The notes beneath the pieces are model-generated. The model saw only the letters and a list, made by a program, of their open reading frames with translations. It was not told the origin of the DNA and did no database searches. A stretch of DNA of 64,000 bases from positions 48,174,001-48,238,000 of the forward strand of contig NW_027362764.1 in the NCBI RefSeq assembly GCF_046119375.1, written 5' to 3'. This document shows positions 1 to 64,000 of this stretch, piece after piece. Made by a program: the position numbers and the translations under genes. The stretch comes from Phyllobates terribilis. Its lineage: Eukaryota. Positions within the stretch are counted from its first letter, which is position 1. The number at the start of each line of letters is the position of its first letter.

Positions 1-1230
1 CTGGCGTAGCACCCCATCACTCTCCTTCTTGGTCGAATAGCCCTTACACAGCCTGGAGGTGTGTTTGGGGTCATTGTCCTGTTGAAAAATAAATGATGGT
101 CCAACCAAACGCAAACCAGATGGAATAGCATGCTGCTGCAAGATGCTGTGGTAGCCATGCTGGTTCAGTATGCCTTCAATTTTGAATAAATCCCCAACAG
201 TGTCACCAGCAAGGCACCCCCAAAACATCACACCTCCTCCTCCATGCTTCACGGTGGGAACCAGGCATGTAGAGTCCATCCATTCACCTTTTCTGCGTCA
301 CACAAAGACACGGTGGTTGGAACCAAAGATCTCAAATTTGGACTCATCAGACCAAAGCACAGATTTCCACTGGTCTAATGTCCATTCCTTGTGTTCTCTA
401 GCCCAAACAAGTCTCTTCTGCTTGTTGCCTGTCCTTAGCAGTGGTTTCCTAGCAGCTATTTTACCATGAAGACCTGCTGCACAAAGTCTCCTCTTAATAG
501 TTGTTGTAGAGATGTGTCTGCTGCTAGAACTCTGTGTGGCATTGACCTGGTCTCTAATCTGAGCTGCTGTTAACCTACGATTTCTGAGGCTGGTGACTCG
601 GATAAACTTATGCTCAGAAGCAGCGGTGACTCTTTGTCTTCCTTTCCTGGGGCGGTCCTCATGTGAGCCAGTTTTTTTGTAGCGCTTGATGGTTTTTGCA
701 ACTGCACTTGGGGACACTTTCAAAGTTTTCCCAATTTTTCAGACTGACTGACCTTCATTTCTTAAAGTAATGATGGCCACTCGTTTTTCTTTACTTAGCT
801 GCTCTTTTCTTGCCATAATACAAATTCTAACAGTCTATTCAGTAGGACTATCAGCTGTGTATCCACCTGACTTTTGCACAACACAACTGATGGTCCCAAC
901 CCCATTTATAAGGCAAGAAATCCCACTTATTAAACCTGACAGGGCACACCTGTGAAGTGAAGACCATTTCCGGTGACTACCTCTTGAAGCTCATCAAGAG
1001 AATGCCAAGAGTGTGCAAAGCAGTCATCAAAGCAAAAGGTGGCTACTTTGAAGAACCTAGAATATAAGACATATTTTCAGTTGTTTCACACTTTTTTGCT
1101 AAGTATATGATTCCACATGTGTTAATTGATAGTTTTGATGCCTTCAGTGTGAATGTACAATTTTCATAGTTAGTAAAATAGAGAAAAATCTTTACATGAG
1201 AAGGTGTGTCCAAACTTTTGGTCTGTACTG
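1..1230 (-). mobile_element. Tc1/mariner DD38E (Intruder-type) transposon, copy 1, cut by window start; transposase has a premature stop
   Basis: Ends in ...TTTGGTCTGTACTG|TA at 1230. The minus-strand transposase starts at ATG 816 (MARK...), and CGA>TGA gives QSV*KIG. The sequence is near-identical to copies 2-5. Confidence 0.93.
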
Positions 1231-1261
<31 letters not shown>

Positions 1262-1268
1262 ATATATA
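1231..1268. repeat. (TA)n microsatellite at the Tc1 insertion site
   Basis: TATATA run directly after the TIR end. Confidence 0.95.
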
Positions 1269-2091
1269 CAGATAGTACTTCCTCCCTGTTTCTCTTTTGT
1301 AAATCATGTAGATATCAATATTACCGCCTCCCTGCTTTTCCTTGTAAATAATGTCAACACAGATTGTAAACCTTTCTGTATTCAGTGTAGTTATTAACAG
1401 TACTGTCTCCCTGCCTCTCCTTCTTAGTGATGTAGGCACAGATAGTGCTGCCTTTCCCTGTCAATAATGTAGCCACAGATTTTGCTGCCTGCGAGCCTCT
1501 TAGCAGTGTAGGTGGTGGGATTCCAACTGTTCAAACATCCAGAAACACTGACAGGTAGAGTAATAGAGGTCCCTGGTCCGGCTCAGTTACTCTACATAAG
1601 AGATGTATGAGCAATGGAAACTGGGGACCTCTAGTGCTTTTGATTTAGAGAATGTCTCTCCCAGGGCTTTCTAATTAACACAATATAAAAGCCAAAAATG
1701 ATCGGCGCTTATGTGAAATGTTTTTAGAACTTCTTCGTTCAACATCTCTATCTATCCCAAACTGTCCCGTAAACAGCATTTATCACTTATCTACGGTATA
1801 GATGATGAATGTATGAATGCTGGGAGTCTGAATGCTAAGAATCACCACTGGTCCTGGTCCCAAAGCCCCTTGTGTGAATAGAGCGGTAGTGAGCATGTGC
1901 AGCCAGTTAATGAAGCAGACATCGCACGTGCTCAGTAACATTTCATACAGGGAACTTTCAGGCAGCTGTTTTCTGGATTACTGGGGATCCCCGCGGTAAT
2001 ACCCCTAGGGATCATAAATGAATCTTGTGTATAAGAGACATATATTGTGTATAGGACAGCCCCTTTAAGCTCTTTCTCTTTTGTTTTGCAG

Positions 2092-2238
2092 TCCTCGGTA
2101 ATGTCAGTCTGCTTTGCTCGTTTTCATCCAAATCTGGTGATTGGTGGGACATATTCTGGACAGATAGTACTATGGGATAACCGCAGCCACAGGAGGACTC
2201 CAGTTCAGAGGACGCCGCTTTCTGCCGCAGCGCACACG
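2092..2238 (+). CDS. DYNC1I1: Cytoplasmic dynein 1 intermediate chain 1, internal exon (equivalent to human exon 11), 147 nt, phase 0-0
   Basis: Acceptor ttttgcAG|TCC and donor ACG|GTgagc. Encodes [49 protein letters not shown]; SVCFAR and SHRR match DYNC1I1 rather than DYNC1I2. Confidence 0.96.
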
Positions 2239-2681
2239 GTGAGCTCTTGATATCGGCCAAACACTCCATTTTGATATTTATCATATCCATATCACACCAT
2301 CACTGCATTATAAATCACCCTGATATATAAATTATCAATTATTCACTGGATAACGTTCATGTATGCTGAGACCTCCAGCAATTACAGCACTTAGTGCCAT
2401 TGACTGTGAATGCAGCCGCAGAGCTTGTGCGCGATTTAACCTTCACCTAACTCCTCCGTGGTCTTACAGCTTTTGCTCCACACTCCGGCTTTCTAGTAGA
2501 TAGGTGATAATGTGAATAGACCAGAATGCCCCTTTAAATACATATTTGGGAATATGTTTTTCTTATTCCTGATTTTAGTAGTCTGGCACATTGGATATTT
2601 CATTACCTCGCTGGTCTCAAGGACACAGGAGTATTAGATTTTTCTTATGTACTAGAATAATTATATTAGAATAGGTGATAA

Positions 2682-4002
2682 TGTCAAGGGCTCACTAGGT
2701 GAGGTGGATCCTCGAAGCCCATGGTCCAGGTGGCCAAACGGGCCACGGACATTGATGCAGCAGGCGGTTGAGGCATGTGTGAAATACAGAGAAGTAGCAA
2801 AGGTACTGGAAGCCACAGGTAGACCGCAGATGTCCTGGAGACCACAGACAGGTAGCAATGTTCCTAGAAATCAGGGAATAAGTAGCAGAGGTACTACAAG
2901 TTGCAGGCAGAAAGGAGACCTCTGGGAGACGACAGACAAGAAACAGAGGTCCTAGAAGTCACAAGCAGACAGGAAACATCCTGGAAACCGAAGGCGGACA
3001 CGAAGCAGCAGTTCTGGAAGACCAGGAACAAGTAGCAGAGATACTGGAATCTGCAGGCAGATCAAAGACGTCCAGGAAACCGCATGGAAGCAGCAGTCAG
3101 ATAGGAGATGTCCTGGAAACTGCGTGCGGACACGTAGCAAAGGTAGTGGAAGTTGCAGGCAGAACTGAGACATCCAGGAGACCGCAGACAGGTAGCAAAG
3201 ATCCTGGAAGTTGCAGGCAGACAGGAGACGTCCTGGAAATCGCTGGACGTCCTGGAAACATATATTGGAGGTCCTGGAAAACCGGGAACAAGTAGCAGAG
3301 GTACTAGAAGCTGCAGGAAGACTGAAGATGCCCAGGAGACCGCAGATGGATAGCAGAGGTCCTCGAAGCTGCAGGCAGACAGGAGATGTCCTGGAAACAG
3401 AAGGTGGACACGTAGCAGAGGTCCTGGAAGACCGAGAACAAGTAGCAGAGGTACTGGAAGTCACAGGCAAAGAGAAGATGCCCTGTAGACCCAGACACGT
3501 AACTGAGGCACTGGAAGACGCAGGAAGACAGGAGATGTTCTGTAGACCGCAGACAGGGAACTGTGCACAGACAAACTAAAAGTCTTAACTCCAAGACACA
3601 GGCTGTATCTTGGTAGGCCTTACAAAGGAAAAACAAACAGTTCATCAACTCACCAGTGTAGAAGATATATTGAAGCAGGATGTGGTGCACAGAGGCATCA
3701 GGCTGGCTCCTGAGCTAAAACCATGGAAGATATAATGGAAAAATCCAGCAACCGCAAACATTTTTTTTATATATAAAACATTACATTTATTTGGATATGG
3801 CTTATATATAGAATTTTTTTGTTTGCTGTTGCTGGATTTTACCGCTATATCTTAGACATTATCTAATATCTAAGACATTACATAGGCCTAGGAATCTCAA
3901 CACATGGGAGCACCCCGAGCTACTTGCAAAGCCCAACATGGAGCACAAGAAAGTTTTGAGGTATTGGAGCGTAGGAAGCAGACCCGGGACAGGTGTGTAA
4001 CA
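2682..4002 (-). mobile_element. Solo LTR (1321 bp) with an internal degenerate tandem array
   Basis: TGTCA...TAACA termini with 5-bp TSD GATAA (2677-2681 and 4003-4007). The motif GAGGTGGATCCTC near the left end resembles the U5 end of the Gypsy LTR at 24139, which gives the orientation. GTAGCAGAGGTACTGGAAG-type repeats span ~2780-3560. Confidence 0.8.
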
Positions 4003-4440
4003 GATAACTTGCTAATCACTGGGGGTCCCACCACTGAGACCCTCCATCGATCCCGAAACTGGGGCTCTGAAGTTCCCAATTTTAACATAGCAATGGCCAC
4101 GCATGCGCACCATCTCTATTTATTAAAGGAGACACTTCAGAGCTTCATTCTTTGGATCTGTGGTGTTCCCAATGGGGCTGCTTTTGTCATGATTTTTTAG
4201 CCAGTTTTTGTCTTTCAGCATTTCTGAGAAATGTCAGTATACACCAATAACTCCCTATAATTAACAATTTTCTGTATATTCCATTATTAGCAAATGATTC
4301 CAATATCAAGATAAATAGAATTTTCTTAAAACGTTCAATATCTATTTCTATGCAATGCAACATGTCATCCTTCATTCACTCACTATTCGGACCCCTGTGA
4401 GTGATAATGGCTATCATAGGGTTGTGTCTGTCTTTTCCAG

Positions 4441-4554
4441 CATCCTATCTACTGTGTGAATGTGGTGGGGACGCAGAACGCGCACAACCTTATTACTGTT
4501 TCCACTGACGGTAAATTGTGCTCCTGGAGTTTGGATATGCTCTCAGCTCCACAG
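4441..4554 (+). CDS. DYNC1I1: DYNC1I1 internal exon (equivalent to human exon 12), 114 nt, phase 0-0; absent from the ORF track
   Basis: Acceptor cttttccAG|CAT and donor CAG|GTgggt. Encodes [38 protein letters not shown], continuing the previous exon in frame. Confidence 0.96.
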
Positions 4555-4679
4555 GTGGGTGTTTATTTTGCTCCATGAGAGCCACTCTGCCTAATGCATT
4601 AGTGGATACAGACTGCGAGTGCCTGAAACAAATGGATTTCAGTAGAAAAGTTAAACTTTCTGCTAACAGGAAAAACTTA

Positions 4680-6309
4680 CAGTACAGACCAAAAGTTTGG
4701 ACACACCTTCTCATTTAAAGATTTTTCTGTATTTTTTTGACTATGAAAATTGTAAATTCACACTGAAGGCATCAAAACTATGAATTAACACATGTGGAAT
4801 TATATACTTAACAAAAAAGTGTGAAACAACTGAAAATATGTCTTATATTCTAGGTTCTTCAAAGTAGCCACCTTTTGCTTTGATGACTGCTTTGCACACT
4901 CTTGGCATTCTCTTGATGAGCTTCAAGAGGTAGTCCCCGGAAATGGTCTTCACTTCACACGTGTGCCCTGTCAGGTTTAATAAGTGGGATTTCTTGCCTT
5001 ATAAATGGGGTTGGGACCATCAGTTGTGTTGTGCAGAAGTCTGGTGGATACACAGCTGATAGTCCTACTGAATAGACTGTTAGAATTTGTATTATGGCAA
5101 GAAAAAAGCAGCTAAGTAAAGAAAAACGAGTGGCCATCATTACTTTAAGAAATGAAGGTCAGTCAGTGCGAAAAATTGGGAAAACTTTGAAAGTGTCCCC
5201 AAGTGCAATTGCAAAAACCATCAAGCGCTACAAAGAAACTGGCTCACATGAAGACCGCCCCAGGAAAGGAAGACCAAGAGTCACCTCTGCTTCTGAGGAT
5301 AAGTTTATCCGAGTCACCAGCCTCAGAAATCACAGGTTAACAGCCACTCAGATTAGAGACCAGGTCAATGCCACACAGAGTTCTAGCAGCAGACACATCT
5401 CTACAACAACTGTTAAGAGGAGACTTTGTGCAGCAGGCCTTCATGGTAAAATAGCTGCTAGGAAACCACTGCTAAGGACAGGCAACAAGCAGAAGAGACT
5501 TGTTTGGGCTAAAGAACACAAGGAATGGACATTAGACCAGTGGAAATCTGTGCTTTGGTCTGATGAGTCCAAATTTGAGATCTTTGGTTCCAACCACCGT
5601 GTCTTTGCGCGACGCAGAAAAGGTGAACGGATGGACTCTACATGCCTGGTTCCCACCGTGAAGCATGGAGGAGGAGGTGTGATGGTGTGGGGGTGCTTTT
5701 CTGGTGACACTGTTGGGGATTTATTCAAAATTGAAGGCATACTGAACCAGCATGGCTACCACAGCTTCTTGCAGTGACATGCTATTCCATCCAGTTTGCG
5801 TTTAGTTGGACCATCATTTATTTTTCAACAGGACCATGACCCCAAACACACCTCCAAGCTGTGTAAGGGCTATTTGACCAAGAAGGAGAGTGATGGGGTG
5901 CTACGCCAGATGACCTGGCCTCCACAGTCACCAGACCTGAACCCAAACGAGATGGTTTGGGGTGAGCTGGACCGCAGAGTGAAGGCAAAAGGGCCAACAA
6001 GTGCTAAGCATCTCTAGGAACTCCTTCAAGATTGTTGGAAGACCATTTCCGGTGACTACCTCTTGAAGCTCATCAGGAGAATGCCAAGAGTGTGCAAAGC
6101 AGTCATCAAAGCAAAAGGTGGCTACTTTGAAGAACCTAGAATATAAGACATATTTTCAGTTGTTTCACACTTTTTTGTTAAGTATATAATATCACATGTG
6201 TTAATTCATAGTTTTGATGCCTTCAGTGTGAATGTACAATTTTCATAGTCATGGAAATAAAGAAAAATCTTTAAATGAGAAGGTGTGTCCAAACTTTTGG
6301 TCTGTACTG
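4680..6309 (+). mobile_element. DD38E Tc1 transposon, copy 2, full length (1630 bp)
   Basis: TA|CAGTACAGACC...GGTCTGTACTG|TA. TIRs are 4680-4951 and 6038-6309 (272 bp). Confidence 0.96.
5094..6146 (+). pseudogene. DD38E transposase with two in-frame stops
   Basis: MARKKQL...EEPRI* spans 1053 nt, with TGA at 5775-5777 and TAG at 6015-6017. Motifs GRPR, WSDE, QQD and DLNP are present. Confidence 0.93.
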
Positions 6310-6439
6310 TATGTTTGCAAATGGTTCACCAAAACAGTATTTACAGAAGCTGAAAAATCAATAATTTCAGAAGCTAGGACCTGTAGGATCATCTCAAATA
6401 ATGGTGAATATACAGTTGAGAAAAGGTCATAAATCCTTC

Positions 6440-7870
6440 TATCTTGTCTACTAATTACTTTCTGGAGACTTTTCCAGCTCTTCAGGAGTTACTTTACTTT
6501 TTTGATACTTTCTAGAAATTCTGAGAACTTCTTCAGCTCTTTAAGAGTTACTTTATATTTTTTTACACTTTCTTGAAACTAAACATTTCTTCAGGAATTA
6601 CTTTATATCATTGCTACATCCTAGAAATCTTGAATACTTCTTGAGCTCTTTGAGTTTTTTTATTATCTTTTTGATATTTTCTTTTATACTTTCTAGAAAT
6701 TATGAAGGCTTCTCCAGCTTCTCAACAGTTTCATGCTTTTTTGATGCTTTCTAGAAATGTTGAACACAATTTCATATGTTCTCATTTTTTTTCTTGGTAC
6801 TTCCTAGTTATTTTGAAGACTTGTACAGTTCTAGTTCACCTCATATAGTGGTGAGTGACTGAAATGTTAAGAATCCTTCTATTTTGTCACAGTTTACTTT
6901 CTAGAAATTCTGAACACTTCCAGTTCTAGAAAAGTTACTTTATTTTCTTGATATCTAGTAATCTTAAATATTTCTCCAGCTCCTCAAGAGTTACTTTTAA
7001 TTCTTAAATCATTCTATAAATTCTGAAGTCTTTTTCAGTTCTTCAAAAGTTACATTATTTTCTTGATACTCTGTAGAAATCCTGAAGACCTCTCTAACTT
7101 TTCAATAGTTAATTTATACGATTGATATTGTCTGCAAATCCTCCAGCTCTTCAGAGTTTTTTTTTTACCTTATTTGATATGTTCTTCATACTTTGTAGAA
7201 ATACTGAAGATTTTTCCAACTCCTGAAGCGATGGTTCATCTTTTCTCATACTTTCTTGACATTTTCTAGAAAGGTTGAAGCCATTTCCAGCTTTTCAAAA
7301 GTTTTTTTTTTTTATCTTATTCATTCTTTCTTGATACTTAATAGAAATTTTGAAGATTTTCTTCAGTTCTTCAAGTGTTGTCTTTCCTTCTTGATTCATT
7401 CTTAAAACCATAAAGACTTTTCCAGCTCTTCAAAAGTTTTTGTTTTGTCTGGGAACTTTTTGAAAATTCTGAAGACTTGTCCTATCTCATCAAGAGTTAT
7501 TTTATTTTTTTATATACTTTTTAGCAATCCTGAAGACTTTTCCAGTTCTTCTAGAGTTATTATTTCTCCTTGATACTTTGTAGAATGCTTCTTCTGCTCT
7601 TTGGGATTATCTTCTTGATGATACTTTCTAGAAATTCCATTAACAGCTCAAGTTCTAATAAATGAGAAGTTTTTTTTTTTAATCTTCGTGATACTTTCTA
7701 GACATTCTGAAGAGTTATCCTGTTTCTTAAGAGTTTTTTTTTATTGTCTTTTATACTTTTTAGACATGTTGAAGACTACTCCAGTTCTTCAAGAGTTGTT
7801 TTAATCTCCTTCATACTTTCTAGAAATTCTCAAGATTTATCTTGCTCTTCTAGAGTTTCTTTCATTCGGA
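6440..7870. repeat. Degenerate AT-rich tandem repeat, unit ~60 bp
   Basis: Recurrent TTCTAGAAATTCTGAAGACTTTTCCAGTTCTTCAAGAGTT...TTGATACT units; boundaries approximate. Confidence 0.8.
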
Positions 7871-8166
7871 GCATGTAAGAGTTGTTGGTTTGCCAAAAAA
7901 GTGTACGGTTTATGGAAAAGGTAGGGAAATGGTACCCATGGGCCATTTATGCCCTTCATAGGAGCTGCCTACAGATCTTACTGGTGGTCCTCTTTCTTTT
8001 GCGGCTAGCCTACTTATTATCAGCTTTCTGGACTCTTGTGAGTGTGGCTTGATGGACATCTGGAAAGTTTCTGGAAAGTTTTCTGGTTTTGGGTACAATT
8101 ATTGTAATTTTTTTTTTTTTTTTAGAATTGCAAATTTGTTTTTTAATCTCGTTGATTTTGTTTCAG

Positions 8167-8300
8167 GAAAGTATGGAACTGGTCTACAATAAGTCCAAGG
8201 CAGTAGCAGTTACCGGGATGGCGTTCCCTACAGGAGACGTTAACAATTTTGTGGTGGGAAGTGAGGAGGGGACAGTTTACGCTGCGTGCCGTCATGGAAG
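8167..8300 (+). CDS. DYNC1I1: DYNC1I1 internal exon (equivalent to human exon 13), 134 nt, phase 0-2
   Basis: Acceptor gtttcAG|GAA and donor GGAAG|GTagag. Encodes [44 protein letters not shown](S). Confidence 0.96.
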
Positions 8301-8909
8301 GTAGAGTCACACTTTGCCTCTTCTTATCAGTGCATTATATATTACTTACACTAAATCAAACCTGTGTCACTAGATGAATAAATAAATCATATCCTTTAAC
8401 AGCGATACAGGACTTTACCCAACAGAAAAGGATGTGTCAGGAAATACAGAGCCTTTTCTGTGTGTATAGCATGTTGCTACTCACCTGCCTTATATAGCTG
8501 TTAATACCTTGCCCAAACTCTCATAATAATGAGATGACTCGGCTAACTCTGTCTGATTCTATACAGCAAAGCTAAAATTGAACTAAGAAAATGGGAAGTG
8601 TCTGTGTATTGGTTCGTTCTAATGGAGCAGTTGAGAACTGAAATATTTTACCCTAATTTATTAATAAAAAACACCAAAAAATGCATAGGAAAAAATAAAA
8701 GAAAATGTTTTTGCAGTAAAAAACTGCACTAGGAAGTCAATAGGCAAATATGAAGCACACTACAACAGTTTGTCCCTTTAGTGCATTATCTGCTCTCTGC
8801 TTCACTGCTCTTATAGTAAAGAACCCTCCTTTATGCTTCACTGCTCTTACAGTAGAGAACCCTCATATACATACATATAAATAAATAAATAAATAAATAT
8901 ATATATATA

Positions 8910-11432
8910 CAGTACAGACCAAAAGTTTGGACACACCTTCTCATTTAAAGATTTTTCGGTAGTTTCTTGAGTATGAAAATTGTACATTCACACTGAAGGC
9001 ATCAAAACTATGAATTAACACATGTGGAATTATATACTTAACAAAAAAGTGTGAAACAACTGAAAATATGTCTTATATTCTAGGTTCTTCAAAGTAGCCA
9101 CCTTTTGCTTTGATGACTGCTTTGCACACTCTTGGCATTCTCTTGATGAGCTTCAAGAGGTAGTCACCGGAAATGGTTTTCACTTCACATGTGTGCCCTG
9201 TCAGGTTTAATAAGTGGGATTTCTTGCCTTATAAATGGGGTTGGGACCATCAGTTGTGTTGTGCAGAAGTCTGGTGGATACACAGCTGATAGTCCTACTG
9301 AATAGACTGTTAGAATTTGTATTATGGCAAGAAAAAAGCAGCTAAGTAAAGAAAAACGAGTGGCCATCATTACTTTAAGAAATGAAGATCAGTCAGTGCG
9401 AAAAATTGGGAAAACTTTGAAAGTGTCCCCAAGTGCAGTTGCAAAAACCATCAAGCGCTACAAAGAGACTGGCTCACATGTGGACCGCCCCAGGAAAGGA
9501 AGACCAAGAGTCACCTCTTGTAGCATCGGCGTCTCTGCCCCCTGCCAGGCAGAGACGCCGTCCCACTCACCTCCTCGCTCCCCGCGCTCCCCGCTCTGTG
9601 TTCTCCAGCGCTCCTCTTCCTGCTGCCGGCGCGCGCAGCTCCCCGGGCACTGTGCTTAGGGCGCGCGCGCTCCCTCCCTCTTAAAGGGGCCGCGCGCGCC
9701 GTCCTAAGGAGTCCCCGGCCAATAGCTGAGGGTCCTCCCATATATAAGGCACCTCCTCCAAAATGGAGGTGCCCGAGCAATAGTTGTTGCACAGTGTTAC
9801 TTACCTCTGCTTCAGCCCTCAAGTCCCGCTGCTAGCCTGACTACTAGTCCTGCCAGCCTTTTACCTGCCTGTTACCTGCCTGGTACCTGCCCGGTTCCTG
9901 CCATGTCTGCCAGCCCACTTACCTGGAAGCACCTGCCTGTTACCTGTCTGTTACCTGCCGTGCCTACCTGGAGACCCCTGCCGTCACTTGCCGTGACCAC
10001 CTGTCAGCCTACCCGGAGGCTCCTGCCCGTCTCTTGCCGTGACCACCTGACAGCCTACCTAGAGGCTCCTGCCGTCACTTGCTGTGACCACCTGTCAGCC
10101 TACCTAGAGGCTCTCGCCTGTCGCCTGCCGTGTCTGCCAGTTCATCCACCAGGACCACTCGTCAGCCTGCCTGCTGTGCCCATCCGCTATACCGGTCAGT
10201 CCCAGCCATCTGACCCGTGGGAGTCACCTGCTCTCTTACAAGGTCGTCCCCAGAGTAGCACCTGGTCCCTCGGCTCGGTCCCTCCCAGGTCACCGAGCCG
10301 TTAGCCGCCGTACGACCAGGGTCGGTCCGGGTTGATACTTAGTTACGCCCCTCTGAGTCCCTCCTTGCACCGCAGCACAGAGGTTCCACCTCCCGGGTCC
10401 GTAACACCTCTGCTTCTGAGGATAAGTTTATCCGAGTCACCAGCCTCAGAAATCGCAGGTTAACAGCAGCTCAGATTAGAGACCAGGTCAATGCCACACA
10501 GAGTTCTAACAGCAGACACGTCTCTTCAACAACTGTTAAGAGGAGACTTTGTGCAGCAGGCCTTCATGGTAAAATAGCTGCTAGGAAACCACTGCTAAGG
10601 TCAGGCAACAAGCAGAAGAGACTTGTTTGGGCTAAAGAACACAAGGAATGGACATTAGACCAGTGGAAATCTGTGCTTTGGTCTGATCAGTCCAAATTTG
10701 AGATCTTTGGTTCCAACCACCGTGTCTTTGTGCGACGCAGAAAAGGTGAACGGATGGAGTCTACATGCCTGGTTCCCACCGTGAAGCATGGAGGAGGAGG
10801 TGTGATGGTGTGGAGGTGCTTTGCTGGTGACACTGTTGGGGATTTATTCAAAATTGAAGGCATACTGAACCAGCATGGCTACCACAGCATCTTGCAGAGG
10901 CATGCTATTCCATCCGGTTTGCGTTTAGTTGGACCATCATTTATTTTTAAACAGGACAATGACCCCAAACACACCTCCAGGCTGTGTAAGGGCTATTTGA
11001 CCAAGAAGGAGAGTGATGGGGTGCTACACCAGATGACCTGGCCTCCACAGGCACCAGACCTGAACCCAATCGAGATGGTTTGGGGTGAGCTGGACCGCAG
11101 AGTGAAGGCAAAAGGGCCAACAAGTGCTAAGCATCTCTGGGAACTCCTTCAAGATTGTTGGAAGACCATTTCCGGTGACTACCTCTTGAAGCTCATCAAG
11201 AGAATGCCAAGAGTATGCAAAGCAGTCATCAAAGCAAAAGGTGGCTACTTTGAAGAACCTAGAATATAAGACATATTTTCAGTTATTTCACACTTTTTTG
11301 TTAAGTATATAATTCCACATGTGTTAATTCATAGTTTTGATGCCTTCAGTGTGAATGTACAATTTTCATAGTCATGAAAATACAGAAAAATCTTTAAATG
11401 AGAAGGTGTGTCCAAACTTTTGGTCTGTACTG
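8910..11432 (+). mobile_element. DD38E Tc1 transposon, copy 3, interrupted by a solo LTR
   Basis: TA-flanked TIR ends at 8910 and 11432. The transposase reads 9324-9518 and resumes after 10406 with no stop until 11269. Confidence 0.95.
9519..10406 (+). mobile_element. Solo LTR (888 bp) of a subfamily related to the Gypsy at 18698-25464
   Basis: TGTAG...TAACA termini with 5-bp TSD CCTCT (9514-9518 and 10407-10411). TATATAA at 9741 and GCCCGAGCAA at 9771, as in the Gypsy-1 LTRs. Confidence 0.93.
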
Positions 11433-12151
11433 TATATATATATTGCTGCTCTTACAGTAGAGAACCCTTCTCTATGCTTTATTGATTTAACAGTTAAGTT
11501 CTCCTTTATGCTTTACTGCTTTTACAGTAGAAAACCCTCCTTTACATTTTTGTGCTCTTACAGTAGAGATCCCTCCTCTGTGCTTTATCCTTTCCGCTAT
11601 GCTTTGGGAAAAAAATATGCAAATTAGCTCCAAACTCAAAAAAAAAGAAAGTTGTATCTCTGGTGCCACTTATTGGAGTTAGTTGTTTCTTAAGAATATT
11701 TCTTTGGTTTAAATCCTTAGTCATGTTACCAAACTCTTGTGGCACTAGAGAGACAATTTTCTTCCTTTGGGAAACTTAATTTTAATTTGCATGCTTACAA
11801 GCCAAAAGAAAAACAGTGAGCGGAGCAGGAACAGCAGATCTTTATAGTAAATTTTATCTGAGCTGCAGTACCAGTAACGGCCACTATGCAGTGTATGGTG
11901 CTACATCCAGCTATCACAGGAGCTGAAAATCTGATTGATAATGGGCACCAGGTGCCGTAGCCCCACTGATCTGATATTGATGACGTCTTGATAGGTCATC
12001 ATTTTCTGAAGCCTGGAAAATCCCTTTAAGACCATATTTCACATTCTACAAAAATCCTTTTAAATTATTCAACTATTTTTTTTTTTTGCATCCACTTAAT
12101 AGATGGCAGATGTTGCGCCGTTAGTAATTGAACTTTGCAATGTGTGTGCAG

Positions 12152-12296
12152 CAAAGCTGGCATCAGCGAAGTGTTTGAAGGCCACCAGGGCCCAATCACA
12201 GGACTCAACTGCCACAGCGCCGTGGGAGCCATCGACTTCTCCCATCTGTTCCTGACCTCATCCTTCGACTGGACGGTCAAGCTGTGGACCACTAAG
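12152..12296 (+). CDS. DYNC1I1: DYNC1I1 internal exon (equivalent to human exon 14), 145 nt, phase 2-0
   Basis: Acceptor gtgcAG|C and donor AAG|GTgagc. AG+C completes Ser, then [48 protein letters not shown] (WD40). Confidence 0.96.
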
Positions 12297-12932
12297 GTGA
12301 GCGCTGCCGCTAGACTTTTCCAACTTTTTCCTTTTTTTTTTTTTTTACTTAAAAAATTCAAATTTATTTATTTTTTGTGACACCCAAGTTCTCGATCTCC
12401 GTGCTGGACTGCAGCCAAAATATGTGTGAAAATAATAAAGTTGGGATTGTATCTTATTATTTTTTTTTTTTTTATTATTAAAGGTTCCTTTTTTTTTTTT
12501 TTAAACTAGTCCCCATTAATAGGGACCATGTGTCAGAGCTATGAAAGTACAGGAGAAGGTAATGAGAATATTGTACGGCCGCGGATCACGTTTCGTACAT
12601 ATGGCAATGTGATACCATTGACGGTAGCGTTACATGAAGATGGCATCTAGTGATCTGAGAACTAGTTTCTTCAGAATTCGTACATTTTTTAAAATATGGA
12701 AACCTTAAACTTGTGTAAAAGGTTACGCCCCTCTGTCCACGCAAGTGGCTTCCATTAAGTCTCCTAGGTATTTTTCCATTACCATTTGGGTACCTGCGAA
12801 CTTCGGCTTGGAAGAAATGGGAATTCCTGACCTCCTACGGAGGAATATAGTTTAGTTTTGTTGGAATGGAGACTTGAGACTGTATCGTCTTCTACTTCAG
12901 GGGTGTAACTAGAAATCGTTGGGGCCCACGTT

Positions 12933-13863
12933 CAGAATGTGCTGGTGGAAGATGTGTCAGATCATTAGCAGGCGTTGACGTATGTTGCATCTTTTTTTGC
13001 CTGTTCGTGCACCACAAAGTCATATCTGGTGAATGTAAACTTGGTCCAAAAATTTAATCCACTTTTGGGCAAAAATTTTTGGACATTTCTCTGGCTGTAG
13101 AAGCCTCGGTGCTTCAGTTAAACCTCTTTTTAGCAAAATGTTGAGAGCAGTGGAAAGTTGCAAAAAGTTGCAAATTCTTTCCAAAATTTGCAAAAATTTT
13201 ACCAAGTGGAGCAGTGGAAAGTTGCAAATTCTTCCCAAATTTTTTTCCTGATAGAAAACGAGCACAATTTTCTACCGTTGACTCCATAAAGAATGTGTCC
13301 CCCTACTTTTTTGACAGTATTGCTGCTAAAAGTACCAATCGAAGCAGAAATTGGCAACTGTCCTTTATACCCAAAAAATGCCGATTCCTTCATCTGAGTG
13401 GTTCTTCTCTTTCATTGCGCGAAAGTGAACTTTGCTACGACTTACGGTGAATGGCGGTTACTCTATTAGACTCAATAGGATAAAGTTCTCTCGGAAGTAT
13501 TTTGGTAGAAATTTGTGCTTGTTTTCAAAGGGAAAAAAATTGCAAATTTTGGCAGGAATTTGCAACTTTCTACTGCTCTCAATATTTTGCTACAAAGAAT
13601 GTAGGGCTTAGCTAAAAGGCCGGGACCCCTAAAGAGAAATATCCAAAAATTTATGCCAAAAAGTTGCAGAAATTAAAGCACAAAAATTTATCCCCAGTTA
13701 CATTTTTGGCTTCTTCAAATATCCAAAAATTTCTGCCAAAAAGTGGCATAAATTTTTGGACCAGGTTTTCATGCACCAGATTTGGCGCACAGAAAGGCAA
13801 AAAAGACGCAATGTAGATCAACGCCTCCTAATAATCTGACTCCTCTTCCACCAGTGCATTCTG
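12933..13863. mobile_element. Foldback/MITE-like element with long imperfect inverted arms
   Basis: CAGAATGTGCTGGTGGAAGA...TGGTCCAAAAATTT...GAGAGCAGTGGAAAGTTGCAA (12933-~13195) is mirrored at ~13540-13863. Confidence 0.6.
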
Positions 13864-14365
13864 CTCTTAGATCAATGTATGAATTGACAATCTTGGTAAA
13901 TTAACCCAATTGTCTAGAGTTTAGCAAAATTGCCCCAGGCTCAGGTGCAAACTAAACAACTCTTTATTATTCAGTAGTACATGGTGGTAATATTTAGGAA
14001 TTGTGCCGTACTGTGTGGGAACTATATGGCAGTCATTTTTTTCACCCTTTTTAGGACATGTTATTTGGATACTGCATATTATGTGGACACTATTAGGCGA
14101 TATATAATTTTGAGAGAAATAGGAAAGGGCCCCAAGCATCATGCACAGTAATTATTATGATTATTTCAGTCTAGTAATACTGCCATATACCACCATCATT
14201 TTCTGTGATGAACCCCACGTCATTGTTGGGTCCCTTCTGTGATGGACCCCTGGTCCATGCGGGTCTAGCACCATTAACAGTGAACTTCTTCCTCGACTGC
14301 GGGTATCTTCTTAAAATCCAGTTTCAGTTTTTAGACCCCTCCAAAGACCTGGTCCTACATATAGG

Positions 14366-14778
14366 TGTTACGGTACTGGTGTAGTATTGCTGGAAACCAG
14401 TGGCCGAAGGAGCACAAGCAGGAGCAGCAAGCGATAGTAGAAGTTCTTGTAGTTAGCAAAAGAAGTTGTAGGAAACAATCTGTAGATAGGTGAGCACAAT
14501 CTAGGTAAGAATGTTCAGGAGCTTGGAGACTGGAAACTAGGCTAACAGCTAGACACAATACTCAAGCAATGAGTGAGAAATCCATGCGGCTTTAAGTAGG
14601 CCCAAACAGGAAACAAGATGGATTCCACAAGTTCAGAATCCGACATCTTAGTAAAAGGCAATTGCAGAACACAACAGCAGCCTCCAGTGGTAAGGAGTAA
14701 GATTGCAGCACAATTATTAAGGTGAACAATAGCAGCCACTAGTGGTCAAACTGTAGAAGGACAACTGGAATCCTGACA
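14366..14778 (-). mobile_element. Solo LTR (413 bp)
   Basis: TGTTA...TGACA termini with 5-bp TSD ATAGG (14361-14365 and 14779-14783). A TATA-like TACTTAAA lies on the minus strand at 14598. Confidence 0.75.
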
Positions 14779-15004
14779 ATAGGCGAATAATATCATAGTC
14801 CTGGATGATTCCTCTAACCATTACAAAATTGTGTGAAATCCCATAGCTTCACTGCTACTACAGTAGAGAATCCTCATCTATGCTGATGGTAAAAACTTTT
14901 TTAGCTCAAGATGTAGTGAATGCCCCCTTGTTAACTAAAAACTAAATATAGATTTTTATGGTGCCGATCCATAATACAATGCCTATATAGCCTATGGGCA
15001 CGTA

Positions 15005-15670
15005 GCATTACTGCTCTTACAGTAGATAACCATCCTCTATGCTTCAGTACTCTTAGAGTAGAGAAACCTCCTCTAGATGTGACTGCTCTTACAGTACAGA
15101 ACCCTCTTGTATGCTTTTCTGCTCTTACAGTAAAGATCTCTACTCTGCTCCACTGCTTTTTCAGTAGAGAATCCTCAGCTATTCTATGTAGCTCTTACAA
15201 TAGAAAACCCTTGTCTATATTTTACTGCTTTTACAATAGAAAACCCTCCTCTATGCTTTACTACTTTTACAATAGAAAACTCTCCTCTATGTTTTGCTTC
15301 TATTACAGTAGAGGAGCTCCTTCTATGCTTTACAGCTTTCACAGTAGAGAATCCCCTTCTATACTTCACTGCTTGAACAGCAGAGAACTCTCCTCTATGC
15401 TTTACTACTTTTACATTAGAAAACCCTCCGCTATGCTTTACTGATTTTACAATAGAAAATGCTACTTTCTGCTTTATTGCTTTTACAATAGAAAACCCTC
15501 CTCTACACTTCACTGTTATTGTAGTAGAGAAACCTCTTCTATGCATCACTGCTCTTACAGTAGAGAACCCTCCTGTATGCTTTAATGATTTTAAAGTAGA
15601 CAACCCTCCATTATGCGTCACGGCTCCTACGGTGGAGAATCTTCTTCTATGCTCCCAGTAAAAACCTTCT
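15005..15670. repeat. Degenerate 36-bp minisatellite (CTGCTCTTACAGTAGAGAACCCTCCTCTATGCTTCA-like)
   Basis: Tandem variants of the 36-bp unit; short clusters of the same unit occur at ~8790-8865 and ~11445-11590. Confidence 0.85.
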
Positions 15671-15754
15671 TTTCTCAAGAAGTAGTGGATGCACCATCAT
15701 TAGCCTCATGTTCAAACTCAAGTACAGATTTTTGTGATACAGATCTGTAATATA

Positions 15755-17380
15755 CAGTGGGTACGGAAAGTATTCAATCCCCTTAAATTTTTTCACTGTT
15801 TGTTTCATTGCAGCCATTTGGTAAATTCTAAAAATTTCTTTTTTTTCCTCATTAAAGTCCACTCTGCACCCCATCTTACTGAAAAAAAACAGAAATGCAG
15901 AAATTTTTGCAAATTTGTTAAAAAAGAAAAACTGAAATATCACATGGTCATAAGTATTCAGACCCTTTGCTCAGCATTGAGTAGAAGCCCCCTTTTGAGC
16001 TAGTACAGCCATGAGTCTTCTTGGGAATGATGCAACAAGTTTTTCACATCTGGATTTGGGGATCCTCTGCCATTCTTCCTTGCAGATCCTCTCCAGTTCC
16101 GTCAGGTTGGATGGTGAACGTTGGTGGACAGGCATTTTCAGGTCTCTCCAATTGTGTTTAGGTCAGGGCTCTGGCTGGGCCAGTCAAGAATGGTCACAGA
16201 GTTGTTCTGAAGCCACTCCTTTGTTATTTTAGCTGTGTGCTTAGGGTCATTGTCTTGTTGGAAGGTGAACCTCCGGCCAAGTCTGAGGTCCAGAGCACTC
16301 TGGAAGAGGTTTTCATCCAGGATATCTCTGTACTTGGCCGCATTCATGTTTCCTTCAATTGCAACCAGTCTTCCTGTCCCTGCAACTGAAAAACACCTCC
16401 ATAGCATGATGCTGCCACCACCATGTTTCACTGTTGGGATTGTATTGGGCAGGTGATGAGCAGTGCCTGGTTTTCTCCACACATACCGCTTAGAATTATC
16501 ACCAAAAAGTTCTATATTCGTCTCATCAGACCAGAGAATCTTATTTCTCATAATCTGGGAGTCCTTCGTGTGTTTTTGAGCAAACTCTATGCGGGCTTTC
16601 ATATGTCTTGCACTGAGGAGAGGCTTCCGTCGGACCACTCTGCCATAAAGGCCCGACTGGTGGAGGGCTGCAGTGATAGTTGACTTTGTGGAACTTTCTC
16701 CCATCTCCCTACTGCATCTCTGGAGCTCAGCCACAGTGATCTTGGGATTCTTCTTTACTTCTCTCACCAAGGCTCTTCTCCCACGATTGCTCAGTTTGGC
16801 TGGACGGCCAGGTCTAGGAAGACTTCTGGTAGTCCCAAACTTCTTCCATTTAAGGATTATGGAGGCCACTGTGATCTTAGGAACCTTGAGTAATGCAGAA
16901 ATTCTTTTGTAACATTGGCCAGATCTGTGCCTTGCCACAATTCTGTCTCTGAGCTCCTTGGGCAGTTCCTTTGAGCTCATGATTCTCATTGGGTCTGACA
17001 TGCACTGTGGGCTGTGAGGTCTTATATAGACAGGTGTGCGCCTTTCCAAATCAAGTCCTATCAGTTTAATTAAACCCAGCTGGACATCAATGAAGGAGTA
17101 GAACCATCTCAAGGAGGATCACAAGGAAATGGACAGCATGTGACTTAAATATGAGTGTCTGAGCAAAGGGTCTGAATACTTATGACCATGTGATATTTCA
17201 GTTTTTCTTTTTTAATAAATTTGCAAAAATTTCTACATTTCTGTTTTTTTTTCAATCAAGATGGGGTGCAGAGTGTACTTTAATGAGAAAAAAAAAAAAC
17301 TTTTTAGAATTTACCAAATGGCTGCAAAGAAACAAAGAGTGAAAAACTTAAAGGGGTCTGAATACTTTCCGTACCCACTG
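15755..17380 (-). mobile_element. Tc1 DD34E transposon (IR/DR type, 1626 bp); transposase frameshifted at the catalytic Glu
   Basis: TA|CAGTGGGTACGGAAAGTATTCA...TGAATACTTTCCGTACCCACTG|TA with inner repeat AAGTATTCAGACCC. ORF runs from ATG 16980 (MSSKELPKELRD) through WSDE and QQDNDPKH, then breaks at DLNTIGET*. Confidence 0.93.
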
Positions 17381-18697
17381 TAATTGCACATTTTTGTACA
17401 TAAAGACATCGATTTATTTTTTTATGGATTCCTTGCAAATCTCTACAACAAATTGTCATTGCTTTAAAGAGAGAATGTAGAGCTTTGCATAGACACCTTA
17501 TGGCGGCATTCATAATGTAGACTTGTAGGCACTCTGCCACCATCCAGGGTCCATGCTGGAGCCCTTAAAATTACCCATCATCAGACAGACTATTGATACA
17601 TTTATAGATAACAATTAGGTCGCCACTTGCCCTACATAATTTCTTCGCTTTTGCAGCAGCTACCTGACTCTGATGGCTCATGTACCCAAATCCCATTCAG
17701 TGTCAGTTTAACAGGGAACTGCTACTAGAGCAACTTCCTAATATTTAGTGCAGAGCGTAACTCCAAGTTGGAGCTGCTGTAGCGTGTCTTTCATGAAACC
17801 AATCACTTTTTTCATCCCATTAATCCTATTAATCTGTCTCACATTCATCGCGTTCCTAAATTGCAGTCACAGGTACACAATACTCATTGTACTCGCTAGA
17901 CACATGATCTGAGCCGCTGAAAGAATTTAATAGCAGTTTCAGCTTCTCGCCGGCTGTTTCCGAGGAAATATATAAATTTACTGTTCAATATTTATCCAGA
18001 AAAGGTAATTACAGTACCGCGTAACAACCCGACTTGATTTGTATGGAAACACAAAGCAAAAAAAACCGGAAGCCTATAATTCATCAGCAGCGCCAAAACC
18101 TAAAATAGTCCGAGAATTTATTTGTTTTTGTGGTTTTTTTTTTGTTTTCAGTTTGTTTTTAAAAGGGGTCTTCTCTTTCTTTGCCTGTTTTCTTTTTTTT
18201 TTCAAATAGTAAATACTGCACACCCCCGTCTCTGCTCTTCATAATGGTTTAGCCAAAAATGTGTCTTGATCTGCAGTATCCTGATTTGACTGTTGTCTTG
18301 TCACATGACCTTTCTGTGTGATGACTCCTCCCACTAGTCGGCCTGACCTCTTTCTCATTGGAGGTGGTGCTGAATAGTGGGGAGGGGCTTCAGAGCAGAC
18401 CATGTTAAAGAAATGAGCTATACCATTATGCAATAAAGACAGGGGGGATCCTGCTCATTTAAAAGCAAGTTTGAGTGCATATACTGTATATATTTAAATG
18501 TTACAAATAAAACAACAAAAAATCCTTGTGTCTTCATAATTCCTTTGAGGTACAGCAACCTGGGCGGTGTCTTAAAGGGGTTTCCATAGAAGAAAAAGAG
18601 CAGCTTTTATGACAGTGGAGGGCTCCTGCACGTATGGTCCTCTCACTGTTTATAGCACTTTCTTTCCATATGATCTTAGTCTATAACGTGCTATGTA

Positions 18698-19940
18698 TGT
18701 AACGGGTCTGGGAGGCGGAACCTCTGAGCAACTTATACAAGGGGGCGGTCCTTGTAAGGAAGCGGGTGGCGACCAGGGAAGACAGGCAGGCAGTCACAGC
18801 AGGTGACCGGGACAGTCTCTGGGTAAACGGGCAGGAGGTCACGGCAAGTGACCGGGACAGTCTCTGGGTAAACGGGCAGGAGATCACAGCAAGTGACCGG
18901 GACAGTCTCTGGGTAAACGGGCAGGAGGTCACGGCAAGTGACCGGGACAGTCTCTAGGTAAACGGGCAGGAGGTCACAGCAAGTGACCGGGACAGTCTCT
19001 GGGTAAACGGGCAGGAACGACCTGTGACGGCTGAGCCTCCAGGTAGGCTAGCAGGCAGATGGCAGATGAGTGCTCCCAGGTGAGCAGGCGAGAGTCTCTG
19101 GATAAGCAGGTGGTCACAGCATGTGACGGCGGAGCCTCCAGGTAGGCTAACAGGCAGGTAGCAGATGAGCGCTCCCAGGTGTGCGGGCAAGAGTCTCTGG
19201 ACTGGCAGGTGGTCACGGCACGTGACGGCGGAGCCTCCAGGTAGGCTAACAGGCAGGTAGCAGATGAGCGCTCCCAGGTGAGCGGGCAAGAGTCTCTGGA
19301 CTGGCAGGTGGTCACAGCACGTGACGGCGGAGCCTCCAGGTAGGCTAACAGGCAGGTAGCAGATGAGCGCTCCCAGGCGAGCGGGCAAGAGTCTCTGGAC
19401 TGGCAGGTGGTCACAGCACGTGACGGCGGAGCCTCCAGGTAGGCTAACAGGCAGGTAGCAGGTGAGCGCTCCCAGGTGAGCGGGCAAGCTGGTCCATAGA
19501 CAGACTGACAGGTGTCGGAAGGCAGACCGTCGGACCTCAGGCTAGCAAGCAGGAAAGCGGATGACAGGCAGGAATCAGGCAGCAAACTGGCAGGAGACTG
19601 GCAGGTAACTGACAGGTAACTGGCAGGTAACAGGCAGGTAACAGGCAACGGGACCTGAGGGCTGAAGCAGAGTAGTGAACAGTGCAACAACATTGCTCGG
19701 GCACCTCCATTTTGGAGGAGGTGCCTTATATATGGAGGGATCCTCCGGCCATTGGCCGGGGACTCCTTAGGGCGACGCGCGCGGCCCCTTTAAGAGAGGG
19801 GGAGCGCGCGCGCCCTAAGCACAGTGACCGGGGGAGAGCGGCCGCTGCAAGCAGAGCGGGAGGAAGCCGCCGGGCACGGAGCAGAGAGGTGAGGGGAACA
19901 GCGTCCCTGCCTAGCAGGAGGCAGGGACGCCGACGCTACA
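18698..19940 (-). repeat. 3' LTR of Gypsy-1 (1243 bp), with five 45-bp and five 99-bp internal units
   Basis: TGTAACGGG...GCTACA; preceded on the minus strand by the PPT. Confidence 0.95.
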
Positions 19941-21415
19941 GTACCCCCCCCTTTAGGCCCCCCCTTTTTTAGGCCAGACAGAAATTCAGCAAGGATGAGA
20001 GGGGCATGGATGTTCTCCCGGGGCTCCCATGTTCTCTCCTCAGGACCAAACCCCTTCCAATCCACTAGAAAAAAGGTCTTTCCTCTTACCCTTTTGGTGG
20101 CCAGAATGTTCTCTACCTCAAACTCGTCTTCAGCAGAAACCGGAGCAGGAGGCGTACCTGTAGACTTGGAAAAGGAGTTAAGTACCACGGGTTTGAGAAG
20201 AGATACATGGAAGGAGTTAGGGATCCGTAAGTTGGCCGGGAGTTTCAATTTATAGGCCACCGGGTTGATCTGTTTGATAACCTCCAGTGGGCCGATGAAC
20301 CGAGGCCCTAACTTATAGGAAGGAATCTTGAGCCGGACATATTTGGATGAGAGCCAGACTTTATCTCCGGGACGAAATTGTGGGGAATCCAGGCGTTTTT
20401 TGTCGGCGTGTCTCTTCATCCGCTCGGACGACTGAAGGAGTGCGGATCGGGTACTCTCCCAAATGGAGGAAAATTTGCTAACGAGAGATTCCGCGGCCGG
20501 GTTGTCCACAGAGGTGGAGACAGGAAAAGGGATCCGAGGATGCTGACCGAAGACTACAAAAAACGGGGATTTAGAAGAAGATTCGCTCTCGTGATTGTTG
20601 TAAGAGAACTCGGCCCATGGTAGGAGTTCCACCCAGTCTGAATGGTGGGCATTAACGAAGTGCCGGAGGTAACTGGTCAAATTCTGATTGATCCGCTCCA
20701 CTTGACCATTGGACTGTGGGTGGTAAGCGGAGGAGAAGTCCAGGGTGACGTCGAGCAGTTTACATGTGGCTCTCCAGAAGCGTGAGGTGAACTGAACCCC
20801 ACGATCCGACACCATGTGGAGAGGCAGACCATGGAGACGGAAGATGTGGTGGATAAAGTCTTTAGCTAGCTCGGGAGCAGAAGGGAGGCCTGGCAGGGGA
20901 ATAAAATGAGCCATTTTGGAAAAGCGGTCAGCGACCACCCAAATGACCGTACAACCGGCAGAGACGGGGAGATCTGTTATGAAGTCCATAGCTATATGTT
21001 GCCACGGGGCAGCAGGCACAGGCAGAGGAAGAAGGCGGCCGGCAGGCAGGTGTCTCGGAACTTTGTTGCGGTCGCAGGACACACAGGCAGAAACAAAGTC
21101 AATTACATCCTTGTGCAGGGTAGGCCACCAGTAGTGCCGGGTAATAAGCTGGAGGGTCTTTTTCTGACCGGCGTGCCCAGCTAGCTTAGACGAGTGACCC
21201 CAGTGTAGAATCTTCTCCCGATCGGACTCCGTTACGAACGTCTTACCGGGAGGGAGACGATTTAGGCCCACGGGGGCTACCTGCATTACTCTGGCGGGAT
21301 CGATGATGTGTTTAGGCTCCTCCTCAAGATCAGACACCAGAAAGGATCGGGACAGGGCGTCAGCTTTGATGTTTTTGTCAGCCGGACGAAAATGAAGAAT
21401 GAAATCAAAGACCAC
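19790..21415 (-). CDS. pol: Gypsy-1 pol, C-terminal part: end of RNase H, integrase (HHCC, DDE) and chromodomain
   Basis: Motifs KADALSR, GH..WWP..CVSC, IAMDF, SDRGVQF, NGQVER, GPF-like FIGP and the chromodomain FEVENIL..FLVDWKGFGPEERTWEP. It is separated from the upstream pol by a frameshifting deletion. Confidence 0.93.
   Translation of the reverse strand: MVFDFILHFRPADKNIKADALSRSFLVSDLEEEPKHIIDPARVMQVAPVGLNRLPPGKTFVTESDREKILHWGHSSKLAGHAGQKKTLQLITRHYWWPTLHKDVIDFVSACVSCDRNKVPRHLPAGRLLPLPVPAAPWQHIAMDFITDLPVSAGCTVIWVVADRFSKMAHFIPLPGLPSAPELAKDFIHHIFRLHGLPLHMVSDRGVQFTSRFWRATCKLLDVTLDFSSAYHPQSNGQVERINQNLTSYLRHFVNAHHSDWVELLPWAEFSYNNHESESSSKSPFFVVFGQHPRIPFPVSTSVDNPAAESLVSKFSSIWESTRSALLQSSERMKRHADKKRLDSPQFRPGDKVWLSSKYVRLKIPSYKLGPRFIGPLEVIKQINPVAYKLKLPANLRIPNSFHVSLLKPVVLNSFSKSTGTPPAPVSAEDEFEVENILATKRVRGKTFFLVDWKGFGPEERTWEPRENIHAPLILAEFLSGLKKGGPKGGGTVASASLPPARQGRCSPHLSAPCPAASSRSACSGRSPPVTVLRARALPLS
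19941..19970 (-). promoter_or_regulatory. Polypurine tract of Gypsy-1
   Basis: Minus strand reads AAAAAAGGGGGGCCTAAAGGGGGGGGTAC immediately before the 3' LTR TG. Confidence 0.85.
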
Positions 21416-23124
21416 CGGGCTTGGCGCGGGTTAAGTCTCTGGGCGCTCTGGAGATATGCCAAGTTCTTGTGGTCAGTGTAAATTATTACCGGGTGGAGAG
21501 CCCCCTCGAGCAGGTAACGCCACTCCTCCAGTGCCATCTTAATGGCCAACAATTCTCGGTCTCCTATAGAATAATTGCGCTCAGAAGAGGAGAAAAGTTT
21601 GGAGAAAAAGCCGCAGGTTACCTTTCTTCCGGAAGAAGATTTTTGGGTAAGTACCGCCCCAGCTCCGGAGGAGGAGGCGTCAACTTCTAGGAAGAATTGT
21701 TTGCTGCCGTCCGGACGATGCAGCACCGAGGCGGAGAGGAAGGCCTGTTTTAAGGAAAGAAATGCCTCCTCTGCTTCGGGCGGCCATTCTCTGGGGTTCG
21801 TACCTTTACGGGTGAGAGCAGAGATAGGGGCGGTCCGGGAAGAGAAGTGCGGTATGAACAGGCGGTAATAGTTGGCGAAGCCCAGGAACCGCTGAATAGC
21901 CTTCAACCCCTCTGGTCGGGGCCACTTCTGGATGGCAGACAGTTTCTCAGGATCCATTTGTAGACCTGTCTGAGAGATTATGTAGCCCAGAAATGGAAGA
22001 GAGGTCTGCTCAAAGATGCACTTCTCATATTTAGCGTAGAGGTGGTTCTGCCTGAGCCTGAGCAGGACCTGACGAACGTCCCTCCGGTGAGTAGGAAGAT
22101 CCGGAGAGAAGACCAAGATATCGTCCAGGTACACCACCACGCAGGAGTAGAGAAGATCACGGAAGATGTCATTGACCAACTCTTGAAAGACGGCAGGAGC
22201 GTTACAGAGACCGAAGGGCATCACAAGGTACTCATAGTGGCCGTCCCGGGTATTGAATGCCGTCTTCCACTCATCCCCCTGACGGATACGGACCAGGTTA
22301 TACGCCCCACGGAGATCCAGTTTGGTGAAGATTCTAGCCCCCCTCAGACGGTCAAATAATTCAGGAATAAGCGGAAGGGGGTATTTATTCTTCACAGTAA
22401 TCTGGTTTAGGCCTCTATAGTCTATACATGGACGGAGTGAGCCGTCCTTCTTTTTGACAAAGAAGAAGCCTGCTCCCGCCGGGGAGGTAGATTTCCGGAT
22501 AAATCCCCGGGCCAGGTTCTCCTCAATATATTCAGACATGGACCGGGTTTCAGCAGCGGACAAAGGGTAGATTTGCCCACGGGGAGGAGTATAGCCGGGC
22601 ATCAGGTCGATTGGGCAGTCGTATGGTCTATGAGGAGGTAAAGTCTCTGCCTCTTTTTTATTGAAGACATCCGCATAAGACCAATAGGGAACCGGAAGAC
22701 CGGGCAGATTGGCTGGGGTAGGAGAAGGACGGGCAGGACGAACGGGAACTAGACAAGTCTTATGGCAGTCCTGTCCCCAGCGAAGGACCTCTCCGGTCTG
22801 CCAGTCAAGCACGAGTGCATGTCTCTGGAGCCAAGGCAGGCCAAGCAATAGTGCGTGAGAGAGTCCAGGCAGAACATGAAAGGAGATGCTCTCAGAATGC
22901 AGCATTCCCACCTGTAGAGTCAGAGATTCGGTGATGAGTTGGATGGGATGTGGTAAGAGACCCCCATCCACGGCGGCGACAGATAAAGGTACGGCCAGAG
23001 GTTTGGTGGGAATGTGGTATTTTTCTACCAGGGATTGAGAGATGAGATTTCCAGCAGCTCCAGAGTCAAGTTGAGCCAGTTCAAAATAGCGGTTCTCTCC
23101 GCAGAAGATAGAAACAGACAGCAT
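21286..23124 (-). CDS. pol: Gypsy-1 pol, N-terminal part: protease, reverse transcriptase, RNase H
   Basis: Motifs LDSGA (protease), YLDD (RT), VDAS and TDHKNL (RNase H). The frame is open upstream to the GGGAAAC site at 23187-23193. Confidence 0.95.
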   Translation of the reverse strand: MLSVSIFCGENRYFELAQLDSGAAGNLISQSLVEKYHIPTKPLAVPLSVAAVDGGLLPHPIQLITESLTLQVGMLHSESISFHVLPGLSHALLLGLPWLQRHALVLDWQTGEVLRWGQDCHKTCLVPVRPARPSPTPANLPGLPVPYWSYADVFNKKEAETLPPHRPYDCPIDLMPGYTPPRGQIYPLSAAETRSMSEYIEENLARGFIRKSTSPAGAGFFFVKKKDGSLRPCIDYRGLNQITVKNKYPLPLIPELFDRLRGARIFTKLDLRGAYNLVRIRQGDEWKTAFNTRDGHYEYLVMPFGLCNAPAVFQELVNDIFRDLLYSCVVVYLDDILVFSPDLPTHRRDVRQVLLRLRQNHLYAKYEKCIFEQTSLPFLGYIISQTGLQMDPEKLSAIQKWPRPEGLKAIQRFLGFANYYRLFIPHFSSRTAPISALTRKGTNPREWPPEAEEAFLSLKQAFLSASVLHRPDGSKQFFLEVDASSSGAGAVLTQKSSSGRKVTCGFFSKLFSSSERNYSIGDRELLAIKMALEEWRYLLEGALHPVIIYTDHKNLAYLQSAQRLNPRQARWSLISFFIFVRLTKTSKLTPCPDPFWCLILRRSLNTSSIPPE

Positions 23125-23147
23125 CAGGGATGGAGAGGGTTTACTTT

Positions 23148-23193
23148 TGTCTAGGGCGACCTCTCTGAGCGATCCTAGACACAGGCGTTTCCC
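23148..23193 (-). promoter_or_regulatory. -1 programmed ribosomal frameshift signal between gag and pol
   Basis: Slippery G GGA AAC, a 5-nt spacer, then stem TGTCTAGG/CCTAGACA. The -1 frame runs without a stop into pol. Confidence 0.8.
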
Positions 23194-24125
23194 GACCTCT
23201 CAGGGCAGGAACGGATCCGGTGCTCCTTACTGCCACAGTAGAAACAGCTCCCCTCGGCACGACGTAAGTCTTGACGGGTCTTGACCATCTTGGTCTGGTC
23301 GACCTGCATAGGCTCAGGTGAGTGTGCCTGGGGAGTAACAGAGGGAGTGACGGGTCTCTGGAAGGTAGGGACTAGACGTGGAATCCTCCTCTCACGGGTG
23401 ACCTCCCTGGCGCGCTCCTGGAACCGGATGTCAATCCGGGTGGCAAGTGTAATCAAGTCGTCGAGAGTGGTAGGAATGTCCCGACCGGCGAGTTCATCTT
23501 TAATACGGCCAGACAGACCCTCCCAGAAGACGGACACCAGGGCGTCGTTATCCCAGGCCAGCTCCGAAGCAAGGGTACGGAACCGTATGGCATATTGGCC
23601 CACGGTGAGACTCCCTTGACGGAGGCGTAGCAGAGATGAGGTGGATGAGGTCCTCCGTCCGGGTTCGTCGAAGACCTTCCGGAAAGCCGTGAGAAAGGCT
23701 GGCAGGTCGGACACCAGAGGGTCTCCTCTCTCCCATAGAGGATTTAGCCAAGCCAGTGCCTCTCCCGTGAGATGGGACATGATGAAGGCTACTTTGGCCC
23801 GGTCGGAATTAAACTGGTGGGACTGGTGTTCAAAGTGCAGGGTGCACTGGTTAATGAAGCCCCGAGCTTGAGCGGAGTCGCCTCCGAAGCGAGGAGGTGC
23901 AGAAAGCCGGATTCCAGAGCAGGATACTATGGTATTGGTGGGCAGCGGAGCAGCCGGGCTGCGAGTCATGACACTAGCGGTGGTTGCTGGTGGGGCAGTC
24001 AAAGTGTCCAGGCGAGTATTGACATTCCGCAGGTGACCCAGGATGGACTCCTGTTGGGACCTCTGTCGGGACAGTTCATGACAAAGGTCCGAGAGCGAGG
24101 GAGCTTGGGTGCCACCGGGTTCCAT
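23175..24125 (-). CDS. gag: Gypsy-1 gag (316 aa)
   Basis: Sushi-type gag with PEPMQVD and a zinc knuckle CFYCGSKEHRIRSC. Confidence 0.94.
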   Translation of the reverse strand: MEPGGTQAPSLSDLCHELSRQRSQQESILGHLRNVNTRLDTLTAPPATTASVMTRSPAAPLPTNTIVSCSGIRLSAPPRFGGDSAQARGFINQCTLHFEHQSHQFNSDRAKVAFIMSHLTGEALAWLNPLWERGDPLVSDLPAFLTAFRKVFDEPGRRTSSTSSLLRLRQGSLTVGQYAIRFRTLASELAWDNDALVSVFWEGLSGRIKDELAGRDIPTTLDDLITLATRIDIRFQERAREVTRERRIPRLVPTFQRPVTPSVTPQAHSPEPMQVDQTKMVKTRQDLRRAEGSCFYCGSKEHRIRSCPERSGNACV

Positions 24126-24126
24126 G

Positions 24127-24136
24127 GCCCGAGCAA
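24127..24136 (-). promoter_or_regulatory. Non-tRNA primer-binding site (self-priming type)
   Basis: TTGCTCGGGC lies 2 nt after the 5' LTR and is the exact complement of GCCCGAGCAA located 30 nt downstream of the LTR TATA box. Confidence 0.8.
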
Positions 24137-24138
24137 AC

Positions 24139-25464
24139 TGTAACGGGTCTGGGAGGCGGAACCTCTGAGCAACTTATACAAGGGGGCGGTCCTTGTAAGG
24201 AAGCGGGTGGCGACCAGGGAAGACAGGCAGGCAGTCACAGCAGGTGACCGGGACAGTCTCTGGGTAAACGGGCAGGAGGTCACGGCAAGTGACCGGGACA
24301 GTCTCTGGGTAAAGGGGCAGGAGATCACAGCAAGTGACCGGGACAGTCTCTGGGTAAACGGGCAGGAGGTCACGGCAAGTGACCGGGACAGTCTCTGGGT
24401 AAACGGGCAGGAGGTCACAGCAAGTGACCGGGACAGTCTCGGGGTAAACAGGCTGGTATGACCTGTGACGGCTGAGCCTCCAGGTAGGCTAGCAGGCAGA
24501 TGGCAGATGAGTGCTCCCAGGTGAGCAGGCGAGAGTCTCTGGATAAGCAGGTGGTCACAGCATGTGACGGCGGAGCCTCCAGGTAGGCTAACAGGCAGGT
24601 AGCAGATGAGCGCTCCCAGGTGTGCGGGCAAGAGTCTCTGGACTGGCAGGTGGTCACGGCACGTGACGGCGGAGCCTCCAGGTAGGCTAACAGGCAGGTA
24701 GCAGATAAGCGCTCCCAGGTGAGCGGGCAAGAGTCTCTGGACTGGCAGGTGGTCACAGCACGTGACGGCGGAGCCTCCAGGTAGGCTAACAGGCAGGTAG
24801 CAGATGAGCGCTCCCAGGCGAGCGGGCAAGAGTCTCTGGACTGGCAGGTGGTCACGGCACGTGACGGCGGAGCCTCCAGGTAGGCTAACAGGCAGGTAGC
24901 AGATGAGCGCTCCCAGGTGAGCGGGCAAGAGTCTCGGGACTGGCAGTTTGTCACAGCACGTGACGGCGGAGCCTCCAGGTAGGCTAACAGGCAGGTAGCA
25001 GGTGAGCGCTCCCAGGTGAGCGGGCAAGCTGGTCCATAGACAGACTGACAGGTGTCGGAAGGCAGACCGTCGGACCTCAGGCTAGCAAGCAGGAAAGCGG
25101 ATGACAGGCAGGAATCAGGCAGCAAACTGGCAGGAGACTGGCAGGTAACTGACAGGTAACTGGCAACGGGACCTGAGGGCTGAAGCAGAGTAGTGAACAG
25201 TGCAACAACATTGCTCGGGCACCTCCATTTTGGAGGAGGTGCCTTATATATGGAGGGATCCTCCGGCCATTGGCCGGGGACTCCTTAGGGCGACGCGCGC
25301 GGCCCCTTTAAGAGAGGGGGAGCGCGCGCGCGTGCGCCCTAAGCACAGTGACCGGGGGAGAGCGGCCGCTGCAAGCAGAGCGGGAGGAAGCCGCCGGGCA
25401 CGGAGCAGAGAGGTGAGGGGAACAGCGTCCCTGCCTAGCAGGAGGCAGGGACGCCGACGCTACA
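24139..25464 (-). repeat. 5' LTR of Gypsy-1 (1326 bp), with five 45-bp and six 99-bp units; TATA at 25250, predicted TSS ~25220
   Basis: Matches the 3' LTR apart from +99, -22 and +6 bp indels (net +83 bp) and few substitutions. Confidence 0.95.
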
Positions 25465-25744
25465 ATGTATACCTAGTCTGCCAACTTTACCAGATTTCCG
25501 AGCACACTTGGGCCATAAGGGGTGTGGTTTATGTAAACCCGGTCCAAAAGTGTGTGTTCCCGGGGTGCACGGAGGGTGTTTCCAAAAAAGGTGGGTGTGA
25601 TGAGGAGTGCGGCTTAGCTAGCTCCAGAAATATTGACCATTATGCATGCGTATATGTTTATTATTTTAAACGTCCTATGGTCCAGCATAGATCAGACTCT
25701 GTGAATGCCAAATTATCAGACAGGGCTAGGAAAGTAATTACATA

Positions 25745-27038
25745 CAGTACAGACGAAAAGTTTGGACACACCTTCTCATTTAAAGATTTTTCTGTATTTT
25801 CATGACTTTGAAAATTGTACATTCACACTGAAGGCATCAAAACTATGAATTAACACATGTGGAATTATATACTTAACAAAAAAGTGTGAAACAACTGAAA
25901 ATATGTCTTATATTCTAGGTTCTTCAAAGTAGCCACCTTTTGCTTTGATGACTGCTTTGCACACTCTTGGCATTCTCTTGATGAGCTTCAAGAGGTAGTC
26001 ACCAGAAATGGTCTTCCAACAATCTGGAAGGAGTTCCCAGAGACGCTTAGCACTTGTTGGCCCTTTTGCCTTCACTCTGCGGTCCAGCACACCCTAAACC
26101 ATCTCGATTGGGTTCAGGTCTGGTGACTGTGGAGGCCAGGTCATCTGGCGTAGCACCCCATCACTCTCCTTCTTGGTCAAATAGCCCTTACACAGCCTGG
26201 AGGTGTGTTTGGGGTCATTGTCCTGTTGAAAAATAAATGATGGTCCAACTAAACTCAAACCGGATGGAATAGCATGCCGCTGCAAGATGCTGTGGTAGCC
26301 ATGCTGGTTCAGTATGCCTTCAATTTTGAATAAATCCCCAACAGTGTCACCTGCAAAGCACCCCCACACCATCACACCTCCTCCATGCTTCACGGTGGGA
26401 ACCAGGCATGTAGAGTCCATCCGTTCACCTTTTCTGCGTCGCACAAAGACACGGTGGTTGGAACCAAAGATCTCAAATTTGGACTCATCAGACCAAAGCA
26501 CAGATTTCCACTGGTCTAATGTCCATTCCTTGTGTTTTTTAGCCCAAACAAGTCTCTTCTGCTTGTTGCCTGTCCTTAGCAGTGGTTTCCTAGCAGCTAT
26601 TTTACCATGAAGGCCTGCTGCACAAAGTCTCCTCTTAACAGTTGTTGTAGAGATGTGTCTGCTGCTAGAACTCTGTGTGCAATTGACCTGGTCTCTAATC
26701 TGAGCTGCTGTTAACCTGCGATTTCTGAGGCTGGTGACTTTGATAAACTTATCCTCAGAAGCAGAGGTGACTCTTGGTCTTCCTTTCCTGGGGCGGTCCA
26801 CATGTGAGCCAGTTTCTTTGTAGCGCTTGATAGTTTTTGCAACTGCACTTGGGGACACTTTCAAAGTTTTCCCAATTTTTCGCACTGACTGACCTTCATT
26901 TCTTAAAGTAATGATGGCCACTCGTTTTTCTTAGCTGCTTTTTTCTTGCCATAATACAAATTCTAACAGTCTATTCAGTAGGAATATCAGCTGTGTATCC
27001 ACCAGACTTCTGCACAACACAACTTATGGTCTGTACTG
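25745..27038 (-). mobile_element. DD38E Tc1 copy 4 (1294 bp); most of the 5' TIR deleted; transposase pseudogene
   Basis: TA-flanked; ...CAACTTA-TGGTC-TGTACTG joins internal sequence directly to the terminal bases. There is a 4-bp deletion near the ATG (26952) and a TAG near 26092. Confidence 0.92.
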
Positions 27039-27175
27039 TATATATATTTGAGTCAGCATCAGATGCTGTGAGCCTCTCTCCCCCATGCTTTACACTGCAG
27101 CTTTGCTTGCTCAGATTGAACTCTCTGTATGAACTCTACAGATTCTCAGTTATTAGCAAGCTGATTTTTTAATAG

Positions 27176-27984
27176 TGTTACACGCACGCCGCCTATGTTC
27201 AGATAGGGGCGAGACCGGTTACATGAATTCGCTGGAATCCTGGGGAAACCATTACTCAGGGCGACCACAGGCTGCAACTTCTCTCAGGCACACGATAGAT
27301 TCAGTTGCTGTCCAGACACATCTGACAAGAGTCCTCAGAAACGGTAGAACAGTAATATTTAATGAGGCACGGCCAGTGCAATGCAAATGTCTCTTTGAGC
27401 AACAGGCTCCAGTAATAACAGTACAGTCTCCTTTGCAGCTCAGCAGTACACAGTCTATTATCCGGTAGCACAATACAGCACAGTTTTAATGCATACACAA
27501 CCACAGACTTTTCCTTCACAAGGACTCAATAGTACACAGCGTTCTTTATCCTCCATGGAGATGGAGGTTGGAAGGGTGTGATGAGGGAGATGATCTCTAT
27601 GACAGGCTTCCTTCCAGTCCTTATCTTCCTGGCCTATAATACTCCACACTGTTAGCTCAGGGAGTCTAACTGACCTTTGTTTAGCTTCCCTCCTGACCTG
27701 AATTCTGTTCCCTTGACTTCTGTGAGATACAGATCATAAGCCACCTTTCTCTTCGGCTCCAGCCAGACAGTAAACAACTTCCCCACAATCCCCCTGGGGC
27801 TCTGCTAAAACACTCCCCTTCTCCTGTGACTATGTTAACCCCTCTAGTTGCTGGATGCTTCCGGAGCATAACACTTCCTGTCTTTTGTCCTTGTTTTACT
27901 TCTAATAGTTGCTGAATGCTTTTAAAGCAACAGCACTACTTCTGCATGTCACACTCTGCAACAGCACTACTTCTGCATGTCACA
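27176..27984 (-). repeat. Probable 3' LTR of the old Gypsy
   Basis: On the minus strand it starts TGTGACA directly after the PPT and ends ...TGTAACA at 27176, with a short tandem duplication at its start. No partner LTR is available to confirm it. Confidence 0.55.
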
Positions 27985-28279
27985 CTCTTCCCTCCTTTTT
28001 GAATCTCGTCCTCAACATTCATTTGAATTGGTTAATCTGACCAATTCTGAGACAGTGGTGAAAGTTGGATAGCTTTATATACAAATTGGAATTCTGAAAC
28101 TGGTATAACGTTCATAAACATTGATAACAACCTAATCTTACAACCTTTTTCTTGTAGGATGCCTAAGAAATAAACAATTAACACAATTAAAGCAATCAGC
28201 ATCTCTTCAGCTGCAGCTTTTCGTACGTCTTCAACCAACTTGTGTGCTAGATCTTCAGCACACTAGTGTTCCAGGGGTA

Positions 28280-29290
28280 CTGGGGGATCCCAGGACCCCG
28301 ATGTGGGTTGCACAATTTCATCCCCTGCGCAACTCCTGTTCCTTGGTGGGGAGACTGAATTCACTGTAGACCCCTGAGCAGGTCTCACACTGGCTGGATA
28401 TACCGTTTTAACGTTTTCGATGTGACCTAACAGTCTTTGGATCCGGTCTAATTTCGTGTTTCGTAGTATTCATCACTGGTACTGTCACTCGAGCAAACCC
28501 AACAGTAGCAATCGTAAGCACAGTCTCATCTTGAACTAGGCCTTCTGGAAGTTCTGAGGAGTCTTTTGGCACAAACAGTCTTTTCTGGACTTTTCTTCCC
28601 GGTTCTACCCGGACTCCACACCTCACCCCAACCATTTGGTTTGCAGGGATGATGGTTGGATGCCAGCCTACCTTGACTTCTTTTAGGTCCATTGTATTCT
28701 GTGCTTTCTTTACTCTATGAATCACATTTTCCGCAATGGCATTGAGTATGGCGAGCGATGTGGCGATTGCATCCACCACCAACACCCCTGCATTGTGTTT
28801 TGTGATGACCTCACTGATTACATTATAACCCAGGATAGGATCCTCTGCCACGTTCTGATCATTGTTCACGAGAAAAGGTACCAAAAGCTCGATGGTGTTG
28901 CTGTTCTTTGTGGCCCTGAGTTGGAAAGTCACTTTCACCTAGCTTTTGAAAGGGATTTTGGTCTGGTTGACTGCTTTGCCGTGGAGTTCCACTGGTCCCA
29001 AAAGGTCTCTTAGTGACCAAAGGCAAGTGTGTTGCAGGTAGCGGCTTCTCTATTCTTCATTTAAAATGCTCGCTTGGGCTCCTGTGTCCCACAGTGCTTT
29101 TACTAGGAGTCCTACTAGCTGGCACTTTATAAAGCACCTTTCACCAATTAGGCTGATGAGGATATCTTTACTGACTGAGAATCCTCCTCCCAGGAGTACA
29201 TCGTTTGACCAACTCTCTCTCTATGCTTTAACAGTTCTTTGTTTCTACAAAGTCTTTTCTGGAAAATCAAAGCATGAAAACAAGTCTTTC
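28280..29290 (-). pseudogene. Gag-end/aspartic protease/linker segment lying downstream of integrase
   Basis: ISLIGERCFIKCQLVGLLVKALWDTGAQASIL...VPFLV...WDPPV with internal stops; boundaries approximate. Confidence 0.7.
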
Positions 29291-30014
29291 CACCAGTCAA
29301 CATCTTCCATACTGCCTCTCGGTGGTGAATACCACTCAAGTGAGCTTACCTGGTCCGCAGGCAGAGATACCTGCTTCCAGTCGACAGTCCTTGGCACTTG
29401 ACTCGGTTCACCAAGTGTATCATACGTCAGCATCACGGGCCTCCTCACTTCTTTAGTCGACATCCTCCTGGTGGGTTGTTCCTCAGAGACCACGGGTTCT
29501 TCGGTCACAGAAGTTTCTTCCGCCACACTCATTTCCTGTGCTTCCTCAGATGCTCTTGGAGCTGCCTCTGTAAGTTCCTGTGCTTCTCCTGAGTCGCTTG
29601 TTTCCGCACGGTCTGGTAATTCCCCTCCTCCTGAGTGTCGATCGGTCTCTTCAAGGACTGATGTTCGATCATCAGATCTGAATTGGACTTCATCTGTACT
29701 CCTTGGTACGAACTCTGGAGCCTCAGGACTTATTTCACTCTCCTGAGGATGGTACATCCCTCTCCTTGCCGGTCCGAGAAATACAACGGTGTGTTCTTCT
29801 CCATCGGAACTTTCAAGGTCACTATACACCTGCGGAGCTTCAGTCTCTGGTGGTCCCTTAGTCGATCTCGGACGATGTCGGTCTACTTCTGGGAAGTCTT
29901 GCTGTGGTGGGAGATAATCACAGGGTAGTAGTAAATTCTGATGGACTATTCTGGTTTTCTTGTCTCCCGTTTCCAATCAGATTTCATACTCTGGACTGTC
30001 ATCAGCTTTCCTCC

Positions 30015-31007
30015 TTACGACCACATACAACTTGTCTTCCCAGTACGAATAAAGTTTTCCTGGACCACCTTTCTCACTTTGTTCTTGACTAGCACCCGGC
30101 TTCCCAGTGCCAATTCTGCTCCATAACATTTTCGATCATAGTACTCTCGCTCTGTCCTTGCGTAACCACTTTGAACCTTATGTATTATGCCTCTGCCATC
30201 TGTTCCTTCCATTTCTGAACGTCCTCTGTAAGTCTCTGACACCGGAGTATCGAACATGATGTCGATTGGCAGTCTTGGCGATCGTCCATACAATAGGAAA
30301 AAGAGTGAGTATTCCATTGCATCACTCTTTGTACAGTTATAGGCATGTACCACTTTTGACAGAGAACTCTTCCAGTCTTTCTTCTCATCAGCTGTTGAAG
30401 TGCGCAACATCGACAATAATGTTCGGTTAAAACGTTCCACTTGTCCATTACCCTCTGGGTGATAGGGCGTTGTGTGGGATCTCTGAATTCTACAGTACTT
30501 TCCTAGCTTGGTAAAGAGCTGGTTCTCAAATTCTCTTCCTTGGTCGGAGTGTAACCTCATAGGGAACCCAAACCTCAAAGCAAAATCATTGAAGATCTTC
30601 TCTGCTGCTGTTCGACCTGATTTATTGGTGGTGGCATATGCTTGAGCAAATCGAGTGAAATGGTCCATCACCACCAAGATGTATTCGTAACCACCCTTGC
30701 ACGTCTTGAGATGTAGAAAGTCTATTGAGACCATCTCAGACGGATACGTACTTTGGATGTTGCCCATAGGTGCCTGGGTTGATGTGTTGGGACGTTTATC
30801 TTTCAGACACCCACACTCCCTCATCACGTACCTCTCAATATCTCTCTGCATGTATGGCCAGAAGAAACGTTCACGGATCAAATTTGTTGTCCTTTCCACT
30901 TCCAGGTGTCCCATGTTTTCATGGAGTTCTTTGAAGACCAACCTACGGAATACTCTGGTTAGTACCAACTTCCGGTTTTGTCCTCCTTTACAGGATACTG
31001 TCTTCAC
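30015..31007 (-). pseudogene. Integrase of the old Gypsy
   Basis: Motifs HENMGH..FFWP..CGC, SIDFL, LHSDQGREFEN and NGQVERFNRTL; the C-terminus is frameshifted. Confidence 0.9.
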
Positions 31008-31876
31008 TGAGGTAGAGCTTCGTCCATTCTTTAATCAAAACAGATACTGCTGGTGACTCATTGTCTCTCTCCCGTTTACTTGGAAACTGATTTTGGTCCA
31101 CATAAAGTAGTATTCTACCAATTATCTGATCTTCCCGTTGTGCTCTACGGATTTTCCCTTTTGATAGTTGTTGAATAGACCTCCCCTATCTATCTAGACC
31201 TATCTAAGGTCTATCTTGTTCTCTCGCTTTTATGGTGGTTTCCACCATCAACGGACACCACAATGGTGTGTCTTCCTCCTGATAAGCTTGTACTACTTGA
31301 GTAGTGCTCTCAATTGCTTCCAGACTGACCTCCTCTGAGCATTCTTGCATGAACTCCTCAGGCTCTAGTGGCATTCTTGACAATCCGGCAGCATCAGCAT
31401 TGCATTTTCCTGGCCTGTACTTCATGCTGAAATTGAAGTCAGTGTTGTGATCTGCTACAGGGACTAAGCAAAGACAGGAGAACTGTCCCTACAATAGAAC
31501 TAAACTAGATCCCTACGATGTAACGGGGAACCTGATCCTGCGATCAGACCCGCTAAAGTCCTCGGCTAGTCTGAACGAAGACCTATAGATGTGAGGGAGG
31601 GATCCCTACAAGAACTAGGGACTGGGATAAGTTGGACACCTCCTAGCAGAAATAGTAGCAGTCAAAGACAAACACACAACAAAAAGCATAGAGGTCAGAA
31701 GACCTAGCAAAACTAACAGAGAACGGCAACAGAGCACCAAGCTAGCTCAAGAGTAGTAAATACAATGAAGTCCAGCAAGACCAGGAGGGCGGAGCCGGAT
31801 TAAATAGGCAAAAATGGTCATGTGACCAGCAAACTAAAAAAAAACTAACAGGAGCGTTCTAACAGTACCCCCTCTT

Positions 31877-34800
31877 CTAAGAGGATCCTCCGGATCCCCT
31901 AGGCCCAGGCTTACCAGGAAACCTCCTGTGAAACGCTCTGACAAGTCTGGAAGCAGAAACATCATCCGCCCTCACCCATGAGTTATCCTCACGTCCGAAA
32001 CCCTTCCAAGCGACGAGATACTGCAAACTCCCTCTATACCGTCTAGAATTTAGGATGCGGGAAATTTCATATTCCCCGTCCTCCACCACCGGAGGAACAG
32101 TGGCAGAGGCGTCACCATCAGACACATCAGATTTTTTCAACAGAGAAACATGAAACACCGGGTTAATCTTCCAGGATGTAGGAACCTCCAACCTAACAGC
32201 AGATTGGTTAACTATCTGAAGCACCTTAAAGGGCCCTACGAACTTGGGACCCAATTTTTTAGAAGGAATCCTCAATCGCAGATTCTTAGAGGACAACCAA
32301 ACCATGTCACCAACAGCAAACAAAACCTCTTGCCGTTTCCTATCAAAGTACCTCTTAGATTTTTTGTTAGCCTCCTGAAGATTACCACGCACATCCGTCC
32401 AAACTCTCTCCAAATCACCGGAAAAACTCTCCTCCTCAGGCACAGCCGAAACCAATTTGGAGAATGACCCAAAAGACGGATTTCTCCCAGAACAACAAAA
32501 AAAAGGCGAACACCCAGCAGAAGAGGATGTATGGTTGTTAAGAGCAAATTCAGCAAGTGGCAGAAACTCAGACCACCCCTCTTGATTGTCTGCCACAAAA
32601 CAACGCAAGAACTGCTCAACATCCTGGTTCTTCCTTTCTGTCTGGCCATTAGACTCAGGATGATATCCAGATGAAAACGACAAATGAACTCCCAACCTGT
32701 CACAAAAGGCACGCCAAAAACGAGCCACGAACTGAGGTCCCCTATCAGAAACAATGTCAGTAGGAACACCATGTAGTCTGACAATTTCCTTGACAAAGGC
32801 CTTAGCGAGTGTCTTAGCGCAAGGCAGTTTGATGAAGGGAACCAAGTGACACATCTTGCTAAAACGGTCCACGACCACCCAGATGACCGTGAAACCTTCA
32901 GAGGGGGGAAGGTCAGTAATAAAGTCCATAGCCAGATGTGTCCAAGGTGCACTAGGAACCTCCAGAGGGCAAAGCAACCCCGCAGCAGGAGCATGCGAAT
33001 ACTTGGATCTAGCACACACAGTACATTGGCGCACCCACTTAATGACTTCCTTCTGCCATCCAGGCCACCAAAAACTGCGACCCACAAGTCTCTTGGTCTC
33101 AGAAATTCCTGGATGACCTGCCAACCGAGACTCATGACACTCAACAAACAAATCTCTCCTAAAGGTCCTAGGCACAAACAACCTCCCATGGGGAGTGTTA
33201 GATGGGGCATTCTCCTGAGCTTTAAGAATCTCATCCTCCAAAACGGAGTCCAAAGCAGCAATCACAACACCTTCTTGTAAAATGCTTTCCTCTTCCTCCT
33301 CAACACCGACCATGGGAGAAAAGCTGCGAGACAAAGCATCCGCTTTAACATTCTTGGTACCCGGGATGTAAGTAACGGAAAAATTAAACCGCGAGAAAAA
33401 AAGTACCCACCTAGCCTGACGGGCATTCAAGCACTTAGCAGCATCAAGATAAATCAGATTTTTATGATCAGTGAAAACCTGAATGGGAAATTCAGCACGT
33501 TCCAAGAGGTGACGCCAGTGTTCAAATGCGAGTTTAATAGCCAGCAATTCCCAATTACCAATATCGTAATTAAGTTCAGTCTCAGAAAATTTTTTTGAAA
33601 AAAAGGCACAGGGATGTACTCCATCCTTGTTTTCCTGAGACCACACCGCACCGACCCCCACCGAAGAAGCATCAACCTCAACCAAAAATGGCTTAGTCAC
33701 ATCAGGCTGCATAAGGATGGGAGCAGAGGAGAACCTCTCCTTTAGAAACACAAAAGCTTCAATGGCCTCAGAGGTCCACTGAACCGCATTAGCACCTTTC
33801 CTGGTGAGATCGGTCAGCGGTTTGACAATAATAGAAAAAAATTTTATGAATTTTCTGTAATAATTGGCGAAACCCAAAAACCTCTGTATCGATTTCAAAC
33901 CAATAGGCCTAGGCCATTCCTGCACAGCTTGAACTTTAACCGGGTCCATCTCAAAACCTTCACTGGAGATAATGTAGCCCAAAAAACTAATTCTCTGTAC
34001 AGCGAACTCACATTTCTCCAGCTTAGCAAAAAGCGAATTGTCCATTAATAACTGTAAAACCTCACGTACGCTCCGCCAATGAGACTCCAGATCAGGCGAA
34101 TAAATCAGAATGTCATCCAAATACACAACCACATTTTTGCCGATTAAAGGTCTAAGGATGTCATTAATAAGATTCTGAAAAAATGCTGGAGCATTGGTAA
34201 GACCAAAAGGCATAACCAGATTCTCAAAATGACCCACAGGAGTGTTAAAAGCAGTCTTCCATTCATCACCCTCCTTCATGCGCAACAAATTGTATGCCCC
34301 CCGGAGATCAATTTTAGAGAACCACTTGGCCCCCACTAACTGGTTAAATAAATCAGGAATCAATGGCAGTGGGTAAGGATTGCGTACAGTAATTTTATTA
34401 ATCTCACGAAAGTCCAGACAAGGACGTAAACCGCCATCTTTTTTTTTTACAAAAAAAAATCCAACAGCCACAGGAGACTTGGAAGGCCTAATGTGACCGG
34501 CGGCCAAGCTTGTCTGTATGTATTCCTCCAAAGCCTTTCTCTCAGGAATAGTAAGATTAAATAAACGACTTTTAGGAAGAGTCGCTCCAGGGACAAATTC
34601 AATGGTACAATCATAGTCTCTATGGGGAGGCAAAATTTGTGACTCCTCCTCAGAAAAAACTCTCCAAAAATCCTGAATAGGTACAGGCAATTCCCCTCTA
34701 TCCACAGCAGCAATGCGCCCGTTACAACACTTGTCATAACACTTAGGGCTCCAGGACTTAATTTCATTGGTAGACCAATCCAGTACAGGATTGTGCAATT

Positions 34801-34999
34801 TTAACCAGGGTAACCCCAATATTACTGGAGAAGGCAAATTATCCAATACCACCAAATCCAAATTTTCTTGGTGAATACCATTAATAGTGAGGGGAAATTC
34901 ACAGACCTTATGAGTAACACTCTTCAAGGGAGAGCCATCAACAGAAACCACAGCAATAGGGGATGACAAAGTTTTAGGTTCTAATCTAAGTTTTTCCAA
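31877..34999 (-). CDS. pol: Gypsy-2 pol: protease C-half, RT, RNase H, integrase, chromodomain (open for 1040 codons)
   Basis: Motifs YLDD, VDAS, TDHKNL, HLAMDF, SDRGPQF, GPF and the chromodomain YEISRIL..YLVAWKGFGREDNSW. Confidence 0.95.
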   Translation of the reverse strand: MEKLRLEPKTLSSPIAVVSVDGSPLKSVTHKVCEFPLTINGIHQENLDLVVLDNLPSPVILGLPWLKLHNPVLDWSTNEIKSWSPKCYDKCCNGRIAAVDRGELPVPIQDFWRVFSEEESQILPPHRDYDCTIEFVPGATLPKSRLFNLTIPERKALEEYIQTSLAAGHIRPSKSPVAVGFFFVKKKDGGLRPCLDFREINKITVRNPYPLPLIPDLFNQLVGAKWFSKIDLRGAYNLLRMKEGDEWKTAFNTPVGHFENLVMPFGLTNAPAFFQNLINDILRPLIGKNVVVYLDDILIYSPDLESHWRSVREVLQLLMDNSLFAKLEKCEFAVQRISFLGYIISSEGFEMDPVKVQAVQEWPRPIGLKSIQRFLGFANYYRKFIKFFSIIVKPLTDLTRKGANAVQWTSEAIEAFVFLKERFSSAPILMQPDVTKPFLVEVDASSVGVGAVWSQENKDGVHPCAFFSKKFSETELNYDIGNWELLAIKLAFEHWRHLLERAEFPIQVFTDHKNLIYLDAAKCLNARQARWVLFFSRFNFSVTYIPGTKNVKADALSRSFSPMVGVEEEEESILQEGVVIAALDSVLEDEILKAQENAPSNTPHGRLFVPRTFRRDLFVECHESRLAGHPGISETKRLVGRSFWWPGWQKEVIKWVRQCTVCARSKYSHAPAAGLLCPLEVPSAPWTHLAMDFITDLPPSEGFTVIWVVVDRFSKMCHLVPFIKLPCAKTLAKAFVKEIVRLHGVPTDIVSDRGPQFVARFWRAFCDRLGVHLSFSSGYHPESNGQTERKNQDVEQFLRCFVADNQEGWSEFLPLAEFALNNHTSSSAGCSPFFCCSGRNPSFGSFSKLVSAVPEEESFSGDLERVWTDVRGNLQEANKKSKRYFDRKRQEVLFAVGDMVWLSSKNLRLRIPSKKLGPKFVGPFKVLQIVNQSAVRLEVPTSWKINPVFHVSLLKKSDVSDGDASATVPPVVEDGEYEISRILNSRRYRGSLQYLVAWKGFGREDNSWVRADDVSASRLVRAFHRRFPGKPGPRGSGGSS

Positions 35000-35958
35000 G
35001 AATCCCCCATCAATCCCCCATCAATCACATTCAGAGTAGAACCACAATCCACAAATACCCGAAATTCAATTAATTCATCCTGAGCAGCAGTAGTGGCAGA
35101 TAGGAATACTCCCTTAGAATTTAAACAGGCAATACGGGCATAACTGACCATTTTTTTTTCTTTCTTCAAACGAAGCACACAGTTCTTAATAAAATGACCA
35201 GAATTTCCGCAATAGAAGCACAAGCCTTCAGAAAGCCTGCGGTCTTTTTCCTGAGAGCGGGGTGGCATCGCCCCAATCTCCATCGGCTCTCCATTGTCAG
35301 CACAGACCCTCTCAAGACTCGGAGCTGACATAGCAGAGGATTTGCTCTCATTAACCCTTGCACGCAGTCTCCTGTCCACCCGTATAGCTAATTGCATAGC
35401 CTCCTGCAAGTTTCCAGGTGTGGGATAAGCAATCAGTAAATCCTTAACCCTTTCACCTAGCCCTGCAAGAAACAAGCTTTTCAAAGCTGAATCGTTCCAC
35501 CCCACCTGGGCAGACCACCGACGGAAGTGAGAACAATATTTTTCCACATTACCTGATCCCTGCCTCAAACGTCTCAATTCAGACTCAGCAGATGAGACAC
35601 GATCAGGATCATCATACAACAAACCCAAAGCAGAAAAAAAACTATCCACTGATCTAAAGCACGGATCACTAGGTTGGAGAGAGAAGGCCCATCCCTGAGG
35701 ATCTTTGCGCAAAAGTGACATTATGAACCCTATGCGCTGTGATTCATCACCAGAGGATCCAGGTCTCAAATGAAAATACAATAAACAAGCATTTTTAAAA
35801 GAAAAAAAATCTTGTTGTTCGCCAAAAAATAAATCAGGCAGACATACCTTTGGTTCCACAAAATGTGGTCCAGAACAGCTACTCACGTGTTGTTGGAGCT
35901 TGGCCACCTCCAGAGAGAGTCCCTGCAAGCGTTGAGCCAAATCTTGAACCGAGACCAT
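34981..35958 (-). CDS. gag: Gypsy-2 gag plus protease N-half; frame broken by an 11-bp duplication
   Basis: GEPMEIG and CFYCGNSGHFIKNC are followed in frame by FVDCGS. AATCCCCCATC is duplicated at 35001-35022. Confidence 0.92.
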   Translation of the reverse strand: MVSVQDLAQRLQGLSLEVAKLQQHVSSCSGPHFVEPKVCLPDLFFGEQQDFFSFKNACLLYFHLRPGSSGDESQRIGFIMSLLRKDPQGWAFSLQPSDPCFRSVDSFFSALGLLYDDPDRVSSAESELRRLRQGSGNVEKYCSHFRRWSAQVGWNDSALKSLFLAGLGERVKDLLIAYPTPGNLQEAMQLAIRVDRRLRARVNESKSSAMSAPSLERVCADNGEPMEIGAMPPRSQEKDRRLSEGLCFYCGNSGHFIKNCVLRLKKEKKMVSYARIACLNSKGVFLSATTAAQDELIEFRVFVDCGSTLNVIDGGLMGDSWKNLD

Positions 35959-36645
35959 GATGGAAAACTGGAGGTCTTTCCTTAGAGAAATTTTTTTTTT
36001 TTCTTTTAGGGCTGGACTTACTGTTGTGATCTGCTACAGGGACTAAGGAAAGACAGGAGAACTGTCCCTACAATAGAACTAAACTAGATCCCTACGATGT
36101 AACGGGGAACCTGATCCTGCGATCAGACCCGCTAAAGTCCTCGGCTAGTCTGAACGAAGACCTATAGATGTGAAGGAGGGATCCCTACAAGAACTAGGGA
36201 CTGGGATAAGTTGGACACCTCCTAGCAGAAATAGTAGCAGTCAAAGACAAACACACAACAAAAAGCATAGAGGTCAGAAGACCTAGCAAAACTAACAGAG
36301 AACGGCAACAGAGCACCACGCTAGCTCAAGAGTAGTAAATACAATGAAGTCCAGGAGGGCGGAGCCATATTAAATAGGCAAAAATGGCCATGTGACCAGC
36401 AAACTAAAAAAACCCTAACAGGAGAGTTCTAACAGTCAGCTAGTTCAGCGACCCAACTCTGACCCGTTGCATTCAGTTTGGCTGTAGTAAGGACATAGAT
36501 CAAAGGGTTGTTGTAAGTGTATACCTCAAACTTTTTGCTCTAGTAGAGATAATCTCTAAATCGTTCACAGATGACCTATTTCAATGCCAAAAACTCCAAT
36601 TTTCCGGAATGTAGATGGTAATTCTTCTCGGCGTCTGTCAACGTT

Positions 36646-38829
36646 CTAGAATGATTTCCCATTCAGTGAGTACTGGTGACTTCCATTTTTCCTTCCCATA
36701 TGTATGACCTTACATTTCTCCTCGTTAAACCTCATTTGCCATTTAATGCTCCACCTACCCAGCTTATCCAAATCCCTCTGTAGGTCTGCACTGTCCTCTT
36801 TTATATTAATTGTTTTACATAACTTTGTGTCATCTGCAAATATTGATATTTTACTATTTATCCCGTTGACTATGTCGTTAATAAAGATATTAAATAACAT
36901 TGGGCCTAGTACAGACCCCTGTGGTACCCCACTAGTGACGCTTACCCAATCTGAGAATATTCCATTTATAACCACCCTCTGCCTTCTATCCTTTAGCCAG
37001 TTAGCTACCCACTTGCAGACATTTTCCCCCAGCCCCATCATTCTCATTTTGTATACCAATCTATTATGTGGCACGCTATCGAACGCTTTTGAGAAGTCGA
37101 CATACACGACATCCACTGGTTCCCCCTGATCTACTCGAGAGCTAACCTCCTCGTAGAAGTCAATCAGGTTTGTTTGGCAGGAGCGATTCCTCATGAATCC
37201 ATGTTGGTTCGGGGTTAATAGATTATTAGCATCAAGATGCTCCATGATTGCCTCATTAATAAAGCCTTCAAAAATTTTGCCCACAACGGACGTCAGACTC
37301 ACCGGCCGATAGTTTCCGGTGTTACTTTTTGCTCCCTTTTTGAATATTGGCACTACATTCGCCTGTCGCCAATCAAGTGGTACAGACCCAGTCTCAACAG
37401 AGTCCTTAAATATAAGATATAACGGTCTGTCTATCACATTACTTAGTTCCCTTAGTACCCGTGGGTGTATGCCATCAGGTCCTGGTGATTTGTTTATTTT
37501 AATGTTACTGAGGCGTTTCTGTACCCCAGCTTGGGTTAGATTTGTCATACTTAGTGGAGGATTAAGCTTGTCACTTCTCATTTCGCCTGTTAGTTCTTTT
37601 TCCTTTGTGAAAGTTGACGAAAAAAATTTATTTAATAGATTAGCTTTATCCTCATCTTTCTCTATGATTTCGCCTTCATCACTTTTTATCGGTCCAATAT
37701 TATCCGATTTAATCCTTTTACTATTTATATACGTAAAGAACAGTTTGGGATTTGATCTACTTTCCCTAGCAATACGTCTCTCTGTTTCCTCCTTTGCTAT
37801 TTTTATTTGTTTTTTGCAGGTTCTCGTTTTTTCCTTGTAACACATTAGTGCCTCCTTGCTGTTTTCCTGTTTTAATCTCTTGAATGCCTCTTTTTTGCTA
37901 TTTAACGCCCCTTTTACGTTCTTATTCAACCATATTGGTTTCCTCTTATTTCTGGCCCTTTTATTCCCATACGGTATATACCTCTCGCACTGAGTATTCA
38001 GAATTCTTTTGAAGGTTTCCCATTTACTATTCGTATTTCCTTGATTAAGAACTTTGTCCCAGTCTATAAGTTGAAGGTTTTCTTTCAGCTGATCAAACTT
38101 CGCCCTCCTAAAGTTTAATGTTTTAGTTGTTCCCTTATTGATAACCCTACTGAAGGGCATTTTGAAATTGATAATATTATGATCGCTATTACCTAGGTGC
38201 CCCCCTATCTGTACCTCAGTTATTCTATCAGGCCTATTAGTCAATATTAAGTCCAACACTGCCTTCCCTCTCGTTGGTTCCTGCACTAGTTGGGAGAGAT
38301 AATTATCCTTGATATTTGTCAAGAACCTTTTTCCTTTCTGCGATCTACAGGTTTCTGTTTCCCAGTCAATATCCGGGTAGTTGAAGTCCCCCATTACAAT
38401 CACCTCATTATGTTTTGCTACTTTGTCTATTTGTCCTAATAGCAGTTTCTCATTCTCCTCTGTTATATTGGGTGGCTTATAGCAGACCCCCAGTAATATT
38501 TTATTATTATTTTTTGCCCCCTCTATCTCTACCCACATGGACTTGACCCCCTCTTCTCCCTCTCCTATATCTTCCCTTAGTCTGGGCTTTAGACGTGACT
38601 TTACATATAAGCAGACTCCTCCGCCCTTCCCCTGTTTCCGGTCCCTTCTAAATAAACTATAATCTGTTAAATTTACCGCCCAGTCGTAGCTATCGTCTAG
38701 CCAAGTCTCTGTTATACCTATGATGTCATACCTCTCCTCCGATATAAGCGCCCGCAGCTCATCCGCCTTATTGGTCAGGCTTCTTGCGTTGGTCAGCATG
38801 CAAGATAAAACTTTGGGGTTATTTAGCAT
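36646..38829 (-). CDS. CR1-1 ORF2 (APE endonuclease plus RT), 3'-truncated
   Basis: First ATG at 38829 (MLNNPK). Motifs GITETWL, MGDFN, SDH, PQGSVLGP and FADD. The frame ends at YSLNGKSF* where it runs into Gypsy sequence. Confidence 0.93.
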   Translation of the reverse strand: MLNNPKVLSCMLTNARSLTNKADELRALISEERYDIIGITETWLDDSYDWAVNLTDYSLFRRDRKQGKGGGVCLYVKSRLKPRLREDIGEGEEGVKSMWVEIEGAKNNNKILLGVCYKPPNITEENEKLLLGQIDKVAKHNEVIVMGDFNYPDIDWETETCRSQKGKRFLTNIKDNYLSQLVQEPTRGKAVLDLILTNRPDRITEVQIGGHLGNSDHNIINFKMPFSRVINKGTTKTLNFRRAKFDQLKENLQLIDWDKVLNQGNTNSKWETFKRILNTQCERYIPYGNKRARNKRKPIWLNKNVKGALNSKKEAFKRLKQENSKEALMCYKEKTRTCKKQIKIAKEETERRIARESRSNPKLFFTYINSKRIKSDNIGPIKSDEGEIIEKDEDKANLLNKFFSSTFTKEKELTGEMRSDKLNPPLSMTNLTQAGVQKRLSNIKINKSPGPDGIHPRVLRELSNVIDRPLYLIFKDSVETGSVPLDWRQANVVPIFKKGAKSNTGNYRPVSLTSVVGKIFEGFINEAIMEHLDANNLLTPNQHGFMRNRSCQTNLIDFYEEVSSRVDQGEPVDVVYVDFSKAFDSVPHNRLVYKMRMMGLGENVCKWVANWLKDRRQRVVINGIFSDWVSVTSGVPQGSVLGPMLFNIFINDIVNGINSKISIFADDTKLCKTINIKEDSADLQRDLDKLGRWSIKWQMRFNEEKCKVIHMGRKNGSHQYSLNGKSF

Positions 38830-38956
38830 CCTATTCTTCTCTAACGATCTAACTGTACTATCCCCACCCCCCTCTCCACCCTCATTATATTCACTTCTCC
38901 CCTTCCCCCTTGCTTGCCTCACATCCCACCTATTTCCTTGGTTCCCCCCCCCGTCT

Positions 38957-39883
38957 CTAGTTTAAAAACTCCTCCAACCTATTAGCCATCTTCTTCCCCA
39001 GCACCGCTGCACCCTCCCCATTGAGGTGCAGCCCGTCCCTACGGTAGAGCCTGTAGCCGACAGCGAAGTCGACCCAGTTCTCCATGAACCCAAACCCTTC
39101 TGCCTTGCACCAACTCTTTAGCCACTTATTCACCTCCCTAACCTCCCGTTGGCGCTCCTGTGTGGCTCGCGGGATTGGTAGTATTTCTGAGAAAACTACC
39201 TTGGAGGTCCTTGCCCTAAGCTTCCTACCTAGATCCCTGAAATCATTTTTAAGGACCCTCCATCTACCACTCACTTTGTCATTGGTGCCAATGTGGACCA
39301 TGACCGCTGGGTCTTCGCCAGCCCCACCCAGTAACCTGTCAACCCGATCCGCGATGTGCCGGACTCGAGCGCCAGGGAGGCAGCACACCGTTCGGCGATC
39401 CCGGTCTTTGTGACAGATTGCCCTGTCTGTCCCCCTAATAATAGAGTCACCCACTACCAGGACCTGTCTAGCCTGCCCTACACTTCCCCCCTCCCCCTCA
39501 TTACTGGAGCATACACTCCCCCGGCGGTCAGAGGATCTGTCGTGCTCCAATAATGCCGGTTCTGAACCAGCCTTCCTATACTTCTTCCCTCTATCCCTTC
39601 TAACTGTTACCCAGCTCCCTGCCTGTTCAGCCTGCGCTTCCCCACTAAGCTCCACCCCCAGTGTTGACCCATTGAGTGTCTGCTCGGTGAGCAGCAAACT
39701 CCGTTCCATGTTGTCGATGCTCCTCAGTACCGCTATCTGAGCACTTAGATCCAGGATTTGGGCTTCCAAGTGCACGATATGCTCACATCTCTCGCAGCAG
39801 TATGGATCCCTGAGCGGTAGCTCAGGGAATGCATACATTGCGCAAGATGTACACTGCACGGCTCCGGCCAACATGGACGTCAT
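38957..39883 (-). CDS. CR1-1 ORF1 (zinc-finger/leucine-zipper plus SGNH/GDSL esterase), 308 aa
   Basis: ATG at 39883 (MTSMLAGAVQCTSC...CERC). Motifs VVGDSII, HIGTND and DGLHLN. Confidence 0.92.
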   Translation of the reverse strand: MTSMLAGAVQCTSCAMYAFPELPLRDPYCCERCEHIVHLEAQILDLSAQIAVLRSIDNMERSLLLTEQTLNGSTLGVELSGEAQAEQAGSWVTVRRDRGKKYRKAGSEPALLEHDRSSDRRGSVCSSNEGEGGSVGQARQVLVVGDSIIRGTDRAICHKDRDRRTVCCLPGARVRHIADRVDRLLGGAGEDPAVMVHIGTNDKVSGRWRVLKNDFRDLGRKLRARTSKVVFSEILPIPRATQERQREVREVNKWLKSWCKAEGFGFMENWVDFAVGYRLYRRDGLHLNGEGAAVLGKKMANRLEEFLN

Positions 39884-39884
39884 T

Positions 39885-40777
39885 CTAAATATGGGGATAC
39901 AGTCAGTATATATGTACAAGTACAAAACACATTTATATATAGGTGTATGGACGGGGATCAATTAGGGATGTGCAAGTGTATCGATTAGATATCGGCGCGG
40001 GATCAGTTAAGTATGGACGGGGGATCAATTAAGTATCAATTAAGTATGGACGGGGGATCAGCTGAGTGGGTCAGGTGGATTAATTAAGTATGGACGGTGT
40101 GTCAATTAACTATGGACTGGGATCAATAAGTATGAACTGAGGAAATAATTAATTGTGGACTAGGGAATCAATCAATTAATTATGGACAGGGGGTTTAATT
40201 AAATAGGATGGGGGGTAAAGCAAATAAATAGGTATGGACGGTGGGTCAATTAACTAAGGACTGGGGATCAATAAGTATCAATAATATCAATAAATAAGGA
40301 CTGGGAAAATAATTAATTGTAGTCTGGGGAATCAATCAATTAATTATGGACAGGGGTTAATTAAATATGGTGGGGGATAAGGCAAATAGATAGGGACTGG
40401 GGATGAGTAAAAGTGGACAAGGGGAATCTATTAAATAGGACAAGGGGGATCAATCAATTATGGGCTGGGGGGGTCAATCATTTAAATGTGGTCAGGGGGA
40501 TCACTTTAATCACTTTAATATGGACGGGGGGTGGTCGGGGATCAATTAAATGAGGACGGGGGGGTCAATTTAATGTGGTCAGAGGGATCAGTTAAATATG
40601 GACGGGGGTGTTCAGGGGAATCAATTTAAATATGGACGGGGGGGTAATCAATTAAATATGGACTAGGGAATACAATACAATACAATACAATTACAATACA
40701 GATACAAATACAATACAGTACAGTACACACTTCGGTTCAGTAGGGCCGCTTATCGCGGCCTCCTGCCCCTCACTCAC
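39885..40777 (-). other. Candidate spliceosomal intron (893 nt) in the CR1-1 5' UTR
   Basis: Donor GAG|GTGAGT at 40777. Branch-like TACTGAC, then TGTATCCCCATATTTAG|A ATG. Confidence 0.6.
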
Positions 40778-43579
40778 CTCCTCTAGGGACGCTGCACGCT
40801 ATCACAGCGCGCTTGTCCCTCCGGTCGCCTCTTACCGGTCCTCCTGATCACCTCCTGGTCACCACCACCTGGCACCCTCCGCTGGCCGGCACTGCACGCT
40901 GCCACAGCGCTCTCTTGCGCTCGTCCCTCCGGTCGCCTCCTACTGGTCCTCCCGGTCCGCTCGGTCACCTCCGCCTATTCTTGTACATAGGAGCAGTATT
41001 ATAGTAGTTATATTCTTGTACATAGGGAGCAGTATTATAGTAGTTATATTCTTGTACATAGGAGCAGTATTATAGTAGTTATATTCTTGTACATAGGGGG
41101 CAGTATTATAGTAGTTATATTCTTGTACATAGAGGCAGTATTATAGTAGTTATATTCCTGTACATAGGGGGCAGTATTATAGTAGTTATATTCTTGTACA
41201 TAGGGGGCAGTATTATAGTAGTTATATTCTTGTACATAGGAGCAGTATTATAGTAGTTATATTCCTGTACATAGGGGGCAGTATTATAGTAGTTATATTC
41301 TTGTACATAGGAGCAGTATTATAGTAGTTATATTCTTGTACATAGGGAGCAGTATTATAGTAGTTATATTCTTGTACATAGGAGCAGTATTATAGTAGTT
41401 ATATTCTTGAAGATAGGAGCAGTATTATAGTAGTTATATTCTTGAAGATAGGAGCAGTATTATAGTAGTTATATTCTTGTACATAGGGGGCAGTATTATA
41501 GTAGTTATATTCTTGTACATAGAGGCAGTATTATAGTAGTTATATTCCTGTACATAGGGGGCAGTATTATAGTAGTTATATTCTTGTACATAGGGGGCAG
41601 TATTATAGTAGTTATATTCTTGTACATAGGAGCAGTATTATAGTAGTTATATTCTTGTACATAGGAGCAGTATTATAGTAGTTATATTCTTGTACATAGG
41701 GGGCAGTATTATAGTAGTTATATTCTTGTACATAGGAGCAGTATTATAATAGTTATATTCTTGTATATAGGAGCAGTATTATAGTAGTTATATTCTTGTA
41801 CATAGAGGGCAGTATTATAGTAGTTATATTCTTGTACATAGGGGGCAGTATTATAATAGTTATATTCTTGTACATAGGAGCAGTATTATAATAGTTATAT
41901 TCTTGTATATAGGAGCAGTATTATAGTAGTTATATTCTTGTACATAGAGGGCAGTATTATAGTAGTTATATTCTTGTACATAGGGGCAGTATTATAGTAG
42001 TTATATTCTTGTACATAGGGGGCAGTATTATAGTAGTTATATTCTTGTACATAGGGGGCAGTATTATAGTAGTTATATTCTTGTACATAGGGGGCAGTAT
42101 TATAGTAGTTATATTCTTGTACATAGGGGGCAGTATTATAGTAGTTATATTCTTGTACATAGGGTGCAGTATTATAGTAGTTATATTCTTGTACATAGGA
42201 GCAGTATTATAGTAGTTATATTCTTGTACGTAGGGGCAGTATTATAGTAGTTATATTCTTGTACATAGGGGGCAGTATTATAGAAGCTATATGCCTGTAC
42301 ATAGAGGGCAGTATTATAGTAGTTATATTCTTCTACATGGGGGGCAGTATTATAGTAGTTATATTCTTGTACATAGGGGCAGTATTATAGTAGTTATATT
42401 CTTGTACATAGGGGCAGTATTATAGTAGTTATATTATTGTACATAGGAGGCAGTATTATAGAAGTTATATTCCTGTACATAGAGGGCAGTATTATAGTAG
42501 TTATATTCTTGTACATAGGGGGCAGTATTATAGAAGTTATATTCCTGTACATAGGGGGCAGTATTATAGTAGTTATATTCTTGTACGTAGGAGCAGTATT
42601 ATAGTAGTTATATTCTTGTACATAGGGGCAGTATTATAGTAGTTATATTCTTGTACAAAGGGGGCAGTATTATAGTAGTTATATTCTTGTACGTAGGGGC
42701 AGTATTATAGTAGTTATGTTCTTGTACGTAGGGGACAGTACTATAGTAGTTATATTCTTGTATATAGGAGCAGTATTATAGTAGTTATATTCTTGTACAT
42801 AGGAGCAGTATTATAGTAGTTATATTCTTGTACATAGGGGCAGTGTTATAGTAGTTATATTCTTGTACATAGGGGCAGTATTATAGTAGTTATACTCTTG
42901 TACATAGGGGGCAGTATTATATTAGTTATATTCTTGTACATAGGGGCAGTATTATAGTAGTTATATTCTTGTACATAGGAGCAGTACTATAATAGTTATA
43001 TTCTTGTAAATAGGAGCAGTACTATAATAGTTATATTCTTGTACATACGGGGCAGTATTACAGTAGGTATATTCTTGTACATAGGAGCAGTATTATAGTA
43101 GTTATACTCTTGTACATAGGAGCAGTATTATAATAGTTATATTCTTGTATATAGGAGCAGTATTATAGTAGTTATATTCTTGTACATAGGGGCAGTATTA
43201 TAGTAGTTATATTCTTGTACATAGGGGGCAGTATTATAGTAGTTATATTCTTGTACATAGGGGGCAGTATTATAGTAGTTATATTCTTGTACATAGGGGG
43301 CAGTATTATAGTAGTTATATTCTTGTACATAGGGGGCAGTATTATAATAGTTATATTCTTGTACATAGGAGCAGTATTATAGTAGTTATATTCTTGTACA
43401 TAGGAGCAGTATTATAGTAGTTATATTCTTGTACATAGGGGCAGTGTTATAGTAGTTATATTCTTGTACATAGGGGCAGTGTTATAGTAGTTATATTCTT
43501 GTACATAGGGGCAGTGTTATAGTAGTTATATTCTTATACATAGGGTGCAGTATTATAGTAGTTATATTCTTGTACATAG

Positions 43580-44444
43580 TGTAAGGCAGCGCTCGTCATC
43601 ATACTGGGGGTAACTCGCTTCGCTGCGTCAATCAATGCACACGTGCAATGTCTTTACGTTTTTCACACAGTGTTGCAGTTTATTATGGCACTTCATAAAC
43701 CGCTGTTCACACACAGTTCATCTTAGTCCGCCACCGGCAGGTTTACACACATAAACAATTCATGAGCCAAGTGGCACACCGGCCCACTTGCTCCAGGGTA
43801 CAGCTTACGGCAAGGTAATAAAGTAGCAATGTTCATATCACAATGTCCATATAGCACCGGGTATTACCTTTGCCGGGTATAGCTGTCTCAGTCCGTTACT
43901 CTGCCACCACTGTGGCTCTGCGGCTTCCCAGGTAGGGGTCTCCAGCCGTCGTTCCGTCTAAGGCTACTGGTATGTCTCCACTCACATCCAGCCTGCGCCT
44001 TTCAGGACTCTTCCACAAGCCGGCTTTCCCTCAAAGGCCACTGACATCCATGCATCGGATCCAGGCTTGGCCTTTCAGGCTGCCAGGCTTCACTCTCGGC
44101 CTCACTAGGCCTCTCACAAACGGTATCACGGTATCCCACACACATGGGGAACAGGCCTCACGCCTCACACCGAACACACCTGTCTCAAATTAAGCAGGTT
44201 TATATATGCTGTGCACAGACAGCCACATACTGACAGGACCTTGCTGATGTCACAGTCATGTGATCAGTCAGCTGTGTGTATAGGTCCTGTGTGCTGTCCC
44301 AGTCATGTATACAGAGCTTTACTGTGCATGCAGGACCTGGGTGATGTCACAGTCATGTGACCAGTCAGATAAAGGGGAAGGTACATGGTCCGGTAAGCAC
44401 ATCCTGGACCATTTACAGTAATGCTAGCAACCTGCTGCATTACA
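43580..44444 (-). mobile_element. Solo LTR (865 bp) inserted in the satellite
   Basis: TGTAA...TTACA termini with 4-bp TSD ATAG. On the minus strand, TATATAAA is at 44206 and AATAAA at 43684. Confidence 0.88.
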
Positions 44445-47400
44445 ATAGGAGCAGTATTATAGTAGCTATATTCGTGTACATAGGAGCAGTATTATAGTAG
44501 TTATATTCTTGTACATAGGAGCAGTATTATAGTAGTTATATTCTTGTACATAGGAGCAGTATTGTAGTAATTATATTCTTGTACATAGGGGCAGTATTAT
44601 AGTAGTTATATTCTTATACATAGGAGCAGTATTATAGTAGTTATATTCTTGTACATAGGAGCAGTATTATAGTGGTTATATTCTTGTACATAGGAGCAGT
44701 ATTATAGTAGTTATATTCTTATACATAGGAGCAGTATTATAGTAGTTATATTCCTGTACATAGGGGGCAGTATTATAGTAGTTATATTCTTGTACATAGG
44801 GGCAGTATTATAGTAGTTATATTCTTGTACATAGGAGCAGTATTATACTGTAGTAGTTATATTCTTGTACATAGGAGCAGTATTATAGTAGTTATATTCT
44901 TGTACATAGGGGCAGTGTTATAGTAGTTATATTCTTGTACATAGGGGCAGTGTTATAGTAGTTATATTCTTGTACATAGGAGTAGTATTATAGTAGTTAT
45001 ATTCTTATACATAGGGGGCAGTATTATAGTAGTTACATTCTTGTACATAGCAGTATTATAGTAGTTATATTCTTGTACATAGGAGCAGTATTATAGTAGT
45101 TATATTCTTGTACATAGGGGGCAGTATTATAGTAGTTATATTCTTGTACATAGGAGCAGTATTATAGTAGTTATATTCTTGTACATAGGGGCAGTGTTAT
45201 AGTAGTTATATTCTTGTACATAGGGGGCAGTATTATAGTAGTTATATTCTTGTACATAGGGGCAGTATTATAGTAGTTATATTCTTGTACATAGGGGGCA
45301 GTATTATAGAAGTTATATTCCTGTACATATGGGGCAGTATTATAGTAGTTATATTCTTGTACGTAGGAGCAGTATTATAGTAGTTATATTCTTGTACATA
45401 GGGGCAGTATTATAGTAGTTATATTCTTGTACAAAGGGGGCAGTATTATAGTAGTTATATTCTTGTACGTAGGGGCAGTATTATAGTAGTTATGTTCTTG
45501 TACGTAGGGGACAGTACTATAGTAGTTATATTCTTGTATATAGGAGCAGTATTATAGTAGTTATATTCTTGTACATAGGAGCAGTATTATAGTAGTTATA
45601 TTCTTGTACATAGGGGCAGTGTTATAGTAGTTATATTCTTGTACATAGGGGCAGTATTATAGTAGTTATACTCTTGTACATAGGGGGCAGTATTATATTA
45701 GTTATATTCTTGTACATAGGGGCAGTATTATAGTAGTTATATTCTTGTACATAGGAGCAGTACTATAATAGTTATATTCTTGTACATAGGAGCAGTACTA
45801 TAATAGTTATATTCTTGTACATACGGGGCAGTATTACAGTAGGTATATTCTTGTACATAGGAGCAGTATTATAGTAGTTATACTCTTGTACATAGGAGCA
45901 GTATTATAGTAGTTCTATTTGTGTACATAAGGGCAATATTATAGTAGTTATATTCTTGTACGTAGGAGCAGTATTATAGTAGTTATATTCTTGTACATAG
46001 GAGCAGTATTATAATAGTTATATTCTTGTATATAGGAGCAGTATTATAGTAGTTATATTCTTGTACATAGGGGCAGTATTATAGTAGTTATATTCTTGTA
46101 CATAGGGGGCAGTATTATAGTAGTTATATTCTTGTACATAGGGGGCAGTATTATAGTAGTTATATTCTTGTACATAGGGTGCAGTATTATAGTAGTTATA
46201 TTCTTGTACATAGGGGGCAGTATTATAATAGTTATATTCTTGTACATAGGAGCAGTATTATAGTAGTTATATTCTTGTACATAGGAGCAGTATTATAGTA
46301 GTTATATTCTTGTACATAGGGGCAGTGTTATAGTAGTTATATTCTTGTACTTAGGAGCAGTATTATAGTAGTTATATTCTTGTACATAGGGGCAGTGTTA
46401 TAGTAGTTATATTCTTATACATAGGGGGCAGTATTATAGTAGTTATATTCTTGTACATAGGAGCAGTATTATAGTAGCTATATTCATGTACATAGGAGCA
46501 GTATTATAGTAGTTATATTCTTGTACATAGGAGCAGTATTATAGTAGTTATATTCTTGTACATAGGAGCAGTATTATAGTAGTTATATTCTTGTACATAG
46601 GAGCAGTATTATAGTAGTTATATTCCTGTACATAGGGGGCAGTATTATAGTAGTTATATTCTTGTACATAGGGGCAGTATTATAGTAGTTATATTCTTGT
46701 ACATAGGAGCAGTATTATACTGTAGTAGTTATATTCTTGTACATAGGAGCAGTATTATAGTAGTTATATTCTTGTACATAGGGGCAGTGTTATAGTAGTT
46801 ATATTCTTGTACATAGGGGCAGTGTTATAGTAGTTATATTCTTGTACATAGGAGTAGTATTATAGTAGTTATATTCTTATACATAGGGGGCAGTATTATA
46901 GTAGTTACATTCTTGTACATAGCAGTGTTATAGTAGTTATATTCTTGTACATAGGAGCAGTATTATAGTAGTTATATTCTTGTACATAGGGGCAGTGTTA
47001 TAGTAGTTCTATTCTTGTACATAGGGGGCAGTATTATAGTAGTTATATTCTTGTACATAGGAGCAGTATTGTAGTAGTTATATTCTTGTACATAGGGGCA
47101 GTGTTATAGTAGTTATATTCTTGTACATAGGGGCAGTATTATAGCAGTTATATTCTTGTACATAGGGGCAGTATTATAGTAGTTATATTCTTGTACATAG
47201 GGGCAGTGTTATAGTAGTTATATTCTTGTACATCGGAGCAGTATTATAGTAGTTATATTCTTATACATAGGGGCAGTATTATAGTAGTTATATTCTTGTA
47301 AATAGGAGCAGTATTATAGTAGTTATATTCTTGTACTTAGAAGCAGTATTATAGTAGTTATATTCTTATACATAGGGGGCAGTATTATAGTAGTTATATT

Positions 47401-48588
47401 CTTGTACATGGCAGTATTTTAGTAGTTATATTCTTGTACATAGGAGCAGTATTATAGTAGTTATATTCTTGTACATAGGAGCAGTATTATACTAGTTATA
47501 TTCTTGTACATAGGGGCAGTATTATAGTAGTTATATTCTTGTACATAGGAGTAGTATTATAGTAGTTATATTCTTGTACATAGGGGCAGTGTTATAGTAG
47601 TTATATTCTTGTACATAGGGGCAGTGTTATAGTGGTTATATTCTTGTACATAGGGGGCAGTATTATAGTAGTTATATTCTTGTTCATAGGGGGCAGTATT
47701 ATAATAGTTATATTCTTGTACATAGGGGCAGAGTGATGGTAGTTATTTTCTTGTACATAGGGGGCAGTATTATAGTAGCTATATTCTTGTACATAGGGGA
47801 CGGTATTATAGTAGTTATATTCTTGTACATAGGAGCAGTATTATAGTAGTTATATTCGTGTACATAGGGGCAGTGTTATAGTAGTTATATTCTTGTACAT
47901 AGTGGCAGTGTTATAGTAGTTATATTCTTGTACATAGGGGCAGTATTATAGTAGTTATATTCTTGTACATAGGGGTCATTGTTATAGTAGTTATATTCTT
48001 GTACATAGGGGCAGTGTTATAGTAGTTATATTCTTGTACATAGGGGGCAGTATTATAGTAGTTATATTCTTGTACATAGGGGGCAGTATTATAGTAGTTA
48101 TATTCTTGTACATAGGGGCAGTGTTATAGTAGTTATATTCTTGAACATAGGGGGCAGTATTATAGTAGTTATATTCTTGTACATAGGGGGCAGTAGTATA
48201 GTAGTTATATTCTTGTATATAGGGGCAGTGTTATAGTAGTTATATTCTTGTACATCGGAGCAGTATTATAGTAGTTATATTCTTATACATAGGGGGCAGT
48301 ATTATAGTAGTTATATTCTTGTACATAGGAGCAGTATTATAGTAGTTATATTCTTGTACATAGGAGCAGTATTATAGTAGTTATATTCTTGTACATAGGG
48401 GCAGTATTATAGTAGTTATATTCTTGTACATAGGGGCACTATTGTAGTAGTTATATTCTTGTACATAGGGGCAGTGTTATATTAGTTATATTCTTGTACA
48501 TAGGGGCAGTATTATAGTAGTTATATTCTTGTACATAGGGGGCAGTATTATAGTAGTTATATTCTTGTATATAGGAGCAGTATTATAG

Positions 48589-50517
48589 TAGAATCATAGA
48601 ATCATAGAATGGTTGAGTTGGAAGGGACCTCCTGGGTCATCTGGTCCAACTCCCTGCTCAAAGCAGGATTCACTAGATCATCTCAGACAGATGTCTGTCC
48701 AGCCTCTGTTTGAAGACGTCCATTGAAGGGGAACTCACCACCTCTCGTGGCAGCCTGTTCCACTCATTAATCACCCTAACTGTCAAAAAGTTTTTTCTAA
48801 TATCTAATCTGTGTCTCCTCCCATTTAGTTTCATCCCATTGCTTCTAGTCTTTCCTTGTGCAAATGAGAATAAAGATGATCCTTCTACAATGTGACAGCC
48901 CTTGACATATTTGTAGACAGCTATTAAGTCTCCTCTCAGTCTTTTTTTTTGCAAGCTAAACATTCCCAAATCCTGCAACCGTTCCTCATAGGACATGGTT
49001 TGCAGACCAGTCACCATTCTGGTCGCTCTTCTCTGAACTTGCTCCAGTTTGTCTATGTCTTTTTTAAAATGTGGTGCCCAAAACTGTACACAGTATTCCA
49101 GATGAGGTCTGACCAAAAAGGAGTAAAGACCGATAATGACTTCACGTGAACTAGACTGTATGCTTCTGTTAATACATCCCAGAATTGTATTTGCCTTTTT
49201 TGCTGCTGCATCACACTGTTGACTCATGTTCAGTCTATGATCTATTAGTATACCTAAGTCTTTTTCAAATGTGCTGTTGCTTAGCTCTATTCCTCCCATT
49301 CTGTATATGCTTTTTTCATTTTTATTGCCCAGATGTAGTACTTTGCATTTTTCCCTGTTAAAAACCATTCTGTTGGTTGCTGCCCACTGCTTCAGTTTAT
49401 TTAGGTCTTTTTGAATCCTCTCTCTCTCTTCTCTAGTATTAGCTATCCCTCCTAGCTTTGTGTCATCAGCAAATTTAATCAGTTTACCCTCAATTCCTTC
49501 ATCTAAATCATTGATAAAGATGTTGAACAATACAGGTCCCAGGACGGAGCCCTGTGGTACCCCACTTGAGACATTCATCCAGCTGGATGTGAAGCCATTT
49601 ACAACCACCCTTTGAGTCCGATCACTAAGCCAGTTATGAATCCACCTAACAGTTGCCTGGTCCATTGCATACTTGGTCATTTTTTCAATAAGGATGGTGT
49701 GAGATACTTTGTCAAATGCTTTGCTGAAGTCAAGATATACTATATCTACAGCATTTCCCTGATCCACCCAGTCAGTGATTCTGTCATAGAAGGAAATTAA
49801 GTTAGTCTGACATGACTTGTTAGTTACAAACCCATGCTGACTCTGGTTAATCACTTCATTCTTATCCATGTACTTACATACATGTTGTTTAATAATTTGT
49901 TCAAAGATCTTTCCTGGTATAGAAGTCAGACTCACCGGCCTATAGTTCCCTGGGTCCATCTTCTTCCCCTTTTTGAAGATAGGAACAACATTTGCTCTTC
50001 TCCAGTCTTCTGGGACTTCTCCTGTTCTCCAAGAATTTTCAAAGATTATGGAGAGTGGTTCTAAAATTTCTTCTACGATCTCCTTCAGTACTCTGGGGTG
50101 TAATTCATCTGGACCTGGAGACTTGAACTCATTTATGTTAGCTAAATATTCCCTCACAATCTTTCTGTTTACAGATAACTTTGATTCCTCTATTCCTTTA
50201 AAAGGACAGTGAAGATCAGTTGATGTTACATTTTCTTTCTGAGAGAAAACAGATGCAAAATAGGAATTAAAAAGTTCGGCCTTCTCAACATCCTCTCTTA
50301 CCATTTCTCCATTTTCATCCTGTAAAAATCCTATAGCATCTTTGACTTTTCTTTTACTTTTGACATACCCCCAAAATCCTTTTTTATTGCTTTTGACATC
50401 TCTTGCAAGCCTTAATTCATTGTCAGCTTTAGCTAACCTGATACGTGCCCTGCAGGATCTGCAGACTGCATTATAATCTTCTTTAGATATGCCTCCCTCT
50501 TTCCATTTAATAAACAT
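48589..50517 (-). mobile_element. CR1-2: 5'-truncated CR1 LINE with an intact 3' end
   Basis: 3' UTR ...GGTCCCTTCCAACTCAACC followed by an (ATTCTATG)n tail; inserted at TAGTAG of a satellite unit. Confidence 0.96.
48673..50517 (-). CDS. CR1-2 ORF2, RT and C-terminal part (614 aa, no endonuclease)
   Basis: Uninterrupted frame with YRPVSLT, QHGF, PQGSVLGP, FADD and RPHLEY. Confidence 0.93.
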   Translation of the reverse strand: MFIKWKEGGISKEDYNAVCRSCRARIRLAKADNELRLARDVKSNKKGFWGYVKSKRKVKDAIGFLQDENGEMVREDVEKAELFNSYFASVFSQKENVTSTDLHCPFKGIEESKLSVNRKIVREYLANINEFKSPGPDELHPRVLKEIVEEILEPLSIIFENSWRTGEVPEDWRRANVVPIFKKGKKMDPGNYRPVSLTSIPGKIFEQIIKQHVCKYMDKNEVINQSQHGFVTNKSCQTNLISFYDRITDWVDQGNAVDIVYLDFSKAFDKVSHTILIEKMTKYAMDQATVRWIHNWLSDRTQRVVVNGFTSSWMNVSSGVPQGSVLGPVLFNIFINDLDEGIEGKLIKFADDTKLGGIANTREERERIQKDLNKLKQWAATNRMVFNREKCKVLHLGNKNEKSIYRMGGIELSNSTFEKDLGILIDHRLNMSQQCDAAAKKANTILGCINRSIQSSSREVIIGLYSFLVRPHLEYCVQFWAPHFKKDIDKLEQVQRRATRMVTGLQTMSYEERLQDLGMFSLQKKRLRGDLIAVYKYVKGCHIVEGSSLFSFAQGKTRSNGMKLNGRRHRLDIRKNFLTVRVINEWNRLPREVVSSPSMDVFKQRLDRHLSEMI

Positions 50518-52193
50518 TAGTAGTTATTAGTAGTTATATTCTTGTACATAGGGGGCAATATTATAGTAGTTATATTCTTGTACATAGGGGCAGTATTATA
50601 GTAGTTATATTCTTGTACATAGGGGGCAGTATTATAGTAGTTATATTCTTGTACATACGGGGCAGTGTTATAGTAGTTATATTCTTGTACATAGGGAGCA
50701 GTATTATAGTAGTTATATTCTTGTATATAGGGGGCAGTATTATAGTAGTTATATTCTTGTACATAGGGGGCAGTATTATAGTAGTTATATTCTTGTACAT
50801 AGGGGGCAGTATTATAGTAGTTATATTCTTGTACATAGGGGCAGTGTTATAGTAGTTATATTCTTGTGCATAGGGGCAGTGTTATAGTAGATATATTCTT
50901 GTACATAGGGGCAGTATTATAGTAGTTATATTCTTGTACATAGGAGCAGTATTATAGTAGTTATATTCTTGTACATAGGGGGCAGTATTATAGTAGTTAT
51001 ACTCTTGTACATAGGAGCAGTATTATAGTAGTTATATTCTTGTACATAGGGGCAGTATTATAGTAGTTATATTCTTGTACATAGGAGCAGTATTATAGTA
51101 GTTATATTCTTGTACATAGGGGCAGTATTATAGTAGTTATATTCTTGTATATAGGAGCAGTATTATAGTAGTTATATTCTTGTACATAGGAGCAGTATTA
51201 TAGTAGTTATATTCTTGTACATAGGGGGCAGTATTATAGTAGTTATATTCTTGTACATAGGAGCAGTATTATAGCAGTTATATTCTTGTATATAGGAGCA
51301 GTATTATAGTAGTTATATTCTGGTACATAGGGAGCAGTATTATAGTAGTTATATTCTTGTACATACGAGCAGTATTATAGTAGTTATATTCTTGTACATA
51401 GGAGCAGTATTATAGTAGTTATATTCTTGTACATAGGGGGCAGTATTATAGTAGTTATATTCTTGTACAAAGGAGCAGTATTATAGTAGTTATATTCTTG
51501 TACGTAGGAGCAGTATTATATTAGTTATATTCTTGTACATAGGAGCAGTATTATAGTAGTTATATTCTTGTACATAGGAGCAGTATTATAGTAGTTATAT
51601 TCTTGTACATAGGGGCAGTATTATAGTAGTTATATTCTTGTACATAGGGGCAGTATTATAGTAGTTATATTCTTGTACATAGGAGCAGTATTATAGTAGT
51701 TATATTCTTGTACATAGGAGCAGTATTATAGTAGTTATATTCTTGTACATAGGGGCAGTATTATAGTAGTTATATTCTTGTACATAGGGGGCAGTATTAT
51801 AGTAGTTATATTCTTGTACATAGGAGCAGTATTATAGTAGTTATATTCTTGTACATAGGAGCAGTATTATAGTATTTATATTCTTGTACATAGGGGCAGT
51901 GTTATAGTAGTTATATTCCTGTACATAGGGGGCTGTCAGATGGTCAGAGGTCACCATTCTGTGAACAACTGCATTTAAAATTGTGGAACAATTTCAGAAA
52001 AATGTTCCTCGACATAAAACTGCAAAGTTAAGAAGAGGGGATGCGACACAGTGATGGACACGGACCAAGCACGACTAGTTTGTGAAGTCTCGCTGCCATT
52101 AATTTCTAAATTAGTTTTTTTTGCTATAGGAAATAGAATAATGTCTGACATTCGCGTTCTGATCTGTGTTCTATGCTCTGTGGGAATAATATA

Positions 52194-53823
52194 CAGTACA
52201 GACCAAAAGTTTGGACACACCTTCTCATTTAAAGATTTTTCTGTATTTTCATGACTATGAAAATTGTACATTCACACTGAGGGCATCAAAACTAGGAATT
52301 AACACATGTGGAATTATATACTTAACAAAAAAGTGTGAAACAACTGAAAATATGTCTTATATTCTAGGTTCTTCAAAGTAGCCACCTTTTGCTTTGATAA
52401 CTGCTTTGCACACTCTTGGCATTCTCTTGATGAGCTTCAAGAGGTAGTCACCAGAAATGGTCTTCCAACAATCTTGAAGGAGTTCCCAGAGATGCTTAGC
52501 ACTTGTTGGCCCTTTTGCCTTCACTCTGCGGTCCAGCTCACCCCAAACCATCTCGATTGGGTTCAGGTCTGGTGACTGTGGAGGCCAGGTCATCTGGCGT
52601 AGCACCCCATCACTCTCCTTCTTGGTCAAATAGCCCTTACACAGCCTGGAGGTGTGTTTGGGGTCATTGTCCTGTTGAAAAATAAATGATGGTCCAACTA
52701 AACACAAACCGGATGGAATAGCATGCCGCTGCAAGATGCTGTGGTAGTCATGCTGGTTCAGTATGCCTTCAATTTTGAATAAATCCCCAACAGTGTCACC
52801 AGCAAAGCACCCCCACACCATCACACCTCCTCCTCCATGCTTCACGGTGGGAACCAGGCATGTAGAGTCCATCCGTTCACCTTTTCTGCGTCGCACAAAG
52901 ACACGGTGGTTGGAACCAAAGATCTCAAATTTGAACTCATCAGAGCAAAGCACAGATTTCCACTGGTCTAATGTCCAATCCTTGTGTTCTTTAGCCCAAA
53001 CAAGTCTCTTCTGCTTGTTGCCTGTCCTTAGCAGTGGTTTCCTAGCAGCAATTTTACCATGAAGGCCTGCTGCACAAAGTCTCTGCTTAACAGTTGTTGA
53101 AGAGATGTGTCTGCTGCTAGAACTCTGTGTGGCATTGACCTGGTCTCTAATCTGAGCTGCTGTTAACCTGCGATTTCTGAGGCTGGTGACTCCGATAAAC
53201 TTATCCTCAGAAGCAGAGGTGACTCTTGGTCTTCCTTTCCTGGGGCGGTCCTCATGTGAGCCAGTTTCTTTGTCGCGCTTGATGGTTTTTGCAACTGCAC
53301 TTGGGGACACTTTCAAAGTTTGCCCAATTTTTTGCACTGACTGAACTTTATTTCTTAAAGTAATGATGGCCACTTGTTTTTCTTTACTTAGCTGCTTTTT
53401 TCTTGCCATAATACAAATTCTAACAGTCTATTCAGTAGGACTATCAGCTGTGTATCCACTTGACTTCTGCACAACACAACTGATGGTCCCAACCCCATTT
53501 ATAAGGCAAGAAATCCCACTTATTAAACCTGACAGGGCACACCTGTGAAGTGAAAACCATTTCCGGTGACTACCTCTTGAAGCTCATCAAGAGAATGCCA
53601 AGAGTGTGCAAAGCAGTCATCAAAGCAAAAGGTGGCTACTTTGAAGAACCTAGAATATAAGACATATTTTCAGTTGTTTCCCACTTTTTTGTTAAGTATA
53701 TAATTCCACATGTGTTAATTCATAGTTTTGATGCCTTCAGTGTGAATGTACAATTTTCATAGTCATGAAAATACAGAAAAATCTTTAAATGAGAAGGTGT
53801 GTCCAAACTATTGGTCTGTACTA
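52194..53823 (-). mobile_element. DD38E Tc1 copy 5, full length (1630 bp)
   Basis: TA-flanked 272-bp TIRs; the terminal base at 53823 is A instead of G. Confidence 0.95.
52357..53409 (-). CDS. DD38E transposase, uninterrupted 350 aa
   Basis: GRPR, D in CSDE, D in QQDN and E in NPIE; 38 residues lie between the second D and the E. Confidence 0.93.
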   Translation of the reverse strand: MARKKQLSKEKQVAIITLRNKVQSVQKIGQTLKVSPSAVAKTIKRDKETGSHEDRPRKGRPRVTSASEDKFIGVTSLRNRRLTAAQIRDQVNATQSSSSRHISSTTVKQRLCAAGLHGKIAARKPLLRTGNKQKRLVWAKEHKDWTLDQWKSVLCSDEFKFEIFGSNHRVFVRRRKGERMDSTCLVPTVKHGGGGVMVWGCFAGDTVGDLFKIEGILNQHDYHSILQRHAIPSGLCLVGPSFIFQQDNDPKHTSRLCKGYLTKKESDGVLRQMTWPPQSPDLNPIEMVWGELDRRVKAKGPTSAKHLWELLQDCWKTISGDYLLKLIKRMPRVCKAVIKAKGGYFEEPRI

Positions 53824-55539
53824 TATATGGCAGTAAGAGGTTTCCAGGTCATCACATTTTTGTTTTCTTTACATTAAATTCAAAGTCGCGACTTTTTTGG
53901 AATAGGGATCGTACATATCAAGGAGAGGGGAGTAACGCACTTGTTATAACCTTACGGTTCAGAATTTTGGATCAGAAGGATAACAGAATAAATAAATTGC
54001 AACGTACACATCATATTTCTTTTTAAGTTCCTTTCGGCTCTCTAAATTGTATTGGAATCTATTATTATTGCATTTTTGGTCCCTAATTATGCCTTAACAA
54101 TGAGAAACCTGTGCACCTCATAAAGAAGAGGTCCTGAGCTTACAGCCTCCACTATTCTGTGATTTTTTTTTTTTTTTTTTTACAATCTGCACATATTTTT
54201 TGCTTTTGGAATTCTCAGCCCGGCCGAATCCTGCGCAGCATATTACTGGAGACCGCATCAGATGTTTTCAATTTATTTTACAGAAAATCCATTTCATATA
54301 GTAGAAAAATTACAGACATATGGTTTTCTCTATGGAAATCAGTAGGATTTCATCACTCAGCAGCGGGACTTGTAATTTATGTTGATAACTTTGGTTGAAC
54401 TTATTTGGAGAGAGGTTGGCTGCACACCCCTAGTAGGTACAGTATATGTTAATAGGGCCCTGGCCTATTATATAATAGAGTTCACCATCATTATTTGTGT
54501 GCTCGTTAATATAAGGTTTCTTAAATCACAATCAACTGACCCAATCACGTGATCGCCTGGTCCAACGGTGGCGGCAGCATTGCTATGTAAGCTGGAGAAA
54601 GAGAAGACAGCAGCGGTTATAAACTGCTCTTGTCTTCTTCTTACGGTCTCAAATGTCTTTCTAGAAGTCAGACTTGATTTTTATGGTACAAAGCTCTACA
54701 TTTCTTGCAAAGGCATACTGTACAGGGGTTGTCTTGGGGTACAAGTCTGCAGTTACTTTATGGGACTGCGTATTTGCGAACCCTTACTGTGCGCATGCTG
54801 TGAGGATTCTCCAGTTCTGGCGCTGGGAGCGGGCGGTCTTGTGACCACAAGTATGCAGTTGCGGACACATTCCGACTAGTCGTGTCTAGCCTCACTCAGT
54901 TCAATTGTATTGAGCAAGGCCACACACGTCTAGTTGGCATGTATGCATGTGCTCGCCACTCCCAACTTCGGTACCGAGGAAATCCCGTCATGATGCACAG
55001 TGCGCACTGTGAGAAATTCTCAAGTTTGCAGTCACTTAGAGTGTCTGCAGACTTGTACCCTAAGGCCGGGCAACCCCTTTAGATGTTAAATTTCTAGTTG
55101 CCTGCAGTCACCACTAGAGGGAGCTCAGAAACGTACTGTATCCTGATTGTACATTGAACACAATAATAAATCTGTATACAGTACGCTTCCTCTGCAGACA
55201 ATAGGATTTACGGTAATCAAAATATTGCATGTCTGCTTGCAGACTGATGTAAAATTGCCACATAGGGTTCATGTTAAATGTCCAGCACCTTGACCCCAAC
55301 ACTTGCATTTCTATGGTTCCCCCCGTGGTGATCTAAGTTTGGATCAGTTGATCCACAGGAGGTCCATTTGTTCCGGTCATTACGTACAATGTTGCACAGT
55401 ATAGGTGCAATGACCCCATCTGTAGTACTAATGTAAAGCCTGGAGCAATGAAGATTTTAGATGCAATTTTTGCTACTAACGCCAAATCTCCTGCAGAAAC
55501 ATTGAAAATTTCCATCATTAACTTTAAGAGGGGATATTT

Positions 55540-56905
55540 TGTTTTTTTTTGTTTTGATTTTAGCTTTATTATGTTGTATTTTTGTTGAATTTTATATATT
55601 TTTTAAAGTATTTTTGATGAAGATTTTTTTGTTGTATTTTATACAATTATTTTATGAAGATTATGTTATTATATTATTAAATTGTATTAATAATAATAAT
55701 AATAATAATAATTAACCAAAAACTTGCTCATCTTAATTATTTTTCGCTATGCAGTTTTATTTTTTTTTTGTCTTTGTTGCCTTGTCGTTTTGTTGTATTT
55801 TAGAATTTTTTCTATGATTTTCTATTTCCAAGCAGCAAAAAGTTTTTTTCTTTACACTTTATTTTTTGCCTTTATTATGTTGTATTTTGTACAGATTTTT
55901 TTTTCCATTTCCAAAAGGAGCATATTTTTGATTGTTTCCTTTACACATGGCATGTCAGCTTGTGTTTTTTTCTTTAACTTTATTACCTCGTATTTCTGTT
56001 GTATTTTATTATTTTTTTTTTTAGGATTTTCAATTTCCAAGCAGTGGCAAGTTTGTCATTTTTTTTTCTTGACACTTTATTTATATTTTGCCTTTTATTA
56101 TGTTGTATTGTTATATTTTATACAGATTTTTTTTTCCATTTCCATCAGGAGCAGGTGTGTGATTGTTTTCTTTACACATGGCACAAGTCAGCTTGTGTTT
56201 CTTTTCTTTGACTTTACTACCTTCTATTTTTGCTGTATTTTAGACAGATTGTTTTTTCAGAATTTTTCTTCTCCGAGAGTTGGTTTCTGATTTTTTTTCT
56301 CTACACTTGATACAAGTCATTGTATTGTTTTTTGCCTTTAATTTGTTATACCTTTTGTTGTCTTTGACATAGATTTTTTTTTTCCACTATCATCAATTCC
56401 AGTTTTTTTTTCTTTTACACATGACACACGTCAGTTTATTTTTTGCTTGTTTGGCTTTATTATATTGTATTCTTGCTATATTTACATAGATTTTTTTATT
56501 CCATTTACATTTGTAGTAGATTTTTTTTGTCTGGTCCCTTTGGTTTTACTACCTTGTATTTTTTGTAGTATTTTATATATTTTTGTACAATTTTCTATAT
56601 CTATTAGAAGCAGGTTTGTGATTTTTATTTCTACACTTGACAAAAGTCAATTTATTTTATTATTATTTTGCCTTTATTTATTAGTCGGGGTGGGGGGGTT
56701 GCATTGATTTATTATTTTTTGTATTTTATACAGATTTTTATTTTTATTTATTTACCCTTAGTTATTATTTTTTACATTAGTTTTTGTTGTTTTCTCTACA
56801 AATTTTTTTTTGCACAATTTTCCATTTCCATCAGTAGCAGGTTTGTGATTTTTATCTTTACACTTGACACAAGTCAGTTTATTTTATTATTATTATTTTG
56901 CCTTA
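55540..56905. repeat. T-rich degenerate tandem repeat
   Basis: Recurring TTGCCTTTATTATGTTGTATT, CAGATTTTTTTTCCATTTCC and TTTACAC blocks (one pair 232 bp apart); includes (AAT)n at ~55688-55712. Confidence 0.7.
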
Positions 56906-57929
56906 AATAATAGATAAATAACCACCGGGTTCCCATGTAAATGTTCTGCTTGTCTTACGGGGATTCTGAACTCGCTCCAAAATTGCGGCTGTGAATGAAT
57001 CCACTTCAGAACAAGGTTTGGGATGGAGGCCAAGCTGACATGAGGGAGGAGGGTGGGGCGGCCTGTTCAGACAGGATTCCAAGTTCCTCCACTTTACCTC
57101 TGGAGCCAGAGGTCTGGCCGCGGCCCAGCCACACGAAGGGAAGATTAAGGCATTTTCTGTGTGAGAAGTTAAAGATGTAAACTCAGAGTCAGGTGTTTAT
57201 TTTCTCCTCTCCAGTAGATAACTTTAAGTTTGTTCCTCAGTCTTCAAATTTTCTCGAACTCCCTGTAGAAGAATAGTCACCAAATAGCTGGGAAAGAATT
57301 ACAAATGTCCATTTTTACCATGTAGTGATATAGTGGGATGAATGGCCAAGCTTGTGATATACAAGTCCACATCAAAGTGGAAGCTTCTCTTACTGAGCAG
57401 CTTTTCTCTATGGCTCATACTGTTGGTATATGCAACAGTTGTGGACTTCTTTGTTTGTGTGAAGGAGGACTTTATGCTGATCTGACAGTAGATGGCGATG
57501 TTGTGTAAAGTTTCCTTGTTTACTGTATTGTAAAAATAAAAAAAGTCTCTCTTGTACTTTCTGTTTTGTTCTTACTTCCTGGTGCAGTACTGTGTGACTG
57601 TGCGTTTTTTCCTTTACCTCATGTTCTGAGAAGTAAAAGCTTGTTATCCCATGTAATCTGCTCTGTGAAGTTTTCTACTGCAACTGTGGGTATCCAAAAG
57701 CTGTGCAACACATACAGGGGGTCCTCAGTGTGGAGCCCCCCGATACTGGATTATTATAGAACAATGTTAAATAAACAGACAAATACACTACGGTGTCACG
57801 TGCTTGAGGTATCAGAGGCATGGCTCTTTTTCATGATGACCTGGGTGATGACTGCTACTTTTCTTACAATTAAAAATTATCTAGACAGATATATACAAGG
57901 GGCGGTCGCATGAGGTGTTAATTTTTTAA

Positions 57930-58370
57930 TCTGTTGGAAAAGAGCGGCAGAATGGACATTATACAAGGAAGGGGCCCAGGATGGGGGACATTATGCAAGG
58001 ATGTGGGTTATTATATCATAATGTGGTCCAGCATGGGGGACAGTATTCCAGGATGGGGGGCATTATTACAGTAAGGGGCACAGTATAGGGGACATTATAC
58101 CGTGAAGGAGCTCAGGATGGGGGGCATTATACCAGGATGAAGGTCATTTTAATGGAATGGGGCCCAGGATGGGGGTCATTATACCAGGATGGGAGACAGT
58201 ATACCAGGATGGGAACATTGTTATAGGATGGGAGACAGTATACCAGGATGGGGACATTGTTATAGGATGGGGGACAGTATACCAGGATGGGGACATTGTT
58301 ATAGGATGAGGGACATTATACCAGGACATGGGATATTTTAACAGGAGCCAGCCAGGATGGGGGACAATTA
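57930..58370. repeat. G-rich degenerate tandem repeat (CCAGGATGGGGGACATTATA-like)
   Basis: ~20-bp units. A downstream AGTTACGCCACT (58500-58511) resembles a DNA-transposon end, but no left end was found. Confidence 0.7.
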
Positions 58371-58510
58371 TTACATTATGGGGGGAAAGTGAACATGCGT
58401 GTCTTTATAAGATCTAGAATGATACAAGGGCCCATACATCTGACCAACATGCCGGTGGTGACCCAGGTCCACATTTTTCTTCGGGGCCCATCAGACTCAA
58501 GTTACGCCAC

Positions 58511-58541
<31 letters not shown>
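58511..58541. repeat. (TAGA)n microsatellite
   Basis: About 8 units. Confidence 0.95.
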
Positions 58542-58542
<1 letters not shown>

Positions 58543-58576
58543 AAAAGAGAAAGGGATACAAAGATAGACTGATATA

Positions 58577-60090
58577 GATTGGCATGTAAAAGTTTGGACA
58601 AGTTGAAGATGAAAGGATCTCTAAAAGGCCTAAAGTTAAAGATGACACATTTCCTTTGTATTTTAGGCAAAAAAATACATAGATTTTTTTATCTTTTACA
58701 TTTTAAAAATTACAATAAAGGAAAATGGGCCGATGCTAAAGTTTGGGCACCCAGGGCAAAAAAAAAAGAGATCACCACCAAATAAAGTACTGGGATCACC
58801 TATAGCAAATGCATACCAAATATGACAACAAGAAGAGAAAAGCCATGCTATAAATAGGGATCACTACATGTATGTTCATGTGGTGATCCCTATTTAGAGC
58901 ATGGCTTTTCTCTTCTTGTTGTCATGTAAAGTTTGGGCACTTTGTATAGTTAGTACCCAGTAGCGCCCCCTTTTTGAAAGTATCACTGCTTGTAAACGCT
59001 TTTTTTAGCCAGACAAGAGTCTTTCAGTTCTTCATTGAGGGATTTTCATCCATTGTTCCTTGGAAAATTCTTCCAGTTCTGTGAGATTCCTGGGGCGTCT
59101 TGCATGTGCTGCTATTTTGAGGTCCAACCACAGATTTTCAATGGTGTTCAGATGAGAGGACTGTGAGGGCCATTGTAAAACCTTCAGCTTGCGCCTTTTG
59201 AGGTCGTCTATTGTGGAGTTTGACGTGTGTTTAGGATCATTATACATTTGTAGAAGCCATCCTCTTATCATCTTCAGCATTTTTACCGATGGTCTTACGT
59301 TTGCATCAAGAATTTGTTGAAATTTCATTGAATCCACTCTTTCCTCTACCCGTGATATGTTCTTGGTGCCATTGGCTGCAACACATCCCCAAAGCATGAT
59401 TGATCCACCCCCATGCTTAATGGTTGGCGAGATGTTATTTTCCTGAAATTCTGGGCCCTTTTTTCTCCACACATACTTTTGATCATTGTGGCCAAAGTTT
59501 TCAATTTAACCTCATCCGTACACAGGACTTGTTTCCAAAATGCATTAGGCTTGTTTAGATGTTCTTTTGCATATTTATGACCCTGAATTTTATGGTGAGG
59601 ACTCAGGAGAGGTTTTCTTCTGATGACTCTTCCATGAAGGCCATATTTGTGCAGGTGTCTCTGACCAGTAGAACAATGTACCACAACTCCAGAGTCTGCT
59701 AAATCTTTCTGAAGGTCTTTTGCAGTGAAGCGGGGATTCTGATATGCCTCTCTAGGAATCCTATGAGCAGCTCTTACTGAAATTTTGCTTGGTCTTCCAG
59801 ACCTTATCTTGACCTCCACTGTTCCTGTTAACTGCCATATCTTAATTACATTTCGAACTGAGGAAAAGGCAACTTGAAAACACTTCTCTATCTTCTTATA
59901 GCCTTCTCCTGCTTTGTGGGCCTCCACCATTTTCAGAGTGCTCCGCAGCTGCTTAGAAGAACCCATGGCTGCTGTTTTTTGGCACAAGGTTAGAGGAGGG
60001 TAGGTTTTTATAAAGCTGGGAAATTTGCATCACCGGCCTTTCCTAACGATGATAGTGAACAAGTCATAACCCTGACAGGCTAATTGCATT
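58577..60090 (-). mobile_element. Decayed Tc1 (DD34E-type) transposon
   Basis: Frameshifted transposase MGSSKQL...KGYKKI-like, PTIKHGGG, NDPKH and WPSQS. A TIR remnant GCATGTAAAAGTTTGG is at the left; the right end is not resolved. Confidence 0.8.
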
Positions 60091-60410
60091 CAGTGTCTGC
60101 CGCATCCTTCTGTATAGATAGTAGAAGCACCAACAGGCAAGGCAGCCTGAAAAGGATCATGATTAGAGGAAACCTCCATCCACGGGCATCATGTATCAGG
60201 CACTGGCTAAATTATTTCAGAAATGTATGTTTCACTTTGAGAAAGTCGCCCATGCAGCTCGGTCCCCGGCAGCTTTTAAAGTATGTTTTTCTCTGAAACG
60301 CCACATCCGTTTCAAAGTCATACATACAGGTGCTTCTCACTAAATTTGAATATCAACAAAAAGTTAATTTATTTCATTTCTTCAATACAAAAAGTGAAAG
60401 TCATATATTA

Positions 60411-61150
60411 CGAGGGTCAGTCAATAAGTAATGCCTCCTATTTTTTTTTCTCCTTTTAATTGGCAAGAAATTCAAATGCAATTACATAGGCTGAAAACCA
60501 CAACATTAACGATTAATTTGTCACTTTTCAATATAATCTCCATCCATTTCCACAGTCTTGGTCCACCGTTTAACAAGGGCATGTATTCCAGCATGGTAAA
60601 AAGCATTCTTGGGACCCACCGTGCACAAACTTTTCTGTATCCCAGTTGTCCAATAATTTTCATCACACTGCCTTTACTGAGGCAGATAATGCCACACAAT
60701 TCATCTGCGGTCACCCGGCGGTCACCACCAATGATGTCATCGACTCGCTGAATGTTGCTTGGAGTCACTGCGGTTACTGGCCTGCTACTCCGCATTTTGT
60801 CAGCCAACGGTGATGGCCCTTCAGCTGTGTCACAGCGACGAACCCATCGTCTAACAGTACTGACATCCACTGTTGCATCACCGGACACATTTTTCAGTCG
60901 CTCATGAATTCGAATGGGCGTTTCACCTTCTGCATGAAAGAATTCAATCACAGAACGTTGTCTAATACGAACATCGATGTCAGCCATTCTGCAAACGGAT
61001 ACAGTCCTGCCACCTGTTGGTGCAGGAAGCTGCAATTGCTGTGGATTGGAGAAGAAGGTTTGAGGAATTGTGCCAAATTCGAATATTTAACATAACTACC
61101 TTATTTATGGAGAAAAAAAATAGGAGGCATTACTTATTGACTGACCCTCG
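60411..61150 (-). mobile_element. Non-autonomous mariner derivative (740 bp)
   Basis: TA-flanked ~42-bp TIRs CGAGGGTCAGTCAATAAGTAATGCCTCCT. ORF from ATG 60987 encodes both HTH domains up to WVPRML and is then deleted. Confidence 0.9.
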
Positions 61151-62100
61151 TATATAGAGTCATTACAGAGTGATCTATTTCACGTGTTTATTTCTGTTAA
61201 TGTTGATGATTATGGCTTACAGCCAATGAGAACACAAAAGTCATTATCTCAGTAAATTAGAATACTTTATAACAACAGCTTGAAAAATGTTTTTAAAATC
61301 CGAAATGTCCTACTGAAATGTATGATCAGTAAATGCCCTCAATACTTGGCCGGGCTCCTTTTGCATCAATTACTGCATCAATGCGGCAATGTGGCATGGA
61401 GGCGATCAGCCAGTGGCACTGCTGAGGTATTATGGAAGCCCAGGTGGCTTTGATAGCAGCCTTAAGCTCGTCTGCATTGTTGGGTCTGGGGTCTCTCATC
61501 TTCCTCTTGACAATACCCCATAGATTCTCTATAATAGATTCTCTATGGGGTTAAGGTCAGGCGAGTTTGCTGCCAATCAAGCACAGTGATACTGTTGTGT
61601 GTAAACCAGGTATTGGTACTTTTGGCCGTATGGACAGGGGCCAAGTCCTGCTGGAGAATGACATTTCCATCTCCTAAAAGCTTGTCGGCAGAGGGAAGCA
61701 TGAAGTGCTGTAAAATGTCCTGGTAGACGGCTGCGCTGACTTTGGTCTTGATAAAACACAGTGGACCTACACCAGCAGATGACATGGCCCCCAAACCATC
61801 ACTGATTGTGGAAACTTCACACTAGACCCCCAGCAGCTTGGATTGTGGCCTCTCCACTCTTCCTCCAGACTCTGGGACCTTGTGGAGTGTGTCAATGACT
61901 GCCTTCTGGACATCTGTCAAGTCAGCAGTCTTCCCCATGATTGTGGAGCAAACTGAAACAGACTGAGGGAACTTTTTAAAGGCTTAGGAAGCCTTTGCAG
62001 GTGTTTTTTGTTCATTATTCAAATTTACTTAGATAATGACTTTTGTGTTTTCATCGGCTGTAAGCCATAATTATCAACATTAACAGAAATAAACACGTCA

Positions 62101-62480
62101 AATAGATCACTCTGTGTGTAATGACTCTATATAGTAGATCCCTCTGTGTGTAATGACTCTATATAATAGATCCCTCTGTGTGTAATGACTCTATATAATA
62201 GATCACTCTGTCTGTAATGACTCTATATAATAGATCCCTCTGTGTAATGACTCTATATAATAGATCCCTCTGTGTGTAATGACTCTATATAATAGATCCC
62301 TCTGTGTGTAATGACTATATAATAGATCCCTCTGTGTGTAATGACTCTATATAATAGATCCCTCTGTGTGTAATGACTCTATATAATAGATCCCTCTGTG
62401 TGTAATGACTCTATATAATAGATCACTCTGTCTGTAATGACTCTATATAATAGATCACTCTGTGTGTAATGACTCTATAT
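62101..62480. repeat. 32-bp minisatellite, ~12 units (AATAGATC[A/C]CTCTGTGTGTAATGACTCTATAT)
   Basis: Period 32 measured at 62103, 62135 and 62167. Confidence 0.95.
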
Positions 62481-63067
62481 AATATATGAGTTTCACTTTT
62501 TGTATTGAAGAACTGAAATAAATTAACTTTTTGATGATATTCTAATTTAGTGAGTTGCACCTGTACCCAGTGAAATCATACAGGCAGTGACTGATTCATG
62601 CTGCCCATGGATCGGACAGCATGTATCAGCTGTCAAGTTCCAGTTAAGAAAAAGTCTAGATAAGCATGGTGTACTTACTTTGAAAATCCATGTCAGAATT
62701 GCTGTATACTTCTGATATTCATCTTATGAATCCAGCTATAGAAGGAGAAGGTTCATGAGTCCAAGTGTATCTAGTCTCTGCCTAACCACCCATCCGTACT
62801 GAAAGCTGCAGCTTGTACTGAGCAGTGTGAGATCTCAGCAGTGTGAGAGGTACACTGAGGAGCTGTCACTCAGGCTAATTGGGTGGAGACTGTGTTAAAC
62901 CTTCATAAAGGATTATACAGCCATTCTGATATGAATTTTCACAGTAAGTACACCAACCTATCAGGTCTAAGAGACCTATTTAACATTGTATGCAGTTTTT
63001 TTGTGAAATTTGGTGACATATCTGTTTTAAGAGCAATTCCAAGATATCCATCTATGGACACAACATG

Positions 63068-64000
63068 CAGTTGAAACCAGAAGTTTCCATACACTATGTA
63101 AAATGACACATCTGCATGTTTTTCTCAATATTTGACATGAAATCAGAATAAACCTTTCCCGTTTTAGGTCAATTAGGATTACCATAATTTTTAATATTTG
63201 CCAAATGCCAGAATAATGAGAGAGAGAGAATGTTTTAAGGCATTTTTATTACTTAATGCAAAGTCAAAAGTTTACATACACTAAGATTACTATGCCTTTA
63301 CACAACTCTCGACTGCCCATATGATGATGTCATGTGTTTGGAAGCTTCTGAAGGTTTTTTGGCAACATCTGAGTTAATTAGAGACACACCTGTGGATGTA
63401 TTTTAATGCACATCTGAAACACACTGCTTCTTTGTGTAGCATCATGGGAAAGTCTAAAGAAATCAGCCAATATATCAGGAAGAGAATTGTGGACTTGCAC
63501 AAGTCTGGCTCATCCTTGGGTACAATTTCAAGATACCTGAAGGTGCCTCGTTCATCTGTACAGACAATTATACGCAAGTACAAACAAGATGGGAATGTCC
63601 AGCCATCATACCGCTCAAGAAGGAGACGGGTTCTGTGTCCCAGAGATGAACGTGCTTTGGTCCGACATGTGCATATAAACCCAAGGACAAAAGCAAAAGA
63701 CCTTGTGAAGATGATGGTGGAAGCTGGTAAGATTGTGTCAATATCCACAGTGAAAAGAGTACTCTATCAACATGGGCTGAAAGGCCACTCTGCCAGGAAG
63801 AAGTCATTACTCCAAAAGAAACATAAAAAAGCCAGATTAATGTTTGCAAATGCACACAGGAACAAAGACCTTAATTTTTGGAGACATGTCCTGTGGTCTG
63901 ATGAAACTAAAATTGAACTTATTGGGCATAATGACCATCGTCACATTTGGAGGAAAAAGGGAGAAGCTTGGAAGCCTAAGAACACCATCCCAACTGTGAA
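63068..64000 (+). mobile_element. Sleeping Beauty-like Tc1 element, cut by window end
   Basis: CAGTTGAAACCAGAAGTTTCCATACACT outer repeat and AAAGTTTACATACACT inner repeat. Confidence 0.9.
63444..64000 (+). CDS. Sleeping Beauty-like transposase, N-terminal 185 codons open to the window end (not in the ORF track)
   Basis: MGKSKEISQYIRKRIVDLHKSGSSLGTISRYLKVPRSSVQT...VLWSDETKIEL...KPKNTIPTV. Confidence 0.93.
   Translation, partial: MGKSKEISQYIRKRIVDLHKSGSSLGTISRYLKVPRSSVQTIIRKYKQDGNVQPSYRSRRRRVLCPRDERALVRHVHINPRTKAKDLVKMMVEAGKIVSISTVKRVLYQHGLKGHSARKKSLLQKKHKKARLMFANAHRNKDLNFWRHVLWSDETKIELIGHNDHRHIWRKKGEAWKPKNTIPTV

Follow-up and report, generated by a model that had tools for sequence, protein, structure and literature searches.

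Self-priming, in which reverse transcription is primed by the element's own RNA instead of a tRNA, is an already known mechanism; in the excerpts of the literature covered, it is proven in fission yeast and only proposed for the vertebrate Tf1/sushi group. One set of sources, taken together and in the portions available, places the Tf1 cut between bases 11 and 12 and implicates self-priming from fungi to vertebrates (bioRxiv 10.1101/2022.12.06.519325, PMC7175516, PMC4600332, PMC6317226, PMC3601003, PMC7472051, PMC5341516). For the Tf1/sushi group, including sushi-ichi and Amn-ichi/-ni/-san, self-priming together with a 'pretzel' structure was proposed (Butler et al. 2001, through later citations). 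In plant Tcn1-clade chromoviruses (REXdb), the excerpted source predicts self-priming from an LTR complement of at least 10 nt that starts 0-5 nt after the LTR (PMC6317226).

The window analysed here, a 64,000-nucleotide stretch of the Phyllobates terribilis genome, carries an LTR retrotransposon, element 1, that resembles these systems. Like Tf1 and Tf2 of Schizosaccharomyces pombe and Tj1 of S. japonicus, as described in the available parts of the reports, element 1 features a chromodomain integrase, a primer-binding site (PBS) complementary to the predicted 5' end of the RNA and no TGG-type tRNA site (PMC7175516, PMC4600332, bioRxiv 10.1101/2022.12.06.519325). The predicted primer has 10 nt in element 1 and 9 nt in a second family, versus 11 in Tf1, and primer cleavage was shown for Tf1 whereas it is presumed for element 1. 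The gag of element 1 bears a CCHC motif, and pol overlaps it in the -1 frame, in contrast to the single ORF without CCHC of Tf1/Tf2 in the same partial accounts, which give a -1 gag-pol frameshift as typical of members outside fission yeast. Set against Tf1/Tf2/Tj1, the loop between primer and PBS is ~1.07 kb in element 1 and ranges from 282 to 1,172 nt among the fetched family-1 copies because the number of U5 tandem repeats varies. The excerpts describe two side helices in Tf1, which are only partly visible in the families of element 1; of the three-duplex 'pretzel' of Tf1/sushi, the central helix is present and the side helices are not clearly supported. As in the Tcn1 clade, the complement in element 1 reaches 10 nt and starts 2 nt after the LTR, although Tcn1 elements belong to a different host group and theirs is a prediction only.

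Element 1 and its predicted self-primer

Element 1 lies on the minus strand, as do all of its features given below, and is flanked on both sides by the target-site duplication TACAT. Pfam domains were found for gag, protease, RT, RNase H, integrase, SH3 and chromodomain; by the order PR-RT-RNase H-IN and the chromodomain at the integrase C-terminus (PF00385, E 1.5e-11), element 1 is a Ty3/gypsy chromovirus. It is a putative member of the GyDB V-clade, the vertebrate Tf1/sushi group. LTR comparison delimited a 5' LTR of 1,326 bp (25464 to 24139, TG...CA) and a 3' LTR (18698..19940), which differ by 8 substitutions and 3 indels. The gag ORF (23175..24125) is followed by a first part of pol encoding protease, RT (YLDD) and RNase H (21286..23199), with GGGAAAC in the gag/pol overlap (23193-23187), and by a second part encoding integrase zinc finger, core, SH3 and chromodomain (19790..21430). 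The frame is broken before the integrase in the window copy, the RNA of which would therefore depend on enzymes made by another copy. U5 (24139-25030 and 18698-19490) is composed of 99-nt and 45-nt tandem repeats, the number of which differs among copies.

The sequence-only reading had placed a PBS almost directly before the gag ATG, and the recomputed layout agrees: the LTR end ACA is followed by GT (24137..24138), the predicted PBS TTGCTCGGGC (24127..24136), a single C (24126), which would lie opposite the primer's m7G cap, and the ATG (24125). The GT spacer of 2 nt mirrors the AC between the polypurine tract (19943..19954) and the 3' LTR. Such symmetric cDNA ends (AC..GT) were considered as a general argument and rejected, as they hold in families 1 and 2 and not in other families. 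The predicted self-primer GCCCGAGCAA, putative RNA bases 1-10, occupies 25211..25220 behind the TATATAA box (25244..25250). That the exact complement of the PBS begins 30 nt after the first T of TATATAA was also claimed earlier and was reproduced in both LTRs (boxes at 25250 and 19732, 10-mers at 25220 and 19702) and in a solo LTR of a related subfamily (9519..10406, plus strand, duplication CCTCT; box at 9741, 10-mer at 9771); the loop, then given as ~1.08 kb, was computed as 1,074 nt. The solo LTR sits inside a Tc1-like transposon.

With at most one mismatch, GCCCGAGCAA has exactly four matches in the window, 25220-25211 (minus), 19702-19693 (minus), 9771-9780 (plus) and the PBS itself. This count alone is weak, being reached by 8 of 100 shuffles, and the three LTR copies are homologous and amount to one observation, so the weight of the evidence rests on the position of the match, for which the chance expectation is 0.001 anywhere in the 5' LTR and 6e-6 in a 7-nt window.

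The position also points to the start of the RNA. Among the 47 paired elements described below, LTR base -1 is a pyrimidine in every case and the first base of the 10-mer is G. From -30 to -24, A/T is found in seven to nine of nine family representatives, and at -23 in one of nine. In all nine 10-mer types the pairing ends exactly at this pyrimidine|G start, ~30 nt behind the AT-rich box. A TATA box followed by a pyrimidine-purine step is the layout of Pol II starts, and the 10-mer is thus probably the 5' end of the RNA, with a predicted start at G25220. Between the TATA box and the predicted start is a 9-bp inverted repeat (25243-25218 and 19725-19700, minus) that extends over the first three bases of the start; in the 3' R copy this repeat could make the 10-mer inaccessible to the PBS. 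The repeat includes AAAATGG, which presumably resembles a YY1 site. Family 3 has ACATGGCGGC at the place of the AAAATGG inverted repeat, and the other families have neither.

Pairing across chromovirus families

The genome searched comprises 10.57 Gb. The pairing was examined in 120 ten-kb loci picked by Pfam score, not by PBS, together with the two window elements. Of these 122, 44 were excluded (31 did not combine gag with integrase, 13 had no LTR pair) and 6 more lacked an ACA end, leaving 72 scored elements. An exact 10-nt complement in the element's own LTR, starting at LTR end +2, was found in 47 of the 72 and none was longer, compared with 18 of 5,544 for the same test at other offsets. 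Offsets near +2 gave 6 elements at +1, 1 at +3 and none at +0. The perfect 10-mer was absent in 25 of the 72, some of which have miscalled LTR ends and some mutated sites. The best PF03732 matches (150 of 150) and most of the top 40 PF24626 matches fell on small unplaced contigs (C2755-C8306) with domain lengths unlike those of chromosomal matches; the assembly may include foreign DNA in these contigs, and the PF03732 top matches on them were left out of the analysis.

The 47 elements represent nine different 10-mers in which 7 of 10 columns vary, all pairs are Watson-Crick and cross-family identity is 4-9 of 10. The 10-mer types track RT clades in a tree of 41 rows built from unnamed relatives only. 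In family 1, to which element 1 belongs, the 26-mer spanning the predicted start occurs 47,183 times in exact form, and LTR-PBS junctions with C number 17,105. Among 33 other close family-1 copies, 23 have both exact sites, 4 have the primer beyond the locus, 5 have a one-sided mismatch and 1 was unparsed. A mutation hot spot at primer +11 was looked for and was not evident.

A second chromovirus in the window, family 2 (31443..36434, minus), has an RT 65% identical to that of element 1. Its PBS AAGTCCAGC (36019-36011) follows GT, and the 9-nt complement (31776-31768) lies 30 nt after TATTTAA (31806); this 9-nt pairing was found in 25 of 30 unselected family-2 copies. In the window copy, a short deletion in the 5' LTR (36376-36340, minus) between two CTGG repeats removes the self-primer start; since the 3' LTR is intact, the loss probably came after insertion. 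The family-2 element interrupts the pol region of a further LTR element (30015-31442 and 36435-36700; integrase 30015-31034). The window further holds a LINE (36646-39961, minus) encoding an endonuclease-RT and an ORF1 with a GDSL esterase domain, as well as several Tc1-like copies that are nearly identical to one another. A long 35/36-nt satellite begins at ~40,850.

Relatives also exist beyond this genome. Scanning metagenomes with the RT gave 79 loci, 43 of them with enough upstream DNA, and in 20 of the 43 an LTR end and a short spacer are followed by a 10-11 nt site, the complement of which lies 30-34 nt behind a TATA-like box; these sites were chosen by eye among candidates, with the LTR end backed by an LTR pair in six. 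The 20 relatives add eight PBS sequences, and some of their primers begin with A instead of G. As for the other loci, L304 deviates by a G after the site, one is truncated where its contig starts, and no signature is seen in the remainder. No relatives were found in the viral contigs searched.

Tf1-type self-priming with the first 10 bases of the element's own RNA is very probably the correct reading of these data. It had been put forward from the window's letters and is now supported by the chromodomain, by pairing kept with changed letters, by the sharp stop at a pyrimidine|purine start and by the LTR-complementary scars described below. In the predicted pathway, Pol II would start at G25220, and the capped 5' end would fold back across the 1,074-nt loop to pair with the PBS. 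RNase H, the domain of which is present, would cut between bases 10 and 11 by analogy with Tf1, and RT would extend the freed primer through GT into U5. Plus-strand synthesis would copy the still-attached primer to its 5' end, regenerating the PBS with a C opposite the cap, and transcripts starting one to three bases upstream would yield A, AC or ACC after the PBS. The Tf1 primer is reportedly kept on the cDNA.

The C that follows the PBS

Directly after the PBS, 46 of the 47 elements have a C, with A following in 33 of the 47. The same position is C in 30 of 30 unselected family-2 copies, of which 7 differ at the first base behind it and 10 at the second, and in 20 of 21 metagenomic relatives (the exception being L304). 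The LTR base opposite this C is a pyrimidine in all 47 and never G, so DNA complementarity does not explain it.

Rare departures from C were informative in family 1, where 197 junctions carry another base. Among the first 100 of these listed, counted by hand, 72 have A, 22 T and 6 G, whereas a control C in gag, also counted by hand, gave 17 A, 59 T and 10 G of 86; the Fisher p of 6e-13 for the excess of A is overstated since some copies are clustered duplicates. Of the 72 A-type copies, 20 were fetched: 7 have A for C, 2 have AC for CA, 9 have ACC for CAT and 2 have AC inserted, so that AC or ACC follows the PBS in 13 of the 20. A, C and C are the complement of LTR positions -1, -2 and -3 (T, G, G), which are present in the copy's own LTR in 18 of 18 readable cases. 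PBS+AC junctions number 94 genome-wide in family 1. Three different variants occur among four copies that occupy different insertion sites and differ from one another by no more than 0.6% over 900 nt of gag, and a copy more than 20% diverged has ACC too; the variants therefore arose repeatedly. Only comparisons between variants were used here, as a tree of variant versus canonical family-1 copies is biased by a canonical set chosen by likeness to the window copy.

These scars are most simply read as recopying of the plus-strand PBS from the 5' end of the element's own RNA, with some RNAs probably starting further upstream. In L360, a family-2 PBS is joined directly to inverted U3 sequence of at least 61 nt that extends through the TATA box, and the element's own upstream LTR is truncated or replaced. 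In family 2 as a whole, 163 junctions are non-C (47 A, 45 T and 8 G among the first 100 listed); the variants are mixed and, with an A-run behind them, do not distinguish between the readings. Variation at +2/+3 behind the family-2 PBS, as examined in one subfamily of 9, did not clearly exceed the U5 background.

Whether the constant C is a copy of the cap stands at about even odds. The C would face the m7G in the folded-back capped RNA, and the fuller proposal, to which a half chance is assigned, is that RT copies the self-primer as far as the m7G cap and thereby rewrites the C in each cycle throughout the lineage, upstream-starting transcripts leaving the extra letters after the PBS. The AC/ACC ladder alone does not prove the cap step, because ACC can be read without a cap as the complement of -1 to -3. 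A nearly even chance is left to self-priming in which the C derives from ancestry, a role in RNA structure or an end-addition preference of RT. All families share a common ancestry, and MMLV-type RTs favour C addition at cDNA ends according to the excerpted source (PMC3877366). The bias of the next base towards A, the G of L304 and the uninformative family-2 variants fit this non-cap origin as well. Against it, the C is kept across RT identities of ~60-95%, over which 7 of 10 PBS columns and both bases behind the C vary, and it is kept with both G-starting and A-starting primers. A literature search, with the primary Tf1 papers and Butler 2001 outside its scope, returned no description of a cap-derived base after a self-primer PBS.

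Other roles of the helix and other primers

RNA folding counts in part against the self-priming reading. Nested folding gave the primer-PBS helix a probability of 0.65 in element 1, at least 0.97 in three of nine representatives and at most 0.15 in five of nine; in a fragment of element 1 that is 7 nt longer, bases 3-7 pair inside gag instead. Nested models cannot represent a pseudoknotted side helix. For the side helices, a U5:leader helix had p <= 0.05 in five of nine representatives, all of one clade, and an R:U5 helix in one of nine. In element 1 the candidate is the U5 hexamer GGTTCC (24158..24163), facing GGAACC over the gag start codon, with a shuffle p of 0.08. One clade (L129, L134, L140, L144, L175) has an 8-bp U5 helix with the gag start region, in which paired letters change between families; in two of its families ATG is changed to AAG and the U5 partner is altered to match.

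A purely structural helix, acting in packaging, in 5'-3' cyclisation via the 3' R copy or as a translation switch at the gag start while priming proceeds otherwise, is improbable. It would suit the adjacency of the PBS to the gag ATG, the candidate U5 helix that spans this codon and the presence of the same 10-mer in the 3' LTR, and template switching could also have produced the 61-nt run of L360. The helix nevertheless begins exactly two bases from the LTR end, where the 3' end of a primer must sit, it stops precisely at the pyrimidine|purine start, and no other primer site is present.

Even less credence is given to a host tRNA, tRNA half or other small host RNA binding the PBS, with the LTR match being secondary. 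Mature tRNAs end in CCA, and the earlier statement that a TGG-type PBS is missing proved correct, as the first TGG occurs 14 nt past the LTR end, within the start codon. This TGG was itself tried as a PBS and rejected for its distance from the LTR end and because its 18-nt complement is without the conserved T-arm C of tRNAs. A tRNA search against the PBS, proposed earlier with a negative outcome expected, was negative for tRNA-Lys(TTT), the longest complement being 6 nt in gag; the comparison extended to this sole tRNA type (Rfam search; 12 of 30 loci through ARAGORN, one gene compared), which leaves the host-RNA explanation some room. Large tRNA-Lys(TTT) gene arrays were observed on C1 near 817 Mb (spacing ~1.05 kb) and on C11 near 575 Mb. 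Half-tRNA priming does exist in copia elements, as the excerpted source states (PMC6317226). A fixed host RNA, on the other hand, does not explain why the PBS changes between families together with the LTR of each family.

Chance complementarity in a GC-rich LTR (62% G+C, 1.3 kb) can practically be dismissed despite the insignificant 10-mer count in the window alone, because 47 of 72 elements pair at +2 compared with 18 of 5,544 at other offsets, the positional probability is minute and the ten family types have distinct sequences; by these comparisons the pairing is not chance.

Strong comparative support for vertebrate self-priming comes from ten pairs of primer and PBS that change in concert, in families whose copies number tens of thousands, and primer and PBS can change together because the PBS would be recopied from the element's 5' end. 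The rare AC/ACC copies are the nearest to a natural experiment on this recopying. The cap reading offers a cheap and sharp biochemical prediction and, if true, would make the start site, the spread of starts and the cap readable from DNA alone in any self-priming element.

What the first reader, a model, noticed from the sequence alone, without database searches (positions are those of the whole stretch)
39881..40975. A CR1 LINE with an apparent intron in its 5' UTR that ends 1 nt before the ORF1 start codon
Seen on the minus strand: a ~200-nt CpG-rich, ATG-free first segment ends in a consensus donor (CTAGAGGAG|GTGAGT, 40777). It is followed by 893 nt of (TTGTA)n and degenerate ATCCCCCGTCCATA(T)TTAATT repeats containing upstream ATGs, then branch-like TACTGAC (A 18 nt from the acceptor), a pyrimidine-leaning tract and TTTAG|A ATG of ORF1. 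Established: retrotransposition through spliced RNA normally purges introns; Penelope elements are the known exception, and L1 5' UTR splicing yields defective copies. Inference: this family may keep two RNA pools, spliced for ORF1/ORF2 translation and unspliced as the template that preserves the promoter region. I know of no description of this for CR1, but I cannot search the literature.
Basis: partly seen in the sequence, partly recalled or inferred. Interest (0 to 1): 0.8.

Follow-up and report, generated by a model that had tools for sequence, protein, structure and literature searches.

The report
Jumping gene keeps its intron-like leader
A young jumping-gene family in an amphibian genome carries intron-like signals in front of its first gene, but no genomic copy was found that has lost this stretch and it is almost free of start codons, so it is likely kept in the RNA that is both translated and copied, with splicing only a rare side event.

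Summary
No copy joins donor to the acceptor before ORF1 (0, against about 2% for human L1). A second family ("B") with an unrelated 5' UTR has the same layout, and its donor is demonstrably used: 9 copies break exactly at it (6 as clean GT-AG losses between promoter repeats, 3 joined to family-A 5' ends), none at a control site. One copy breaks at the A donor. A third family keeps the pyrimidine tract but mostly lacks GT and AG. No usable RNA data were available. Verdict: real but seldom-used donors in a leader that is likely retained (about 0.7), working like L1's 5' UTR splice sites; the two-RNA-pool model stays open (about 0.2). New variant of a known kind.

The parts
40778..40975 (-). G-rich, CpG-rich, ATG-free first segment of the 5' UTR (internal promoter region, inferred); this copy lacks about 110 nt of the family's 5' end
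40830..40838 (-). weaker donor-like site CCG|GTAAGA inside the first segment; use not tested separately
40772..40780 (-). donor GAG|GTGAGT; last of six GGAGGTGA-like repeats in the first segment; one genomic copy (L303) breaks exactly here
39885..40777 (-). 893-nt intron-like leader: G falls from 46% to about 10%, ATG-depleted, no AG in the last ~180 nt before the acceptor, length 652-902 nt in 27 of 30 copies
40669..40727 (-). (TTGTA)n tract
40479..40481 (-). the one upstream ATG shared by subfamily A1 (7-codon uORF, T at -3)
39930..39932 (-). second upstream ATG, made by a 4-nt deletion not present in 30 of 30 other copies
39902..39908 (-). branch-point-like TACTGAC
39885..39901 (-). short pyrimidine-leaning tract with ATCCCCAT motif (shared with families B and C) and acceptor-like TTTAG; used in no genomic copy
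38957..39883 (-). ORF1, 308 aa, CxxC..CxxC, coiled-coil-like stretch, GDSL/SGNH esterase; lacks ~20 aa of the linker found in relatives
38960..38966 (-). T TTA AAC heptamer in ORF1 frame just before the stop (candidate -1 frameshift site; inferred)
36650..38961 (-). ORF2 (AP endonuclease + reverse transcriptase), cut off at 36650; the last ~850 nt of the element are missing from the window

Best explanation
The stretch is the 5' UTR of a young CR1 LINE family: an intron-like, ATG-poor leader that all examined genomic copies retain and that is likely kept in the one RNA that is both translated and reverse-transcribed, while its donor is likely a real but seldom completed splice site. Steps: (1) transcription likely starts in the G/CpG-rich first segment near GGAAGTG motifs (inferred); (2) U1 snRNP likely binds the donor 120-320 nt downstream (shown for family B by copies that break exactly at the donor; one such copy for A); (3) splicing to the acceptor before ORF1 is absent from copied RNA (shown: 0 copies); (4) ribosomes likely scan through the retained leader, which is why it is purged of ATG (depletion shown, cause inferred); (5) the donor is likely kept because U1 or intron-binding proteins near the promoter favour full-length transcripts of an A-rich RNA with 13-14 poly(A)-signal hexamers, or blunt HUSH-type silencing (inferred, untested); (6) occasional use of the donor yields spliced promoter arrays and first-exon/element chimeras, as in L1 (shown).
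For: No spliced copy: exact junction 0; any non-TT sequence before the ORF1 start 1 place in A and 4 in B, all truncations or insertions, against 1,067 unspliced donors and 2,558 unspliced acceptors for A and 3,943 and 1,779 for B; 95% upper bound 0.28% against 131 of 6,609 for L1 (PMC5860796). ATG 0-2 against 19-22 expected in four A introns and most depleted of 64 triplets in A and, independently, in the B monomer. Donor use: 9 junctions exactly at the B donor among 50 of 66 places read, 0 among 19 of 19 at a control site; 1 at the A donor among 5 element places, 0 foreign junctions among 34 of 47 control places read. In the six GT-AG-spliced copies the ORF1-proximal acceptor is still in place. 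Same layout in an unrelated UTR. Sense-strand AATAAA/ATTAAA 13-14 in the ORFs of 3 of 3 copies. Unspliced introns protect against HUSH in human cells (PMC8770142, passages).
Against: No RNA evidence either way. Family C keeps the tract and has ATAAGT near the equivalent place but GTRAGT in only 1 of 30 and AG in 8 of 30 (six of them one duplicated block), so a working donor is not needed by every family. The A donor is one of six similar repeats, so chance is higher than the 3% shuffle figure. ATG depletion is measured on repeats, which lowers the effective sample; tiles of a nearby satellite are nearly as ATG-poor on one strand. Evidence for use of the A donor itself is one copy. A good branch point and AG-free zone are not explained by retention. 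The HUSH paper found that splice sites on stuffer DNA did not protect, so signals alone would not suffice.
Confidence: 0.45

Rival explanations
1. Retained leader, signals as by-products: the donor-like words are promoter (DNA-level) motifs or repeat variants that happen to fit U1; they are used now and then but not selected for any splicing role, as proposed for the L1 donor inside a RUNX3 site.
For: A donor is the last of six GGAGGTGA-like repeats; B carries AAGTG in its donors and in its 5' GGAAGTG; family C has ATAAGT without GT and mostly no AG; 2 of 3 non-amphibian CR1 contigs have no GTRAGT before ORF1; L1 precedent (PMC5860796 discussion).
Against: Two unrelated UTRs each place a strong donor just after a purine-rich first segment and a branch/AG-free/YAG set within 3 nt of the ATG; rough shuffle odds 0.03 and 0.02 for A, 0.016 and 0.022 for B. 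The AB chimera kept donor and acceptor while amplifying (20 of 40 sampled), though any collinear crossover would.
Confidence: 0.27
2. Two RNA pools: the intron is spliced from an mRNA that makes ORF1p/ORF2p, and only unspliced RNA is chosen as template, e.g. by nuclear retention or a packaging signal in the intron.
For: Complete donor/branch/acceptor set with a ~180-nt AG-free zone; same layout in B; donors are used; absence of spliced genomic copies is what strict template choice would give; ORF1p of the related ZfL2-1 is dispensable in HeLa cells (PMC3905857 passages), so protein and template could be uncoupled.
Against: ATG purge of the intron has no reason if it is removed before translation; RNAs spliced between B monomers were copied (6 places), so spliced RNA is not barred as such; intron interiors are exchangeable and share no sequence between A and B beyond the last motif, which argues against a packaging signal; family C lacks the sites; needs over 99.7% selectivity; L1 intra-5'UTR spliced RNAs retrotranspose in cis.
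Confidence: 0.2
3. Exon trap: the acceptor before the ATG serves to splice host or upstream-element exons onto ORF1, so that promoter-less copies are expressed.
For: Acceptor 1-3 nt before the ATG in A and B; more copies hold the acceptor than the donor; exon/LINE chimeras are known for L1 (bioRxiv 10.1101/2025.02.02.635956); L166 has an acceptor-like unique flank.
Against: No host-exon or first-exon junction at this acceptor in the genome (5 places, all truncations or insertions); first-exon chimeras join at element 5' ends instead; does not explain the donors.
Confidence: 0.08

Closest known systems
Human L1 5' UTR splice sites and SpIREs (Larson et al. 2018, PMC5860796; abstract, sections 7 and 17 part 1 read)
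   Same: Internal-promoter 5' UTR with a conserved donor near the 5' end; most RNA unspliced; rare spliced RNAs end up as genomic copies.
   Different: L1 has about 2% spliced copies, here 0 of 1,067 for the intron in question and 6 of 3,943 donor places for a different, monomer-to-monomer splice in B. Here the acceptor-like site sits 1-3 nt before the ORF1 ATG so that splicing would leave ORF1 whole, and B's spliced copies keep a promoter monomer.
First-exon/L1 chimeras ending at splice donors (Law and Burns, bioRxiv 10.1101/2025.02.02.635956; abstract and passages read)
   Same: An exon ending exactly at a donor is joined to the 5' end of a near-full-length LINE, with or without a few extra bases and often with no acceptor in the LINE (L303, L340, L346, L351).
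   Different: There the exons are from host genes; here they are the first segments of CR1 subfamilies themselves, joined to other CR1 subfamilies.
Zebrafish ZfL2-1/ZfL2-2 splice sites (Tamura, Kajikawa, Okada 2007; not held; title seen in a reference list; content recalled)
   Same: CR1-group LINEs with functional splice sites.
   Different: As recalled, scattered sites inside the elements, not a promoter-proximal donor paired with an acceptor at the ORF1 start; not checked.
Canonical CR1 with esterase ORF1 (Stuart et al. 2026, PMC13343379; abstract, passages, sections 15 and 43 read)
   Same: Esterase ORF1, APE + RT ORF2, short-repeat 3' tail, 5' repeated subunits in some elements.
Penelope/Athena elements with retained introns; copia/EVADE spliced gag RNA (recalled, no call)
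   Same: Retroelements whose copies keep an intron, or that use spliced and unspliced RNAs for different jobs.
   Different: There removal of the intron from an mRNA is shown; here it is not, and the intron is ATG-purged.

Membership tests
Canonical CR1 LINE | ORF2 with AP endonuclease and reverse transcriptase | tested here: met
   PF03372/PF14529 and PF00078; ~980-aa frame in full copies
Canonical CR1 LINE | ORF1 with SGNH/GDSL esterase, related to bird, shark and coelacanth CR1 ORF1 | tested here: met
   PF13472; 56 homologues incl. frogs, coelacanth, sharks, ducks
Canonical CR1 LINE | 3' tail of short tandem repeats, no poly(A); variable 5' truncation | tested here: met
   8-nt repeat tail in most of 20 full copies; staggered 5' ends
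Canonical CR1 LINE | Placement in the CR1 clade on an RT tree | not tested
   no tree built
Spliceosomal (U2) intron 40777-39885 | GT donor, branch point, pyrimidine tract, AG | tested here: met
Spliceosomal (U2) intron 40777-39885 | Removed from RNA (junction reads) | tested here: inconclusive
   four runs laid were contigs that behave like genomic DNA; no run on record as RNA
Spliceosomal (U2) intron 40777-39885 | Spliced form recorded in retrotransposed copies | tested here: not met
   0 copies
Spliceosomal (U2) intron 40777-39885 | Terminal dinucleotides kept across diverged relatives | tested here: inconclusive
   kept in A1, A2, A3, AB and B; mostly absent in C
SpIRE-like copies (family B/AB leader) | Genomic copies with a precise GT-AG loss and no microhomology | tested here: met
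   6 places, at least two different right-hand sequences
Penelope-type intron retention with spliced mRNA | Spliced mRNA needed for protein while genomic copies keep the intron | not testable with these tools
   needs RNA; ATG purge argues against

The most novel reading that the evidence does not exclude
Amphibian CR1 LINEs carry a true 5' UTR intron and split their RNA in two: a spliced mRNA that makes the proteins and an unspliced RNA that alone (over 99.7%) is reverse-transcribed, a LINE that breaks cis preference and may use the intron to dodge silencing of intronless retroelements; the cut first exons also serve as portable promoters that are joined onto other CR1 subfamilies.
Probability: 0.2. 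Interest if true: 0.85.

Novelty: new variant of a known kind. Interest (0 to 1): 0.45.

Why it matters
LINEs are taken to be intronless because they are copied from their own mRNA, and HUSH is thought to recognise them by that. A family with over a thousand near-identical copies, two unrelated leaders with the same intron-like layout and genomic fossils of donor use gives a direct test of whether a LINE can profit from an intron it does not remove (or from one it removes only in the protein-coding pool). The first-exon chimeras between subfamilies also show one route by which LINEs swap promoters, a long-noted but poorly explained feature of their evolution.

Tried and rejected
RNA: no RNA holder listed. 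Four runs laid on full-length copy L025 were contigs only, gave no joint, rose in depth 5' to 3' like genomic truncation and one held L025's unique flank, so they were treated as DNA and not used as evidence. Two motifs from loose contig ends led nowhere (0; one truncated copy). Three further protein searches for distant CR1 families in the genome returned family B almost only, one locus led to family C. L166's acceptor-like flank is unique, not a family. L410 looked like a spliced junction but is a chance match outside the element, as is L409. L199 joins B's first segment to A's branch region by 2-nt microhomology, about 40 nt before the donor: a deletion, not splicing. No source locus for L340's 34-nt linker, so cis splicing, trans splicing and template jumping cannot be told apart for the four chimeras. 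A 24-nt intron within one B monomer was rejected as too short (own knowledge); monomer-to-monomer splicing is inferred. Conservation among copies was not used as proof of selection, since inserted copies decay neutrally. Three look-ups in earlier findings returned nothing. Literature searches found no description of a CR1 5' UTR intron; subscription journals are mostly not held.
Full report
Observation. On the minus strand the window holds a CR1 LINE from 40975 to 36650, 98.3% identical to a full-length copy, inserted in a 35-bp satellite and missing its last ~850 nt. ORF1 (39883-38957, 308 aa) is a GDSL esterase type, ORF2 has AP endonuclease and RT domains. The closest named ORF1 is from a tree frog (72%); the genome is 10.6 Gb. 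The last ~180 nt before the acceptor hold no other AG. By my own consensus rules such a donor appears in 3% and such an acceptor in 2% of 2,000 shuffles; the donor is, however, the last of six similar repeats.

The segment is family sequence. The first segment has 1,256 candidate places, 40 of 40 scored being identical. In 30 fetched copies the donor is present in all, the exact acceptor string in 27 (intron 652-902 nt), the other three having a nearby change. 18 of 30 extend further upstream, up to about 110 nt, to two GGAAGTG motifs, so the window copy is 5'-truncated. Subfamilies A2 and A3 have other 5' ends but the same donor and acceptor. Twenty copies taken by position, not by identity, are 95-99% identical to one of them and most end in an 8-nt repeat tail.

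No copy has lost the intron. The unspliced donor 23-mer occurs 1,067 times and the unspliced acceptor 24-mer 2,558 times; the exact junction occurs 0 times. A pattern for any other sequence directly before the ORF1 start gave one place, a truncation. From the donor side, 5 element places lack GT: four point changes and one junction, L303 (two further hits are chance matches). The 95% upper bound for spliced copies is 0.28%, against 131 of 6,609 full-length L1s (PMC5860796 section 7); copies are not fully independent and the patterns need exact matches.

The intron looks like a scanned leader. It has 2 ATG in the window, 1 in L025, 0 in L195 and L198, against 19-22 expected from dinucleotide shuffles, while CAT is at expectation. 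ATG is the most depleted of 64 triplets in these and, independently, in family B's 430-nt monomer. Of 28 A copies that could be scored, 24 have one ATG and 4 have two. The window's second ATG comes from a 4-nt deletion absent in 30 of 30 other copies. Caveat: the region is repetitive, and 5 of 142 window tiles, all in the satellite, have ATG ratios of 0.08-0.10 (median 0.94).

A second family with the same layout. A search with a distant frog ORF1 found family B (67-70% identical to P0001). Its 5' UTR shares no alignable sequence with A's but has a ~125-nt first segment starting at GGAAGTG, two GTAAGT 16 nt apart, a ~140-nt U-rich stretch with CTTAAC, and CCCCATTAG 3 nt before the ATG, often behind 430-nt monomers that each hold the donors. 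The donor 23-mer occurs 3,943 times and the acceptor 28-mer 1,779 times; none is spliced to ORF1 (4 places, truncations or insertions). Of 40 A-acceptor places chosen by eye from the first 100 listed as lacking an A donor, 20 are chimeras: B's first segment and donor joined inside the intron to A's last ~210 nt.

The donors are used. Of 66 places where B's donor lacks GT I read 50; the 16 unread all show GC. Nine break exactly at the donor. Six continue at the base after TTGTTTTTCAG, a precise GT-AG loss without microhomology, with two different right-hand sequences and about three structures; I infer splicing from one monomer to the next. All six still carry the ORF1-proximal acceptor. Three continue into the 5' end of a family-A copy, directly or through 11-34 other bases, as does L303 from the A donor. 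At a control site 13 nt into B's intron 0 of 19 places are junctions; at a control site in A's first segment 0 of 34 read (of 47) join foreign sequence. With 9 events P = 0.002, with 5 independent ones 0.03. Other, microhomology-type rearrangements of the leader exist (L199, L175, L307), and I had one control site per family. Exons ending at donors and joined to LINE 5' ends are described for L1 (bioRxiv 10.1101/2025.02.02.635956, passages).

A counter-example. Family C (866 candidates, about 8% diverged) keeps the pyrimidine tract and the ATCCCCAT motif before its ATG, but only 8 of 30 loci have an AG there (six are one duplicated block), 1 of 30 has GTRAGT in the last 200 nt, and 13 of 30 have ATAAGT at about B's donor distance. 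So what all three families share is the tract and motif, not the splice dinucleotides.

RNA. No run on record as RNA holds the stretch; the four laid behave like genomic DNA. Splicing in RNA is therefore untested.

Mechanism. Most likely the leader stays in the RNA that is translated and copied (about 0.7 in all). Within that, I favour a donor kept for U1 or intron-protein binding near the promoter (0.45; U1's protection against early polyadenylation is recalled knowledge; the ORFs carry 13-14 sense poly(A) hexamers in 3 of 3 copies; unspliced introns blunt HUSH in human cells, PMC8770142 passages) over pure by-product of promoter motifs (0.27; as argued for L1's donor).

Comparison and novelty. 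It is a canonical esterase CR1 by domains and tail; no tree was built. It works like L1's 5' UTR with its rarely used donor, SpIREs and exon chimeras. Ten literature searches found no account of a CR1 5' UTR intron; the 2026 vertebrate-wide CR1 paper has none in its main text (its supplement was listed, not read), nor do the passages shown from a chicken CR1 promoter paper (PMC2734521). Tamura et al. 2007 on zebrafish LINE splice sites was not held. I rate it a new variant of a known kind, interest 0.45.

Noticed in passing
window 38957-38966 (-) and alignment A1: 29 of 30 aligned CR1 ORF1s from frogs, coelacanth, sharks and birds end in Leu-Asn; in the frog families the DNA is T TTA AAC TAG, a classic -1 slippery heptamer (recalled), followed by a G-run of variable length. 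The -1 frame is open for 981 codons in 5 of 20 full A copies, the +1 frame for 924-979 in 3. Suggests ORF2 is made as a frameshifted ORF1-ORF2 fusion.
   Followed up: partly
L172-L206 (20 loci): High-copy chimeric subfamily AB: family B promoter on family A ORF1, crossover at a shared TACTTAA inside both leaders.
   Followed up: yes
5' ends of A1 (L025), A2/A3 (L195, L351) and B (L038): Three unrelated 5' ends all begin at or near GGAAGTG, an ETS/GABP-like motif (label recalled).
   Followed up: no
G000:C1:864459375-864709057 (L311-L333): 23 places within 250 kb carry a family-B promoter monomer with a mutated donor, apparently amplified as a tandem array.
   Followed up: no
G000 C23, C95, C357 (L368-L386): The A3 5' segment recurs at ~4.4-kb spacing in tandem arrays, mostly without donor or ORF1 within 1.5 kb.
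   Followed up: no
G000 C326, C231, C211, C800, C13:108.6-109.2 Mb: A family-B ORF1 repeats about every 80 kb, i.e. inside a large tandem unit.
   Followed up: no
window 39560-39580 (-), ORF1 linker: Family A ORF1 lacks about 20 aa including the N-K/R-F motif kept in nearly all other CR1 ORF1s, yet the family amplified recently.
   Followed up: no
window 31877-36033, 19790-24173, 30015-31034 (-): Two chromodomain-bearing Ty3/gypsy elements with long open gag/pol frames and a further integrase fragment; observed only.
   Followed up: no
window 10343-11269, 16138-17118, 26094-26930, 52357-53427; 48673-50523: Four Tc1-type transposase frames, and an RT fragment of another LINE inside the satellite.
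   Followed up: no
window 40976-51931: 35-bp satellite of about 255 units into which the CR1 and another LINE are inserted.
   Followed up: no
L124:1-170: A bird-type CR1 contig has GTGAGT 82 nt and CAG 7 nt before its ORF1 ATG; L122 and L123 have no such donor.
   Followed up: partly
L269, L274-L279: A family-C copy sits antisense-adjacent to what looks like a C2H2 zinc-finger array in a block duplicated at least six times (identification by eye).
   Followed up: no
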